A stretch of DNA of 63,624 nt. Origin: a virus. Taxonomy: Duplodnaviria; Caudoviricetes. The notes under the pieces are model-generated. The model was given only the letters and a program-made list of their open reading frames with translations, did no database searches and was not told the DNA's origin. The stretch's first letter is position 1, and each line of letters begins with the position of its first letter. The position numbers were made by a program, and so were the translations under genes. Shown one piece after another: positions 1-63,624 of this stretch. The DNA is taken from positions 1-63,624 of IMG/VR virus record IMGVR_UViG_3300046167_000634; one strand, given 5' to 3'.

Positions 1-2
1 GT

Positions 3-1179
3 ATTGAGGGTGAATCGTTAACAATAAACACCGGCCCGTCAACTATTACAGGTGAACTTGATAAGGACGGAAGTAAAATAACAAACTTAGCAAATCCTAC
101 CAGTGCACAAGATGCCGCTACAAAAGCTTATGTTGACTCTCAGTCTGGAGGCGGCGGTACCACTTATAGTATAAATGCCGGAGCAAAATCCGGCAATAAT
201 GTGCCTATTAATTTAGACGCGGCAAGCGGAACGGACACCCTTATAAACTTAACCCAGGGAACTGGAATTACATTAACTAGAAATAGTTCTAACCAAATAA
301 CCATTGAGGCGTCTGGCGGCGGTGGCGGAAGTAGCACATTGAGCGGTTTATCAGATGTTACTATTTCAAGCCTTCAAAACAATGATCTGTTGATGTACAA
401 CGGCACTGCTTCAGAATGGCAAAACACGAATTTAGGACTAACTGTTACGCCAACATTATCAGGTGCCTCAACAGGCTATGCAACGCTAAACTATACGTTT
501 ACTGTATCAAACCACGCTACTTACGACGACCCCGCTTATTATGTAGAAGTTTACAATACTTCCGGATCTGTAGTAGTAGCTAATAGCGCGATAACTAATA
601 ATTATGATGGAACTTTTACATTTGCATTACCGTCAGCGGCCGCTTCTTACACAATACAAGTAAGGGCTCAAGATTTTGGCGACCTACAATCAGAAATAGC
701 TACTAAAACGATTACTGTTTCACAGCTTTCATTGAATTACCGATATTTCCGTGTAACAAATTTTACGGGGACCGCCAAAACTTCTGTAATGATAAGAGAT
801 TTTAGGCTTTATACTTCCGCCGGCCAGAGCGGAACGCAACTACCCCCCAATATGACATCCAATACCGCTCCCCACGCCTTATGTTGCCAGCGGGCAAGGG
901 CAGTATAGCGCTTCATATGATCCTTATAAAGCATTTGACAGCAGTGCAAGCTCCCAATGGTGGAATTTAAGCGGGAATAATACTACTGATTACCTTCAAA
1001 TTGATTTAGGGCAGGCTTATACCATTAAAAGTTTTAGATTTAGAGAAGGATCAGATGATTATAGCTGGACCGGATGCACTGTACAGGCATCAAACACCGG
1101 AGCATTTAATGGGGAAGAATTTGAAGTAGTATTAACCGGGTTAACAGCATTGTACCCATCTTATAAAAACGCAGGATAA
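3..1179 (+). CDS. Tail fibre/receptor-binding protein, 5'-partial, with C-terminal F5/8 type C (discoidin)-like domain; apparent +1 frameshift near 870
   Basis: Frame is open from nt 3 (ITNLANPTSAQDAATKAYVD fibre motif; LSGLSDVTISSLQNNDLLMYNGTASEWQN repeat). After removing one C at ~870 it continues YDPYKAFDSSASSQWW...DYLQIDLGQAYTIKSFRF to TAA at 1179. Confidence 0.75.
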
Positions 1180-1183
1180 AATT

Positions 1184-1405
1184 ATGAGTTTAAAAACAGA
1201 ATGTAGAGAGGCTATATATCATTATGCAGATGAGGAAGCACAACGAAACGCAGCCTTGACCGGTGAGCATATAGAATATGTAAACTTAGTATTAACACTT
1301 TTAAGAGACAGTTATAAAGAACAAAATTTAGCAGGAGCAACAACTTTTACAGTATCTGAACAAATAGCGGCTACCTTAGAAGAAGAATGTCCCTGGATAG
1401 ATTAA
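1184..1405 (+). CDS. Hypothetical protein (possible tail fibre assembly chaperone)
   Basis: 73-aa ORF directly after the fibre gene. Confidence 0.5.
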   Translation: MSLKTECREAIYHYADEEAQRNAALTGEHIEYVNLVLTLLRDSYKEQNLAGATTFTVSEQIAATLEEECPWID

Positions 1406-1417
1406 GTAAAAATTAAC

Positions 1418-1442
1418 TAAATGTGTAATATATATATTATAC
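1418..1442 (+). promoter_or_regulatory. Putative phage promoter (TAAAT.YGTAAT motif)
   Basis: TAAATGTGTAATATATATATTATAC in an intergenic gap; the motif recurs upstream of other operons. Confidence 0.5.
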
Positions 1443-1476
1443 AAATATAATAATAACAATTAAATTAAATTAAATT

Positions 1477-1737
1477 ATGTCTAAAGACAATAAAATAACC
1501 GAAGAGCAACTAGAAAAATTACAAAAATTTGTACAAGCTCTAAACCAAAGTCAAATACAACTAGGGCAACTAGAAATACAAAAGCACACCCTATTGCATC
1601 AAACCTCTGAAATCCAAAAAGGTTTAAATGATTATCAAGTTGAACTTGAAGAAGAATACGGTAAAGTATCTGTAAATATTCAAGATGGAACTTATGTAGC
1701 GATACCAGAAGAAGATGAATCTGATAAGAAAGATTAG
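1477..1737 (+). CDS. Hypothetical coiled-coil protein
   Basis: 86 aa with heptad pattern, ending EEEYGKVSVNIQDGTY. Confidence 0.7.
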   Translation: MSKDNKITEEQLEKLQKFVQALNQSQIQLGQLEIQKHTLLHQTSEIQKGLNDYQVELEEEYGKVSVNIQDGTYVAIPEEDESDKKD

Positions 1738-1933
1738 TATCGGTAGAGACTATAAAAATGAAGCTATGCATTACTCCGTAGGTCAAGAGGTCTACGGAGG
1801 GCATACTATCTGCGATATAGTTGAAGAGGATAATAAATACAGTATTTATATTAAAAAAAATAACGAAATATTGCCTTGGAAAGATTTTAATAAAAATATG
1901 GCGGTAGCGGTTGAATATAACTTAGAGTATTAA
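1715..1933 (+). CDS. Hypothetical protein
   Basis: 72 aa; overlaps both neighbours (TAATG coupling at 1933). Confidence 0.7.
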   Translation: MNLIRKISIGRDYKNEAMHYSVGQEVYGGHTICDIVEEDNKYSIYIKKNNEILPWKDFNKNMAVAVEYNLEY

Positions 1934-2538
1934 TGCGTAGTATTTTTAACTTTATAGTTACACCAAAAAAAGAACGTTATAATAATAAAACAAAAGTTGG
2001 TGAAACAGATTTAATATTAAATACAGAAATATCAGACCATAGATATATTAGCAGAAATGCTATTGTACTTGAAACGCCGATTGCTGAAAAAACAAATATT
2101 AAAAAAGGTGATGAAATTATTGTTCACCATAATGTATTTCGCCGGTGGTATGACGTTCGGGGTAAAGAACAAAACTCTAGAGCATTTTTTGAAGAAGATA
2201 AATACTTTATTGAAACAGACCAAATATTTTTATATAAAAGAAAAAATAAATGGCAAGCTCCTAAAGGATATTGTTTTGTTAAACCATTAAAAGAATCAAC
2301 TAAGCTAAGCATTGATAAAGAAAAACCTTTAGTTGGAATTATAAAGTACGCGGATAAAGATTTAGAAAAAAACGGTATTAAAGAAAATTCTTTAGTAGGT
2401 TTTAAGCCATTCAGCGAATATGAATTTGTTATTAATGGTGAACGCCTTTATAGGGTAAAAACAGATTTTATTACAATTAAATATGAATACCAAGGAAACG
2501 AAACAGAATATAATCCGAGCTGGGCAGAAAGCAGTTAA
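1933..2538 (+). CDS. GroES-like protein, probably two tandem GroES-fold domains
   Basis: FIVTP...LILNT...AIVLETP..IKKGDEIIVHH and YCFVKP...VGIIKY..GIKENSLVGF...YEFVINGERLYRV resemble two Cpn10 barrels. Confidence 0.55.
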   Translation: MRSIFNFIVTPKKERYNNKTKVGETDLILNTEISDHRYISRNAIVLETPIAEKTNIKKGDEIIVHHNVFRRWYDVRGKEQNSRAFFEEDKYFIETDQIFLYKRKNKWQAPKGYCFVKPLKESTKLSIDKEKPLVGIIKYADKDLEKNGIKENSLVGFKPFSEYEFVINGERLYRVKTDFITIKYEYQGNETEYNPSWAESS

Positions 2539-2758
2539 GGAGCTTATAAAAGTTGCAGAAGAAAAAATCATTACAAATACAGAAGATGATGTTTCTGCCG
2601 ATAGACTTAAAAACGCGGCCGCTACAAAAAAGCTTGCAATATTTGATGCGTTTGAAATTCTAAATAGAATTGAAGAAGAGCGTAATATGCTGGCGGGCGC
2701 TGATGTAGAAACTAAAGCTAAATCATTTAAAGGCTTTGCAGAAGGAAGATCTAAGTAA
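2483..2758 (+). CDS. Putative terminase small subunit
   Basis: 91-aa helical protein translationally coupled to TerL; call is positional. Confidence 0.5.
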   Translation: MNTKETKQNIIRAGQKAVKELIKVAEEKIITNTEDDVSADRLKNAAATKKLAIFDAFEILNRIEEERNMLAGADVETKAKSFKGFAEGRSK

Positions 2759-4971
2759 TGTACGAGCAAAGTTTATTTAAAATACTACCGGATTATATAG
2801 ATCCTAAAGTGCTTAAGAAAAAAAATAGATATAAGCAATGGAAATATGGTTATGACAAAGAATCTGATGTTATAGTCATTAGTAAAACTGGGGAGATTGG
2901 CGAAGTGTATAGCATACAAAATTTAACTATAGCTTTGCCTAAACAAAATAACCCTTATGAATTTAAATCTAACAAATGGGGTAGGCTTGATTATCCACAA
3001 GAGCTTAGCAAAATAAAAAGCGTATTTGAGTGGAATCAAAAGCCAGAATACTTCAAAGAAAAATATTATGACTATATAGATGAAGAATTTAAACGTCGAG
3101 AACAAGGTTTTTGGTTCTATAATAGAAGCGTGGCTACTTACATTACTGGTGCTCATTATATGTACTTGCAGTGGGCCAAGATTGATGTTGGGGCAGCAGA
3201 GTTTAGGGAATCAAACAGATTATTCTTTATATTCTGGGAAGCTTGCAAAGCAGATCAAAGATGCTACGGTATGTGCTACCTCAAAAACAGGCGTTCAGGA
3301 TTTTCATTCATGGCATCAGGCGAAACTGTTAATTTGGCAACAATCAGTTCAGATTCAAGATTCGGCATCTTATCAAAGTCTGGTGGCGACGCCAAAAAAA
3401 TGTTTACAGATAAGGTAGTACCAATATCAGTTAACTACCCTTTCTTTTTTAAACCAATACAAGACGGTATGGACCGTCCAAAAACAGAGTTAGCATATAG
3501 AGTACCGGCTTCAAAGCTAACACGAAGAAAGCTTGATCAAGGCGAAAACCCTGAAGAGCTTGAGGGGCTGGATACAACTATTGACTGGAAAAATACAGGT
3601 GATAACAGTTACGATGGTGAAAAACTAAAGCTGTTAGTACACGATGAATCGGGTAAATGGGAAAGGCCAGACAATATATTAAACAACTGGCGAGTAACAA
3701 AAACAACACTAAGACTTGGTTCTCGTATTGTTGGAAAATGTATGATGGGTTCAACATCAAACGCATTAGATAAAGGCGGTAAAAACTTTAAAAAGTTATA
3801 TTATGACTCAGACGTTACAAAAAGAAACCGCAATGGACAGACTAGCTCAGGACTATATTCTTTGTTTATACCTATGGAGTGGAATTACGAAGGATTCATT
3901 GATTCTTATGGACACCCTGTCTTTGATACGCCAGCAAAACCAGTTGAAGGACCATATGGCGAAGTTATTGAACAAGGGGTTATTGAACACTGGCAAAACG
4001 AAGTAGACGGTTTAAAACAAGATCAAGACGGTTTAAATGAATATTACCGTCAATTTCCAAGAACGGAGCAGCATGCTTTCCGTGACGAAGCAAAAGAATC
4101 TTTATTCAATCTTACTAGAATATACCAACAAATAGATTACAACGAAGAGGTGTCTAATAATATGAAAGTAACACAAGGTAGCTTTCAATGGTTAAACGGT
4201 AAACAAGATAGTGAAGTTATTTTTACTCCTAATAAAAGTGGTAGATTTAAAATATCTTGGGTACCACCAAAAAAATTACAAAACTGTGTAATAAATAAGA
4301 ATGGCGTTAAATATCCGGGCAATGAGCATATAGGTGCGTTTGGATGTGATTCATATGATATATCAGGCACAGTTGATAAACGCGGATCTAAAGGAGCGCT
4401 ACACGGATTAACTAAGTTTAGCATGGAAGATGCCCCGCCTAATATGTTTTTTTTAGAATATATCGCAAGACCTCAGACAGCTGAAATATTTTTTGAAGAT
4501 GTTTTAATGGCTTGTATATTTTATGGTATGCCTATACTTATAGAAAATAATAAACCCAGGCTGCTTTACTATTTTAAAAGAAGAGGTTATCGGGGATTTT
4601 CAATGAACAGGCCAGATAAACTTTGGAATAAGTTATCTGTAACAGAAAAAGATATAGGTGGTATACCTAATTCGTCAGAAGATATTAAACAAGCCCATGC
4701 CGCCGCAATTGAAAGTTATATAGAAACATACATAGGTGAAGTTGCGGACGGAATATATGGGGATATGTATTTACAAAAAACGCTTGAAGATTGGGCCACA
4801 TTTAATATAAATAATCGTACAAAGCACGATGCTACTATTAGCTCTGGATTAGCGATTATGGCTTGCAATAAAAACAGGTATAGGCCATCGGCGGAAAGAG
4901 TATTAAAGTCTGTGCCTCTTGGTTTTAAAAAATATAACAATAAAGGATTTAGTTCAAAAATAATAAAATAA
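2758..4971 (+). CDS. terL: Terminase large subunit
   Basis: Walker A-like KNRRSGFS, Walker B LLVHDESGKW, RNase H-like nuclease motifs FGCDSYD and TKHDATISSG; 737 aa, upstream of portal. Confidence 0.93.
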   Translation: MYEQSLFKILPDYIDPKVLKKKNRYKQWKYGYDKESDVIVISKTGEIGEVYSIQNLTIALPKQNNPYEFKSNKWGRLDYPQELSKIKSVFEWNQKPEYFKEKYYDYIDEEFKRREQGFWFYNRSVATYITGAHYMYLQWAKIDVGAAEFRESNRLFFIFWEACKADQRCYGMCYLKNRRSGFSFMASGETVNLATISSDSRFGILSKSGGDAKKMFTDKVVPISVNYPFFFKPIQDGMDRPKTELAYRVPASKLTRRKLDQGENPEELEGLDTTIDWKNTGDNSYDGEKLKLLVHDESGKWERPDNILNNWRVTKTTLRLGSRIVGKCMMGSTSNALDKGGKNFKKLYYDSDVTKRNRNGQTSSGLYSLFIPMEWNYEGFIDSYGHPVFDTPAKPVEGPYGEVIEQGVIEHWQNEVDGLKQDQDGLNEYYRQFPRTEQHAFRDEAKESLFNLTRIYQQIDYNEEVSNNMKVTQGSFQWLNGKQDSEVIFTPNKSGRFKISWVPPKKLQNCVINKNGVKYPGNEHIGAFGCDSYDISGTVDKRGSKGALHGLTKFSMEDAPPNMFFLEYIARPQTAEIFFEDVLMACIFYGMPILIENNKPRLLYYFKRRGYRGFSMNRPDKLWNKLSVTEKDIGGIPNSSEDIKQAHAAAIESYIETYIGEVADGIYGDMYLQKTLEDWATFNINNRTKHDATISSGLAIMACNKNRYRPSAERVLKSVPLGFKKYNNKGFSSKIIK

Positions 4972-7395
4972 ATGGTTAATACTAATTATACTAGTTTTTT
5001 CCCGAGTCAAGTCGCGAGCAATGAAGAAAAGTTAAGCATGGGCTACGGCCTAAAGGTTGCACGGGCTATTGAGCAGGAATGGTTTAAAAAAGAATCTGGT
5101 AATAATAAATTTATTATTAACCAAAACCAATTTCATAAGCTTAAGCTTTATGCTAGAGGGGAACAATCAATTCAAAAATACAAAGATGAATTATCTATAA
5201 ACGGTGATTTATCTTATTTGAATTTAGATTGGAAGCCTATACCAATAATACCAAAATTTGTTGATATTGTTGTAAACGGTATAGCCGAAAGAACTTATGA
5301 TATAAAGGCGTATTCTCAAGACCCTCATGGTGTATCTAAAAGGACGCAGTACATGGAGGCTTTAATTACGGATATGCAAACGCGTGATTTAAACGATTTT
5401 GTTGAAGAAAACTTCGGTATTAATTTATACTCTAATCCAAAAGAGATGTTACCGGTTGATGAGCAAGAACTATCACTGCATATGCAGCTTAATTATAAGC
5501 AAGCTGTTGAATTAGCTGAAGAGCAAGCTATTAATACTATTTTTGATCAAAATAGATATGAACTAACTAAAAAACGTTTTTATTACGATATAGCTGTTTT
5601 AGGTATTGGCGCTATAAAAAGTAATTTTTCAAAGTCAGAAGGAATTACTATTGATTATGTAGACCCCGCTAATATTGTTTATTCGCACAGTGAATCCCCA
5701 TATTTTGAAGATTTATACTATGTGGGCGAAGTTAAAACAGTAACAATAAATGAACTTAAAAAACAATTTCCTCTTTTAACGGATGAAGATTTAAAGGAAA
5801 TAGCAGACCAAGGTTCGCAAGAATATAGCGTTTATAATAAATATAGAACTGATCGCCAGAATAAGGATACAAATTCTATTCAATTATTATACTTCAATTA
5901 TAAAACATACATGAATGAAGTATATAAAATAAAAGTTACAAGCACCGGTGGCAATAAAGCATTAAAGAAAGACGAAAACTTTAATCCGCCAAAAGACTCT
6001 AGGGCAATGTTTGAAAAAATAGCCAATTCATATGAGGTTCTTTATGATGGTGTATATGTGCTGGGATCAAATAAACTTTTAAAATGGGAGCTATGCAAAA
6101 ATATGGTACGCCCTAAAAGTGATGCGAATAAAGTTCGTATGAATTACAGTATCGTTGCTCCAAGAATGTATGCGGGTCGAATTGAATCATTAGTAAGCAG
6201 AATGACAACATTTGCTGATATGATTCAGTTAACTCATTTAAAGTTGCAACAAGTTTTATCAAGGGTTGTTCCGGATGGTATTTATTTAGATGCCGACGGC
6301 TTAGCTGAAATAGACTTGGGTAATGGCACAAATTACAATCCGCAAGAAGCATTAAATATGTTTTTCCAAACAGGATCAATTATTGGCAGATCATATACAG
6401 GTGACGGCGATATGAATCCTGGTAAAGTACCTATTCAAGAAATAGCGTCTGGCTCAGGTAATAATAAAATAGCGTCATTGATTAGCACTTATAATTATTA
6501 TTTGCAGATGATGCGGGATGTTACAGGTTTAAATGAAGCTCGTGACGGAAGTACTCCAGACAAGAATGCTTTAGTTGGTGTACAAAAATTAGCGGCTGCA
6601 AATTCAAACACCGCAACTCGACACATATTACAAGCAGGTTTATTTTTAACGGCTGAAATGGCAGAAAAGGTTTCATTAAGAATATCTGACGTCCTTGAAT
6701 ACGCCCCATCGCGCGAAGCATTTATACAAGCTATCGGTGTACATAATGTAGCAACCTTAGACGAATTAAAAGAATTACATATATATGATTTCGGTATATT
6801 TATTGATTTAGCGCCTGATGAAGAAGAAAAGCAAGTGCTAGAAAATAATATACAGGCATCAATTGCGCAAGGTGGAATTGATTTAGAAGATGCTATCGAT
6901 ATACGGGAAATTAAAAATGTACGATTAGCAAACCAATTATTAAAAATCAAACGCCGCAAAAAACAAGAGCGTGATCAATTGGTACAACAACAAAATATTC
7001 AAGCGCAAGCGCAAGCCAACGCACAAGCACAACAGGTGGCCGCCCAGGCGGAAGTGCAAAAACAACAAGCTTTACTGTCTCAAAAAGCGCAATTAAAACA
7101 ATTAGAATCACAATTAGACGCTGAGCGTTTAGAACGCGAAGCAAGCCTCAAAAAAGATCTTATGCAGTTAGAGTTTCAAATGAATATGCAACTCAAAGGG
7201 CTGGAAGTTGATTCACAAAAACAAACAATTAAAGAAAAAGAAGATCGCAAAGATGACCGCACAAAATTACAAGCAAGTCAACAAAGCGAATTAATTAATC
7301 AAAGAAAAAACAATTTACCGCCTAAATCATTTGAATCATCAGGTAATGATATACTTAGCGGTGATTTTGACTTAGGTTCTTTTGAACCTAGGTAA
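4972..7395 (+). CDS. Portal protein
   Basis: 807 aa directly after TerL; PIIPKFVDIVVNG, MMRDVTGLNEARDG and a Q-rich coiled-coil C-terminus typical of P22/crAss-like portals. Confidence 0.88.
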   Translation: MVNTNYTSFFPSQVASNEEKLSMGYGLKVARAIEQEWFKKESGNNKFIINQNQFHKLKLYARGEQSIQKYKDELSINGDLSYLNLDWKPIPIIPKFVDIVVNGIAERTYDIKAYSQDPHGVSKRTQYMEALITDMQTRDLNDFVEENFGINLYSNPKEMLPVDEQELSLHMQLNYKQAVELAEEQAINTIFDQNRYELTKKRFYYDIAVLGIGAIKSNFSKSEGITIDYVDPANIVYSHSESPYFEDLYYVGEVKTVTINELKKQFPLLTDEDLKEIADQGSQEYSVYNKYRTDRQNKDTNSIQLLYFNYKTYMNEVYKIKVTSTGGNKALKKDENFNPPKDSRAMFEKIANSYEVLYDGVYVLGSNKLLKWELCKNMVRPKSDANKVRMNYSIVAPRMYAGRIESLVSRMTTFADMIQLTHLKLQQVLSRVVPDGIYLDADGLAEIDLGNGTNYNPQEALNMFFQTGSIIGRSYTGDGDMNPGKVPIQEIASGSGNNKIASLISTYNYYLQMMRDVTGLNEARDGSTPDKNALVGVQKLAAANSNTATRHILQAGLFLTAEMAEKVSLRISDVLEYAPSREAFIQAIGVHNVATLDELKELHIYDFGIFIDLAPDEEEKQVLENNIQASIAQGGIDLEDAIDIREIKNVRLANQLLKIKRRKKQERDQLVQQQNIQAQAQANAQAQQVAAQAEVQKQQALLSQKAQLKQLESQLDAERLEREASLKKDLMQLEFQMNMQLKGLEVDSQKQTIKEKEDRKDDRTKLQASQQSELINQRKNNLPPKSFESSGNDILSGDFDLGSFEPR

Positions 7396-7426
7396 TTTAT
7401 AGTATATAATCTTATAATATCTTATC

Positions 7427-8659
7427 ATGTCTGAAAATATAGAAGCAAAAGTTGTAGACGCTGAAGAAATGTCTATAGCTGAAAAAGAACAATTTGTTCA
7501 AAAAAAATCAGGGGCTATTCAAGAAGATGGCGTATATAAAGTAAATTTAGCCGAGCCTCCGAAACAAGAAGAACCAACCGTTAAAGAAGAAGAAAATGCC
7601 GTTCAAGAGCAAAGCGCAGATGAGGTTCCTGTACGCGACGAACCCGCAGCTAGCGAAGAAATGGTCGAAGAAGTACGGAACACAGAGGAATCTGCCGAAG
7701 AAAAAGAAGAAGTAGTTTTACAAGAAATTACTGAAGAAGAGGTTAAAGAAGAAAGCGTACAAGAAGAAGCAAAAGAATTAGCTAATGAAGTTACAGAGGC
7801 TATTCAAGAACAAAAAGATTCTGGAATTGAGCTTCCTGAAAATATTAAAAAAGTTGTTGACTTCATAAACGAAACAGGAGGGACGCTTGAAGATTACGTA
7901 GCATTGAATAAAGACTATGCACAAGTGGAAGATATGGCTTTACTACGTGATTATTATAAACAAAACAAACCGCACTTATCTGCGGAAGAAATTGATTTTT
8001 TAATTGAAGATAGCTTTTCGTTTGACGAAGACGTTGACGATGAAAGAGAAATTAAGCGTAAAAAACTTCGCTTTAAAGAAGAAGCTGCGCAAGCAAGAAA
8101 TTCTTTAGAAAAATTAAAAAGTCAATATTACGAAGAAATAAAAGGTGGGTCTCGATTAACGCCTGAGCAGCAACAAGCTGTTGAATTTTTTAATCGATAC
8201 AACAAAGAAAACGAAGAGTCTTCCAAAATTGTAGAACAACAAAAATCTGTATTTTTAAATAAAACTAATAATGTTTTTAACGATCAATTCAAAGGTTTTG
8301 AATATAAAGTCGGTGATAAAAGATATAGATTTAATGTTAAAAATGCAAATGAAGTTAAAGAAACCCAAAGCGACATAAACAATTTCGTCAAAAAGTTTTT
8401 GAATGAAAGTAACGAAATGTCAGATGCTAAAGGGTATCATAAATCTTTATTTACAGCAATGAATGCTGATGCTATTGCGAATCATTTTTATGAGCAGGGT
8501 AAAGCCGACGCTTTAAAAACGAGTATGCAAACTGCTAAAAATATTGATATGGATCCTAGGGGGACTCATAATAAAACAATAGATGCAGGAGGTATGAAAG
8601 CAAAAGTTATTAGCGGGGAAAATACTTCGAACATAAAAATAAAACTTAAAAATTATTAA
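7427..8659 (+). CDS. Capsid scaffolding protein
   Basis: Very acidic coiled-coil protein between portal and major capsid. Confidence 0.7.
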   Translation: MSENIEAKVVDAEEMSIAEKEQFVQKKSGAIQEDGVYKVNLAEPPKQEEPTVKEEENAVQEQSADEVPVRDEPAASEEMVEEVRNTEESAEEKEEVVLQEITEEEVKEESVQEEAKELANEVTEAIQEQKDSGIELPENIKKVVDFINETGGTLEDYVALNKDYAQVEDMALLRDYYKQNKPHLSAEEIDFLIEDSFSFDEDVDDEREIKRKKLRFKEEAAQARNSLEKLKSQYYEEIKGGSRLTPEQQQAVEFFNRYNKENEESSKIVEQQKSVFLNKTNNVFNDQFKGFEYKVGDKRYRFNVKNANEVKETQSDINNFVKKFLNESNEMSDAKGYHKSLFTAMNADAIANHFYEQGKADALKTSMQTAKNIDMDPRGTHNKTIDAGGMKAKVISGENTSNIKIKLKNY

Positions 8660-8669
8660 AACTTAAAAA

Positions 8670-10070
8670 ATGGCAATTACATTTCAAGGAGGTTCATTTG
8701 AAATCTCCCCAGTAAAAAGAGCTCTAGCAAGTAATTACTTGAGCTTCACAGACGCTTCAAGCGACTGGTCACAACAATATCTCCCTGAGCTTTACGAACA
8801 AGAAGTAGAGCGTTACGGGAATCGTTCAATCGCTTCTTTCCTGCGTATGGTAGGTGCTGAAATGCCTATGGCTTCTGATCAAGTTGTTTGGTCTGAGCAA
8901 GGGCGTTTACATCTTTCTTATGAAGATGCAACTATTACAACTGCTGCTAGCGGTCTGATTACTATTTCTGGTGGTCACGCTATCCGCGTTGGTCAAACAG
9001 TTGTACTTTCTGACGGAACTACTACTACTAAAGGATACGTTTCTGCTACTCCTTCGAGTACTACTTTGAATGTGCTTCCTTATGACACTGATACATTAGA
9101 TACAAATTACAACGATGCAGCAACCATCGACCTTTTTGTATTTGGTTCAGAATTCGCTAAAGGAACTAACGGCATGGCTGGTAATACTTTATCTCCTAGC
9201 TTCCAAACTTTTGATAACAAACCAGTTATTATTAAGGATAAATTTGAAATTTCAGGTTCTGATGCTTCTCAAATTGGGTGGGTTGAAGTTTCTGGCGAAT
9301 CAGGTGAATCAGGATTCTTATGGTACCTAAAAGCTGAAGGTGAAACTCGTACTCGTTTTGAGGATTATCTTGAAATGACGCTTGTTGAAGCTGAAAAAGC
9401 TGTTAGTGCATCTACTATTGAAACTCAACTTGGATATGACTCAGGAAAGCCTGCGGGCACAGAGGGTCTTTTCTCTGCTATTGAAACTCGTGGCCACGTT
9501 GCAACTATGTTTGACGGCACTGGCACAACCGCTACCGCCGAAAGCAAGACTGACGTAACTAATCTTATCGCTAAGCTTGATGCTCAGGGTGCTATTGAAG
9601 AGAATATGCTTTTCTTAAATAGAACTACTACACTAGCAATTGATGATTTCTTAGCTGCTCAGAATTCTTATGGTTCAGGTGGTACTTCTTATGGAGTATT
9701 TGAAAACAGCGAAGATATGGCTCTTAATTTAGGGTTCAGCGGTTTCCGCAGAGGTTCTTATGACTTCTACAAAACTGACTGGAAATACCTAAATGACGGC
9801 AACACTCGTGGATTGATCAACGATATTAAAGGTGTATTGGTTCCTGCCGGTACTTCTTCTGTATATGATCAAGCTATGGGCAAAAACATCCGTCGTCCAT
9901 TCTTACACGTACGCTATCGTGCTTCTGAAGCAGATGACAGACGTATGAAGTCTTGGGTAACTGGATCTGTTGGTGCATCTACTAGCTCACTTGACGCTAT
10001 GGAGGTTCACTACCTATCTGAAAGATGTTTAGTTGTACAAGCAGCTAACAACTTCGTATTATTTAACTAG
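8670..10070 (+). CDS. Major capsid protein
   Basis: 466 aa after scaffold; QQYLPELYEQEVERYG and GTEGLFSAIETRG; biased codon usage; followed by a strong hairpin. Confidence 0.88.
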   Translation: MAITFQGGSFEISPVKRALASNYLSFTDASSDWSQQYLPELYEQEVERYGNRSIASFLRMVGAEMPMASDQVVWSEQGRLHLSYEDATITTAASGLITISGGHAIRVGQTVVLSDGTTTTKGYVSATPSSTTLNVLPYDTDTLDTNYNDAATIDLFVFGSEFAKGTNGMAGNTLSPSFQTFDNKPVIIKDKFEISGSDASQIGWVEVSGESGESGFLWYLKAEGETRTRFEDYLEMTLVEAEKAVSASTIETQLGYDSGKPAGTEGLFSAIETRGHVATMFDGTGTTATAESKTDVTNLIAKLDAQGAIEENMLFLNRTTTLAIDDFLAAQNSYGSGGTSYGVFENSEDMALNLGFSGFRRGSYDFYKTDWKYLNDGNTRGLINDIKGVLVPAGTSSVYDQAMGKNIRRPFLHVRYRASEADDRRMKSWVTGSVGASTSSLDAMEVHYLSERCLVVQAANNFVLFN

Positions 10071-10078
10071 TACTTATT

Positions 10079-10116
10079 AAAAGTCTGGGGTGCTCATACG
10101 GGCACTCCGGCTTTTA
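10079..10116 (+). terminator. Rho-independent terminator after major capsid gene
   Basis: AAAAGTCTGGGGTGCTC-ATAC-GGGCACTCCGGCTTTT stem-loop followed by a T-rich tract. Confidence 0.75.
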
Positions 10117-10144
10117 TTATTAATTTTTTTTATTTTATTATATC

Positions 10145-10900
10145 ATGGCAAAAACAAAAACCGCTACAGAAGTAGCACCAAAATGGGAAGTGAAAGATCG
10201 CTTATATGTACTTAGAAGCGGCAAATCTCCCCTAACATACACAATTAAATCAAGAAACTTATATTGGTTTGATAATGAAAAAGGGTATGAAAGAGAAGTT
10301 AAATATGCTGTAAATCAAAAAACACCTTTTGTAGATGAATTTAAAGGTGATGCAAAATTAGAGCATATTGTTTTTAAAGATGGCGCTTTATTTGTTCCAA
10401 AAGAAAAACAAACTTTACAAAAATTATTATCTCTATATCATCCTTTAAGAAATAGAACTTATTCAGAAGTAGACAACGTTAAAGAAGCTGAGGATCAGTT
10501 GGACATTTTAGAAATGGAAATTGACGCGCTTCAGGTTGCAAAAGAAATGGATATTGACCAAGCAGAAGCTATTCTAAGAGTAGAAATAGGTAATAAAGTT
10601 TCTAAAATGACTTCTAAAGAACTTAAAAGAGATTTATTATTATTTGCAAAAAGCAACCCTGGTTTATTTTTAGAATTAGCGAATGACGACAATATAAATG
10701 TTCGCAACATGGGGATTAAAGCTGTTGAGCAAGGCGTGATTATTTTATCAAATGATCAACGCACATTTAAATGGGCTAGTAATGACAAGAAATTAATTAC
10801 AGTACCATTTGATGAAAACCCGTATTCAGCACTAGCTGCGTACTTTAAAACTGATGATGGTATAGAAGTATACCAATCAATCGAAAAAAGACTTAAATAG
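10145..10900 (+). CDS. Hypothetical protein (probable virion/assembly protein)
   Basis: 251 aa between capsid and tail ring genes. Confidence 0.7.
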   Translation: MAKTKTATEVAPKWEVKDRLYVLRSGKSPLTYTIKSRNLYWFDNEKGYEREVKYAVNQKTPFVDEFKGDAKLEHIVFKDGALFVPKEKQTLQKLLSLYHPLRNRTYSEVDNVKEAEDQLDILEMEIDALQVAKEMDIDQAEAILRVEIGNKVSKMTSKELKRDLLLFAKSNPGLFLELANDDNINVRNMGIKAVEQGVIILSNDQRTFKWASNDKKLITVPFDENPYSALAAYFKTDDGIEVYQSIEKRLK

Positions 10901-10906
10901 TCACTC

Positions 10907-10945
10907 ATAGTGGTTAGGCCATCTTATGGGTGGCCTAACTATTAT
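10907..10945 (+). terminator. Stem-loop / putative terminator
   Basis: ATAGTGGTTAGGCCATC-TTAT-GGGTGGCCTAACTATTAT inverted repeat in the intergenic gap. Confidence 0.65.
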
Positions 10946-10958
10946 TAATAAAAATATT

Positions 10959-11645
10959 ATGGCCGTAAGCATAGATACAGTATATCAAAGAGTTTTAGGA
11001 ATACTAAATAAAGAACAGCGTGGCTATATTACGCCGCAGGAATTTAACCTTATGGCTAATCAAGCTCAATTAGATATATTTGAGCAATACTTTTATGATT
11101 TAAATCAATTCACTAGAGTTGGTAGAATATCAAATGAATATGCAGATATAATTTCAAATATAGAAGAAAAAATATCTTTATTTGAAACTTCAAACACACC
11201 AACCGCTGCAAACGATATATTTCCAATACCTTCTGATCTTTATAGAATGGGCTCAATATTATACGGGAATGTAGAAGCAGAAGAAGTCAGTAAAAAAGAA
11301 TATAGCTATATAATATCTTCACCAATAGCTAAACCTACTAATGATTTTCCTATATATAAAAGAAATGTTGACGGTGTTTCTGTTTTTGGAGCAGCTACTA
11401 TAAATACCAATGTTACTTTTAACTATATCAAAAAACCTATTGAGGTTCAATGGGCATATACTTCCGTAGGTGGGGAAGCATTATACAATGCTACCAATTC
11501 ACAGAACTTTGAATTGCATGGGTCTGAAGAGACTGAGCTTGTAATTAAAATATTAGCAATGGCCGGTCTTATTATTAAAGACCCCTCTATATACCAAGTG
11601 GCATCAAGCGAAGAAAATAAAAAAATACAATTAGAAAAATCTTAA
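10959..11645 (+). CDS. Tail ring / head-tail adaptor protein, type A (module 1)
   Basis: MAVSIDTVYQRVLGILNKEQRGYITPQEFN...ELVIKILAMAGLIIKDP; paralog of 48505-49461. The ATG at 10926 lies inside the hairpin, so 10959 is preferred. Confidence 0.75.
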   Translation: MAVSIDTVYQRVLGILNKEQRGYITPQEFNLMANQAQLDIFEQYFYDLNQFTRVGRISNEYADIISNIEEKISLFETSNTPTAANDIFPIPSDLYRMGSILYGNVEAEEVSKKEYSYIISSPIAKPTNDFPIYKRNVDGVSVFGAATINTNVTFNYIKKPIEVQWAYTSVGGEALYNATNSQNFELHGSEETELVIKILAMAGLIIKDPSIYQVASSEENKKIQLEKS

Positions 11646-11648
11646 TAA

Positions 11649-12541
11649 ATGGGGTTATTTACACAAACACATCAACAATATTACGAAGGTTCCGATTACG
11701 GAAACTATCAGCATATAGAGCTTAAAGATATAGTAAATAACTTTATGGTGGCTTATGTGGGCGACGATAAGACTATTAAACACATTAAGCGTACTGATGT
11801 AGCTTTTCACGCTAGAAGAGCCATACAGGAGCTCCATTACGATACGCTACTGTCTTCAAAATCACAAGAAATAGAAATCCCACCTTCGCTTTTGTTTACG
11901 CTTCCGCATGATTATGTAAACTACGTAAAAATAACTTGGTTAGATCAAGACGGGAATTGAGCATAGAATATTGCCAAATAAACTAAGTAGTACTCCGCAA
12001 GGCGTATTTACAAGACAGTGATTATAACTTTTTATTTGATAACAACGGTAACTTATTGCAGCCAGCGCAATCTGAAACAGAAAGAAAATGGCAAATATTC
12101 ACGAGCTCCAATCGTGTATACGATAATAACCAAGTAGCGTTAGATGAGCTTCCTGATTATATGACTGTAACTGGAGGAAGATATGGGATTAAACCCAGGA
12201 GCTTGCTAATTCTAATGGTGTATTTTCCATAGATAATAATAGAGGTGTAATATCTTTTAGCGCTGATTTAGCGGGAAGAATAATAACGCTTAAATATGTA
12301 TCTGATGGGCTAGCTGAAGACGACGAAATGTTAGTACACAAATTTGCGGAAGAGGCGGTTTATAAGCATATAGCTTACGGCGTTGTATCTACAAAAGCAA
12401 ATATGCCTGAATATATTATTGCTAGATATAAAAAAGAAAGATTTGCCGCCTACAAGAAAAGCTAAAATTAGATTAAGTAATTATAAGTCTCACGAGTTTA
12501 TACAACTTATGAGAGGTAAGTCAAAACAAATAAAGCATTAG
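11649..12541 (+). CDS. Tail ring protein, type B (module 1); several apparent frameshifts
   Basis: DIVNNFMVAYVGDDK..KRTDVAFHARRAIQEL matches 49465-50379. Downstream frames give LKYVSDGL..VHKFAEEAVYKHIAY..KAKIRLSN..MRGKSKQIKH*. Confidence 0.75.
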
Positions 12542-12542
12542 T

Positions 12543-15500
12543 ATGCCTGAATTAAAAAGATTTTTTACATCGGGTCGAATGAATAAAGACCTTGATGAAA
12601 GACTGTTACCTAATGGTGAATATAGAGACGCTTTAAATATTCAAATAGCAAATTCAGAAGGTGCTAATATAGGCGCTATTGAAAATATTCCAGGTAATTT
12701 AGGTATATATAATAATATATATAATGAAGGTACTAACACTTTTACAGAATGGGATTTAGCAACATCTGATTTAAATAAGTACGGGTTAAATACAAACACC
12801 GCACAAACTATTGGCGTTATAAGAGATACAGAAAATAAAAAAATATATTGGTTTGTTACAGCATCTAATATGGATGCTATTATTGAATACGATCAAATCA
12901 TAAACGTAGTATCACCTATACTTGTAGATAAAAACAATGTGCTAAACTTTTCTACAGATTATTTAATCACAGGAATTAATATAATTGATGGTTTGTTATT
13001 TTTTACAGATGATAACTCCGAACCTAAAAAAATAAATATTGATAAGTTTAAAACAGCTTCAAATGCTACAGGTTTTTCTGCACATACGCAAATTTACGGG
13101 AGAGATTTCATAGAAGAAGATGTAGTTGTTATTAAAAAATATCCATTAAAAGATTTAACTTACGAAGCCAAAACATCTTTAAGAGACGGGGTGGTTGAAA
13201 GTGTTTTAGTGCATGATTTTACTACCACAGATGATGACGGGGAAATAATACCTCTACCAACCACAACTGATCCGTTTGTTGTTACATTTAGTGGACTTCC
13301 TGATTTTAAAACTAATGATATAATTATATTAACATTAGATGACGAAAATATTGGCACTGAAGACGAAACCGTTATCAGGGTACTTATAACAGGAGACGAG
13401 GGATTAGCTGAAAATGAATTTGAAATAAAAATACAAGCAGTCCCTGGAGAGCTATCAGCAAGCAATGATAGATATAAAGCTGTGCTTGAAACACCTGAAC
13501 CGCCATTCCAATTTAAATTTCCAAGATTTTCTTATAGATATAAATATGCTGATGGCGAGTATTCTGCATTTGGGCCTTTTACTCCAGTTATATTTAAAGC
13601 TGATAGTTTTAGCTATGACGCTAAAAAAGGATATAATCTTGGCATGATAAACCAAGTGAGGCTTATTACATTGTCAAATTTTATAGATAGCAATATATCT
13701 TCTGAAATTATTGAGGTTGATATTTTATATAAAGAATCGGTTAATACGAATGTGTATACAGTACAAACGGTAAAAAAAGATGACGCCGTTTGGAGTGCTA
13801 ATAGCTATGATATTGGGTCTGAGTTAATATATAAAACCGTTGAAGCCAACCAAATACTAAGACCGTACGACAATGTACCCCGAAAGGCAAAAGCGCAGGA
13901 AATTACTGCAAATAGAATTGTATATGCAAATTATTTGCAAAATTACGATTATATTAATTTAGATGGCGCGGAATTAACACCTAAATTTGATGTAGCCATT
14001 ACGTCCTCAAATATAGAAGTTGTTGATGGTATTGCGGAATTTTCTATTAAAACACAACGTAATTACCAATTAGGTGTTGTTTATTTAGATAAATTTGGCA
14101 GACAATCGCCTATATTCACAGATATATCAGGCTCAAAAAAATTAAATAAAAGTTTAAGCAGCACATATAATAAAATTATAGCAAAAACTTTATCAAATTA
14201 TCCAAGCTGGGCTACTCATTTTAAATATTATATAAAAGAACCTAGCAATGAATATTATAATATTGCTATGGATAGATATTATAATGCAGAGGACGGCAAT
14301 GTTTGGATTTCTTTTCCATCAAGCGAAAGAAACAAAATAACAGATGAAACATTTTTAGAATTAAAAAAAGAGCATAATACTGGCACCCCTATAAAAACGC
14401 CGGCTAAATACAAAGTGCTTTCAATTGAAAATGAAGCGCCTGATTTTATTAAAGAAAAATTTGTATCAAAAGGATCTGTACAAACAAATTTTGAAGACGG
14501 TATTGTTCCGCAAAAAGATTTTGCTTATATTGAATTAACAAAAGAAGATTTTGATCAAGCATTTGAGGGCATAATAGGAGAATCTAATTTATATGTTAGA
14601 ATTAATGATTCAAGCAATATTAGCGATAAGGTTTCAATAAGCAGTATAATAACTAAGACCAATGGCAATAGCGATGATACTGTTAGAATATCTTTAGAAG
14701 AAAAATTAAATGAAACTGTAAATTTTGCTCAGGCAAGCGCTAATAGCGGAACCAATGAATTATTTTTAGAAATATTTAAAAAAATAACAGAATCAAAACC
14801 TGAGTTTGGCGGTAGATTTTTTGTAAAACTAAATAAAGATAATATACTTGAAGAAAGCTTAGAGCGTGAACTTGGGGAGGAAAATTATAGCATAAAATAC
14901 CAAAGAGGCTTTTTGTGGACTGAAAGAGGGAATCGCTCAAACGACTATTGGATACCCAGAGGCGGGTGGACAATATTTGAAGCAACACCCGACGCTATCC
15001 GCCCGTGGCCATCGTTTGCATATGATGTGCATAACGCTGAAAAAAAAGGGAAAGGAATAAATCCTGGACAAAAAACAATATCTATCGCATATATTGGGGG
15101 AGATGGTAAAAAAGATTATGGATCAGGATATTGGAAAGATAAAAAAAATGCTTTTTCTTCTTGGGGATTGGAAGGTAATTCTGTGGATCAGCTTGTCATA
15201 AGAAATTTTATACAAAATATTGGTAATAAATTTAGATTTAAAAATGATCCCACCGAGCCAAAACCTGTATATGAAATAAAAAATGTTAAACAATATGCTA
15301 TGAATCTTTATGATGGGGATGGCAAAAAGCGGGGTAAATTTGAATCTTCAAGGGCTTTGCGGTGGGATTTAACATTAGATAAAGAAATACAATGGTCTCC
15401 TACCTCTTTAATGACTAGTAATAGTTCTGATAGGGATCAAGAACAAGAAATTGAATTTTTACGTATTTATGACGAAGACGCAAAAGCTTTTTCTTCAGAA

Positions 15501-16728
15501 AATCCAGGTATTTTTGAAACTGAACCAGCCGAAGATTTAAACCTTGATTTATACTATGCAGCAAGCCAAGCATTCCCTATAGCAGAGCATGGGAATGAAA
15601 AAACTTTAAATTGGTATAATTGTATTTCATTTGGTAATGGTGTAGAATCAAATAGAATACGTGATGATTATAATGCGCCTACGATTGATAAAGGGCCTAT
15701 TGTTTCTTCTGTATTAGATGAACCTTATAGAGAAGAGCGTAGGAAATCAAGTTTTATATTTTCACAAATATTTAATTCTACTTCCTGGTATTAATAGGTT
15801 AAACCAATTTATACAAGCTGAAAACATCACAAAAGATTTAAATCCTGTGCATGGTAGCATACAAAAACTACATTCTAGAGATACAGATTTGGTTACTCTT
15901 TGTGAAAATAAATGTTTTAAGGTATTATCTAATAAAGATGCATTATTTAATGCAGACGGTAATACTAATGTAACGTCAAATTTCAATGTTTTAGGTCAAG
16001 CAATTCCTTATCTAGGTGAGTTTGGTATATCAAATAACCCGGAAAGCTTTGCTGATTACGGCTTTAGAAGCTATTTTGCTGATAAAAATAATGGCAACGT
16101 TTTAAGACTTTCAAGAGATGGCATAGAAGAAATTTCTACCAAGGGTATGTCCGACTTTTTTACAGACGAATTGCGTATAGCAAAAAATATTATAGGTAAC
16201 TTTGACGAGGTCAGCGGAAGCTATAATATTACTTTAAACAATAAAACAATATCATTTAAAGAATCTGTAGGTGGTTGGCCATCTAGAAAATCATTTATAC
16301 CAGAGCAAGGAGTGTCTTTAAATGGAGTTTATTACACGTTTAAAAATGGTATTATTTGGTCGCATAATAATCCCTTAAAAAATACTTTTTATGGAGGAGC
16401 AACAGCTAAATCTTCTGTTAAATTAATATTTAATGATTCATCTTCAAAAATTAAAAACTTTAAAGCAATAAGCTATGAGGGTGATACCAGCTGGCAAGCA
16501 ACTAAAATAGTAACAGATAATCAAGAAGGTGTTGTTACAGATTTTAAAGAAAAAGAAGGAATTTATTACAACTTTATAAAAGGTGTGAATAATACGTGGG
16601 ATGGTGCTCTGCAAGCTGGAACACTAAACTTTAAAGAGTTTTCTACACAAGGAATTGGTAATTTATTATCAATTTCAGGTGATGATAAAACAGAATTTGT
16701 ACTAACAGTATCTGAAAATAACGATTAA
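12543..16728 (+). CDS. Muzzle/tail stabilisation protein (P22 gp10/crAss muzzle-like), module 1; +1 frameshift near 15785
   Basis: MPELKRFFTSGRMNKDLDERLLPNGEYRDALN start. The second frame continues GINRLNQF...GEFGISNNPESFA...VLRLSRDG, matching 54759-56132. Confidence 0.8.
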
Positions 16729-16729
16729 T

Positions 16730-18985
16730 ATGGCATTAGTTAATTGCACTATAAATTCGCAGTCTTTAACAAAAACCGCAGGTGCTCAAATAGGATCGGA
16801 TAACGCGCAGCTAGTTATTACTCCAAACGATGGGTTCGTTGTTACCGCTGGTGATTTTACGAACAATACAGGCGTTTTATCTGGCGTGTCAAGTATATCA
16901 TTAAGTGATAGCGGTACTCCAGGCACGATTGGTAATACAGTTTTAGTAAGCGTGGATCTAGATGATACCTTTACTATGCCGAGCTCTGATACAAATATTG
17001 TTATTGATATTGACGGCAGTGCCCAATTAGCACAATTTTCTTTAACTGGTAACTACAATATATTACAAGAAAATACAACATCTAGTAATGGTAATACAAG
17101 TTACACCGCTACCGGCAACTATAACCAAACTGTATCGGTATTTACGAAAACAATAACAGCTTCTGCAAACTATTATTTTAAAAACTTGCCGTATTATTAT
17201 ATAGATAGTAATTATGAAAATAATTATACTGTAACTGAGGTAAATACAACTGATAGCAATGGTAATGTTACCGCTGTTACTTTTACAGTAACATTTTTAA
17301 TGCCAAACGAAAATGTATCTGGGGACACAATTTATTTTGTAGCGAACGCATCGCCTTTAACTATTGTATTAGAAGAAATATACAGTTATGCTATTGCAAC
17401 AGCTAATATACCTTCGAATGGTGTTATTAGAAATTTAGAGCTATTAGGTAATCCAAACGCGGATTTTAATATTACTATTGAAACAAATAATGGTGTTGCG
17501 CCTTTTAATACATACGATTTTACGACAAACGAATTTACTTCAGATGTAACGAGCTTAGGCGCTTCGGTTATGCCTGCTCAAGGATTTGTTGCTTATGATA
17601 TATTTTTCCCGCCATCTGTTGCGGACGTATATAAAATAACATTATCTGGTGATTTAAATTTGCCCGCAGCAAAACCAAATCCATTTACTATTTCGCAGTA
17701 TGGTGACATTGATATTACAGTAGGTATTGATTCTATCGACGGAACACTCTTTCTCAGGCAAGATCAAATTATAACAACGAGAGCTGGACAAAATAATTCA
17801 TTTAATAAAACACTTTCTTTTGAAGTTTTTACTGATCCATCTCTAAACAACCCACAGCTTTTGTACATAGGTAATCAACCAAATATAAGTGATTGGGTTA
17901 TTAGCGCTTTAGATGGCTCAGATATTGAAGTTCTTTCTACTAGTATAACAGGTAGTGGAACTAATACACTTACAGTAACTGTTGAATTAGGAATAATTGA
18001 AACAGGTACATCAAATGTTAATATATCACTTGATATAGACCCTTACTTTAATACACCACCAGTTGCTGTTGCAGATTCAGCTAGTGTTAATAAAGGCGAT
18101 GACGTAACAATAGATGTGCTAAGCAACGACAGCGATGCAGATGGTGACTCTTTAAGTATTACAATTGTTTCAAACCCAACTGCCGGCACAGTCGCTACCA
18201 ACGCAAGCAACCAGCTTGTATATACGCATGATGACAGCAACACTTTAGCAGACTCATTTACATATAAAATTTCTGATGGATTTAATTTCAGTAATATCGT
18301 AACTGTTACAATTGGTATTGGGGTTTTACCAGGCGAATCTATAAACGCGAGCGGCGCTGTAGGTGTTTATTTAGTCCCTATAGTTTTAGGTACTGAAGCA
18401 GGTACATATAAAGTTCATTTTAATGCAGCAAGCGTACCCGATAGGGTGCAAATATTATTTGATTCGGCAGGAATATCCAATAATTTAGCTGATATGGAAA
18501 TACAAGCAGACTCTTTATTTGTCGGGGGAGATACTTCCCCGCCTGCCGCAGGAAACTCAGGTTTAGTAGCCAATAACACAATTGCCGGCAATACATTTGT
18601 TAATAATATTATTAATAATGATTATGACTCTACAACTACCGTCCACACTTTAGATGAGTTTTTATATAATGGGTCTTCGTTTGATGCTACGAATAACACT
18701 GTAAGTATTGACTTCACCACTGATGATATTGCGGATAATAGTGCTAATCGTTCCAACGCTGTTCCTAATGGCCAAGGGCAAATTGGTGTACAAAACCTTG
18801 TATATACAAGTATTTCTGATACAACTGGCACATCTAATCTTAATTATGCTGATGGAAATATTTGTATTACATTTACAAAAACAGCTACTACGGCATTTAA
18901 CGGGTATATTAGAGTTTATGGAATGACCACTCCGACTGGTATTACTTCGTGGAGAATATTCCAAACTGAATTTGTAACATCATAA
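16730..18985 (+). CDS. Tail-associated protein with Ig-like (Big_9/cadherin-like) domain
   Basis: NTPPVAVADSASVNKGDDVTIDVLSNDSDADGDSL...DSFTYKISDG; T/N/S-rich beta protein. Confidence 0.7.
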   Translation: MALVNCTINSQSLTKTAGAQIGSDNAQLVITPNDGFVVTAGDFTNNTGVLSGVSSISLSDSGTPGTIGNTVLVSVDLDDTFTMPSSDTNIVIDIDGSAQLAQFSLTGNYNILQENTTSSNGNTSYTATGNYNQTVSVFTKTITASANYYFKNLPYYYIDSNYENNYTVTEVNTTDSNGNVTAVTFTVTFLMPNENVSGDTIYFVANASPLTIVLEEIYSYAIATANIPSNGVIRNLELLGNPNADFNITIETNNGVAPFNTYDFTTNEFTSDVTSLGASVMPAQGFVAYDIFFPPSVADVYKITLSGDLNLPAAKPNPFTISQYGDIDITVGIDSIDGTLFLRQDQIITTRAGQNNSFNKTLSFEVFTDPSLNNPQLLYIGNQPNISDWVISALDGSDIEVLSTSITGSGTNTLTVTVELGIIETGTSNVNISLDIDPYFNTPPVAVADSASVNKGDDVTIDVLSNDSDADGDSLSITIVSNPTAGTVATNASNQLVYTHDDSNTLADSFTYKISDGFNFSNIVTVTIGIGVLPGESINASGAVGVYLVPIVLGTEAGTYKVHFNAASVPDRVQILFDSAGISNNLADMEIQADSLFVGGDTSPPAAGNSGLVANNTIAGNTFVNNIINNDYDSTTTVHTLDEFLYNGSSFDATNNTVSIDFTTDDIADNSANRSNAVPNGQGQIGVQNLVYTSISDTTGTSNLNYADGNICITFTKTATTAFNGYIRVYGMTTPTGITSWRIFQTEFVTS

Positions 18986-18987
18986 TT

Positions 18988-19311
18988 ATGGGAAGTATAA
19001 CATTAAATTTTACAAATGATTTAAACGTATCTTTACAAAAAAATACAGACGACGCGGTATTTTTTCAAGATACTTCTAATAACATATACCAAATAGGTAA
19101 CTGTACAGATATAACAAATAACAGCATTACTTGTAATATTGCTGATAATGCATTGCGACCTACCGCTGGTGATTTTATATTTTTTGCTAAAAACAGAGAA
19201 ATAAATACCTCAGGTCTTTTGGGATATTATGCGGAGGTTGACGTAGAAGTTACATCAAATCAATTCAAAGAGCTATTTGCTGTAAACACAGAGGTGTCGT
19301 TAAGTAGCTAA
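18988..19311 (+). CDS. Small tail protein carrying the muzzle C-terminal segment
   Basis: Ends SGLLGYYAEVDV...KELFAVNTEVSLSS, matching the end of 54759-56132 (SGLKGFVATVTF...RELFAVSTEYVQSSY). Confidence 0.65.
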   Translation: MGSITLNFTNDLNVSLQKNTDDAVFFQDTSNNIYQIGNCTDITNNSITCNIADNALRPTAGDFIFFAKNREINTSGLLGYYAEVDVEVTSNQFKELFAVNTEVSLSS

Positions 19312-19335
19312 TAAATACGTAATTATAAATAACAT
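19309..19335 (+). promoter_or_regulatory. Putative phage promoter
   Basis: TAATAAATACGTAAT; an identical 15-mer lies on the minus strand at 35636-35650. Confidence 0.55.
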
Positions 19336-19351
19336 AAAAATATATTAGAAT

Positions 19352-20011
19352 ATGGATCCAATGTCTATGATGTCAATAGCCAAAGCTGGGGCCGGGGCAA
19401 TATCTGGTTTAGCCCAAGGCCTTATTGGAGGTAGAAAGCGCCGAAGAGAAGAGCGTGCAGCGCAGGCTGAATTTAATCGTATGAAAGAACGTTTTATGGG
19501 ATTAGATACATCTAACCCATATGCAAATATGGAAAACGTATATGAAGACCTTACTGTTAATACACAGGCCGCTGAATTCGCTGCTCAACAGCAACAACAA
19601 GGTACAGCTAATATATTGGGGGGATTACAAGGTGCGGCTGGCGGTTCTGGCATTGCTGCTTTAGCACAAAGTTTAGCCCAACAGCAATCTCAAGCGGCCC
19701 AGCAAGCAAGCGCATCTATTGGCGCGCAAGAAGCAAGGAACCAAGCATTAACCGCGCAGGGTGCTGCTAGTATACAATCTCAAGAGCGTCAAGGAGAAGT
19801 TTTATCTCGTCAAATGGAGCAACAAAAAACAAACGCATTACTGCAAATGTCTGCCGGTAGGTTACAACAAGCCAAAGCGGCAAGACAACAAGCAACACAA
19901 TCTTTAATAGGTGGTATTACTGGTGCCGCTGGATTAGCGGGTGGTGCCGCTATAGCAGGCAAAGGAAATTTAGGTGAAGGATTTAGAGAAATGGCGGGAA
20001 TGGGAAACTAA
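19352..20011 (+). CDS. Internal virion / ejection (cargo) protein 1, module 1
   Basis: G/A/Q-rich with hydrophobic Gly-rich termini and NPYAN motif; paralog of 56586-57341. Confidence 0.7.
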   Translation: MDPMSMMSIAKAGAGAISGLAQGLIGGRKRRREERAAQAEFNRMKERFMGLDTSNPYANMENVYEDLTVNTQAAEFAAQQQQQGTANILGGLQGAAGGSGIAALAQSLAQQQSQAAQQASASIGAQEARNQALTAQGAASIQSQERQGEVLSRQMEQQKTNALLQMSAGRLQQAKAARQQATQSLIGGITGAAGLAGGAAIAGKGNLGEGFREMAGMGN

Positions 20012-20140
20012 CGGCACCGATAATGGATAAGACCTCTCAAACTGATCTTTTAAAAATTATAAACCCAATGGTTGGAATGGATTTTTCAGGACAAAAAATA
20101 ACCGCGGATACTTTTAAATCCACAGGAAATTATACAGAAT

Positions 20141-21499
20141 ATGGCAATTGATTATTTTAAAATAGGACAAATTTCCGGTAAACAATTTACTGATGTAACG
20201 GGGGCTGTTGAAAAAGGGCTTGAAGCTGGTTTTAAACCATTAGTAGAATGGCAAAAGAAAAGAGATAAGTTTGATGCAGACTACGCAAGATTGCTACAGT
20301 CTACCCCAAACATTGATAACTTACCTGAGCTACCTTCTAATTATTTACCTAAAGCTTCTGAATGGCTTATTAGCAAACAACAAGAATATGCCGCAAATGC
20401 CCGAACTACAATAAAAGCTAGACCAGGATCGCCTGAATATCAGCAAGCAGTAATGAACATGAATAATATTAAAAGTTCCGTTGCAAATTTAAAATCTAAT
20501 TTAACAGGTATTAATACAGAACGCAAAGAGTTTTTGAAATCAAAAGACACGGGCGAAGTATCGCTAGGTTTTCAAAATGCAGATATATACGAAGCTTACG
20601 GACCCAACGGCGCTATAACAGCTATTGATGCTAATGGCAATGTTGCTCTAACAGGTGATGGTGGTAAAAGCTTTAATTGGAACGAAAGGCAAGAGTTTTT
20701 TAACAAAAGTGGCAAAGTGGCTAAAGAATTATTTTCATCTGCAGATATTGCGTTAAAAGAAGGCGAAGCTGGAAAACAAAGAGATTTAAGCTATTATAAT
20801 AAATATTCAACAGCTATTCTTGCTCAATATGATTTGCCAAAAATTAAATCATTAGTATTTGATGAGCTCGATAATACAGACACAAAATTATCAGAAGATA
20901 CGGGATTAGTTTCTTTAATAAATTCACCAACACCAAATTTACCAGAAATAAGACAAGCTCTAGCCTCCAAGCTTGGGCGCGCATTTTTTGATGTTAATGC
21001 ACAAGGTTTTAAAAAATACAGTGATAAACAAGCTGAAGCTTTAGACGCGAAGCAGTCTCGTGCTGGGCGCGGATCTTTAACCCAAGCTCAAATTGATAAA
21101 AGAAATGAAAATAAAGCTAAAAAAAATAGGCTAGATGATGCGTTTTTATCTGCTTTTGAAAGTTTTTCTAAAGGTAAATTAAAAGCCGGAGCATTTGAAA
21201 ATATTAAAACCTTATTAGGTAATCAAGTAGATATTGCTCCTGTAGATTTAAATAGAGGTATATTTACAATAAAATATAAATCTGCTCCAACTGATCCTGA
21301 ATTTGTTTCTGCAACTATTAATTTAAGTACAGAAAAAAGCTTGCAAACTTTATATGATTTAGCAGATTTAAGAGAAAACGTAGACTATGAAGGTTTACCA
21401 ATTTCAATAACTTCCACGGGTAAGAATGTAGGCCCTGCAACCTTAGAAGAAACTAGAACAGAGCCTATAAATGAAGAGTTCTTTACTTTAGAAAAATAA
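20141..21499 (+). CDS. Internal virion / ejection (cargo) protein 2, module 1
   Basis: 452 aa between cargo 1 and the giant protein; call is positional. Confidence 0.55.
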   Translation: MAIDYFKIGQISGKQFTDVTGAVEKGLEAGFKPLVEWQKKRDKFDADYARLLQSTPNIDNLPELPSNYLPKASEWLISKQQEYAANARTTIKARPGSPEYQQAVMNMNNIKSSVANLKSNLTGINTERKEFLKSKDTGEVSLGFQNADIYEAYGPNGAITAIDANGNVALTGDGGKSFNWNERQEFFNKSGKVAKELFSSADIALKEGEAGKQRDLSYYNKYSTAILAQYDLPKIKSLVFDELDNTDTKLSEDTGLVSLINSPTPNLPEIRQALASKLGRAFFDVNAQGFKKYSDKQAEALDAKQSRAGRGSLTQAQIDKRNENKAKKNRLDDAFLSAFESFSKGKLKAGAFENIKTLLGNQVDIAPVDLNRGIFTIKYKSAPTDPEFVSATINLSTEKSLQTLYDLADLRENVDYEGLPISITSTGKNVGPATLEETRTEPINEEFFTLEK

Positions 21500-21504
21500 T
21501 AATC

Positions 21505-24500
21505 ATGTTTGAAATTTATACAGTTAACGGTGAAAAATATAAAGTATCACCTGATAGGAAAAAGGATTTTTTAGCTAAATTTCCAAACGCTCAATTATTT
21601 GAAGAGCCGGGAAAGACACCACCCACGACACCGGATGCGGTTGTGGAGGAAACTGCAGCATCCAATCAACCGAGTATGGAATTAGATTCGGTAGATACTT
21701 CATTGGAATTACAAGAGCCAATTAGCATTAGAAAAAAACAAAGATTACAAGAGCTTGAAAAAATTTCTTTAAATTCTATTAATCAAGGAACAACTAGTTC
21801 TTTGGGTGATATTAAAAAAAATGAACAAAGAAAAGGTTTTTTAGGCTCGTTGGTGTTATCATTATCTAAAATTCCAGCTAATTTGCAAAAGCAAGAAATA
21901 GGCATTAGAGATTTTATTCTTCTTAATTTAGATAAATTAGTTAATCCCGGTGATTCTAGAGAAGAAAGAATTAAAAGATTAAATGAATACTGGAATAATG
22001 ATGATGATCCTATGATAGGATTTCCTGGGCTTGGAATTATTCAATCAGCAGATACTAAAGAAGAGGCTGTTGAGGTAATTAAAGAAATACGAAATAAACA
22101 GCGCAAAACAGAAACAGAAAGTCTTTCTAAAGCGTTTAAAGAAGGTGACTATACTGATTCAGCATTTCTTGCGGCTGATGGATTAATACAAGCGCTGCCC
22201 TCTATAGCATTTAGCATGTATGGAGCCGGCGGTTTTGCGGTACACGGCGCTTTAATCGCTGGTGAAAAATGGGGGGATGAAATATTAGAAAATCCAGAAT
22301 CTACTGAATTAGCTATTGCTGGTAACGCTATAGCCACAGGAGCATTACAAGCGGCAAGTGATTGGGCCTTCAGGGGCTTATTAAAAAATGCGGGAGTAGT
22401 CGCTAAAGAAACTTCTGCAAAAGCAGCTAAAGAATATTTAAAAAATGGTTTTTTACAAACTGCTAAAAAATTTGCTGTTATACCAGGGGAGGGAGCAACA
22501 GAAGTTGTTCAAAATATAGCTAATAAATATTTAGATTTATACACATTAGGCAAAGAATTTAAATTTTCAAATATAAAAAATGAATTAATTGACGAATTTG
22601 TTATAGGAACTTTAATGAGCGGGGGAGTTACATTAGCTTCTTATGCTTCGGGAGCTTCAGATGCTCAAAAAGCTTATGCTGAAGGTGTACTAATGCCAGA
22701 AGATCAAAAAGCTAAATTAAATTTTTATGTTGATAAATATAATGAATTAGGCACGCAATATTCTAATGAATCAAATGATTTATCCAGAAAACAGATAGGA
22801 TTAGAATTAAAAAACGTAGAAAGTAATATTTCTTCTTTGCGTAGAAAATATAGAACAGCATTATATTCTATGAATTCGGAGCAATTAAATGAATATGCTA
22901 AAAATAAAGATAAAATATTAAAAATAAAAGAAAATATAGATTTGTCCTCTACGCCTGAAGGGCGAAATATTTTATTTAAAGAAATTGATATTTTAAATCA
23001 AAATAATAATGAAATTATTCAAGAGGCTGTAAAAATAAAATATAATGAAACTACAGCTAAAGCAGAAAAAGAAGCAGAAAAATTAGGTGTAAAGTTTACT
23101 AAATTTGAAAAAGCAATTGAATATCAAAATTATTTAGAGAGTTTAGGTGGCAATGAATTGTATAGCTCTAATGAAGGTGTTATTGTACAAAAAGATGGCA
23201 AGCAAGAAATAATTATAAATGAAGAAGCTGCTCAAGATAATACAGCGGTTAATGTAGCAGCGCACGAACTTTTGCATGCTGTTTTATACCGCACTTTAAA
23301 AGGAAAAGACGCAACTTCTGTAAAACTTGGAGATGCTTTAATAAATCAAATAAGTAAAATTAATATTAACAAAGTAAAAGATTCTGATTTAGCAAATAGA
23401 CTTAGAAATTATTTGCTAGAGCCGGAAGCAATTCAAGGGGAAGAAGCTTTAACTTTATTTTCTGATGCGCTTGCTACCGGGGATATACAATTTAATAATA
23501 ATATATTTAACTCAATAGGAGACGGCTTTAGAAGAATACTACAAAATAAAGGTTTTAAATCTATAAAATTTGACACCGGAAGAGATGTGTATAATTTTAT
23601 AAAAGATTATAATAAAAATGTTGAAAAAAATAATCTGGGAAAAGCTATTGAAAAAGTAGCTAAAGAAGGCGCTCGTGGTAAATTAGTTTCTGATACCGAA
23701 GCTACTGCCGGTATTGAATCTATATTAAAAGAATCTCGCTCGCAAGAAGCGTCAGATCGTGTGCAAAAAATATACGATGCCCAAGGCATAACCGGAGCGT
23801 TTGAAATAATTGAAGAATTTAAACCTATTACATTAAAAATAACGCGCAAAAGACGTGAGGCCCCAAACTATGATGAAGAACTTTTATCTTCTGAAATAGA
23901 AATTGGTAAAGGAGGATTGCTTGATTTAATAAAATCGTATAATCCTGAATCAGGGGTACCATTGGCGGCTTATATAAATAAAAATTTACCTTTAAGGGCC
24001 ATTGCAGCATCGAAAAGAATGTTAGGCGAACAATTTACAGAAGATGTAACTGAGCTCCGTGATGTTGCAATACAAGAAGAAATTAGTCGTAAAGAAGAAA
24101 TAGAAGAGCGAAAAATTGCTGAAGAAATAAAGTCTTTACGTAAACAAATAGGTTTATCAGAAGATCTTGTTGCTCGAACAAAAGACGCTGTAATAAAAAC
24201 CTTTGGCACAAAACTGCCATCTCCCGAGGATCCTAAATTTAAATTAGCATTACAAAATGCTTTCAGGGTAGAGCTTAAAAAACCTATAGCTAAGTTTGTG
24301 GGTAGACAAGCTGACTACGAAAACTTTCTTAGAAATAATTTTGAAGTAATATATGATAAATTAACTATTAATACTATTGCTAAAAGATTTAGAAATTTTG
24401 CAGAGCCAGTTATAGATAAAAGAACTGGTAAACAAGCACGAGAAAAGACTGATGAAGGCAATAAGATATTTAAAAAGAAAAAGCTAACTAAAGCTGAATT

Positions 24501-27500
24501 TATTGGGTATTTTTTAGGTAGCAATGTTGGTAGATCTACGCAGGGCACACGTAAAACAGCAATAGTGGAAGCTATAGCTGAAGAGATTGCTTTTGATGCT
24601 ACTATGGAAGTGTTACGTGACCCTATGGTTACAGAAAGATATTTACAAATATCTGAACTTATTGGCGATCCATTGCCAGAAAACTTTAAATCTTTAATTG
24701 CTAAACAAATTGATAGAGGCGAAGACTTTAAATTTTCAAAAAGTATATTAAATATATCTAAAAACGAATATGGATTAAATGAACAAGAATTATCAAAAAT
24801 ATTAAATAATACAAATTTAAAAAAGCTCGATGCCCAATATTCTTTAATAGCTGATAATATAATTTACGAAGCTAACCCAGTAGATATTAAATTTAGCCTT
24901 AGTACTAAAGCAGATTCTAAATGGGAGCAAAATCCCCTAAATCCATTAGCTGTTTATGATAAAAAATATGATTTTAAAGTAGGGGAAATTAATTACCAAA
25001 TTTCAATTATCACAGCTAAAGAAGCTGGCTATGATTACGAAATATTTGAAGGGAGCTACGGACTAGAAGATAATGCTATAATTAATGACCAAAAGTCAGT
25101 TGCATTAGCCTTTAGTACTGAATCTGGAAGAACAGGTATTACGGGAGATGGAGTTGAAAAGCGCACTAATGCGTTTAAGGTATTTGGTATTGTTGGAAAT
25201 AGTGTTATAGATTTAATTAAAAAAGATAATTTAAATTCTATTACATTTACCGCTAAAGAAGAAAGCAGACAGCGATTATATCAATCCCTATCAAATAAAT
25301 TTGCGGAAGAGCTTGGCTGGGAAATATATGATTTTGTTAACGACGATAGCGGGCTATCATTTTTAGTTTATGATCCAAAAATAACATCTGAAGAAAGCGT
25401 AGTTTTAAATACTCCATCTATAAAGTTTAGTAAATCTAAAGACTATCAGTTTACAGCAAAAGATGTATTGGCTAATGCGAAAGCATGGCGTAATTTTTCA
25501 AACAAACATTTTGAACAGTCAAAAATATACCAAGAAAAAATAGGTGATATTAGCAAAAAAGGGGGTGCCGTTAGACCCTCTAATATAATAAATAGAAATA
25601 TTATAAAAAATTTTGATAAGCTATCTAGTGAAGAAAAAAAGATTGTTGAGACTAAAATTGAAGAGCATCGGCAAAAAATTATTAATTATAAAACAAAAAA
25701 CAAAAAAAGCATCCGCCCAGAAAATATATATTATAAAAGCCCCGCTGTTGCATATGGTAAAAATTATGAGTCTATTAAAGAAAATATTAAAAATGGTAAA
25801 ATATTTGAATTAACCGAAGCTTATTCTAAAATTTATACCGATATGTGGGTTGCTTATTTTGAAATACTTAAAGAAAATCCAGATATGTATGATTTTCTTG
25901 AAATGTCTTTACAAACATCTAATAATGATGTAGCTCATTGGCAAAGACTAGGGGCTAGATTCACTGGTGTTGACCCGCAAGCACGGCAAGAAATACTTAA
26001 AAACAAAAAAGGCAAAACTATATATAGGTTTACAACTAAAACAGGTAAAAAAATCCCGGTTTTACGCACATATGAATTTGAGCATGCAGTACAAAACCAC
26101 CTGAACTGGTCTAAGAATTTAGAATTAGCAAAAAAACTTTCTAAAAAAGAAAACGGCAAAGAACTATATATTAAAGAAATTGAAAAAGCTAAAGAAAATT
26201 ATACTTTATTTGCTCTTTCTGTTTCTGACGCCAGAAAAGTTGATAAAGCGGGATATAGTCTAGAAATGCCTACAAATTGGAAAACATTTTTAGACAGATA
26301 TTTTAATCCTAAAGTTTCAAAAATAAACGGCGGAATTGATACAGAAAAAATATCTATAATAAAATATGAAAATAGCAAAGCAATTATTGATGATTCAACA
26401 GTAAAAAGTGTTTATAATATTAACAACGACGGGAGCCAGCTTAAATATTCTAAATCTGCTAGAGCAGCTGAATTTAATAAAATAATTGAAAGAGCTACTG
26501 GCTTTAAAACTAGAACTAAACTGGCAGAAGTTAAAGCAGATAAGCTTGCTAAAAATAAAGGCAAATTTAGATTTTTTATCCCGGCATCGGCTGATGATTT
26601 TGCTGGGCTACTTTATTATATAACAGGCAAAAGAAAGCAAGGTGATGCTGATATGCAATATTTTAAAGAAACATTTTTTGACCCATTTGCTAAAGGCATA
26701 GCTAAGTTTGATGAGTCAAAGCAAAGAGCGCTTGCTAATTTTAAAGAACTTAAAAAGTTAATAAGAAAAACACCAGCTAGATTATCTAAACAAAACGAAA
26801 CGGGCTTTACAAACGAAGAAGTTGCTCGTATATATATATGGGATAGTTTAGGGTATGATATTCCGGGTTTAACTAAAAAAGATATAAAGGAAGCTGTAAA
26901 GTTTGTTAAAAACAATAATGAGCTATTAGAATTTGCGCAAAATGTAAAAGGTATATCTGTGCTAGGATATCCGAAGCCAGATAATGGGTGGATAGCAGGT
27001 ACAATGACTACTGATTTACTTTCTTATGTTAATGAAACAGTCAGGGCTGATTTCCTTAAAGATTGGAAAACAAATGTAGACGCAACACTTAAAAAGCCTG
27101 ATGTATTAAATAAACTTAAAGCAACTTACGGAGAAAATTATACAGAAGCATTAGAAGACATTTTATTTCGCATGGAGACTGGTAGGCGCAGGCCAATGGG
27201 TAATAATAAGTTAACTAATCAAGTTATGAACTGGGTTAATGATTCCGTTGGTGCAATTATGTTTTTTAACACAAGATCAGCACTATTACAACAGCTTTCT
27301 TTTGTTAACTTTATTAACTTTAGTGATAACAATCCATTAAAAGCAGGAGCGACATTTACAAACCAAAAACAATTTTGGGCAGATTACGCTAATTTATTTA
27401 ATTCTGATTTTTTAAAACAAAGGCGTTCAGGGTTAAAAACAGATGTAAATGCAGATGAAATTGCAAAAGCGGCCGAGTCCGGTAAAAACCCAATTAGATC

Positions 27501-28491
27501 TGTTATAGCCTCTATACTTAAAAAAGGCTTTTTGCCAACCCAATTCGCAGATTCTCACGCAATAGCTTTAGGTGGCGCAAGTTTTTATAGGAACCGTATT
27601 AATAGGTATAAAAAGGAAGGTAAATTGCAACAAGAAGCAGAGCAGCAAGCGTTTTTAGATTTTCAAGAAATTGCAGAAGAAACGCAGCAATCTTCACGCC
27701 CTGACAGAATTTCTATGCAGCAAGCAAGTCCCCTAGGTCGTATTATATTAGCTTTTGCTAATACACCTATGCAATATGCTCGTTTAACTAAAAAAGCTGC
27801 TTTAGACTTAGCCAATGGACGTGGCGATTGGAAAACTAATTTAAGTAAGCTAATGTATTATAGTTTTATTCAAAACGTAATATTTACAGCATTGCAAGGA
27901 GCAATGTTTGCTATGATATTTGACGAAACAGATGATGAAGAAAAAGAAAAAGATAAATATTATAGAGCAGTCAATAATATATCCGATTCTTTACTTAGAG
28001 GTTTAGGATTTGGCGGTGCAGCAGTTGCAACAAGCAAAAATATGATTCTTGAAGCTATAAAACAATACAAAAGTAAACGACCAGATTATACAACTGTAGC
28101 ATTAAAATCTTTAAGCTTATCCCCGCCAATAGATTCAAAAATTAGAAAATTACAATCCGCTGGTAGAACTTTTACATATAGACAATCAAAAGAAAAAATA
28201 TTTACTGAAGGATTAAGTTTAGATAATCCAGCTTTTGAAGCAGTAGGTCAAATAATAGCGGCAACTACAAATTTACCAGCGGATAGAGTAATTAGGAAAA
28301 TGGATAACCTTTCTACGCCAATTAGGCAAGATGTTGAAACCTGGCAGGCTATATCGCTTGCGCTTGGCTATTCCAAATGGGATGTAGGTTTGATAGAAAC
28401 TAAAACTAAAAAACCTACTAAAAAGAAACAACTTTCTAAAAAACAAAAAGAAAAGAAAAGAAAAAAACAAACATTAAAAAGATTTGAGTGA
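21505..28491 (+). CDS. Giant multidomain internal virion (polyvalent) protein: zincin HExxH, sigma70 region-2-like segment, further domains
   Basis: 2328 aa; AAHELLHAVL (HELLH at 23263-23277); GLLDLIKSYNPESGVPLAAYI; repeated KFSKS-like linkers. Confidence 0.8.
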   Translation: MFEIYTVNGEKYKVSPDRKKDFLAKFPNAQLFEEPGKTPPTTPDAVVEETAASNQPSMELDSVDTSLELQEPISIRKKQRLQELEKISLNSINQGTTSSLGDIKKNEQRKGFLGSLVLSLSKIPANLQKQEIGIRDFILLNLDKLVNPGDSREERIKRLNEYWNNDDDPMIGFPGLGIIQSADTKEEAVEVIKEIRNKQRKTETESLSKAFKEGDYTDSAFLAADGLIQALPSIAFSMYGAGGFAVHGALIAGEKWGDEILENPESTELAIAGNAIATGALQAASDWAFRGLLKNAGVVAKETSAKAAKEYLKNGFLQTAKKFAVIPGEGATEVVQNIANKYLDLYTLGKEFKFSNIKNELIDEFVIGTLMSGGVTLASYASGASDAQKAYAEGVLMPEDQKAKLNFYVDKYNELGTQYSNESNDLSRKQIGLELKNVESNISSLRRKYRTALYSMNSEQLNEYAKNKDKILKIKENIDLSSTPEGRNILFKEIDILNQNNNEIIQEAVKIKYNETTAKAEKEAEKLGVKFTKFEKAIEYQNYLESLGGNELYSSNEGVIVQKDGKQEIIINEEAAQDNTAVNVAAHELLHAVLYRTLKGKDATSVKLGDALINQISKININKVKDSDLANRLRNYLLEPEAIQGEEALTLFSDALATGDIQFNNNIFNSIGDGFRRILQNKGFKSIKFDTGRDVYNFIKDYNKNVEKNNLGKAIEKVAKEGARGKLVSDTEATAGIESILKESRSQEASDRVQKIYDAQGITGAFEIIEEFKPITLKITRKRREAPNYDEELLSSEIEIGKGGLLDLIKSYNPESGVPLAAYINKNLPLRAIAASKRMLGEQFTEDVTELRDVAIQEEISRKEEIEERKIAEEIKSLRKQIGLSEDLVARTKDAVIKTFGTKLPSPEDPKFKLALQNAFRVELKKPIAKFVGRQADYENFLRNNFEVIYDKLTINTIAKRFRNFAEPVIDKRTGKQAREKTDEGNKIFKKKKLTKAEFIGYFLGSNVGRSTQGTRKTAIVEAIAEEIAFDATMEVLRDPMVTERYLQISELIGDPLPENFKSLIAKQIDRGEDFKFSKSILNISKNEYGLNEQELSKILNNTNLKKLDAQYSLIADNIIYEANPVDIKFSLSTKADSKWEQNPLNPLAVYDKKYDFKVGEINYQISIITAKEAGYDYEIFEGSYGLEDNAIINDQKSVALAFSTESGRTGITGDGVEKRTNAFKVFGIVGNSVIDLIKKDNLNSITFTAKEESRQRLYQSLSNKFAEELGWEIYDFVNDDSGLSFLVYDPKITSEESVVLNTPSIKFSKSKDYQFTAKDVLANAKAWRNFSNKHFEQSKIYQEKIGDISKKGGAVRPSNIINRNIIKNFDKLSSEEKKIVETKIEEHRQKIINYKTKNKKSIRPENIYYKSPAVAYGKNYESIKENIKNGKIFELTEAYSKIYTDMWVAYFEILKENPDMYDFLEMSLQTSNNDVAHWQRLGARFTGVDPQARQEILKNKKGKTIYRFTTKTGKKIPVLRTYEFEHAVQNHLNWSKNLELAKKLSKKENGKELYIKEIEKAKENYTLFALSVSDARKVDKAGYSLEMPTNWKTFLDRYFNPKVSKINGGIDTEKISIIKYENSKAIIDDSTVKSVYNINNDGSQLKYSKSARAAEFNKIIERATGFKTRTKLAEVKADKLAKNKGKFRFFIPASADDFAGLLYYITGKRKQGDADMQYFKETFFDPFAKGIAKFDESKQRALANFKELKKLIRKTPARLSKQNETGFTNEEVARIYIWDSLGYDIPGLTKKDIKEAVKFVKNNNELLEFAQNVKGISVLGYPKPDNGWIAGTMTTDLLSYVNETVRADFLKDWKTNVDATLKKPDVLNKLKATYGENYTEALEDILFRMETGRRRPMGNNKLTNQVMNWVNDSVGAIMFFNTRSALLQQLSFVNFINFSDNNPLKAGATFTNQKQFWADYANLFNSDFLKQRRSGLKTDVNADEIAKAAESGKNPIRSVIASILKKGFLPTQFADSHAIALGGASFYRNRINRYKKEGKLQQEAEQQAFLDFQEIAEETQQSSRPDRISMQQASPLGRIILAFANTPMQYARLTKKAALDLANGRGDWKTNLSKLMYYSFIQNVIFTALQGAMFAMIFDETDDEEKEKDKYYRAVNNISDSLLRGLGFGGAAVATSKNMILEAIKQYKSKRPDYTTVALKSLSLSPPIDSKIRKLQSAGRTFTYRQSKEKIFTEGLSLDNPAFEAVGQIIAATTNLPADRVIRKMDNLSTPIRQDVETWQAISLALGYSKWDVGLIETKTKKPTKKKQLSKKQKEKKRKKQTLKRFE

Positions 28492-28625
28492 TGGCAAAAG
28501 ACGCATGTTATAAAAAAGTAAAAGCACGTTACCGTGTATTTCCATCTGCTTATGCAAGTGGCGCAATAGCTAAATGCCGCAAGGTTGGAGCAAAAAACTG
28601 GGGAAATAAATCTAAAAAGAAATAA
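28491..28625 (+). CDS. Small basic protein
   Basis: MAKDACYKKVKARYRVFPSAYASGAIAKCRKVGAKNWGNKSKKK, coupled by TGATG; below the ORF-track cut-off. Confidence 0.65.
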   Translation: MAKDACYKKVKARYRVFPSAYASGAIAKCRKVGAKNWGNKSKKK

Positions 28626-28644
28626 ACTACGTAATCACATAGTA

Positions 28645-28920
28645 ATGGCAGTACGCAAAACAAAAAAAGGCGCATCGCTTAAACGTTGGTTTAAAGAAGA
28701 ATGGATTGATGTAAAAACAGGTAAGCCTTGCGGAAGACGCAAAGGCGAAGGCAGAGGTACGCCGTATTGCCGACCTAAAAAACGTATATCATCTGCTACG
28801 CCAAAAACTGCAGGCGAAATGTCCTCTGCTGAAAAACGTAAAAAAATTGTTGAAAAGAAAAGACTTGGACAACCATCTGGAAAACCTCGTCGTGTTAAAC
28901 CTGTAAAAAGAAAAAAATAA
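28645..28920 (+). CDS. Small basic protein (DUF5872-like)
   Basis: SLKRWFKEEWIDVKTGKPCGR...PYCRP; start placed at ATG 28645, 9 nt after a GTAAT motif. Confidence 0.65.
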   Translation: MAVRKTKKGASLKRWFKEEWIDVKTGKPCGRRKGEGRGTPYCRPKKRISSATPKTAGEMSSAEKRKKIVEKKRLGQPSGKPRRVKPVKRKK

Positions 28921-29204
28921 TGGCTCCAGAAATAAATGAAGGAACTAAAATTACGCTCGATTTAAAAACGATAGCATTGGTTATTAGCGGTGCTGTTGCA
29001 TTGGCAGCAATGTATTTTACGCTAAAAGCAGATATAGAAATAGCCAAAGAGCTTCCTGAGCCTACTATTAGCAGAACAGAATATGATTTAAAAGATCAGC
29101 TTATTCGTGAAACTATAATGAACACGCAATCTAAAGTAGAGGAAAATAGCGCAAAGCTTGATAAGATTGATGAAAAACTATATGAGATAATTGAAAACAA
29201 ATAA
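28920..29204 (+). CDS. Membrane protein with coiled coil (holin/spanin-like candidate)
   Basis: One TM segment (IALVISGAVALAAMYF) plus coiled coil, upstream of the endolysin. Confidence 0.5.
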   Translation: MAPEINEGTKITLDLKTIALVISGAVALAAMYFTLKADIEIAKELPEPTISRTEYDLKDQLIRETIMNTQSKVEENSAKLDKIDEKLYEIIENK

Positions 29205-29206
29205 AA

Positions 29207-29549
29207 ATGAAAACTTTAATCACTTCAATATTATTATTAATTTCTTTTTTATCTTATTGTCAAAACTATACTATTGTGCAAATAAACGCTTCTTGGAACA
29301 CACGCAATGATGTTAAACTACCTGATCGAAATAAATGGAAGTAAAGTTATTTATGGTATTTTAGAAGATCAGCCTGCGTCTATAAGAAAAAGCACTAAAG
29401 CTGTACCTATTATTGTAATATATAAAAACAATAAACCGCTTAGGCAATGGTCAGCTGATTTATCATTTAAATTAAATTTAACTAAAGACGAAATAGCAGA
29501 TGCGATTAGAAAAGATAAGCAAACATATAAGCGGGCGCGAAGCAACTGA
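29207..29549 (+). CDS. Secreted thioredoxin-fold-like protein without CxxC; frameshift near 29325
   Basis: Signal-like MKTLITSILLLISFLSYC, then IVQINASWN and KAVPIIVIYKN (thioredoxin pattern). Confidence 0.5.
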
Positions 29550-29970
29550 ATCTTATACGGCTAAAAGAAAAGGTATAGAAAATATACCAAATGAATACCA
29601 ACTTACTAATATGGTAGGCGTCGCAGAAAATGTATTTGAACCATTACGCGATTGGGTTGGCGGGCCTATAAAAATTAATTCTTTTTTTAGAAGTGTAGAT
29701 CTTAATAAAGCAATAGGCGGAAGTTCTAAGTCGCAGCATTGCCAGGGTAGAGCAATTGATATTGATGACGTGTATGGCCATAAAACAAACGCTGAAATGT
29801 ATAACTACATTAAAAACAATTTAGATTTTGATCAGCTTATATGGGAATTTGGGAACAGACGATAATCCTGATTGGGCTGCATGTAAGCTACGTATCTGCT
29901 GATGAAAACCGGAGGCGATGTTTAAAAGCTGAAAAACAAAAAGGGACGAACAGTGTATAGCATAATATAA
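29500..29970 (+). CDS. Peptidase M15A family endolysin; frameshifts near the 3' end
   Basis: PIKINSFFRS..LNKAIGGSSKSQHCQGRAIDID; FDQLIWEFG; (W)xHVSY in shifted frames. Confidence 0.85.
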
Positions 29971-30007
29971 AAAGAAAGGGGACTCAATTACGAATCCCCT
30001 TTTTTAT
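29971..30007. terminator. Bidirectional rho-independent terminator between convergent arms
   Basis: AAAGAAAGGGGA-CTCAATTACGAA-TCCCCTTTTTT. Confidence 0.8.
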
Positions 30008-31775
30008 TTACCCATCACAACTTAAACAATCTGGATCCATTGCTTTTGCTGCAATATCACCTCTGAGTACCGATTCGGTACGCATATAATATAAAGTCTT
30101 AACGCCTTTTTTCCACGCATCTAAATGCACTTGATTAATCCACTTAGGTGAAGCTTCAGAAGGAAACGCTAAGTTAAGTGATACAGCTTGATCAACATAT
30201 TGTTGTCTGATCCCAGCTTGATTAACCAGCTCTAATTGGTTTATTTCTTTAAAGGTTTTAAATACATCTTTGACTGTATCAAAGCCCGTTAAATCGAGCG
30301 ATTCTTGCTCTGAAATACGCGTAAGCTTTTTATTTACATATCCCCAATCATCTAGCTCAGGTATATCTTGTACACTGCCGCCATCGGCCATTATTTTATC
30401 CCACGTTTCATTAGTGTTAATACCTGCTTTACGAAGCACTTTAGTTAGCTCTTTGTTTTTCCTAATGAACGTACCCTTCGCACTTTGTTCAGTGAAAACA
30501 TTAGCGGCCCAAGGCTCAATACCAGGACTAACGTTACCGGCAAGCTTACTATTAGACACAGTAGGAGCAATAGCCCTAAGATGAGTGTTACGAAACCCAG
30601 TACCGCGGCACCACAAAGGTTCACCATAAACTTCAGCAAGAGCCCTAGATGCTCTTTCACTTTCAATTTTAATTTGCGAAAATATTCTTCGCGTTTCAAA
30701 CTGCGCTTGTAACCCCTCAAACGGGATTCCATTTTGCTGGAGGTATGTGTGCCATCCAAGTACGCCAAGGCCGATAGCTCTGCCTTTTTCTGCAGATCTG
30801 ACTGCATTTTCAAATCCTTTGAGTCCTTTTGCTTTTTGCAAATACTCTTCCAAGACGCCGTCAAGAAACCATATAGCGTCATATATAAGGTTTGTATTCT
30901 TCCACTCTTCATATTTAGTTAAATTTACTGATGATAAACAACAAACAAAGCTATGTGACTCATCTGTATGCAATGTAATTTCACTGCATATATTTGTCAT
31001 GTGTACCTTTAATGCGTTTTCTTTATATGCTTTTGGATTTGCTTTGTTAACATTTCCTTTAAACATGATATACGGCTCTCCAGTTGCTTTTCGTTTTCTA
31101 ATAAGTTTACTCCATCGAGTCCGCGCTTCCGAATCTCCTTGTTCAAGGCGTCGCATAAACTTATCACCAACAACTGCGCATTGATGAAGGTTGAGTGACT
31201 GTCTGTTAACGTCGCCTTTTGGTTCTCTAATTTCAAGCCACTCTTCAAAATCGTCGTGTTCAATATTGATATTGACTGATGCTGCGCCTCTGCGAACAGA
31301 GCCTTGATTAGTCGCGAGGATAGTTGAGTCGTAGATTTTGCAAAAGGGGACAACTCCGTCTGATGTTCCATTACCTGTAATTGTTGCTCCGGCAGGACGT
31401 ATCATATTTAATCCGATACCAACTCCCCCGCCGTGTTTAGCTAGTAACATCATTTCTAAATTTTTACCTCCTATGTCGGCTATGCTATCACCTACATCAA
31501 TGCCAAAGCAAGAAATAGGTAACCCAGCGATCAGTACCTGTGTTACTAAGTACAGGGCTAGCGAGGTTAAGCCAACCTTTCCAAATATAATCAAAAAACG
31601 TTTCACTCAGTTCCGGTTTGTACAATCGTCTTGCGACTGTTGTTGCGACTCTTTTGTATGCATCACGGGGTGACTCACCTTGCAGCAAATATCCCCCGGA
31701 TATAGTTTTCTTGTATACGTCGGTATCTCCCCAGATTGGGTAATCAATACCTTTTTTCCATTCATTATTCCACAT
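30008..31775 (-). CDS. nrdA: Class I ribonucleotide reductase alpha subunit; frameshift near 31530
   Basis: LASPVLSN; GLPISCF; TNICSEI; FVCCLSS; AIAPTVSNS; KTLYYMR; C-terminal CLSC. Confidence 0.93.
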
Positions 31776-32029
31776 TATTTAAAAAATAAAATTGTGTAGG
31801 CTATAGCTACATTTAAATTAACTAATACTAAGTTCCATTGCTTTGCTACAAATACTTGAGGAATTGATATTACTCCTGCAATAATATATGTAACTATACC
31901 TGTTCTATCAGGTAATATATGTGGGGATAACATCATAAATGCCGTCCCCATATATCCTAATCTATTCGCGAGTCTTTCAATAGGCTTTAGCCTACGTTGT
32001 ACTAAAAATTTTAATACTTTCTTATTCAT
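31775..32029 (-). CDS. Small membrane protein
   Basis: 84 aa with about three hydrophobic segments, between nrdB and nrdA. Confidence 0.6.
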   Translation of the reverse strand: MNKKVLKFLVQRRLKPIERLANRLGYMGTAFMMLSPHILPDRTGIVTYIIAGVISIPQVFVAKQWNLVLVNLNVAIAYTILFFK

Positions 32030-32067
32030 TGCTTAATTGTTCCCACATTTCGTATTCATCTAGCAGC

Positions 32068-33037
32068 TTACCAAATGTCTTCAAAGTCCTCGCCTTCACC
32101 AGCTTTCGAATAATCCGTCGGCCGAACCGCGAAAAAATCAGTATGAGTATGCCCCCCGGTAAGATGGTAGAACCAATCAAGATTGCTTGCTGCGTTTTTG
32201 TCAAATGGGATATGCGACTTAAGATCCGCGTAACCGAGTTCAACGAGTTTTTCATTTGTTCTCTTTTTTATAAAGTGTTTTAAATCATTTGCTTTAATGC
32301 CTTCAATGTCACCCATCTCAAACATTTTATCTATATACTTACATTCAAGTTTTACCATTGTTTCGGCAGCGGTAATAATATCTTTCCGACATAAGCTCTG
32401 CTAATTGATTGTTTTCACTGCACATATCGCGAAACAACTTACAACCCATTTTACTATGAAGTGATTCGTCGCGAACACTCCATTTCATTTGTTGTCCGAT
32501 ACCCTTAAGTAAATTGCGTAACTGGAAACTATATAAAACAGCAAAAGCTGAATAGAGACTAACACCTTCGGCGAAAGCTGAAAAAATTGCCAAAGACTTT
32601 CCAATACCAACAGAACTTGAACCGCTGTAAGCAACCAAATTATCAAATCTTTCTGCCGTAGCAGGCTCGTGTAAGAATGCTTCATAATCTTCTAATCCTA
32701 ATGTTTCATTTAAATAACTATATGCAACCGCATGTATTGTTTCTTGCGAACCAAACATCATTGCCATTTGTTGTATCTCGTGTTTAGGAAACCAACCTAC
32801 TACTTTCTGCGTCCAATAATCTGACACAGCACATTCAGTTTGAGCAAAACCTAAAAGTATATTACCTACTAAGTTTTTCTCTTCGTCTGTTAGTTTCTCT
32901 TTCCAATCTTTAACGTCTCCTTGCATTGGTATTTCAGTATGTAACCAAAATGCTTGTGCTTGTTTTAACCAACCTTCATTGTAATATTCAGGATATTCAA
33001 AAGGTTTATATGCTATACGCTCATCAAATAATCCCAT
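32068..33037 (-). CDS. nrdB: Class I ribonucleotide reductase beta subunit; frameshift near 32400
   Basis: KPFEYP, AFW, QETIHAVAY, AEGVSLYSAF, RDESLH; C-terminal HTDFFAVRPTDYSK in the second frame. Confidence 0.92.
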
Positions 33038-33186
33038 TAATTTTCTATTTCAATTGCAATATCAATAAATGGTAAATATATAACGTGTTGATGGTGTGTA
33101 TCTCCATGATATGTGCGCATACCCACAACAATGCCTGGGTATGTACCTAAGCTAACTGACCAATCTTTTTTCTTTTTATTATCCAT
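33037..33186 (-). CDS. Hypothetical protein (49 aa)
   Basis: MDNKKKKDWSVSLGTYPGIVVGMRTY...YLPFIDIAIEIEN; TAATG-coupled to nrdB. Confidence 0.6.
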   Translation of the reverse strand: MDNKKKKDWSVSLGTYPGIVVGMRTYHGDTHHQHVIYLPFIDIAIEIEN

Positions 33187-33352
33187 ATACTTTTATATTA
33201 TGTTCTTCGTGTAATTTTACTATATCTTTATATTTTACATATCCTTTTTGATTGATAGACCACTTAATAAATTTATCAATCTGCCGCTCCTTATATTTTT
33301 GGCGGGCTACGTGTTTCGAGAGTTTAGGATTAACTCTATTGTTCTGTCGCAT
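33179..33352 (-). CDS. Hypothetical protein (57 aa)
   Basis: MRQNNRVNPKLSKHVARQKYKERQIDKFIKWSINQKGYVKY; fills the gap, overlapping both neighbours. Confidence 0.5.
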   Translation of the reverse strand: MRQNNRVNPKLSKHVARQKYKERQIDKFIKWSINQKGYVKYKDIVKLHEEHNIKVYG

Positions 33353-33762
33353 TCAGCTTGATTTTGTGGTTTATATAATGTATAACTAGGAAACTGCTGT
33401 GACACTAGCAACTTAAATAGCTTCCAACGGATTGGAAAAGATTCATTTGCTCTGCCCTTAGTTTCAATAATAAAGTCTTCGCCTATAAAGTCAGGTGTAT
33501 ATTTTATTGGTAATATACGTTTACTGCCTCTATTTTGATAGCTGCCTTTACCATTAGCTTGTCTTTCAAAAGCTTCGTTTTCAAAATGAAAACCATTAAT
33601 AAGTACAAAAGTTTCACCCTCATACTTAGCTTTAATTTTAGCTTTCTTCAATCCCATATACATATAGCGTTCAAGCCCTGAAGCAAAGTTGATGCCATCA
33701 TATGATACCTTCTTTGCTTGTACAGGGCCTCGCTTTTTTCTTTTAAATGTTTTTCTTCGCAT
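33307..33762 (-). CDS. Phage endonuclease I-like Holliday junction resolvase (PD-(D/E)xK)
   Basis: FASGLE...YE...YTPDF...IIETKG (T7 gp3-like). Confidence 0.82.
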   Translation of the reverse strand: MRRKTFKRKKRGPVQAKKVSYDGINFASGLERYMYMGLKKAKIKAKYEGETFVLINGFHFENEAFERQANGKGSYQNRGSKRILPIKYTPDFIGEDFIIETKGRANESFPIRWKLFKLLVSQQFPSYTLYKPQNQAECDRTIELILNSRNT

Positions 33763-33973
33763 CTCTAATATAACATTCTTCTACTTCATTACGAAGTACC
33801 ATTCGTGCTTTTTCTAAATAGTTAACAGCATCCATAAGTTCTTCTTGCAAATGTTGTAACCATCTATCAAGCGGTTGATCATCATCGGCAAGTGTAACAC
33901 CGTATTTTTTATAGCCTACATCTGAGCGGCTTTGTATTTTATCAATTACTTGTTTAATTATTTGATCTCTCAT
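33743..33973 (-). CDS. Hypothetical protein (all-alpha NTP pyrophosphatase-like)
   Basis: GYKKYGVTL...WLQHLQEELMDAVNY. Confidence 0.6.
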   Translation of the reverse strand: MRDQIIKQVIDKIQSRSDVGYKKYGVTLADDDQPLDRWLQHLQEELMDAVNYLEKARMVLRNEVEECYIRDAKKNI

Positions 33974-34731
33974 ACCGTGTCTTTTACAAATGTTCCATTT
34001 ACCATATTTCCAGTTCTATTACTGATCTCGCCATATGCACTATCGATACAATGCTCAATGTTGACACCAGCCAAAGTGGAAAGATTGGTAAGTACCACAA
34101 CGGCATCACCAATAGCGTCAATAATGTCCTCTTTATTGTTTTTGAGTATGGCGTCCGCAAGCTCGCCAACTTCTTCAAGTAACTTAATATATTGTGTTTT
34201 AACATCTCCATTTTGTGTTATGCCACGAACATCTGCCCATGAGCGAATTAAATCAAATGTATTATTACCAAGTGCCGGTTCCGCTATAAAAGCTTCGTGA
34301 TAAGCTTTGTTATATATGTAGCATCGGCCATCGTTATACATAGAAGGCTTTGCGTTAGCTACTATCCAGGGTATTGTTTCACTTGATATTTTAAATTTAC
34401 CAAGCCAGGTGTCCCATTCGGTACCTTGGTTATCCATTAGTGCGCCTTTTAGTTTGTTCATTGGCACTGGGAATGTTGTTGTTTGGTCTGTCGGGTTTAT
34501 TTTCATTTTATTTAATTTATTAAAGTATAAATTTTTATACTTTTTGTTATCTACTCTATAGCCATAAGACTTTTGAAGTTCTATTTCGCGGTCTGATATA
34601 TAATCTATATCGTCTGACTGCTCAAGAACTTCATATTCGTTAGGCTTATAGCCCTGCTGTTTAGTAACGCGAATAAAAAGATTACGTGTAACACCTATCT
34701 TCTTACCTGGTATGTGATATAAATAATACAT
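33970..34731 (-). CDS. MazG-like nucleotide pyrophosphohydrolase with N-terminal GIY-YIG-like domain
   Basis: C-term KLLEEVGELADA...IIDAIGDAVVVL; N-term YYLYHI..KIGVTRNL..R...REIELQ. Confidence 0.75.
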   Translation of the reverse strand: MYYLYHIPGKKIGVTRNLFIRVTKQQGYKPNEYEVLEQSDDIDYISDREIELQKSYGYRVDNKKYKNLYFNKLNKMKINPTDQTTTFPVPMNKLKGALMDNQGTEWDTWLGKFKISSETIPWIVANAKPSMYNDGRCYIYNKAYHEAFIAEPALGNNTFDLIRSWADVRGITQNGDVKTQYIKLLEEVGELADAILKNNKEDIIDAIGDAVVVLTNLSTLAGVNIEHCIDSAYGEISNRTGNMVNGTFVKDTV

Positions 34732-34734
34732 AAT

Positions 34735-35418
34735 TTATATTGCTACAGGTGCTGGTATATGAGGACCGTGTTGATAATCAACTAGTCGCACACCTTTGTT
34801 AGTACAAAATCTATATGCTGGTAAATTTCTAACTGGCTGCTCTAAATATTTCTTTACCGCTTCAATTTGGTTTAGATACACATGAGCATCAATAATATTT
34901 ACCGCAAGTTTACCTATTTGATAGCCTGTTTTATGTGCTACATAATTCATAATTAAAGTAAATAATGCAACATCATAAGGCACTCCTAAATACATATCCC
35001 CAGATCTTTGTACTACAAACATATTAATTTTTCCGTTCTCAACAAAGAATTGAAAGTATAAATAACAAGGAGGTAATGCCATCTTTTCTTGCTCAGCTGG
35101 ATTCCACAGCGATATAACATGACGACGGCTATCTGGTTCGTGACATAAGCCCCATATAACGTCCTTCATCTGATCAAAACCTTGACTATTAAAGTTTCTA
35201 AGCTGATGGCCATAAACAGGCCCTAAATCGCCATTTTCATCTGCCCAAGCATCCCATATTTTAACACCTGCTTTTTTAAATCTTTCAATGTTTGTTTCAC
35301 CATTTAAAAACCATTTCATTTCAGTGTTAAAAACTTTAGGGAACATCTTACGACCAGTTAATATAGGAAAGCGATTGTTAACATCAAATTCCATACTTTG
35401 ATTAAATATAGAATACAT
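34735..35418 (-). CDS. thyA: Thymidylate synthase, N-terminally truncated
   Basis: KIWDAWAD..GDLGPVYGHQLR, SRRH, MALPPC, QRSGDMYLGVPYD, DAHVYLNQ. The usual N-terminal segment with the DRTG motif is missing. Confidence 0.9.
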   Translation of the reverse strand: MYSIFNQSMEFDVNNRFPILTGRKMFPKVFNTEMKWFLNGETNIERFKKAGVKIWDAWADENGDLGPVYGHQLRNFNSQGFDQMKDVIWGLCHEPDSRRHVISLWNPAEQEKMALPPCYLYFQFFVENGKINMFVVQRSGDMYLGVPYDVALFTLIMNYVAHKTGYQIGKLAVNIIDAHVYLNQIEAVKKYLEQPVRNLPAYRFCTNKGVRLVDYQHGPHIPAPVAI

Positions 35419-35626
35419 CTACTGCAACGGCAACACTTTCAATAACACCCTCACCTAAATAGGTTTCGTCTACTTTAAAGTACACATTGTACTTTTCATT
35501 AAACGGCTTTAGTGCTTCAAGTATATCTTCAGCAGATCGGAAATTATACTTTCCGAATGAATTAAAGCGACTCTTCTTTGCTTTAAATTCTTGTTGAATT
35601 TTACTTAATTTCTCGTGAATTGTCAT
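35402..35626 (-). pseudogene. ERF-family ssDNA annealing protein, 3'-truncated at a junction with thyA
   Basis: KLSKIQQEFKAKKSRFNSFGKYNFRSAEDILEALKP is an ERF N-terminus; the later GS..SYARKYAL-type core is absent. Confidence 0.75.
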
Positions 35627-35650
35627 ATATATATTATTACGTATTTATTA
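35627..35650 (-). promoter_or_regulatory. Putative phage promoter, probably giving a leaderless mRNA
   Basis: TAATAAATACGTAAT followed by 9 nt and then the ERF ATG. Confidence 0.55.
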
Positions 35651-35656
35651 CTTAAA

Positions 35657-36418
35657 CTACAGGTAATCAATAACTTGGTTCGATGGAACGTTATCAATTA
35701 ACTTCTCTATTGCTGCTTTTTTAATTTCAGATACACGCACATAATTACTTACTCCGTCTATATTTAATTTAGCAGCTATCTCCTTTGCTGGGTGTTTGTC
35801 ACAGTCTAAGCCATAAGATAATCTTATTACTTCATACTCTTTATCACTTAAATGCTCACTCATAAGGCCGAGTAAATAAGCATTCAGCAAAGCTATGTTA
35901 TAAGGCTCGGAGTTATCCGGTACTTGAAACATAGGGCTTTCGTTTTCACTTTCAAAATTCTCATCTATTGATGCAAATATTTGGTTAAAAAAGGTTTCAA
36001 CTATTTTTTTGTCTTTACCATAATTTTTACGTATCTCATTTAATTTATATTCTGGTATACGCATATCCCCTCTATTTATATCTATAGCTCTTCTAATAGC
36101 ACCTCGTATTCTTTTAGCTAAGAATGATTTGAGCGTTTTTTCAGGGTCGTCAGACTCTTTAACTTTATCCCAAACAATTCTATCGCATGCCACAGTAAGT
36201 CCTATTGCACCCTCTTGTATAAAATCATTTATACTAAGCACTCCAGACGCTTGCTGCATAGTAGAAAACTTTCGCGCTATATTTTCTACTAATGGTAAAA
36301 ACACGGTTTGCAGTTCTTCTCTAGTATAATCCCAAAAGTCTTTACTAGGTATTCTTTTTATTACTACATCTAGATCTTGTTTATATCTAATATAGTTCTG
36401 CACATTATACTTTTTCAT
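35657..36418 (-). CDS. Phage RNA polymerase sigma factor (sigma70 family)
   Basis: Region 2: LPLVENIARKF..DFIQEGAIGL..RIRGAIRRAI; region 4: LSDKEYEVIRLSYGL..KEIAAKL..RVSEIKKAAIEKL. Confidence 0.88.
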   Translation of the reverse strand: MKKYNVQNYIRYKQDLDVVIKRIPSKDFWDYTREELQTVFLPLVENIARKFSTMQQASGVLSINDFIQEGAIGLTVACDRIVWDKVKESDDPEKTLKSFLAKRIRGAIRRAIDINRGDMRIPEYKLNEIRKNYGKDKKIVETFFNQIFASIDENFESENESPMFQVPDNSEPYNIALLNAYLLGLMSEHLSDKEYEVIRLSYGLDCDKHPAKEIAAKLNIDGVSNYVRVSEIKKAAIEKLIDNVPSNQVIDYL

Positions 36419-37019
36419 TTAAAAGCTCTTTCTCTTTGGTTAACTCATGTGTCATATTCCTGTACACCGTACGGGTTGAAACACTGAGAACTTTAGCTAT
36501 TGCTGCAACGGTAATTTTTTTATCATCATCGTGCAGTAATAACATTGTTTCATATATATCCTCTGGAGTTGCCTTGCTCCCTCTTCCTATGAGCTTTCCT
36601 ACTATAGATAATTTTTCACTCTTTGTCAACCCTGTATTGTCTTTAAAAATAACTTTTCTTAGTTTATTTTTAGGTGGTTGATCTAAATCCATCATACTGA
36701 TTTCGTAAATCATTGTCTTGAGTAGTAGCTCAGGCATGGTAAAGGTAGCAAATCCATTTGACTTTTCTGCAATAAACCATGCTAATTCTTCAAACTTATC
36801 CGGATTAAGCTGAGGATTGAGATACCAAAGAACAAGTAAATGCCACTTTAACGACTTATATGTTGTTATCTGTGCTTTACTTCTAAACAATGTATAGCAT
36901 TCATACGTCCCGTGCTCATAGAAATAACCCCACTCATAAACTTCTGTGGGTTTATCACTGATCGGATCACGTCGATAGACTATATTATTATTATTTAAGT
37001 AAAACATTTTGCGTGACAT
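36405..37019 (-). CDS. Protein with C-terminal helix-turn-helix
   Basis: ITVAAIAKVLSVSTRTVYRNM. Confidence 0.75.
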   Translation of the reverse strand: MSRKMFYLNNNNIVYRRDPISDKPTEVYEWGYFYEHGTYECYTLFRSKAQITTYKSLKWHLLVLWYLNPQLNPDKFEELAWFIAEKSNGFATFTMPELLLKTMIYEISMMDLDQPPKNKLRKVIFKDNTGLTKSEKLSIVGKLIGRGSKATPEDIYETMLLLHDDDKKITVAAIAKVLSVSTRTVYRNMTHELTKEKELLNEKV

Positions 37020-37057
37020 TAGCCTGTTACTTTATATACTTAATTAGCTAGCGTCAC
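37013..37057. promoter_or_regulatory. Imperfect palindrome (operator/origin-like), copy 1
   Basis: GTGACATTAGC...GCTAGCGTCAC arms around an AT-rich spacer; overlaps the HTH gene start codon. Confidence 0.5.
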
Positions 37058-37117
37058 ACTTTTGACGTACTAATTTTAATTTTCTGTTTATACCATTCAT
37101 TATTTGCTATTGCAAAT

Positions 37118-37609
37118 TTATACTTTTTCTGCGAATGGTCGTACAATTTTCTGCTCATTTTTATTTGCTATCTTATATTTGTCTCCTTCGTAGTAGTTCC
37201 AGTAAGCTGCAATACTATCACCTTCAACCTTATATTCATCTGGCATACACTGTGGTGGCTCGCACCAATCGTCGCCTTGTATATATCTAGGGTATTGAGA
37301 AAGAAAATCTCTACATTTGATTATAGTTAAATGTTCTTTACCATATCTTTTTGTATATTCTCTGCCCAATGCCATCATATATTCATACGCCCAAAAATAT
37401 GTAGTGCGTGATTTTCTAACCCATATTGTGGAGGGGTGATTTAAATGTGCTTGCTTATAAGGTATAAGATCTTTTAGTTCTTCATCGCCATAACAATGAT
37501 GCGCTGTACAAAGCATTTGCGCAGCTTCTAAGACCATCTTAACCTTATGCTTATCATAATGATAGCTAGCGGCTGTTACAGGGTCTCTATCGAGATAAAA
37601 TAAATTCAT
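37118..37609 (-). CDS. Pyrimidine dimer DNA glycosylase (DenV-like) family protein
   Basis: MNLFYLD.DP...DKHKVKMVLEAAQML; HLNHPSTIWVR; EYTKRYGKEH; PPQCMPDEYK...AYWNYY; real start at 37609. Confidence 0.75.
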   Translation of the reverse strand: MNLFYLDRDPVTAASYHYDKHKVKMVLEAAQMLCTAHHCYGDEELKDLIPYKQAHLNHPSTIWVRKSRTTYFWAYEYMMALGREYTKRYGKEHLTIIKCRDFLSQYPRYIQGDDWCEPPQCMPDEYKVEGDSIAAYWNYYEGDKYKIANKNEQKIVRPFAEKV

Positions 37610-37894
37610 TACAGTTCTTCGTATTTGAATGTAAATGCTATACACTTGCGCTACGCGCTTCGCTACGCTCCGCGCTAGTTGCCGCGCCAAATATAGTTTA
37701 TGGATCCCGGCACAGGATCTGGAAAGTCCGAAAAAACAACCTGAAACCTAAGAAAATGCGGGGAACCGGGCTAAAAAATATGGTTTTCCGTAGCGGCGGT
37801 GTTAGTGAAAATGAGTATATAACCCCTAACCTCTAAAAATCTAGTAACAAAATTAAAAAAGGCACCCCTTAATTTATTTGGTACCCTAAAATAT

Positions 37895-37940
37895 GCGACG
37901 TTAACCTGTTAAGGTATATATAATAGTAGGCTATTGTCAC
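37895..37940. promoter_or_regulatory. Imperfect palindrome, copy 2 (inverted relative to copy 1)
   Basis: Reverse complement GTGACAATAGCCTACTATTATATATACCTTAACAGGTTAACGTCGC aligns with 37013-37057. Confidence 0.5.
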
Positions 37941-38001
37941 TTCTAGGGGTGTAAAAACGGTAAAAAGCACGTAAAATACTATATTATATAAAAAATTAAA
38001 A

Positions 38002-38253
38002 GTGGGTAAGCAAAAATTGTCTCCAGAGGCTGCCAGGCGCAAGAAGAAGCGTGATCTTAAATATGCAAATAGCAAGGATCGCAAGGAAAAGCGTGCTGAT
38101 AGCCAAAAGAAACGTCGTGCGGCTAAAAAAGCAGGTAAAAAGATTGCTGGTAAAGACTACGATCACTATACGGGGACATTTGTTACAGCACATAGAAATA
38201 GAGGTGGAATGAATCCGCGTAGAAACGGTACTAAAAACGAAAAGAATGCCTAG
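38002..38253 (+). CDS. Small basic protein with degenerate HNH-like motif
   Basis: K/R-rich; GKDYDH...NRG; GTG start. Confidence 0.55.
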   Translation: MGKQKLSPEAARRKKKRDLKYANSKDRKEKRADSQKKRRAAKKAGKKIAGKDYDHYTGTFVTAHRNRGGMNPRRNGTKNEKNA

Positions 38254-40351
38254 AATACCTAGTTATCCCTTAATAGGGTCACTTTCCAATGATGATCTAC
38301 TTGTTATTGACGATGTTTCCCAGCAGTACGCTACTAAGAGTGTAGAGCTGCAGTCATTAAAGGGATATTTTAATACAGGACAGGCTACAACTACGTATGT
38401 TGATGATAAAGTAGTATCTGGAGCGGCGTTTGATACCAATACGGGAGTTTTAACATTGACTAGAACAGATGGTGTAGACGTTACACGAGGTTTGGACGGT
38501 AGATATGCGTTGACAACTGATGTGTTTAGCGGTAATTATAATGACTTAACAAATAAACCAACAATACCAACAGACAATAGCCAATTAGCAAATGGTGAGG
38601 GGTACACAGATAATTTAGGCATAGTACAATCGCTAACAACTAATAGCTCATCAGGTGCCGCTACTTTAGTTGATGGCGTTTTAAATATACCGCAATACTC
38701 TAGCGGTGGTGGAGGTGGTAGTGGTACTGTAACAAGTATAAGTACGACAGCTCCTATAACGGGTGGCACAATAACAACATCAGGCACAATAGGAATAACA
38801 CAAGCGTCGGCAAGTGGTAGTGGTTATATTTCTTCTACTGACTGGAATACGTTTAACAACAAGCAAAGCACGTCGGAAAAAGGTGCAGCCTCTGGTTATG
38901 CTCCTTTAGACGCTAATGAAAAAGTGCCTGCGGCTAACTTGCCAGATAGTATAGTTGGAGCTGTAGTATATCAAGGCACGTGGAACGCAGACACTGACAC
39001 ACCTGCGCTCCCAACGCCAGCTGCTGGAAACAACGGGCATTATTACATAGTAAGCGATCCTGGCACATACTTAGGAACAACCTATGCTGTAGGTGATTGG
39101 GCTATATCAAATGGTATTGCATGGGAAAAAGTAGATAACACACAAGATGTTAATAGTGTATTCGGACGTCAAGGAAATGTAGTTGCTGATGCTGGTGATT
39201 ATTCTGCTTTTTACGATGCTAACGTGCAGAGCAATTGGAATGATACTGATACTAATAGTGATGCATTTATATTAAATAAGCCAACTACTATAACAACCGA
39301 TCAGGCCAATGCGATAGCCGCTAATAGCAACAAAACATCCTTTCCAGGTTTTGGAACAACACAAGGAACAGCACTAGAAGGAAACACGATTATACCCGCT
39401 GCTTACACAGACGCGGATGTAGATACACACCTTAATAAAACAGCCCAAACACAAGATAACTATGTTTTAAGCCTATCAGGTAACGATTATACCTGGGTGG
39501 CCCAATCTGGGGGCGGTGGCGGTATTGGCGGAAGCGGTATAGATACTCAAATGGCGATATTTGACTCTACATCAACAATAACCTCCACGCAAGCTGTGGC
39601 TGTAAATAGCTCTAGCCAAATAATAATGGACGTGTTGCGTAGTAGTACTTCTTACGCGAATGACACAGCTGCTCAGGCTGGAGGCGTTCCATACGGCGGA
39701 TTATATAGAACTGAAAGCACTGTAAAAATAAACTTGCTTGGAAGCAGCCCAGGCCCAGGCCCAGGTGAAGTAGAAATTGGTAGTTTAATCTGGACCGATG
39801 CAAACTCAACAACATTAGCTAGCTCCGGAGGTACAATACCTATTTTTACAACAAACCAAGAAGCAGACGACGCCCGAAGTACCCGAACGCCGGGAGCTGT
39901 TTATTGGGATTTTGATTCAGCCAACGCCTCAAGAGGTTTGTTTTATAACCGATGGGCTGCCGCTGCTATAACACCTCCAAGTGGTTTTAGATTACCAACT
40001 CGAAATGATTGGAATAATTTACGAGCAGAACTGATAGCACTAGACAGTCTGTCTAATATAACGGCTATAGGTGGTGGAACTAATGCTTTCTGGAACAATA
40101 GTATTCAATCTAATCCTGATTATAATTTATCTGGGTTTGAATCTTTAGGAGCTGGATATGCGGAGTTTTCAGGTATACAATTGAGGTTTTGGGATGACAG
40201 CGAAATGTGGTGGGAATTAGAGGGAGCATCTGCTCCAGTTGGCCAAGCCGGAACAGGATTTTGGGCTAACGGTCCAAATACCGTAATAACCTCCAACAAC
40301 TTTCAATTATTCTGGAGCTTTAATTGTATTAGATTTTGTAAAGACGCGTAA
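38246..40351 (+). CDS. Fibre protein with C-terminal Fib_succ_major (FISUMP)-like domain
   Basis: FSGNYNDLTNKPTIP, YQGTWNA, VNSVFGRQG fibre motifs; C-term EVEIGSLIW..N, GLFYN, PSGFRLPT, IRFCKD. Confidence 0.75.
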   Translation: MPRIPSYPLIGSLSNDDLLVIDDVSQQYATKSVELQSLKGYFNTGQATTTYVDDKVVSGAAFDTNTGVLTLTRTDGVDVTRGLDGRYALTTDVFSGNYNDLTNKPTIPTDNSQLANGEGYTDNLGIVQSLTTNSSSGAATLVDGVLNIPQYSSGGGGGSGTVTSISTTAPITGGTITTSGTIGITQASASGSGYISSTDWNTFNNKQSTSEKGAASGYAPLDANEKVPAANLPDSIVGAVVYQGTWNADTDTPALPTPAAGNNGHYYIVSDPGTYLGTTYAVGDWAISNGIAWEKVDNTQDVNSVFGRQGNVVADAGDYSAFYDANVQSNWNDTDTNSDAFILNKPTTITTDQANAIAANSNKTSFPGFGTTQGTALEGNTIIPAAYTDADVDTHLNKTAQTQDNYVLSLSGNDYTWVAQSGGGGGIGGSGIDTQMAIFDSTSTITSTQAVAVNSSSQIIMDVLRSSTSYANDTAAQAGGVPYGGLYRTESTVKINLLGSSPGPGPGEVEIGSLIWTDANSTTLASSGGTIPIFTTNQEADDARSTRTPGAVYWDFDSANASRGLFYNRWAAAAITPPSGFRLPTRNDWNNLRAELIALDSLSNITAIGGGTNAFWNNSIQSNPDYNLSGFESLGAGYAEFSGIQLRFWDDSEMWWELEGASAPVGQAGTGFWANGPNTVITSNNFQLFWSFNCIRFCKDA

Positions 40352-40366
40352 AATAAAAAAAAATAA

Positions 40367-41228
40367 ATGGCAAGAATAACTAATTTTCCATCATCGGCAG
40401 CACAGCCAGCAGATTTTGTAATTGGATCGAGCCCTACGGGCGGTTCCAAAAAAATGTCTGTAGGAAGCATTGCATCGCTTGTTAGAGATTCAATAAACAC
40501 ATTGAATAACTTTAGCGTTAGTAATTCTGACAATGGGTACACGCTAGCTTGGAGCAATAATACACTATCAATTAATGGGCCAAGTATTGAAGATGCCATA
40601 TTATCTGTAAACGGCGCGGGTCCTGTATCTGTTGTAACATCAGAAAGAAATTCTTTTATTAGCTTAAAATACTCAGGCGCGCGTAATATTATAGATGCAG
40701 CAGGTATTTATAAAGGTAAAACAAGTAATATAAATTTCTTTGTAGAAAACAAGGCAAAGAATGAAGTTAAAAAAATTGGTATTGATAAACTACCATTTAC
40801 AAATAATACAGGCACTGTAACAGCAGTAACCATTGCAGATGAAAACGGCACAGGCAAAACTATTACCGAATCCTGGTACAATAAATATTAAAGGTGGTAA
40901 TGGTATCACGACCAGTATGGTCGGAGCCGACTTAACTATTGAATATCTTGGAAAAGTCGGAGGGACTGTTAACAATGTTATATCTCTGGATGAAACTGTA
41001 CTGTTAACTAACGTATCACCGGACGGAAGCGAAGTAAGTATTCGCCCCGCCAAAGTACCGGTAAGAACTGGTAGATACGACTTTGCCAGCGTAACAGTTG
41101 ATAATTACGGCAGAGTTACAAAGATAGAAGATCAAAAACATATTATAGATGCTTTAGCTGCAAGAATTGAAGCATTGGAATCACAAATACAATCACAAGA
41201 TGAGTCAAGCACTGATACAAGCAACTAA
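40367..41228 (+). CDS. Fibre-associated protein; +1 frameshift near 40870
   Basis: ...TITE(S)GTINIKGGNGITT...GRYDFASVTVDNYGRVT...LAARIEALESQ. Confidence 0.6.
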
Positions 41229-41454
41229 CGCATTTGAAGTAACACCAAGCGATACTGAAGATTTTGCGGGAATAAGCGTACTATATGTGGGCGTGGGCGG
41301 TCACGTAAAAGTTGAAACGCGCGCTGGAAATGATATTACGTTTTACAATATGAATAACGGGCAATTTGTACCGGTTCAAGTACGCAAGGTATATGATACA
41401 GGCACAACAGCAACTAACTTAGTTCGCATGCCCATAAACACGTATTCAAGATAA
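41200..41454 (+). CDS. Head spike base protein (RcGTA Rcc01079-like)
   Basis: AFEVTPSD...LYVGVGGHVKV...ITF...GQFVPVQVRKVYDTGTTAT. Confidence 0.75.
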   Translation: MSQALIQATNAFEVTPSDTEDFAGISVLYVGVGGHVKVETRAGNDITFYNMNNGQFVPVQVRKVYDTGTTATNLVRMPINTYSR

Positions 41455-41455
41455 G

Positions 41456-41671
41456 ATGGCAATCCATAATACAAATACACTTACTATAGATATTAATGAT
41501 CTATATGATCACGGTAGTGTTAATTCTCTTGAAATGATTACGGAGCTTGGCACTGCTGATCCACCAATTGAAATTATAGCAGAAGAAGGCTCATGGCCTC
41601 CTGGTGACCGTTACCCTACAATGATTACAGAAGGTTATAATGATGCATTGCATTACACTAATAGAACATAA
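41456..41671 (+). CDS. Hypothetical protein
   Basis: 71 aa between spike base and fibre genes. Confidence 0.5.
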   Translation: MAIHNTNTLTIDINDLYDHGSVNSLEMITELGTADPPIEIIAEEGSWPPGDRYPTMITEGYNDALHYTNRT

Positions 41672-41674
41672 AAG

Positions 41675-44600
41675 ATGGCAATAAAGTTTTCACAGTTTAA
41701 TTTACGAACAGAATCTACACCAACAATGTATTTAGTTGGGTACGATGGAAATCAGAATATACATATTACAGTTGATAATTTAATAAGTGATATTATAGAC
41801 GGTACTGAAAATACTATTGCAATGTTTGGGCCTGGCGGCAATAAAGTTATTGACTCTATGCTATCTCAAAATGCAGGAGCGACTTTATTAACAGTAGGCG
41901 GCCAATTAAATGTTGACGGTGCTGCCACTTTTGACACGAGTATTACAGTTACCGGAGATAGTACATTAAATGGAAATGTTACATTAGGCAATGCTAGCGA
42001 TGATTTAATAACGCAAACAGGCACATTATATTTACAAGGAATTGTACAGGACACAAACCAAACATCCGGCGCAGAAGATCAAATTTTAGTATCAGATGCT
42101 GGAGGCTTATTAAACTTCCAAGATTTAAGTGCAACACACGTAGAAAGCGCGGAAGTTATTAAAGTACCTGTTAAAAACCTGCAGGGCTCCGGACTTACAA
42201 AGGGCGATCCGGTATATATATCGGGGTCTGTAGGCGAATCAGGTAAGCTTGAAGTAAAACTTGCTGATGCAAGTAATTCAGCTAAAATGCCAGCGGTAGG
42301 GCTTCTTTTTCAAGACTTAGGAATTAATGGCGAAGGCTATGTTGTTATTACAGGTAAGCTTAGAAATTTAACAACCGATCCAATTGATGGCCTAACACCC
42401 TTAGCAAACGATGTTATCTATGTAAAGCCCGGTGGAGTAACAGGCGACGCGCTTACATTAACAAAACCAACAGGAAGTAACCTTATTCAAAATATGGGTA
42501 AGGTTGGTAGAGTTAGCTCCGCTAATAGTGGTAATTTTGTAGTATCATCTATACTTAGAACAAATGATATACCAAACTTAACACCTGGAAAAATATGGGT
42601 TGGATCAACGGGTAATACTATTGAATCTAGTTCTATAACATTTACAGAAGCTACAGGGGCGGTTCAACTAAATGAATATGGTGTAGGTACACATACAGGC
42701 ACAGTTGCAAAAAACCTAGCGGTTGACGCAAGCGGTAATGTAATTGAAACCAGCGGAAATATTATTGATAGCTCAGGAACGGCTAATTATTTACCGCGCT
42801 GGACAGACACTGACACTTTAGGCGACTCTGGTTTTTATCAAGCAAATTTACCTGGTGTCCCCCTAGATAGAGCTATTGGTTTAAACACAACTAAACTTGA
42901 TAGTGTTTTTGGTGAAAGGCCAGATCTGAGAATTGCTTCAAGAGAAATAAATGACCCAGGTGTATTGGATTTGTTTAGACCAGATGGGGACGTACTAGCC
43001 GGTGACAGGGTTGGTGTATTGCAGTATAGCTTAGATGATGACAATCAGTATACCGTAGCACAAATAGAAGTAAAAACAATTGGTGATTCTGGTAGTTACA
43101 ACGGAGGTGGCGGAAAGCTTTACTTTAAAACATCTACAAATGTTACAAGTGCTAACCCAACAGAAAGACTTTCTATAAGTAATACTGAGGCAGATTTTTC
43201 AGTACCTATAAATGTAACAAGCACAAGCCAATCAAGTTTCGCAGGCCAAATAGAAGCCAACTCGTTAGTTGTTAACGACACAGCTTTAATAAGCGATAAA
43301 TTAACAATGGAAGATGATATTGATATGACCAATAATGGTAATATTAAAAATCTTGTAGATCCTGTTGACGCTCAAGATGCAGCTACAAAAAATTATGTAG
43401 ACTCTCAGCCTGGCAGTGGAACAGTAACAGGATCTGGCACCCCAAGAACTTTGACCATGTGGGACACGAATGGGACCGGCATAGAAGATTCTATTGTTTC
43501 TGAATTAGCGAATCGGGTATACGTAGCTGGAAACTTACTAGTAGGGACCAATAATGTCATACCTGGCACTAATGCTTTAACTTCAGGTGATAACAACAAT
43601 GTTTTAGGTAATAGCTCTGTTGCTTTTGGTTCTAATAATGAAGTATCAGGAAATCGTTGTGGTGGATTAGGAGCAAATAACATTGTAGCTGGTGGTCAAG
43701 TTTGGGCAACAGGTGATGGAAATAACGTAGGTATTGACAAGTTAAATGTAGGAGGAAATATTGTAACCTCTGGTTTTAACAACACTGTTAAATCAGGTGG
43801 TTCTTGTGTAGTAGGAACTTCAAATATTTTAACTAACACTACAGAATCTAGCGAAATAAATACAAATTTCGCCCTGGGTTCTTCAAACACTTTAAACGAC
43901 GTAGGTGACGGAATAGTCCTTGGTTTTAACAATACTATAAATAATAATGACAGCTGCGTCTTAGGTAAAAGTAATACTACAAGCGCCATTGATACTTATG
44001 CTATAGGTAAAAGTAACACACTTAGCAGTGAAGATGATTACGCATTCGGGCTTAATAACACAATTAGTGGCAACGCGATAATTGCCATGGCACTTGGGCA
44101 TAATAACGTGTTATCAGGAAGTCAATCTTATGCTTTCGGTAGAAACCTTGAAGACGGCGGTGAAGATAACACCGTTATAATTGGACGTTATAATGCAACG
44201 CCAACCGCAACAGGTAGAATTGTATTTGGAACTGGGTTTTCTCCTACTGGTAGAAAAAACGCAATAGAAATACAGAATGGCACTAGTTCGCAATCTGGGT
44301 TATTATTCCCAGCACTTAGGTTATCTCATTCATACAATAGCGATTCAGATGCTGCAGCAGCTGGTGTAGAAAGAGGAGAGCTTTATAGGTCTAACAATCA
44401 AGTTAGAATAAACCTAGATCAAGCAGAACAAAATGCAAAAAACAATGAAGGGCTTGCATATTTAACGCCACTATTAAAAACAGCTAGCGCTGGCGCTTCT
44501 TCCAGTATTAGCGCAAACTATAATTTAGTTTTAATTAGTTGGTCAGGCGGCAATGGCGTGTATACGTTGAAACTTCCCTCGGCATCTGCCACTACGAATA

Positions 44601-44785
44601 GACTTATAAGAATTACAACAGACGGAACGCTTAGCTCTGGAGCTGGCGATAAAATAAATATTACAGCTGACGGTGGAGGAACTATAGATGGCGCTGCTTC
44701 TTTTCAAATATCAAAATCATACGAAGGTATTGCCGTTTACTCAACAGGATCTGAATGGATTGTAATACAAGCAAAAGCACATTAG
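41675..44785 (+). CDS. Head/tail fibre protein with YadA-head-like beta-roll repeats
   Basis: MAIKFSQF start; GDPVYISG..AD..MPAVGL; DAQDAATKNYVD; 14-aa repeats such as SVAFGSNN, YAIGKSN, YAFGLNN. Confidence 0.8.
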   Translation: MAIKFSQFNLRTESTPTMYLVGYDGNQNIHITVDNLISDIIDGTENTIAMFGPGGNKVIDSMLSQNAGATLLTVGGQLNVDGAATFDTSITVTGDSTLNGNVTLGNASDDLITQTGTLYLQGIVQDTNQTSGAEDQILVSDAGGLLNFQDLSATHVESAEVIKVPVKNLQGSGLTKGDPVYISGSVGESGKLEVKLADASNSAKMPAVGLLFQDLGINGEGYVVITGKLRNLTTDPIDGLTPLANDVIYVKPGGVTGDALTLTKPTGSNLIQNMGKVGRVSSANSGNFVVSSILRTNDIPNLTPGKIWVGSTGNTIESSSITFTEATGAVQLNEYGVGTHTGTVAKNLAVDASGNVIETSGNIIDSSGTANYLPRWTDTDTLGDSGFYQANLPGVPLDRAIGLNTTKLDSVFGERPDLRIASREINDPGVLDLFRPDGDVLAGDRVGVLQYSLDDDNQYTVAQIEVKTIGDSGSYNGGGGKLYFKTSTNVTSANPTERLSISNTEADFSVPINVTSTSQSSFAGQIEANSLVVNDTALISDKLTMEDDIDMTNNGNIKNLVDPVDAQDAATKNYVDSQPGSGTVTGSGTPRTLTMWDTNGTGIEDSIVSELANRVYVAGNLLVGTNNVIPGTNALTSGDNNNVLGNSSVAFGSNNEVSGNRCGGLGANNIVAGGQVWATGDGNNVGIDKLNVGGNIVTSGFNNTVKSGGSCVVGTSNILTNTTESSEINTNFALGSSNTLNDVGDGIVLGFNNTINNNDSCVLGKSNTTSAIDTYAIGKSNTLSSEDDYAFGLNNTISGNAIIAMALGHNNVLSGSQSYAFGRNLEDGGEDNTVIIGRYNATPTATGRIVFGTGFSPTGRKNAIEIQNGTSSQSGLLFPALRLSHSYNSDSDAAAAGVERGELYRSNNQVRINLDQAEQNAKNNEGLAYLTPLLKTASAGASSSISANYNLVLISWSGGNGVYTLKLPSASATTNRLIRITTDGTLSSGAGDKINITADGGGTIDGAASFQISKSYEGIAVYSTGSEWIVIQAKAH

Positions 44786-44795
44786 TAAAAAACAA

Positions 44796-44842
44796 TAAAA
44801 ACCAGTAATATATATCGTATACCCTGCCCGGGTTAGGGCAAC
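44796..44842 (+). promoter_or_regulatory. Putative promoter followed by a small hairpin
   Basis: TAAAAACCAGTAATATATATCGTATA then TGCCC-GGGTTA-GGGCA. Confidence 0.45.
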
Positions 44843-44871
44843 CAATTAATAACATAAAAACCAAAACCAAA

Positions 44872-45153
44872 ATGACTTATTTTTATCACCAAACGTGGAC
44901 ATCACAAAATGATGGAAGCGTATCCGATGAAACCAGAAAACTTTGGGAGCACGTCTCCGATAAAGCTAACTGGCGAATAGTACAACTGCCAAATGGATAT
45001 TACCAGGCCGAATATAACAAAGACGGCAAATGGGTTGATACCACAAGGCGCGAAACCGTAAAAGGCGCAGAGGCTGCAATTGATGCTTCAATTGAACATT
45101 ACAAAAAGAAGCTGGCTTTTGCAAATGGGCCCTGTAGTTGTAAAAACGTTTGA
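44872..45153 (+). CDS. Hypothetical protein upstream of groEL; probable frameshift near the 3' end
   Basis: NWRIVQLPNGYYQAE...TRRETVKGAEAAID. Confidence 0.65.
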   Translation: MTYFYHQTWTSQNDGSVSDETRKLWEHVSDKANWRIVQLPNGYYQAEYNKDGKWVDTTRRETVKGAEAAIDASIEHYKKKLAFANGPCSCKNV

Positions 45154-45193
45154 CAAATAAACCAATCAATAATATAATTTAATTTAATCTAAT

Positions 45194-46745
45194 ATGTCTG
45201 ACGCAATCGTTAAGAACTTAAACTTTGGATCGGATGCCCGAGAAAAAGTTTATAGCGGAATAGAAAAACTCACTAAAGCCGTTAGCTCTACATTAGGGGC
45301 TAGCGGACTTAGTGTTATACTGGAAAACGATAAAGGTAATCCGGTAATTACAAAAGACGGTGTAACCGTAGCTAATAATATCTTTTTACGCGACCCTGTT
45401 GAAAATATGGGTGCTACGCTTTTAAAAGACGCAGCGCGGAAAACTGTAAAAGAAGCAGGTGATGGAACAACTACCGCAACAGTACTTGCGCATTCAATTT
45501 TAAAAAGTGCTTATAAAGCATTAGAAACTGATAGCTCTAGAACTTTAAAAGAAGGTATAGCTACAGGGTGTTGAAAAAGTTGTATCGTATTTAGAAAAAG
45601 TTGCAATACCGGTTAACGGTGATATGATTGATCAAGTTGCAACCATATCTGCTAACAATGATAAAGAGCTTGGTAAGCTTATAAGTGATGCATTCAAGTC
45701 TGTGGGCAACACAGGCGTTGTTATAATGCAAGAAACAGATCAACCTGAAACAAGTATAGAGGTTGTAGATGGAGTGCAATACGAGCAGCCATTGAAGTCC
45801 AACCACTTTATAACAAATCAAAATACAGGCGCTGCAGAACTTGAAAACCCATATGTGCTTATTTCGGAATCAACTATACCGAATATTCGTAGGGTTCAAG
45901 CAGTACTGGAGCATGTTATAAAGCATAACAAGTCGCTTCTAATTATTGCAAACGTTGAGCCGCAAGTATTGAATACACTTGCAATGAATAAAATGAAAGG
46001 TAACATAAAAGTAAATGTTATTGATCTTCCAACATATGGTATTACAAAAAAAGAAGTAATGGAAGACCTTTCAATGCTTACAGGCGCTAAGATTATAAAT
46101 GAAGATCTTGGCGATGATATGGACCTAATAGATATTGAGATGCTAGGCACATGCGTAAAAGCCGTAACAAACAACGAAGAAACTGTTTTACAAATAGAAG
46201 GTAGAACAGAAGAAGTTGAAGAAAAAATTAAATCAATACAAGAAGAGTTAGAAAAGCCAATGATGCCAGGTTATATTACAAGGTATGAAAAAAGGCTTGG
46301 AAGACTTTCTGCAAAAGTAGCCGTTGTAAAAGTCGGTGCTAATTCAGAAGTTGAATTAAAAGAAAAGCGCGACCGAGTTGAGGACGCGATATGTGCTACC
46401 AAAGCCGCGATAAAAGAAGGTATAGTACCAGGCGGTGGAATAGCCCTTTTAAATGCCGCGCAAAAAACTAAAGCAAGCGGCAAAGGTGAAGAGGTTCTTT
46501 TAGAATCAATTAAAGCGCCTTTTTATACAATACTGAATAATGCAGGTATTGAAGAATTTGAAGAGCCTAATATCAAAGGCAAAGGGCTGAATGTTGTTAC
46601 AGGGAGTATGGTGAATATGATAAAATCTGGTATCATAGATCCATTGCTTGTTACTAAAAGTGCTCTTCGGAACGCGGCTTCAGTAGCTACAACAATAATA
46701 TCAACAGATTGTGTAATTAATAATGTTAGAGTTGAACAGTTATGA
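45194..46745 (+). CDS. groEL: Chaperonin GroEL; +1 frameshift near 45567
   Basis: ITKDGVTVA, AGDGTTTATVLA, ATISANND, KVGANSEVELKEKRDRVEDA, EGIVPGGG, GIIDPLLVTKSAL. Confidence 0.95.
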
Positions 46746-47002
46746 AAGCAATAGGATATTATTTAATTATAGAAAAAGAAAAACAAGGTACACAAAAAAC
46801 CGAAGGCGGTTTATTGTTAGCCGAAAATGCCCGTGAAGATATAAGATACGCTAAGGGTTGCGTAATATCAGCGGGCAATGATATTGTAGGGATAAATAAC
46901 GGTGATAATATATATTACGATAAACACGCTGGTTACCCTATTGAGTTAGATAACAAAGTTTACCACGTTATCAAAGCGCAAGATGTAGTTATTATATTAT
47001 GA
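46742..47002 (+). CDS. groES: Co-chaperonin GroES
   Basis: KTEGGLLL mobile loop, G.VISAG, GDNIYYDKHAG; adjacent to groEL. Confidence 0.88.
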   Translation: MKAIGYYLIIEKEKQGTQKTEGGLLLAENAREDIRYAKGCVISAGNDIVGINNGDNIYYDKHAGYPIELDNKVYHVIKAQDVVIIL

Positions 47003-47436
47003 AAATAAAAGCTTCTGATCTGCGCGATTCAAAAGTATTGAAGCATTATCGTATAGTACGCCGTTGGGCTTGCAGAAATTACGGTATTAAAGATGCGGAT
47101 TTGGAGCTTTTAATATTTTTAGATTGTCAAGGTTTTTTTAGCAAAACTAATTTTAAAGAAGACACTTATGCATACAGCTGGGATAATAATCGCTTTTCAA
47201 GATTATTAAAAGAAGGTTGGATAGTAGTATGGCGTCACGGCAATAAAAAATTAAGACAAGGAAGTTTGTACAAAGTATCATTAAAAACGACACAGTTATT
47301 AACGCGTATGTATAGAATACTTGCAGGCGAAGAAAATATACCAACAGGTGCCACGCAAAATGTAATTAGAAGCAAAGCGTATGCTGATAGAATGCTTCAG
47401 GTAGCAATTAAAAAAATAAATAACGATAAAAAATAA
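46999..47436 (+). CDS. Hypothetical protein, possible winged helix
   Basis: DLELLIFL...FSRLLKEGWIVVWR...YKVSLK. Confidence 0.6.
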   Translation: MKIKASDLRDSKVLKHYRIVRRWACRNYGIKDADLELLIFLDCQGFFSKTNFKEDTYAYSWDNNRFSRLLKEGWIVVWRHGNKKLRQGSLYKVSLKTTQLLTRMYRILAGEENIPTGATQNVIRSKAYADRMLQVAIKKINNDKK

Positions 47437-47465
47437 TAATATGTCTTATAGCAAGTCACCTTTAA

Positions 47466-47915
47466 ATTTTAATTTCAGCTGCTGGTAGAGAATCACAAAG
47501 AATACAAAAACAGGATGTTTATACTGTTAATCAATCCCCACTTACTGAGCCTACAAAACATTATCCCGTATATACTTACGAAAATAATATTATACAAGTA
47601 TACCCCAATTCAGGCAGCGGTAGCATAGGAGTAGGGCCAGGGCCTGTGAGCCCAGGGCCGGGTGATCCTTTTAATTTTCAAATTAATTATTTAGCATTTC
47701 CAGAAGATCCAATCTGGGGATTTGATATTGAGCCTAATTTAGGTAATTATATTTATAATGCAGTAAAGTCAACAGATTTTGAAATTCATCAGTCTGATCA
47801 ACCTTTATTAATAGATAAGATATTAGGGTATGCAGGTGTAATGACTAAAGATCAACTAGCATTGTCTTTAGCCGCGCAAAAAGAACAACAAATAACGGTG
47901 GATAACCAAAAATAA
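47466..47915 (+). pseudogene. C-terminal half of a type-A tail ring protein (5'-truncated at a junction)
   Basis: The frame opens after a stop at 47463 with no credible start: ...SPLTEPTKHYPVYTYENN...YNAVKSTDFEIH..LIDKILGYAGVMTKD. It matches the C-halves of 10959 and 48505. Confidence 0.7.
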
Positions 47916-47921
47916 TAAAAA

Positions 47922-48494
47922 ATGGCAAATTTAAGCGATGCGTTTATATCAATTAATGATATTGTAAACAACTTTTTAATATCATACACTGGCCCCGGCA
48001 AAATAATTCCAGATAGCAAAAGAACTGAAGTTGTATTTCATGCTAGAAGATGCTTACAAGAGTTTGCTTATGAAACTTTAAAAAGCCAAATGTCAGATAC
48101 GAGCACTGTGCCAAGTAACCCTGCCACATATAGTTTTCCAAGCGATTTAGTTGCTATAATAAAAGTTATAATAAATAACGCTGAAGCAACAGAATCTGCA
48201 AATGCAAACCCAAATGCAGGGGAATATTATCCTGACTATACAGCTAAAACAGTATTATTCAATATAGCTGATGCAAACGAAGTCCTGCAATTTGATTATT
48301 TATCAAACGCACTTACTACAGACGAAACCGCAGCAATTCCAAAACTAGCTGAAGAAGCAATGTATGCATGTATGATTTATGCTATTCTTGCTAATAGAGA
48401 AAACACCAGACCTGATGTGCTACAAAGATTACTTATAGAAAAAACAGATAAGCTGGAAAAAGCTAAATCAAGATTAGTATTTACTAATTTTTAA
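47922..48494 (+). CDS. Tail ring protein, type B (short paralog), module 2
   Basis: DIVNNFLISYTG..KRTEVVFHARRCLQEFAYETLKS; IPKLAEEAMY. Confidence 0.75.
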   Translation: MANLSDAFISINDIVNNFLISYTGPGKIIPDSKRTEVVFHARRCLQEFAYETLKSQMSDTSTVPSNPATYSFPSDLVAIIKVIINNAEATESANANPNAGEYYPDYTAKTVLFNIADANEVLQFDYLSNALTTDETAAIPKLAEEAMYACMIYAILANRENTRPDVLQRLLIEKTDKLEKAKSRLVFTNF

Positions 48495-48504
48495 AAAATA
48501 AACA

Positions 48505-49461
48505 ATGTCAATAAACGTAGATACCGTATACAGAACTGTCTTGTTGGTAATGAACAAGGAGCAGCGCGGCTACTTGACACCTGAAGAATTTAATAAAATA
48601 GGTGAACAGGCGCAGTTTGAAATATTTAATTCATATTTTGAAGAATTAAATCAGCAGCTACGCACGCCTGAAAATGACAGCGAATACGCTAACAGAGTAA
48701 GAAGTTTAGAAGAAAAACTTGAATACTTTAAGCAAACACCTACAGCTCTAACATTTTTTGCAGACAGCGGCGCCTCTTCACAATATTTTGCTCCACCCGA
48801 AAGTTCTACAATTGTTAATAGCGAAAGCATAACCACAACTTCTGCTCAAGTTTATAATTTAACAATCCCTCCTCAAACCGTTAAAGACGGTACTTTAAAT
48901 GTATTTTTAAACGGCGCTGAAATATCCTCCCCGGCTGATTATATTATATCTACAGACGGAACAAGTATACAGTTAACAAGTATCCCCGTGGGCGGTGGCT
49001 CTTTAACTATAAATGTATATGAAAATAATTTTTATAAATTAGGTACAGTTATATATAATAATCCAACTCCCTCAGAAAACGTAATACAAATAGAAGAAGT
49101 TGATAGGGTTAAATTACTAAAGTTAAATAATTCAAGTTACAGCAAGCCTGATAAAAATACACCAGTATATGTGTATGAAAATAATAAATTATTTATCCGG
49201 CCTACAAGTATTGTTTCTAATGTGATCGCAAGCTTTATTAGAAAACCTATTGCACCCAAATGGGATTTTACTGTAGATACTGCCACACAAGCATATGTGT
49301 ATAATTATAATACTAGTGTAAATTTTGAATTAGATGCAATTGAACAAACATCTCTTGTTATAAGAATACTACTCTACGCGGGTGTTGTTGTTAAAGACCC
49401 TCAAGTAGTACAGGTTGCAGCAAGTCAAATACAACAAGAACAAGCAAACGAAAAAAGTTAA
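48505..49461 (+). CDS. Tail ring protein, type A, module 2, with an internal beta-domain insertion
   Basis: MSINVDTVYRTVLLVMNKEQRGYLTPEEFN; insertion LNVFLNG...DYIIS. Confidence 0.78.
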   Translation: MSINVDTVYRTVLLVMNKEQRGYLTPEEFNKIGEQAQFEIFNSYFEELNQQLRTPENDSEYANRVRSLEEKLEYFKQTPTALTFFADSGASSQYFAPPESSTIVNSESITTTSAQVYNLTIPPQTVKDGTLNVFLNGAEISSPADYIISTDGTSIQLTSIPVGGGSLTINVYENNFYKLGTVIYNNPTPSENVIQIEEVDRVKLLKLNNSSYSKPDKNTPVYVYENNKLFIRPTSIVSNVIASFIRKPIAPKWDFTVDTATQAYVYNYNTSVNFELDAIEQTSLVIRILLYAGVVVKDPQVVQVAASQIQQEQANEKS

Positions 49462-49464
49462 TAG

Positions 49465-50379
49465 ATGGCTATACCGAATGGTGGGTTAATAACCCAAACT
49501 AACGAACAATATTACGACGGAAACGATTACGGCAGCTATAAGTACACATCGATGAATGATGTTATTAATAACTTTTTAATTAGCTACGTGGGTGATGATA
49601 AAATATTTCCCGCTGTTAAAAGAACAGATGTAGTATTCCATGCAAAGCGCGCAATGCAGGAGTTCAGCTATGATACTTTAAAAAGTATAAAATCGCAGGA
49701 GCTTACTGTGCCTAATAATTTAACCTTAGCCATACCTCAGGATTACGTGAATTACGTAAAGCTTTCTTGGGTTGATAGTTTAGGGGTAAAACACATTATA
49801 CAACCAACTAGACTTACTAGTAATCCAAGCGAAATACCTTTGCAAGACGGCGATGGTATACCTACGCAAGATAACACTGGGGAAAACATAACAGGAACTT
49901 CAATTACAGAAGAGCGCTGGTCAGAGGCCGATACAAAGAAAATAACAGGTGTTTATGATCCTTTCTTTGAAGATGCTAATACTTACATAGCCCCTGATTA
50001 TAAAACCACATACGGGCAGCGATTTGGCCTTACGCCTGAATCCACCCAAATCAATGGTTGGTTTACAATAGATGATAGCGAGGGCAAATTTTCTTTTTCA
50101 AGCAATCTAGTAGATAAAGTTATTATACTTGAATATATATCAGATGGCCTTGCATATACAGAAGACACAAAAATACCTAAGCTAGCAGAAGAAGCTTTTT
50201 ATGCATATATAGCTTATGCAATTGCAGCGGTGCGCCCAACTATTCCAGAATACATAATTAACCGGTTTAAAAAAGAAAAGCGCGCAAAACTTAGAAATGC
50301 TAAGCTTAGAATATCTAATATTAAAATAGAAGAAATTACACAGGTATTTAGAAATAAATCTAAAATAATTAAACACTAA
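49465..50379 (+). CDS. Tail ring protein, type B, module 2
   Basis: KRTDVVFHAKRAMQEFSYDTLKS; PQDYVNYVKLSW; LRNAKLRISN; KSKIIKH. Confidence 0.78.
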   Translation: MAIPNGGLITQTNEQYYDGNDYGSYKYTSMNDVINNFLISYVGDDKIFPAVKRTDVVFHAKRAMQEFSYDTLKSIKSQELTVPNNLTLAIPQDYVNYVKLSWVDSLGVKHIIQPTRLTSNPSEIPLQDGDGIPTQDNTGENITGTSITEERWSEADTKKITGVYDPFFEDANTYIAPDYKTTYGQRFGLTPESTQINGWFTIDDSEGKFSFSSNLVDKVIILEYISDGLAYTEDTKIPKLAEEAFYAYIAYAIAAVRPTIPEYIINRFKKEKRAKLRNAKLRISNIKIEEITQVFRNKSKIIKH

Positions 50380-53300
50380 TGCCAGAAGCTAAAAATACTT
50401 TTCTTAAGGCAAAAATGAATCAAGACCTGGACGACAGGTTATTGCCAAACGGGGAATATAGAACTGCTCAGAATGTACTTGTTGGTAAATCTGAAGAAGA
50501 CAGCGTTGGTACTTTACAAAATATTAAGGGCAATGAAATACTAGACACCTTAGTAAGACCCGCTAATTCTTTTATTATAGGGTATTTAATGGATACTACT
50601 AAAAATAAAATATATGCATTTTTTACTGATGATAATAGTAATCATTCAATAAGGTGTCATACTATAAATACAGACAGCGGGTGGGATATATTAGTAGAGG
50701 GTAGCTTTTTAAATTTTAACACAAACTTTCCAATTTTAAACGTAAACCTTTTAGAAGATTTATTATTTTGGACAGATAATAATAACCAGCCTAGAAAAAT
50801 AAACGTAACCCATTCTTTAGGTTACTACACAGAAGAGCATCAAATCAGTGTTGCTAAATACAATCCATACCAACCTATATCGCTTGTAAAGCAGGAAATA
50901 GAAGAAGTATTAACTGTAACAAGCACTACCGAGTTCACTGTTGCAGAAAATGCTAACATCGTGGAGGGTATGATTGTATTGTCTAAAAGGGGAATAGCGT
51001 CTGAAATAACAGCTGTTAATTATATTACAGTAGATAGTGTAAGCACAGCGGCAAATATTACTACTGTAACCTTAGCTTCTGCTGCGTCGTCAATTAACGC
51101 CGGCGATATTATGTACTTTCTTTCAAGTACAATGACTGATCAGTCTGCAAATGCATCTTGGCCTGGCGACCCTAGTTATTTAGAAAGCAGATTTGTAAGA
51201 TTTTCATATAGGTTTAAATTTGACGATAACGAATATTCTATATTTGCGCCATTTACGCAAATAGCTTTTATTCCTAAACAAAAAGGATATTTTGTAAACG
51301 GGCAAGAACAACTTGCTGTTAATAGTACAATACTTGAGTGGTTTGAAAATGGCATTAATAATATTGAATTAATTGTTCCTTTACCAAACACTCCACAAAA
51401 TATTTTTAGTAGTTATAAAATTAAAGAAATAGATATTCTTTATAAAGAATCAGATCAAATACCTGTAAAAATAATTGACACAATAAGTGTTACGGATATT
51501 CCATCAAGTTCAGATAACTATTATACATATAGCTACCAATCAAGAAAACCGGTTAGAACACTTCCTGAAGCGCAAACCGTAAGGGTATATGATAAAGTGC
51601 CTGTAAAGGCTAATACTCAAGAAATTGTTAGTAATAGAGTTGTATACGGTAATTTTAAAACTAAGCATACACCCCCAGATACAATAAACTACACTGTAAA
51701 CATTGAAGAAAAAAGAACAAATGGTGGGTTTGATAGTTTTGCAGAATACCCAAATCATACGGTAAAACAAAATAGAACTTATCAAGTAGGCTTCGTATTG
51801 TCAGATAAATATGGTAGACAATCCGATGTAATTTTATCTCCAGTTTCTGAATCAAGTGACAATAAAGGATCTACAATATTTGCTCCATATATACCCGATG
51901 ATCCTGAGGGCTCTGGGATTCCAGATCAAAATTACATGCCTTCCGGTGTAAAAAATTGGTTTGGAAATTCATTAATTTTAACTGTTCAATCCGCTATAAC
52001 AGGAACTGATGACACCAAACTTTATGCCGAAGAAATAGGAAACGGATTTAATATTGATACTACATATCCCCCTATTATTAATGGAAATACTTACTCATTT
52101 ACACTTTCTGGAACAGATACAACAGGAATTCCTCAGGAAGGATATTATATGCGCGGTCATACTAAAGACTACGTAGAAATTACTGCGGTTACACCTTTAG
52201 CGCAATCTTCATATCAAGTAACAACTAACGGGCAGGTTAGTAATGTTTATTTAAAAAATACAGAAATTGTTTCAACGCTTGAAGACACAAAATTTACATA
52301 TAGAATAAATCCATTAGGTTGGTATTCATATAAAATTGTAGTTAAACAAACAGAGCAAGAATATTATAATGTGTATTTGCCGAGCGCTATTAATGCTAAC
52401 GTCTTCCCTACCACTAAAACAACGGACACAGCAGCATCGGTAAGCTATATTACACTTATTAATGATAATATAAACAAAGTGCCACGCGATTTAGCGGAAG
52501 TCGGGCCTGACCAAAAGCAATATCGCAGTAGCGTTAGATTATTCGGCAGAGTACAACCAAAGGCTACTGGCTCGCCCATTGTATACGGAAACAATCAATA
52601 TTTCCCGCTTAGAACAGCAGACACATCAACAGCCGTTGGTAATACAGATGATATACTTGGTGATTCAAATACCGCCCCAACAGCCGAAAATGCCGTTTTC
52701 CAATATGATTCAAACCCAATAGTGGCTAGAATATCTACAAATAAAGAATTTGGAATTGATGCGACTTCCTTTGGCGGAACTCCAGCTGTATCAGATAGAT
52801 TTTCATTAGCAGTATACGAAACAGAACCTGTAGTTTCTGCATTAGATATATATTGGGAAACAAGCCAGGCAGGGCTTATATCTGATTTAAATGCTAAAAC
52901 TTCTGTAGGGTTTAATGGGCCTGTAGGATTAGAAGGGTGGGAAGATTTATTTAATGAAAATGTCCCTGCATCTGACCCAGTTACAGAATATTTTTCACCT
53001 TTAAAAGCTGATGGAACAAATTTAAATAATTTTACAATTAATATTCATAGTGTTACTAATGGTAACAATGACCCTATTACAGGTAAATTTGAGCTTCAAC
53101 AAAATCCACAAGCTTCTACTGAATATAGAATTATACTACTAGAAAACGAGGTATTTAATTTTAATAGTGATAATGTAGATGAATATACTTTTACATTTAG
53201 AATTACGGATGATGATGCGTTGTCAACATGGGTTAGCGCTGACGTAGTTGAAACATTAAAGCTATCAAATACTGAACCTAGTTTTACTACCCAGCCGCCA

Positions 53301-54728
53301 GGCACGTTTTATAATTTTGATGAAGAGGCTACTCTAAACACAATAATACATAATTTTGGTAGTAACACCCCTAGAAACGGTAGCGCTAGCTCAACAGGAA
53401 ATACCGAAGGTCTAAAGTGGTCTATTAGCGGTACAAATGCTAATTTATTTACTATAAACCCTGTAACAGGAGTGCTTAATCCTACCGCAGCCGGCCTTAG
53501 TGCTGGGCTGAATACATATTCTCTTGAAGTAACATTAGCAGACGCTTCAAATACAAACCAATCTTTAGGAGTGGGTAGCGAATCAGTTACACAAATATAT
53601 AATATTGTAAAAGGCTATACTCAGTGGAATGGAACGCAACAGGGGCTACCTATGGGAAGTATATTTACATTTGATATAACCCAGTGTGATGCTGGATGTT
53701 ATACTACGGCTTACGAATGTTTTTATATGACAAATAATACGTCTATTTCAAATTCTAATTTGCCTAATTTTAATAACGGTGGTGCATATGGTTCTGGTTT
53801 GGCTACCTACGAACAAGCGCTTGCCCCTGAAAAAATAGCAGCAGGCCATGAAAGAGGTGCGTTTTTATTCGGCATAGAAAAAGCCCTAATTATAAACGCT
53901 GGCCCCTGTAATGCTACAAAAATAGTTAATGTTTCTGGAAGAGCTTATTATAGAACTAGCGGTAGTAGCAATTGGATTTATAAGGACGATTTAAATAATA
54001 CAAATAGTTTAGGAATTAGAATTCAACAAGCAAATGAAATAGATTATGCTTTAGGGTATGCATGGTATAGCCAAGATAGAAATAATTTTCCCGCTGCAAA
54101 TAATATAGAGTGGGCATTTGTAATAAAATCTATTGGCACAGATAATGCAGGCTACCCCCGCCCTCCTGGGTGTACACAGCCTTCATATGGCGACACAATC
54201 ACCTGGGGTGGATTAGCAACTGCTAGAGATTTACATTATAACTCACCTACCCAATCGCAAGCAATTTATGAATATGTTACTTGGCCTGACGGAGGTGCTA
54301 GTGCTCCTGCAAATGTAACTTATTCTGGAACCTCTCAAACTTTATATTCAGATAATCCTTTAGTAGAAACAAATGCTAAATTTTTTACAGATGCAAACTT
54401 ATCAAATATTTGGAAGCCTGCTACCGACCAATATTATACCGTAAGATTTTTAGATGGGCCTGGAAACACGAACCCGCAGGGCTGTACTGGAACAGATAGA
54501 TATGCTAATAATACTCAATTTAATAACAACAGTTATATACAAGCCGAAGGCATAATGAAAATTCAAACATCAGGATTGGTAGATAGAACAGTTACTCCTG
54601 TTGCTAATGCTGGCGCCGCAGGTAACGCGGGAACTATTCGCTCAGGTAACAATTTTAGAACAAGAATTACTGAATGTGATTATACAAACACCTATTTTGA
54701 AGAGCAATTAACAAATCCTGGTCCGTAA
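50379..54728 (+). CDS. Muzzle/stabilisation protein N-terminal part with a cadherin-like extension, module 2
   Basis: MPEAKNTFLKAKMNQDLDDRLLPNGEYR; RFSYRFK; DKYGRQS; YETEPV..LDIYW; then NANLFTINPVTGVL. Confidence 0.8.
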   Translation: MPEAKNTFLKAKMNQDLDDRLLPNGEYRTAQNVLVGKSEEDSVGTLQNIKGNEILDTLVRPANSFIIGYLMDTTKNKIYAFFTDDNSNHSIRCHTINTDSGWDILVEGSFLNFNTNFPILNVNLLEDLLFWTDNNNQPRKINVTHSLGYYTEEHQISVAKYNPYQPISLVKQEIEEVLTVTSTTEFTVAENANIVEGMIVLSKRGIASEITAVNYITVDSVSTAANITTVTLASAASSINAGDIMYFLSSTMTDQSANASWPGDPSYLESRFVRFSYRFKFDDNEYSIFAPFTQIAFIPKQKGYFVNGQEQLAVNSTILEWFENGINNIELIVPLPNTPQNIFSSYKIKEIDILYKESDQIPVKIIDTISVTDIPSSSDNYYTYSYQSRKPVRTLPEAQTVRVYDKVPVKANTQEIVSNRVVYGNFKTKHTPPDTINYTVNIEEKRTNGGFDSFAEYPNHTVKQNRTYQVGFVLSDKYGRQSDVILSPVSESSDNKGSTIFAPYIPDDPEGSGIPDQNYMPSGVKNWFGNSLILTVQSAITGTDDTKLYAEEIGNGFNIDTTYPPIINGNTYSFTLSGTDTTGIPQEGYYMRGHTKDYVEITAVTPLAQSSYQVTTNGQVSNVYLKNTEIVSTLEDTKFTYRINPLGWYSYKIVVKQTEQEYYNVYLPSAINANVFPTTKTTDTAASVSYITLINDNINKVPRDLAEVGPDQKQYRSSVRLFGRVQPKATGSPIVYGNNQYFPLRTADTSTAVGNTDDILGDSNTAPTAENAVFQYDSNPIVARISTNKEFGIDATSFGGTPAVSDRFSLAVYETEPVVSALDIYWETSQAGLISDLNAKTSVGFNGPVGLEGWEDLFNENVPASDPVTEYFSPLKADGTNLNNFTINIHSVTNGNNDPITGKFELQQNPQASTEYRIILLENEVFNFNSDNVDEYTFTFRITDDDALSTWVSADVVETLKLSNTEPSFTTQPPGTFYNFDEEATLNTIIHNFGSNTPRNGSASSTGNTEGLKWSISGTNANLFTINPVTGVLNPTAAGLSAGLNTYSLEVTLADASNTNQSLGVGSESVTQIYNIVKGYTQWNGTQQGLPMGSIFTFDITQCDAGCYTTAYECFYMTNNTSISNSNLPNFNNGGAYGSGLATYEQALAPEKIAAGHERGAFLFGIEKALIINAGPCNATKIVNVSGRAYYRTSGSSNWIYKDDLNNTNSLGIRIQQANEIDYALGYAWYSQDRNNFPAANNIEWAFVIKSIGTDNAGYPRPPGCTQPSYGDTITWGGLATARDLHYNSPTQSQAIYEYVTWPDGGASAPANVTYSGTSQTLYSDNPLVETNAKFFTDANLSNIWKPATDQYYTVRFLDGPGNTNPQGCTGTDRYANNTQFNNNSYIQAEGIMKIQTSGLVDRTVTPVANAGAAGNAGTIRSGNNFRTRITECDYTNTYFEEQLTNPGP

Positions 54729-54758
54729 AAATTATTAAAAAACAAGTGATTAAATAGT

Positions 54759-56132
54759 ATGTCAGCTACAATAGAATTAAAATACTATAACTCTTTCTGG
54801 GGAAAGAAGATAAAAAGTATAACTGATACAACTCCAGCTATAGATGATTTTACTAATGTACCTCAGGACTATGCTGGCGACGATGATGAAGATTGGTATA
54901 TTGAAGAATCACGTATACGCGGCGGTTACAATAATACTACAGTAGATTTTGGCGTAAAAGCATATGCTGTAGATGCGGTAAAAAAAGGTGAAACGCGCGT
55001 AAATGCAATGATTTATTCTGGCATTTATAATTCAAGAACTGGTATAAATGAAACGAATCAGTTTTCAGTTGCTAAAGATATTACTAAAGGTGTAGATCCT
55101 GCTTATGGTTCAATACAAAAGTTATATGCTGAAGACAGCAACCTTATAATATTTCAAGAAGATAAAGTTAGTAGAGCGCTTATAGATAAAGATGCAATAT
55201 ATTCAGCCGAAGGCGGAGGAACTGTAACATCTGCTAATTTAGTTATTGGGCAGATTGTGCCTTATGCAGGTGAGTTTGGAATATCAACAGAGCCTGAAAG
55301 CTTTGCAGTATATGCATATAGAAAATACTTTACTGATAGAAAACGAAATGCTGTTTTAAGGCTATCCAGAGACGGTATTGAAGAAATATCTCGTTATGGC
55401 ATGACTGACTTTTTTAGAGATGAATTAGCTAGCTTAAACGGCTCTATAAACTCAGTTACGCAAAGAATTGACGGAAGAATTATAGGCGGGTACGATATTC
55501 ATACTAAAAAATATGAATTATCTATACAACCTAACGGAACATTTAAAGAAACAAATACTGACCCATATAAAACTCTTTCTTTTGACGAAAGCGTTAAAGG
55601 CTGGACAAGCTTTTATACTTATGCGCCAGATTTTATGGGTAGCCTAGGAAATGCATTTTATTCGTTTAAAAATGGGCAAGTATACAAACATTATAGCGAT
55701 ACATCTGCAAAAGGAACATTTTATGGGGATCCGCAGCCTTCAGCGGTTACATTTATATTTAACCCAAATGTTTCAATGTCTAAAAACTTTAAAACAGTAA
55801 ATTACGAAGGTACAGCCGCTTGGGAAGCGCAGATAACAACAGACAGTGATACACAAGAAAGATTATTAGGTATTAGACCTTATCAATTCGCAGGATCACT
55901 TTCGCAAATACAAAATGATTTTATTGCATCAAATATTTTTATTAAGAAAGAAAATAAGTATTTTGCAAATATATTAAACGCACAGCCTGCAAAACCAGGT
56001 GAAATTGTATTTGGTGATCAAATTAGCGGCTTAAAAGGTTTTGTAGCTACAGTTACATTTTCTACAGCAGCTACTACCGCGGATAGAGAATTATTTGCAG
56101 TATCTACAGAATACGTGCAATCATCATATTAA
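54759..56132 (+). CDS. Muzzle/stabilisation protein C-terminal part, module 2
   Basis: IEESRIRGGYN, GSIQKL, GEFGISTEPESFA, VLRLSRDGIEEIS align with the 15650-16600 region; preceded by AAGTGAT-N8-ATG. Confidence 0.8.
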   Translation: MSATIELKYYNSFWGKKIKSITDTTPAIDDFTNVPQDYAGDDDEDWYIEESRIRGGYNNTTVDFGVKAYAVDAVKKGETRVNAMIYSGIYNSRTGINETNQFSVAKDITKGVDPAYGSIQKLYAEDSNLIIFQEDKVSRALIDKDAIYSAEGGGTVTSANLVIGQIVPYAGEFGISTEPESFAVYAYRKYFTDRKRNAVLRLSRDGIEEISRYGMTDFFRDELASLNGSINSVTQRIDGRIIGGYDIHTKKYELSIQPNGTFKETNTDPYKTLSFDESVKGWTSFYTYAPDFMGSLGNAFYSFKNGQVYKHYSDTSAKGTFYGDPQPSAVTFIFNPNVSMSKNFKTVNYEGTAAWEAQITTDSDTQERLLGIRPYQFAGSLSQIQNDFIASNIFIKKENKYFANILNAQPAKPGEIVFGDQISGLKGFVATVTFSTAATTADRELFAVSTEYVQSSY

Positions 56133-56137
56133 ATTAA

Positions 56138-56584
56138 ATGGAAATAAGTAAATTTATGCAAGACTTAGCTGTTTTAGAAAATCAGTTAATAATGCGTAAT
56201 GATATAGACGGATTGTATGGGGATGGTAAGTCATTGGTTAACAATGAGGAATTTCCAATTGAGCATGATTTTGAAGATCAGCTTTACATGCGCAAAATGA
56301 AAATGAAAGCTGGCAGCGTTGTTATTAGCGCAATACACGAAACTAATCACTTTTGGTTTCTTATGACCGGTAAAATTTTAGTTAACACAAACGGTGAAAT
56401 TATAGAACATATTGCACCGTGTTATGAGCATTCCGCTAAGGGTGCTAAAAGGGTTATACATTGTTTGGAAGATTGTATATTTATTAATATACATAAAAAC
56501 CCAAGTAATGAAAAAGATTTAAATATATTAGAAAAACAATTGTATTCTTTTACAATTGAAGAACATTTAGAAAAAAACAAATAA
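56138..56584 (+). CDS. Cupin-fold protein
   Basis: HDF..LYMRKMKMKAGSVVISAIHETNHFWFLMTG...GAKRVIHCLEDC.FINIH. Confidence 0.7.
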   Translation: MEISKFMQDLAVLENQLIMRNDIDGLYGDGKSLVNNEEFPIEHDFEDQLYMRKMKMKAGSVVISAIHETNHFWFLMTGKILVNTNGEIIEHIAPCYEHSAKGAKRVIHCLEDCIFINIHKNPSNEKDLNILEKQLYSFTIEEHLEKNK

Positions 56585-56585
56585 T

Positions 56586-57341
56586 ATGTCTGGAATACTT
56601 GTGGGCGCCGGGGCTAGTTTACTCGGCGGTTTATTTGGCAGCAGAAGTGCTAGAAGAAGAAGGAAAGCGGCTGAAGCAAAAGCGCGACAAGCAGCAAAGG
56701 CTATTGCTAAAATTGAAGCAAATCGTCAAGCGGTAATTAACCCTTATGAAGGAACAAAAAGTTTAGCTAGTTTAGCAACTGATCTTTCTGGTGAATTTAC
56801 AAATCCTTATGCTAATATAGGCGTTGCTACGCAAGCAGCAGAAATGCAGGTTGCAGAAGCAGATATTGCTCTTGCAAATACGCTTGATACGCTTAGGTCT
56901 ACAGGGGCTTCAGCCGGCGGGGCCACTGCGCTTGCTCAGGCTGCATTAAAATCTAAACAAGGTGTTTCTGCTAGTATTGAACAACAAGAGGCTAAAAACG
57001 AGCAATTAAAAGCACAAGGCGAAGCTCAATTACAAACACAGCGTGTAGCAGAAAAACAAAGACAGCAAGGTATACAAATATCTGAAGGCCAACGTGTACA
57101 GCAAGCTGATGCAGCTGGTAAGCAATTTAAATACAATGCGCAAGAAGCAAGAACAAACCAAAAATTAAATAGAATAGCAGGACAACAAGCACAAGCCCAG
57201 CAGCAAGCAGCGCAAGCACAGGCTGATCAATCTGCGGCATTAGCCGGAGCGTTTAGCGGTGTTACTAGTACGATAACTGCCGGTATTGGGGCTACAACCA
57301 CGAAATATAATCCATTTAAAAATTTAGGTACATTTAGGTAA
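56586..57341 (+). CDS. Internal virion / ejection protein 1, module 2
   Basis: NPYANIGVATQAAE; GASAGGATALAQ; paralog of 19352-20011. Confidence 0.7.
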   Translation: MSGILVGAGASLLGGLFGSRSARRRRKAAEAKARQAAKAIAKIEANRQAVINPYEGTKSLASLATDLSGEFTNPYANIGVATQAAEMQVAEADIALANTLDTLRSTGASAGGATALAQAALKSKQGVSASIEQQEAKNEQLKAQGEAQLQTQRVAEKQRQQGIQISEGQRVQQADAAGKQFKYNAQEARTNQKLNRIAGQQAQAQQQAAQAQADQSAALAGAFSGVTSTITAGIGATTTKYNPFKNLGTFR

Positions 57342-57342
57342 T

Positions 57343-58830
57343 ATGGGAGCATACGAAAATCCACCAATGATTTCATTCGCTACAACGGGAGCAGGAGATG
57401 CATGGGCTAACGCAGCAGCAGCGGCGGGCAAAAATATTGGCGATGCAATTATTGCGCGACAAAAAAAATTAGAAGAGCGTTTAAAAAAAGATAATGAAGA
57501 TTTATTAAAACGGAATAGAAAAGGAGCGGAAATTGCTAATAAAGCGCCTGGAGAAATCCAAAAAACTCTTGATAAACTAGGCCCATTGCCAGATGTTATA
57601 AAAAATACTATTGTTACCGGGTTAAAAGACGGTTATAAAGTATATGAAAAATATATGAGCTCCGGTGATATTGAAGAGCAAAAAAGATTACAACCTGCTT
57701 TAGATCAATTTAATAGCCTTAGAAGTAATATTACAACAACGCCTAGTGATGCTAGCGAGTATTATATTTCAATTACAAAAGAATTAGACCAAGTTAGAAA
57801 TGGGGAAATTGGTATTGAAGGAACTGTTGATCAATTTGATACAAGAAATAATCCATCTTTATTTGCGGCAGATATTGAAAATTTTGGTATAACAGGAAAA
57901 GAAAGCAGAGCAGGAAAATTTAATGAAAAAGGGCAATTAGTAGTAGATTATACTGATATGAACGGAAATCCGTTTTCTATAAATTTAAATGACCCGCCCC
58001 CTACGCGTAAAGTTCCGCAAATTTCTGCGCAGTTTCAAGCATTAGTTGATAAAACAGATATGTATGTTGGTGAAGGAAAAGATAAAACTATTTCAACAGA
58101 CTATATGGCTGTTGACACAACAGGAAAACCTAAAATGGTATATGCATTTGAAGATATTGACCCAGACCCTTCGGGAAGAAAAAGACAAATAATACGTAAA
58201 GGACCCGAGGTGCGGAATAATGATATAGAGCAAGTTTACACAGATTTAATTTCGGATTTAGATTATACAAATGACCAACAACTTTCTGTATTTAAAAATA
58301 TTTTAGTTGATTCAATGAGTAAAAAAGATATTGAAGCAATTAATAACTCTTTAGAAGAAGCAAAAAAAAATATTCAATTTGAATCGCAAGACGAACTTTT
58401 TGATTTTTTTGCTTATCCAAAAGAAGGCACCGCAAAGTTTGATGATAATCAACAATTAATTTATAATATGGTTGCAAGTGTTTGGGCGGGTAATAAAGCT
58501 AAAAACGATGTAGCCACTATAACTAAAAAGCTTGGTGGCTCAGAAACAATTGTAACATACCCTAAGAAAAATATGTCAAATAACGTTCAAAACGCAATTG
58601 ATGGATTTAAGCTGTTAGAATCAGGTGAAATAATAAACTTAGGAGTTAGCGGAGGATATATTGAAAATAAAGGCGGTGGAAAATACACTTATTACAGAAA
58701 TACTACTACCGGGCCTGTTCCAGTGCTAGAAAATGTTTTATTAGCAGAGACTATTAGAATGGTTGATAATATTCCTCAATCAGAAGTTATTGCTGGTATT
58801 ACAAACCAAACATACAATTCAGGTAAGTAA
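57343..58830 (+). CDS. Internal virion / ejection protein 2, module 2
   Basis: 495 aa, positional equivalent of 20141-21499. Confidence 0.55.
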   Translation: MGAYENPPMISFATTGAGDAWANAAAAAGKNIGDAIIARQKKLEERLKKDNEDLLKRNRKGAEIANKAPGEIQKTLDKLGPLPDVIKNTIVTGLKDGYKVYEKYMSSGDIEEQKRLQPALDQFNSLRSNITTTPSDASEYYISITKELDQVRNGEIGIEGTVDQFDTRNNPSLFAADIENFGITGKESRAGKFNEKGQLVVDYTDMNGNPFSINLNDPPPTRKVPQISAQFQALVDKTDMYVGEGKDKTISTDYMAVDTTGKPKMVYAFEDIDPDPSGRKRQIIRKGPEVRNNDIEQVYTDLISDLDYTNDQQLSVFKNILVDSMSKKDIEAINNSLEEAKKNIQFESQDELFDFFAYPKEGTAKFDDNQQLIYNMVASVWAGNKAKNDVATITKKLGGSETIVTYPKKNMSNNVQNAIDGFKLLESGEIINLGVSGGYIENKGGGKYTYYRNTTTGPVPVLENVLLAETIRMVDNIPQSEVIAGITNQTYNSGK

Positions 58831-58838
58831 AATTAATT

Positions 58839-61800
58839 ATGAATAAAATTTATATTATAAACGGCGAACGATTTGAAGTTTCTCCGGATCGCGAAGCGGA
58901 TTTTTTAGCTGAATATCCAGACGCTCAACTAATTAGTGGGCCGGAAGATTTAACAGAAAAGCCGCAAGAAACTATTGTTGAACAAACCGAAGAACAAGAA
59001 ACGTTTGAGGATCCATTCCTCCAAAGCGCAAAAAAGATATACGGCCCTGTAGAGGAGGTTGCAGTTGCAGAGCCGACAACAACAATCGAGCAACCAGATA
59101 CGGAATTACCTTCGGAAGATACTTCTTCGGAGTTAGTAGAGGAAGACAATAGAGTTGTAGAATTTAACATAAAAGGTAACAAAACATATAGCTCATATAG
59201 TGATCTTGAAAAAGAGCACGGCGATGTAGAAGCGTGGGTTACAAATTGGAATAATCAAACAAATACAGGTAGAGCTAAAATAGTTACACCTTCTTCTGAG
59301 CTTAAAGAAGCAGTTGTTACGGGTGATGCGTCTAAAGTAAAAAAACCTGCTGAAATATTGCTTGGTAGTGGAGCAATTACCCCTGAAACATTTCAAGAAT
59401 TAGAGACTGACGAAATTATACCAATGGTTGCAAGAATCATACAACCTAATTCTAATTTAAGTGTTTATGAACAGGACAACCGCGTTTTTATAAAAGATAA
59501 AAAAACCGATACAGCTATTGGATTATCTACTAAAACAAATTTTGCTAATGAAAAAGATGCGGAAATTTCATATAATAATTTTGCAAGACTTTTAAATAAA
59601 AACTTTACGCCTGAGCAAGTCACAGCAAGCGCAGGCACGCTTTCAACAATTGATCAAGAATTAAAAAAGCAATCGGCTATTATTAAAAATCAATTTAAAA
59701 ATACCGAAGAATATAAAAAATTACAAGATCCTGATTTATTTAAAGAGCAAACTAAAAAAGATATTAGAACTGGCCCAGGGGGCGGGGTAGCGCTTACTAA
59801 AAAAGTTATTCCATACGAAGAAGAGGTTCAAGCAGAAATAGCAAAATTAAAAGCAAAAAACCCAGATACTACTGAAGACAAAATTTTAGCAACCGCTCAA
59901 GCCAATGTAAGAGAAACCCTATTACAAAATGCTAAGTTTGAATATGTTGCTGAAAGTTTTACTAAAAAAATTGAAGGATTTGATGTTGACAAAAAGCTTA
60001 AAAAAGAAGTTCAAGCAGACTATAATATTACTTTAAATAGAGCTAACGCATATCAGCAAGCTTTGCTTGACGAAATAGAAGGGCAAAGACAAGTTGCGGA
60101 TACTACCTTAAAACTAATTAAAGGTAATGAATTAACCCAAGAAGAGGTAGATAATTTAGCTACATCACTTGAAAAGTCAGGCGTTGAAGTTGATACATCA
60201 AAAACAAAAACTGTGACTTTGCCAAGCGGCGCAGTATTAACAGAGGGAACTTTAGAAGCTTTAGATAAGTTTCAGAAAAAAGCTGCTGCTAATGAAATTT
60301 TATTATTTAAAAGTCAAGAGGAAAAAGCTAAAGCTATTGGTGACATTACTTTAACTCAAGCTGCATTAGATGCAACTAAACGCGATTATGATTTAATAGA
60401 CAAATATGGTGCGTCAATTGGCCTTGGGTTTACAGATATAATTACAGGAGGAGCTTATTTAGGTGGCAAGGTATTTTCATATAGTAATCCTATAGGGTGG
60501 TTATTTCACGAAGATATTAACACAGGATTAAATCGTTTAGGTGTAAAATATAAAAAGGCTACAGATGAAGTCCGTAATAGTTATGTGCGCGATATTTCTT
60601 TTGACAACGCTTTTAAAGACTCTTCTAACTTTGGTAAGTTTGTAGGGCAAGAAATAGCAAATCAATTACCAATTATTACAACTATGATTGCGTCAGGCGG
60701 TACGGCTGCTCCTTGGGTTATTGGAGCATCTACTGCTGGAGGCAAGATGATGGACATGCAAACAGAAATTGCAACCGGTACAAAAGATTATTCAGAGGCT
60801 GAAATGTGGCTTAAGTCTATTGGCTATGGTGCTGCAGAGGGTATTTTTGGCACATTGCCAACTATGCGAATATTAAAACGCACCCCAGCTCTTTTTAAAG
60901 GTGCAGGAACAAAAGACGCTATACTAGGCGGTACTAAACAATTTTATAAGCAAAACACAAAAGGATTAATTTCAGACACCTTATTAGAGGTTGGCGGCGA
61001 ATCTTTAACTACTGGTTTTCAAAATGTAATTGATGGAAGATCATTTGTAGCTGATATGGATCACGCTGCATTTTCAGCATTTGGCTTTAGCCTTTTGTTT
61101 AGCGGCTTACCATTTGCAGTAGGTTTGAATACATCTAAATACGGTGACTATTCTCAAAAAGCTAAAATACGTAATCTACAAGGCCAAATAAATAATCTTA
61201 GTAATAATCTTAAATATACTAAGTCACCAGCGGAAATAAATCGTATTGAAGGACAAATTGAAAAGCTAAGCAATGAAATGGCTATTGAGGTTGCTAGGCA
61301 AGAAAAGTTTGTAAATAATTACATGACGTCTACCTCGGCGCAGCATGTAATCGATGTTGTAACCCGTCAAGAAAATATTAGAAGCGAAGCAAAAACAATT
61401 GAAGCCGATAAAGAACTACCTAGGCAAGAAAAAAATACACGTTTAGGTGAATTGCAATTAGAGTTTTCCGAACTACAAAGTGCTAAAGAATCTGCTCTTA
61501 CTGACGCTGCTAAAATGAATTTTAAAACAGAGTTTTTATTACTTAAAGGCGTTGACAAAGCTAAATATGATGAATACTTTGATGACGCAGCAACTTTACT
61601 TAATAGCCAAAAACCTGATAAAAACATTACAGACGAGGCTATAGAACAAAAAGCTGTTGATTTATATTTTGAAGATCAGGTTGTTGAAGAAAATAGCAAA
61701 GCTGCAAAAAACTTAGGTACTAATTTTAAATCATTTAATACTGTTGATGAAGCAATTGCTTCAATAGAAGCGGATAATAAAATTAATGATGCAGATAAAA

Positions 61801-63624
61801 AAGATGCAATAGCGAATCTTAAAGAAGGTGATGATGGCCGCGCATTTCAAAATGAAGACGGTAGCAAAGTTACATATGCGGTTGTTGAAAACCAAGTATT
61901 AAATAAAAGAAAATATATACGTACACACGAGGTTGGCCATCAAGTATTTTGGGATATATTTGGCTCCCATAATACGACAGAAGGTAAGGCTATTTTTAAT
62001 AATATTGCTGAACAATTATTACATACAACAAAAGAAATTAGCCCTGCGTTGCACAAAAAATTATCACAAGAAACTTTACCCGTAGAAGTTATTGCTAGAT
62101 TTTTAGAAGCTGCTGCAGCCGGTCAAGTTGATGCTAGAAAGCCAAGCACTAATAAAGCTATATCAGGATTGTTTGGTACAATGTTACAACAAAATGCTAT
62201 TGATAGCTACGACTTTAATTTTACAGGTGAAACAGATATGTTTAACTTTGTTGTTGGGCTTGGTAAAAAAATTGCTTCAGGCGAGCTTTCAATGGCTGAT
62301 ATACGCGCTGCTAGAACAGGACGTGTAGTACAAATGCCAATGCAAACAGAGCAAGCTACTCTTACTCGTCGGGCCGCATCGGCGAGATCTGCGGGGACAT
62401 TAGACCAGGCTTTAAATAAGTTTTCACAAAACGAAGACGGCTCTGCCAAGTTTGCGAGCAAAGAAGAATGGCGTAAATCTTCAGAAGCGGGTGAAGCATA
62501 CTTTACTGTGCAACAAACAAGTTTGCTTGACGGTGAAATTAGAAAGCAAGCAAGACTAAAAGGATTACCGGAAGACATTGACATTAGCGAAATTAAAGAT
62601 AATATTGCGCTTCGCGTATTTGAAAACTATGATCCATCTAAAAATAATTTATTTGGTTATCTTTTAGGTAAAGTTAATATTGTAGAAAAAGCTGTACTTG
62701 ATTCGGCTAAAAAGTTTGGTACTCGTGTAGAATCTACCGCAGCAAGTATTGATACTGCAGCCGGTGAAACGGGTGCGGTTGCTGAAATTGAAGCAGATGT
62801 AACAACTGTAGATGAAAAAATAGAAAGAGAAGCTAAGGAGGCTACAGAAGAGGCTTCTGCGTTTAATTTAACCACTTCTAAAGCTATTGAGCCAACTACT
62901 TTGGAAAAAGGGAAAGGCAAAGTATTAAGTATTGTTAGAACGCTTAAAAATAAATTAGGTGCTGCTGTATCTAAGAATGTAAATACTGTACCAGTTGTTG
63001 AAGAAGTAATACAATCTTCTGCTAAATCAATTGATATTGACATTAAAGGGCAAATGGGTGGTAAAGGCGGCTTAAAACTTCGCAAGTTTGTAATTAACAA
63101 CAAAGCTGATATTATTAACAATGCTTCCTCTACTTGGCTAATGGGTAAAAACAAAAAAGGCAGTTCTGTAGTCAATGGCGGTATACCTATTGTTATTGAA
63201 AAGTCTGTAGGCGGTAGATATACCGGTAAAACTATTGAAATAAATGTTGGTGGTAAAACTGTTGCAGTTGAAGAATTTATACCAAACTTTTTGCCATATC
63301 CAGAATGGGCTGGTAAAAAAATTGATCGCGAAAAAACAATTAAAAGAGGGCAAACATCAGGAAATCAAATTGTAAGAAAAGTTGATCCGCTTGAGGTTGA
63401 TGACAAAGCTTTTGCAGATTTTGTAACAACTGAAGATGGTACACCAATACGCGGTAGAAAAGAATCATTAGCAAATGAGCTTGCAGGCAGATTAGGTGGG
63501 CAGATATTTAAAGAAGCAATAGCTGATCCTGATTCAGATATATCAAAAGCATTTGAACAAAATCAAGATCTTCGCGGGGCTGTACTTTCAGATAACTTTA
63601 GAAATGAAGTTATTGAACAAACAG
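58839..63624 (+). CDS. Giant multidomain internal virion protein, module 2 (3'-partial; absent from the ORF track)
   Basis: MNKIYIINGERFEVSPDREADFLAEYPDAQ matches the N-terminus of 21505; RTHEVGH (HEVGH at 61926-61940); ENYDPSKNNLFGYL; runs to the window end. Confidence 0.8.
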   Translation, partial: MNKIYIINGERFEVSPDREADFLAEYPDAQLISGPEDLTEKPQETIVEQTEEQETFEDPFLQSAKKIYGPVEEVAVAEPTTTIEQPDTELPSEDTSSELVEEDNRVVEFNIKGNKTYSSYSDLEKEHGDVEAWVTNWNNQTNTGRAKIVTPSSELKEAVVTGDASKVKKPAEILLGSGAITPETFQELETDEIIPMVARIIQPNSNLSVYEQDNRVFIKDKKTDTAIGLSTKTNFANEKDAEISYNNFARLLNKNFTPEQVTASAGTLSTIDQELKKQSAIIKNQFKNTEEYKKLQDPDLFKEQTKKDIRTGPGGGVALTKKVIPYEEEVQAEIAKLKAKNPDTTEDKILATAQANVRETLLQNAKFEYVAESFTKKIEGFDVDKKLKKEVQADYNITLNRANAYQQALLDEIEGQRQVADTTLKLIKGNELTQEEVDNLATSLEKSGVEVDTSKTKTVTLPSGAVLTEGTLEALDKFQKKAAANEILLFKSQEEKAKAIGDITLTQAALDATKRDYDLIDKYGASIGLGFTDIITGGAYLGGKVFSYSNPIGWLFHEDINTGLNRLGVKYKKATDEVRNSYVRDISFDNAFKDSSNFGKFVGQEIANQLPIITTMIASGGTAAPWVIGASTAGGKMMDMQTEIATGTKDYSEAEMWLKSIGYGAAEGIFGTLPTMRILKRTPALFKGAGTKDAILGGTKQFYKQNTKGLISDTLLEVGGESLTTGFQNVIDGRSFVADMDHAAFSAFGFSLLFSGLPFAVGLNTSKYGDYSQKAKIRNLQGQINNLSNNLKYTKSPAEINRIEGQIEKLSNEMAIEVARQEKFVNNYMTSTSAQHVIDVVTRQENIRSEAKTIEADKELPRQEKNTRLGELQLEFSELQSAKESALTDAAKMNFKTEFLLLKGVDKAKYDEYFDDAATLLNSQKPDKNITDEAIEQKAVDLYFEDQVVEENSKAAKNLGTNFKSFNTVDEAIASIEADNKINDADKKDAIANLKEGDDGRAFQNEDGSKVTYAVVENQVLNKRKYIRTHEVGHQVFWDIFGSHNTTEGKAIFNNIAEQLLHTTKEISPALHKKLSQETLPVEVIARFLEAAAAGQVDARKPSTNKAISGLFGTMLQQNAIDSYDFNFTGETDMFNFVVGLGKKIASGELSMADIRAARTGRVVQMPMQTEQATLTRRAASARSAGTLDQALNKFSQNEDGSAKFASKEEWRKSSEAGEAYFTVQQTSLLDGEIRKQARLKGLPEDIDISEIKDNIALRVFENYDPSKNNLFGYLLGKVNIVEKAVLDSAKKFGTRVESTAASIDTAAGETGAVAEIEADVTTVDEKIEREAKEATEEASAFNLTTSKAIEPTTLEKGKGKVLSIVRTLKNKLGAAVSKNVNTVPVVEEVIQSSAKSIDIDIKGQMGGKGGLKLRKFVINNKADIINNASSTWLMGKNKKGSSVVNGGIPIVIEKSVGGRYTGKTIEINVGGKTVAVEEFIPNFLPYPEWAGKKIDREKTIKRGQTSGNQIVRKVDPLEVDDKAFADFVTTEDGTPIRGRKESLANELAGRLGGQIFKEAIADPDSDISKAFEQNQDLRGAVLSDNFRNEVIEQT

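What the first reader, a model, noticed from the sequence alone, without database searches (positions are those of the whole stretch)
23250..24030. Virion-packaged giant protein carries a zincin motif followed by a sigma70 region-2-like domain
After AAHELLHAVL (with a downstream QGEE candidate third ligand), the protein reads IIEEFKPITLKITRKRREAPNYDEELLSSEIEIGKGGLLDLIKSYNPESGVPLAAYINKNLPLRAIAASKR (23806-24018). This follows the sigma70 region 2 pattern (L...LPLV..IA.R......EDL.QEG..GL..A...FDP.RG..F..YA...IR..I), which binds core RNAP and melts the -10 element. The gene occupies the position where crAss-like phages encode their virion RNA polymerase with zincin, yet I found no DxDxD polymerase motif. 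Hypothesis: the phage injects a sigma-like domain that redirects or blocks host RNAP before any phage gene is expressed, and the free sigma gene acts later, forming a two-step cascade.
Basis: partly seen in the sequence, partly recalled or inferred. Interest (0 to 1): 0.85.

Follow-up and report, generated by a model that had tools for sequence, protein, structure and literature searches.

The report
Sigma-like domain inside giant phage protein
A 2,328-residue structural-module protein of an uncultured marine flavobacterial phage carries a conserved metalloprotease-like domain followed directly by a divergent copy of the core-binding, DNA-melting domain of bacterial sigma factors, which suggests that the phage delivers a ready-made piece of sigma factor into the cell with its DNA.

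Summary
ORF 21505-28491 (+) encodes 2,328 aa with HELLH at aa 587-591, invariant E646/E647, no DxDxD, and the quoted stretch at 23806-24018.

The block aa 746-842 is the most conserved part of the protein. Several methods point to sigma-70 region 1.2/2:
- A family profile against PDB sequences gave 6 sigma factors among 8 hits, FliA at E=0.005.
- Sub-threshold Pfam and NCBIfam hits are dominated by sigma families.
- The AlphaFold2 model has pLDDT about 90 over the domain. 47 of its 48 listed Foldseek PDB hits are sigma or holoenzyme entries, but none reaches E<=0.001.
- 25 of 30 named ESM-Atlas neighbours are Sigma70_r2 clusters.

It fails Pfam's threshold, hhalign against the phage's free sigma is inconclusive, and no region 4 was found.

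The HExxH domain resembles M78/IrrE-type zincins, also below threshold.

Virion packaging rests only on synteny with the 3,694-aa "structural protein" of Elemovirus phages. RNAP binding is untested.

My best reading is a polyvalent ejection protein that delivers a sigma-2 module to host RNA polymerase. This is a new variant of a known kind.

The parts
21505..28491 (+). Giant ORF P0001, 2,328 aa. It is the last large gene of the first structural block (terminase, portal, capsid, muzzle, then this gene).
   Evidence: ORF list and translation. The neighbours are terminase, portal, virion structural and crAss-type muzzle proteins. Whole-protein searches of Pfam, PHROGs, PDB sequences and phage tblastn gave no hit. 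916 relatives at E<=1e-3 were found with aa 560-900.
21505..21600 (+). N-terminal module of about 32 aa (MxxIYxxNGExxxVSPDRxxDFLAxxPxAQL), shared with the second giant ORF.
   Evidence: BLASTP of P0001 against the ORF at 58839: 38% identity over aa 1-71, E=7e-12. Six-frame search of the window also finds it, E=2.3e-9.
23146..23697 (+). Zincin-like (gluzincin, M78/IrrE-like) domain, aa about 548-731. HELLH lies at nt 23263-23277 and the invariant E646/E647 at nt 23440-23445.
   Evidence: HExxH in 81 of 81 family members. H, E, H, Y636, E646 and E647 are invariant. Pfam voting over 71 members: Peptidase_M78 23 (best E 7.3e-5), DUF3267 14, SprT-like 6, all below threshold. In the AF2 model both motifs lie in helices. 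No protease appears among the 48 listed Foldseek hits of the three-domain model.
23740..24030 (+). Sigma-70 region 1.2 plus region 2-like (sigma-2) domain, aa 746-842. It is the conservation peak of the protein.
   Evidence: Conservation profile. PDB profile hits to FliA, SigE-N, SigK and RpoH. Sigma70_r2 and TIGR02937 are the families most often matched by members. AF2 pLDDT is about 90 over model residues 10-100. Foldseek top hits are sigma domain 2, for example 8b3z with TM 0.69 normalised to the target and rmsd 2.5. ESM Atlas: 25 of 30 named neighbours carry PF04542.
24034..24066 (+). Conserved linear motif FTxDVTEAxGV (aa 844-854) in a predicted disordered linker. It is a candidate processing site or docking motif (inference).
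   Evidence: F844, D847 and E850 are invariant in 21 close relatives. pLDDT is below 50 for aa 843-868. A related D..EAK.V..EE motif is visible in distant relatives.
24109..24738 (+). Downstream helical domain with a small beta element, aa 869-1078. Its function is unknown and only a subfamily has it.
   Evidence: HMM hits in 37 rows (about 33 distinct sequences, P0001 counted three times) of the loci and homologue set. AF2 pLDDT is about 90. No ESM Atlas lead and no Pfam hit.
26452..28404 (+). C-terminal conserved block, aa about 1650-2300, with one strongly hydrophobic segment at aa 2121-2139 (nt 27865-27921). A role in the ejection channel or membrane insertion is inferred only.
   Evidence: Conservation profile. 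Kyte-Doolittle scan.
35657..36418 (-). Free phage sigma factor, 253 aa, with regions 2 and 4.
   Evidence: Six-frame hits to PF04542 and PF04545. Pfam 20.7 and 20.0 bits. phrog_351 'RNA polymerase sigma factor', E=1.3e-21. More than 8,000 relatives. Present in 5 of 5 related records.
58839..63623 (+). Second giant ORF, at least 1,595 aa, running off the record. It has the same N-terminal module, HEVGH at nt 61926-61940, and a sigma-2-like stretch (YDPSKNNLFGYL) within nt 62352-62837.
   Evidence: BLASTP against P0001: the zincin region aligns at E=0.002. Sequence print. It aligns within A2. It was not found in 5 related records.

Best explanation
P0001 is a giant multi-domain ('polyvalent') internal-virion or ejection protein of an Elemovirus-related podophage of marine Flavobacteriia.

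Its conserved core has two modules:
- An M78/IrrE-like zincin domain, aa about 548-731.
- Directly after a short disordered linker, a divergent but genuine sigma-70 region 1.2/region 2 (sigma-2) domain, aa 746-842.

A second disordered linker follows and carries a conserved DVTEA motif.

Shown here: the domain order, its conservation, the sigma-2 fold, and the absence of any RNA-polymerase motif or gene in the record.

Inferred:
- The protein travels into the cell with the DNA.
- The sigma-2 module, tethered or released by proteolysis at the linkers, docks on the beta-prime clamp helices of host core RNA polymerase, as sigma-2 domains do.
- It thereby captures host polymerase for the entering genome, working as a minimal region-2-only sigma in the manner of T4 gp55, or it blocks host sigma binding.
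- The phage's own complete sigma (35657-36418) takes over later.
For: Sigma-2 identity:
- Profile A2 against PDB sequences gave 6 sigma factors among 8 hits (FliA E=0.005, SigE-N 0.01, 8x6g_H 0.028, SigK 0.1, RpoH 0.55). The alignments are in register over regions 2.1-2.3. The closer-family profile A1 puts sigma factors in its top two places.
- Sigma70_r2 is the Pfam family matched by most members, 7 of 70.
- In NCBIfam the window's own domain hits only SigK (E=0.019), and 12 of the 25 listed families are sigma families, best TIGR02937 at E=1.7e-4.
- The AF2 model has pLDDT about 90 over residues 10-100. 47 of the 48 listed Foldseek PDB hits are sigma or holoenzyme entries. TM normalised to the target is 0.69 for the SigE N-domain and 0.54 for RpoS region 1.2+2.
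- In the ESM Atlas, 25 of 30 named neighbours are PF04542 clusters, top score 0.97.

Functional constraint:
- This is the conservation peak of a fast-evolving protein.
- The profile finds 609 cluster representatives at E<=1e-3, and 117 of the 142 newly listed ones are at least 1,000 aa.

Polyvalent architecture:
- The slot after the zincin domain holds other modules in relatives: Zeta-toxin/AAA_33 kinase in L035 and P0078, and a different, unassigned sequence in elemo gp20, whose record notes DUF3293 without saying where.

Dependence on host RNAP:
- No RNAP family matched in six-frame searches and none appeared in the PHROG or Pfam scans of the large ORFs.
- A free sigma co-occurs in 5 of 5 relatives.

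Virion location:
- The gene ends the structural operon.
- The syntenic elemo gp20 shares the zincin-like domain (E=1.1e-8) and is annotated 'structural protein'.
Against: - The window's own domain gets no Pfam Sigma70_r2 hit, even at E<=10.
- No Foldseek hit reaches E<=0.001.
- hhalign of the family against the phage's free-sigma family gives P=0.021 and probability 2.3%.
- No region 4 or other known DNA-binding domain was found.
- By recalled E. coli sigma-70 numbering, only the Y430 equivalent (Y823) is kept. W433 and W434 correspond to K and N/F, and the core-binding residues Q406, E407 and N409 correspond to E, I/T and K. Neither melting nor core binding can be read from the sequence.
- Virion presence is not demonstrated for this family, and I did not see the basis of the elemo annotation.
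- No promoter motif emerged from the intergenic regions.
- The record may be a chimera, so 'no RNAP gene' is weak.
Confidence: 0.5

Rival explanations
1. The sigma-2 fold is real but has been co-opted for a job that does not involve RNA polymerase. Examples would be holding single-stranded or end DNA of the phage genome during packaging or ejection, or acting as a structural or adaptor element of the internal-protein bolus.
For: The most conserved stretch (PLAAYIN..RAIEAS, aa 819-835) maps to the helix that in sigma factors faces the non-template -10 strand, according to the alignment registers. The residues that contact core in E. coli sigma-70 (recalled) are not kept. The domain occurs almost only inside giant proteins.
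Against: The phage shows no polymerase of its own and carries a sigma gene, so host RNAP capture is the obvious need. The slot is exchangeable with enzymatic effector-type domains in relatives, which fits an effector better than a structural element.
Confidence: 0.22
2. The sigma-2-like module is a targeting or bait domain for the adjacent M78/IrrE-like peptidase. It brings the protease to RNA polymerase, to a sigma-binding regulator (anti-sigma) or to a defence repressor, which is then cleaved.
For: The zincin-then-sigma-2 order is fixed and both are conserved together. Sub-threshold hits fall on M78/IrrE (23 of 71 members), a family whose characterised members cleave HTH transcription regulators (established knowledge, recalled).
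Against: The same zincin domain is followed by unrelated modules in relatives, which argues that the protease serves the polyprotein in general, for example by processing it, rather than the sigma-2 module specifically. No substrate is known.
Confidence: 0.1
3. The resemblance is generic. The domain is a four-helix bundle unrelated to sigma factors that attracts weak sigma hits by composition and helix lengths.
For: Every individual score is weak: Pfam shows nothing for the window's own sequence, Foldseek E-values are 0.06-0.8, and hhalign probability is 2.3%.
Against: Methods of different kinds (PDB sequence profile, two HMM libraries, predicted fold, language-model embedding) all converge on the same family, in the same register, and include the hallmark F/Y-D-P-x-x-G-x-x-L/F-x-x-Y motif and the region 1.2-like D-x-V-x-x-x-Y-x-x-x-G. 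The tool states that shuffled sequences reach 0.95 or more about once in 100.
Confidence: 0.12
4. The giant protein is itself a cryptic virion RNA polymerase of a new type, with a built-in sigma-like promoter module.
For: Its position resembles that of virion RNAP genes in crAss-like and N4-like phages (recalled). Much of the protein has no recognisable fold.
Against: There is no DxDxD motif, no PF00940 or PF00623 signal, and no PDB sequence hit other than sigma factors at E<=10. The middle of the protein, aa 1080-1650, is poorly conserved.
Confidence: 0.05

Closest known systems
Sigma-70 family, domain sigma-2 (regions 1.2-2.4; Pfam PF04542). Nearest solved examples by these searches: sporulation SigE N-domain (8b3z), SigK (8vjl), FliA (9wsf), RpoS region 1.2+2 (5h6x).
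   Same: The helix order and lengths match. The region 1.2-like D-x-V..Y...G, the region 2.2 glycines and hydrophobic core, and the F/Y-D/N-P-x-x-G-x-x-L-x-x-Y turn all match.
   Different: It is embedded in a 2,328-aa protein and has no region 3 or 4. It falls below Pfam's threshold. The aromatic melting residues other than one Tyr are not kept (recalled numbering). An acidic linker with a conserved DVTEA motif follows.
Phage T4 gp55, a region-2-only late sigma that needs gp33 and the sliding clamp (established knowledge, recalled), and the small viral 'Sigma-70 region 2 domain-containing' clusters of 102-119 aa.
   Same: These are sigma-2-only modules that phages use to redirect host core polymerase. 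Small viral Sigma70_r2 clusters are the nearest ESM-Atlas neighbours.
   Different: Those are free proteins made after infection. Here the module is part of a giant protein of the structural operon, so it would be pre-made and delivered. No gp33-like partner was identified.
Polyvalent proteins of phages and conjugative elements (Iyer et al. 2017, PMC5512222; I saw the search listing and abstract start, plus passages citing it in PMC7824862).
   Same: It is a giant multi-domain protein with a zincin-like metallopeptidase and exchangeable effector-type modules, such as the Zeta-toxin kinase in relatives. It is presumed to be injected with the DNA.
   Different: A sigma-like module is not mentioned in that paper's main text (0 occurrences of 'sigma' in the listing). 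I did not see its supplementary domain tables.
Virion RNA polymerases of crAss-like (phi14:2 gp66) and N4-like phages.
   Same: These are giant proteins encoded with the structural genes and ejected to start early transcription (recalled; abstracts of N4 papers seen in the listing). The neighbouring muzzle protein is crAss-type.
   Different: There is no DxDxD motif, no polymerase family signal and no sequence similarity to any solved polymerase. The transcription-related part is a sigma fragment, not a catalytic core.
gp20 of Flavobacterium phage vB_FspP_elemoC_14-1A (NC_062743.1), 3,694 aa, annotated 'structural protein'.
   Same: It is a syntenic last gene of the structural block. It shares the zincin-like domain (E=1.1e-8, HEIFH) and an N-terminal segment (E=8e-5). 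TerL is 45% identical.
   Different: It has no sigma-2-like block after the zincin domain. The record notes DUF3293.

Membership tests
Sigma-70 region 2 (PF04542 / TIGR02937) | Score above the curated family threshold. | tested here: not met
   The window's own domain gets no PF04542 hit at E<=10 or E<=1. Among relatives, 7 of 70 match at E<=1, best 0.011. For TIGR02937, 7 of 70 match, best 1.7e-4. The window's own domain hits SigK at E=0.019, 14.5 bits against a cut-off of 298.
Sigma-70 region 2 (PF04542 / TIGR02937) | The sigma-2 helical fold (region 1.2 helix, then the 2.1, 2.2 and 2.3-2.4 helices). | tested here: met
   The AF2 model has pLDDT about 90 over residues 10-100. In Foldseek against the PDB, 47 of 48 listed hits are sigma or holoenzyme entries, probabilities are 0.66-1.0, TM normalised to the target is 0.69 (8b3z) and 0.54-0.55 (5h6x), but E-values are 0.06-0.8. 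This rests on a predicted, not solved, structure.
Sigma-70 region 2 (PF04542 / TIGR02937) | Region 2.2/2.3 sequence hallmark (G..GL...... F-D-P..G..F..Y). | tested here: met
   HMMER alignments to SigE, SigK and FliA are ungapped or nearly so over this stretch. The motif is present in 46 of 70 family rows.
Sigma-70 region 2 (PF04542 / TIGR02937) | Aromatic and basic residues of regions 2.3/2.4 that melt and read the -10 element. | tested here: inconclusive
   In the alignment register, only the Tyr equivalent to E. coli Y430 is conserved (Y823; W or F in distant relatives). The W433/W434 positions are K and N/F. The E. coli numbering is recalled, not taken from a call.
Complete sigma factor | Region 4 (-35 / flap-tip binding HTH). 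| tested here: not met
   The PF04545 six-frame search of the window hits only the free sigma gene. There is no Pfam hit in aa 560-1070 and no Atlas lead for aa 869-1078.
Complete sigma factor | Binding to core RNAP (beta-prime clamp helices) and promoter-specific initiation. | not testable with these tools
   This needs pull-down and in vitro transcription assays.
Zincin (gluzincin) metallopeptidase, M78/IrrE-like | HExxH plus a downstream Glu ligand. | tested here: met
   HExxH is present in 81 of 81 members. H587, E588, H591, E646 and E647 are invariant. Both motifs lie in predicted helices. Which Glu is the ligand is inferred.
Zincin (gluzincin) metallopeptidase, M78/IrrE-like | Family HMM above threshold, and the zincin fold. 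| tested here: inconclusive
   Pfam voting over 71 members: Peptidase_M78 23 (best 7.3e-5), DUF3267 14, SprT-like 6. The window's own domain gets DUF3267 at 0.098 and SprT-like at 0.11, all below cut-off. The PDB profile search gave nothing relevant. No protease appears among the 48 listed Foldseek hits of the three-domain model.
crAss-like virion RNAP (phi14:2 gp66 type) | DxDxD catalytic motif in a double-psi beta-barrel. | tested here: not met
   There are 0 D.D.D matches in P0001 and none is positionally conserved in the 40 homologues printed. The model of aa 562-1085 is almost all helical. The rest of the protein was not modelled.
crAss-like virion RNAP (phi14:2 gp66 type) | Sequence similarity to the solved enzyme. 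| tested here: not met
   phmmer of P0001 and the full-length family profile against all PDB chains gave no polymerase hit at E<=10. That the PDB holds gp66 is recalled.
Polyvalent proteins (Iyer et al. 2017) | A very large phage protein that joins a metallopeptidase with exchangeable effector domains. | tested here: met
   The zincin domain is conserved, and the next slot holds sigma-2-like, Zeta-toxin/AAA_33 or other modules in relatives.
Polyvalent proteins (Iyer et al. 2017) | Delivery into the host with the DNA. | not testable with these tools
   Only synteny and the 'structural protein' label of elemo gp20 are available.

The most novel reading that the evidence does not exclude
These abundant marine flavobacterial phages inject a ready-made sigma. 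A sigma-2 module is built into the DNA-ejection protein, possibly freed by the neighbouring zincin or by cleavage at the conserved DVTEA linker, much as pro-sigma E and K are activated by proteolysis. It captures host core RNA polymerase at the point of DNA entry and starts, or pulls in, the genome without a virion polymerase and without host sigma. The phage's complete sigma then runs the later programme. This would be a third strategy for early phage transcription, beside host-sigma promoters and injected polymerases.
Probability: 0.2. Interest if true: 0.9.

Novelty: new variant of a known kind. Interest (0 to 1): 0.72.

Why it matters
Phages are known to start transcription in two ways. 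Some use host holoenzyme on early promoters. Others inject their own polymerase (N4, crAss-like and phiKZ-like phages).

A sigma-2 domain carried inside a giant structural-module protein would be a different solution: delivering the specificity and core-binding part only. The domain is conserved across hundreds of 50%-identity clusters of marine phage proteins.

The idea is directly testable with a domain of about 100 aa and Flavobacterium RNA polymerase. The finding also:
- adds a transcription module to the repertoire of polyvalent injected proteins;
- gives a first functional handle on giant proteins that no library annotates;
- offers a natural minimal sigma-2 scaffold for studying core binding.

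Tried and rejected
- Whole-protein searches of Pfam, PHROGs, PDB sequences and cultured-phage tblastn returned nothing. tblastn of aa 562-876 at E<=1 against 50,697 phage records also returned nothing.
- Direct Pfam scans of sub-fragments gave no sigma hit.
- hhalign of the family against the phage's own free-sigma family was in the expected register but not significant (P=0.021, probability 2.3%). That template alignment is shallow (at least 74% identity).
- The complex prediction of aa 737-848 with residues 200-400 of Flavobacterium johnsoniae RpoC gave 'no answer' (score 0.07 against a mark of 0.32).
- Foldseek of the three-domain model (aa 562-1085) gave only low-probability, long, high-rmsd alignments to sigma-70 chains. 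These do not show regions 3 or 4, and no protease hit appeared. BFVD returned only uncharacterised uncultured-virus relatives.
- The ESM Atlas gave no lead for aa 869-1078.
- The Bacteroidetes promoter pattern TTTG-N17-23-TAnnTTTG (recalled consensus) occurs 7 times against 5.6 expected, and none lies in an intergenic region. A k-mer comparison of 17 intergenic regions gave no shared motif.
- The idea that the 5'-open ORF at 3-908 is the C-terminus of the second giant ORF was rejected. It looks like a fibre protein and the record's ends do not overlap.
- The short 'stand-alone' hits in the representative search look like fragments.
- The search of earlier findings held nothing for this genome.
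- Four literature searches found no description of a sigma-like domain in an ejected or virion protein. Subscription journals and supplements were not seen.
Full report
WHAT IS THERE

The window is one complete IMG/VR virus record of 63,624 bp, linear, with a CheckV estimate of 99% and 35% G+C. ORF 21505-28491 (+) is open for 2,328 codons. It closes a structural block: large terminase (2758-4971), portal (4972-7395), a virion structural protein (8670-10070), and a muzzle protein of the crAss type in two ORFs (12543-15794 and 15718-16728; PF25729 crAss_MUZ_C at E=1e-9).

AAHELLHAVL begins at aa 585 (nt 23257), QGEE at aa 644, and IIEEFKPITL...AIAASKR covers aa 768-838 (nt 23806-24018). The protein has no D.D.D.

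Taken whole, the protein matches nothing in Pfam (E<=10), PHROGs, the PDB sequences or 50,697 cultured or deposited phage records.

THE FAMILY AND ITS CONSERVATION

Searching with aa 560-900 found 916 proteins at E<=1e-3. Nearly all are 1,300-2,500 aa, from marine or aquatic metagenomes, and many sit on contigs of 58-65 kb.

In a 19-sequence full-length alignment, two blocks are conserved: aa 560-1070 and aa 1650-2300. The middle is not.

Eighty related loci were fetched from viral contigs. A profile of the HExxH region finds that domain in all 80 loci plus P0001, and each of the 81 has HExxH. H587, E588, H591, Y636, E646 and E647 are invariant in 71-sequence alignments.

The sigma-like block is recognised by a profile of close relatives in only 25 of 83 sequences. 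A MAFFT alignment anchored on the zincin domain shows that many distant relatives keep a motif at the same distance after HExxH. That motif looks even more sigma-like, for example ERFDPNTAKFSTFV and SFNPEVNDSLFGWINSQIRNKA. 46 of 70 aligned rows carry it. The second giant ORF of this window does too.

IS IT A SIGMA-2 DOMAIN?

Negative first:
- PF04542 searched in six frames over the window hits only the free sigma gene.
- hmmscan of the fragment finds no sigma family at E<=10.
- hhalign of the 70-sequence family alignment (A2) against an 18-sequence alignment of the phage's own free sigma gives the right register but P=0.021 and probability 2.3%.

Positive:
1. hmmsearch of A2 against 177,635 distinct PDB sequences returns 8 hits at E<=10. 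Six of them are sigma factors: two FliA sequences at E=0.005, the SigE N-domain 8b3z at 0.01, 8x6g_H at 0.028, SigK at 0.1 and RpoH at 0.55. The alignments run from region 2.1 to 2.3. The close-family profile A1 and the full-length profile A3 also place sigma first.
2. Scanning each of the 70 members against Pfam makes Sigma70_r2 the family matched by most members, 7 of 70, best E 0.011. In NCBIfam the window's own fragment has a single hit, SigK at E=0.019. 12 of the 25 listed families are sigma families, led by TIGR02937 (7 members, best 1.7e-4).
3. AlphaFold2 with A2 gives mean pLDDT 78, about 90 or higher for residues 10-100, and a helical domain. Foldseek against the PDB gives no hit at E<=0.001. 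However, 47 of the 48 listed hits are sigma factors or RNAP-sigma complexes; only a cyclophilin at rank 12 is foreign. Probabilities are mostly 0.8-1.0. TM normalised to the target is 0.69 with rmsd 2.5 Å over 76 columns for the SigE N-domain, and 0.54 for an RpoS fragment made of region 1.2 plus region 2.
4. ESM-Atlas features of aa 746-847 give 25 of 30 named neighbours with PF04542, a top score of 0.97 and 170 of 256 shared features. The tool states that shuffled sequences reach 0.95 about once in 100.

I conclude, at about 0.85, that aa 746-842 is a divergent homologue of sigma domain 2. It is not a formal Pfam member, and it is not a complete sigma: no region 4 was found.

THE ZINCIN PART

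The motif is conserved as a gluzincin would be: HExxH, then an invariant EE 55 residues later, inside EE.LTLFSD. Scanning 71 members gives Peptidase_M78 (IrrE/ImmA-like) for 23 (best 7.3e-5), DUF3267 'putative zincin peptidase' for 14, SprT-like for 6, M61 for 3 and Tox-MPTase4 for 1. All are below threshold. The window's own copy reaches only 0.098 and 0.11.

The PDB profile search gave nothing relevant. The Foldseek list of the three-domain model contains no protease. The motif and family leaning are therefore supported, while the fold is unconfirmed.

ARCHITECTURE

The AF2 model of aa 562-1085 has mean pLDDT 81 and pTM 0.45. It shows three well-predicted bodies separated by two disordered linkers, aa 732-745 and 843-868.

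The second linker contains F844, D847 and E850, invariant in close relatives within FTxDVTEAxGV. A related D..EA[KR].V..EE is visible far out in the family. A conserved motif in a disordered linker next to a protease domain suggests a cleavage or docking site. This is inference.

The third body, aa 869-1078, exists only in a subfamily and has no lead. The C-terminal block has one strongly hydrophobic segment at aa 2121-2139.

DOMAIN EXCHANGE AND CULTURED RELATIVES

In L035 and P0078 the slot after the zincin domain holds a Zeta-toxin/AAA_33-type kinase. BFVD's second hit is an uncultured-virus 'UDP-N-acetylglucosamine kinase'.

By TerL, 87 phage records match: Flavobacterium elemo phages 68, Cellulophaga 15, Tenacibaculum 2, Maribacter 1. 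The best is a metagenomic Caudoviricetes record at 62%, and the elemo phages are at 45%.

In elemoC_14-1A the gene in the same place is gp20, 3,694 aa, annotated 'structural protein; DUF3293'. It contains the same zincin-like domain (E=1.1e-8, HEIFH) and an N-terminal segment similar to P0001 aa 234-388 (E=8e-5), but it has no sigma-like block. gp20 has relatives only among the elemo phages.

This matches the pattern described for polyvalent proteins of phages. I saw the listing and abstract start of PMC5512222, and passages of PMC7824862 saying that such proteins are injected with the DNA. The listing shows 0 occurrences of 'sigma' in PMC5512222. Its supplements were not available to me.

HOW IT MOST LIKELY WORKS

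The record shows no RNA polymerase. PF00623 gave no hit while its controls matched in 14 of 14 genomes. PF00940 gave no hit but its controls were uninformative. No RNAP appears in the PHROG or Pfam scans of the large ORFs.

The record does encode a complete sigma. That sigma is very widespread and is present in 5 of 5 related near-complete records that carry the giant protein. The phage therefore depends on host core polymerase.

A sigma-2 domain's established job is to bind the beta-prime clamp helices and the -10 non-template strand. T4 gp55 shows that a region-2-only sigma can work (recalled). The most economical reading is that the giant protein is ejected with the DNA and its sigma-2 module engages host core polymerase, either to initiate on or pull in the entering genome, or to exclude host sigma.

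What is shown: domain identity, order, conservation, exchangeability, and co-occurrence with a free sigma. What is inferred: packaging, ejection, processing, RNAP binding and timing.

Against the strong form, the residues equivalent to E. coli W433/W434 and Q406/E407/N409 (recalled numbering, register) are not kept. I also found no early-promoter motif.

COMPARISON AND NOVELTY

The domain works like, and is probably descended from, sigma-2. It fails the curated threshold and lacks region 4, so I do not file it as a sigma factor.

The protein is not a crAss or N4-type virion polymerase by any test made here. It fits the polyvalent-protein concept and adds a module that was not found described in four literature searches (limited to the open-access library and bioRxiv).

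I rate it a new variant of a known kind, with interest 0.72.

CAVEAT ON THE RECORD

The window carries two muzzle sets and two giant ORFs, and no replication genes were seen. The second giant ORF is absent from 5 related records. The record may therefore be a chimeric assembly. This does not affect the domain finding, which rests on hundreds of relatives, but it weakens any argument from gene content.

Noticed in passing
window 58839-63623 (+), runs off the end: A second giant ORF of at least 1,595 aa. It has the same N-terminal module of about 30 aa as P0001 (E=7e-12), an HEVGH zincin-like motif (nt 61926-61940) aligned to HELLH (E=0.002), and a sigma-2-like motif YDPSKNNLFGYL. It has glycine-rich hydrophobic stretches around aa 520-760. 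It was not found in 5 related near-complete records.
   Followed up: partly
window 12543-16728 and 50379-56132: There are two sets of crAss-type muzzle protein genes, each split into a long and a short ORF (the first pair overlaps by 77 nt), plus duplicated ring-like virion proteins at 47922-50379. No DNA polymerase, primase or helicase was seen. The record may be a chimeric assembly of two related phages or a real duplication.
   Followed up: partly
L035 (about 6520-6945) and protein P0078: In some relatives the slot that holds the sigma-2-like domain is occupied by a Zeta-toxin/AAA_33-type kinase domain (AAA_33 E=4.5e-13, Zeta_toxin 1.8e-11). BFVD lists an uncultured-virus 'UDP-N-acetylglucosamine kinase' as a structural neighbour.
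   Followed up: no
window 24034-24066 (aa 844-854): The motif FTxDVTEAxGV is invariant or nearly so in close relatives, yet lies in a linker predicted to be disordered. Related D..EA[KR].V..EE motifs occur in distant relatives. It may be a protease site of the V-x-E|A kind.
   Followed up: no
In one related record the gene is interrupted by TAA and TAG stops.
   Followed up: no
window 45624-46745 (+): A GroEL-like gene of only 373 aa matches Cpn60 positions 124-488 and so lacks the N-terminal part. The elemo phages carry full GroEL and GroES.
   Followed up: no
window 11961-12542 and 909-1183: Two unusually long stretches (582 and 275 nt) have no ORF of at least 70 aa, inside an otherwise tightly packed structural operon. 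Their composition looks coding-like to the eye. They may hold frameshifted or short genes.
   Followed up: no
window 30008-37690 (-): The minus-strand block holds nucleotide-metabolism and DNA-handling genes: RNR large and small subunits, a Holliday-junction resolvase-like protein, a MazG-like protein, thymidylate synthase, a DNA-binding protein and the sigma factor. The RNR large subunit matches only the C-terminal two thirds of its profile.
   Followed up: no
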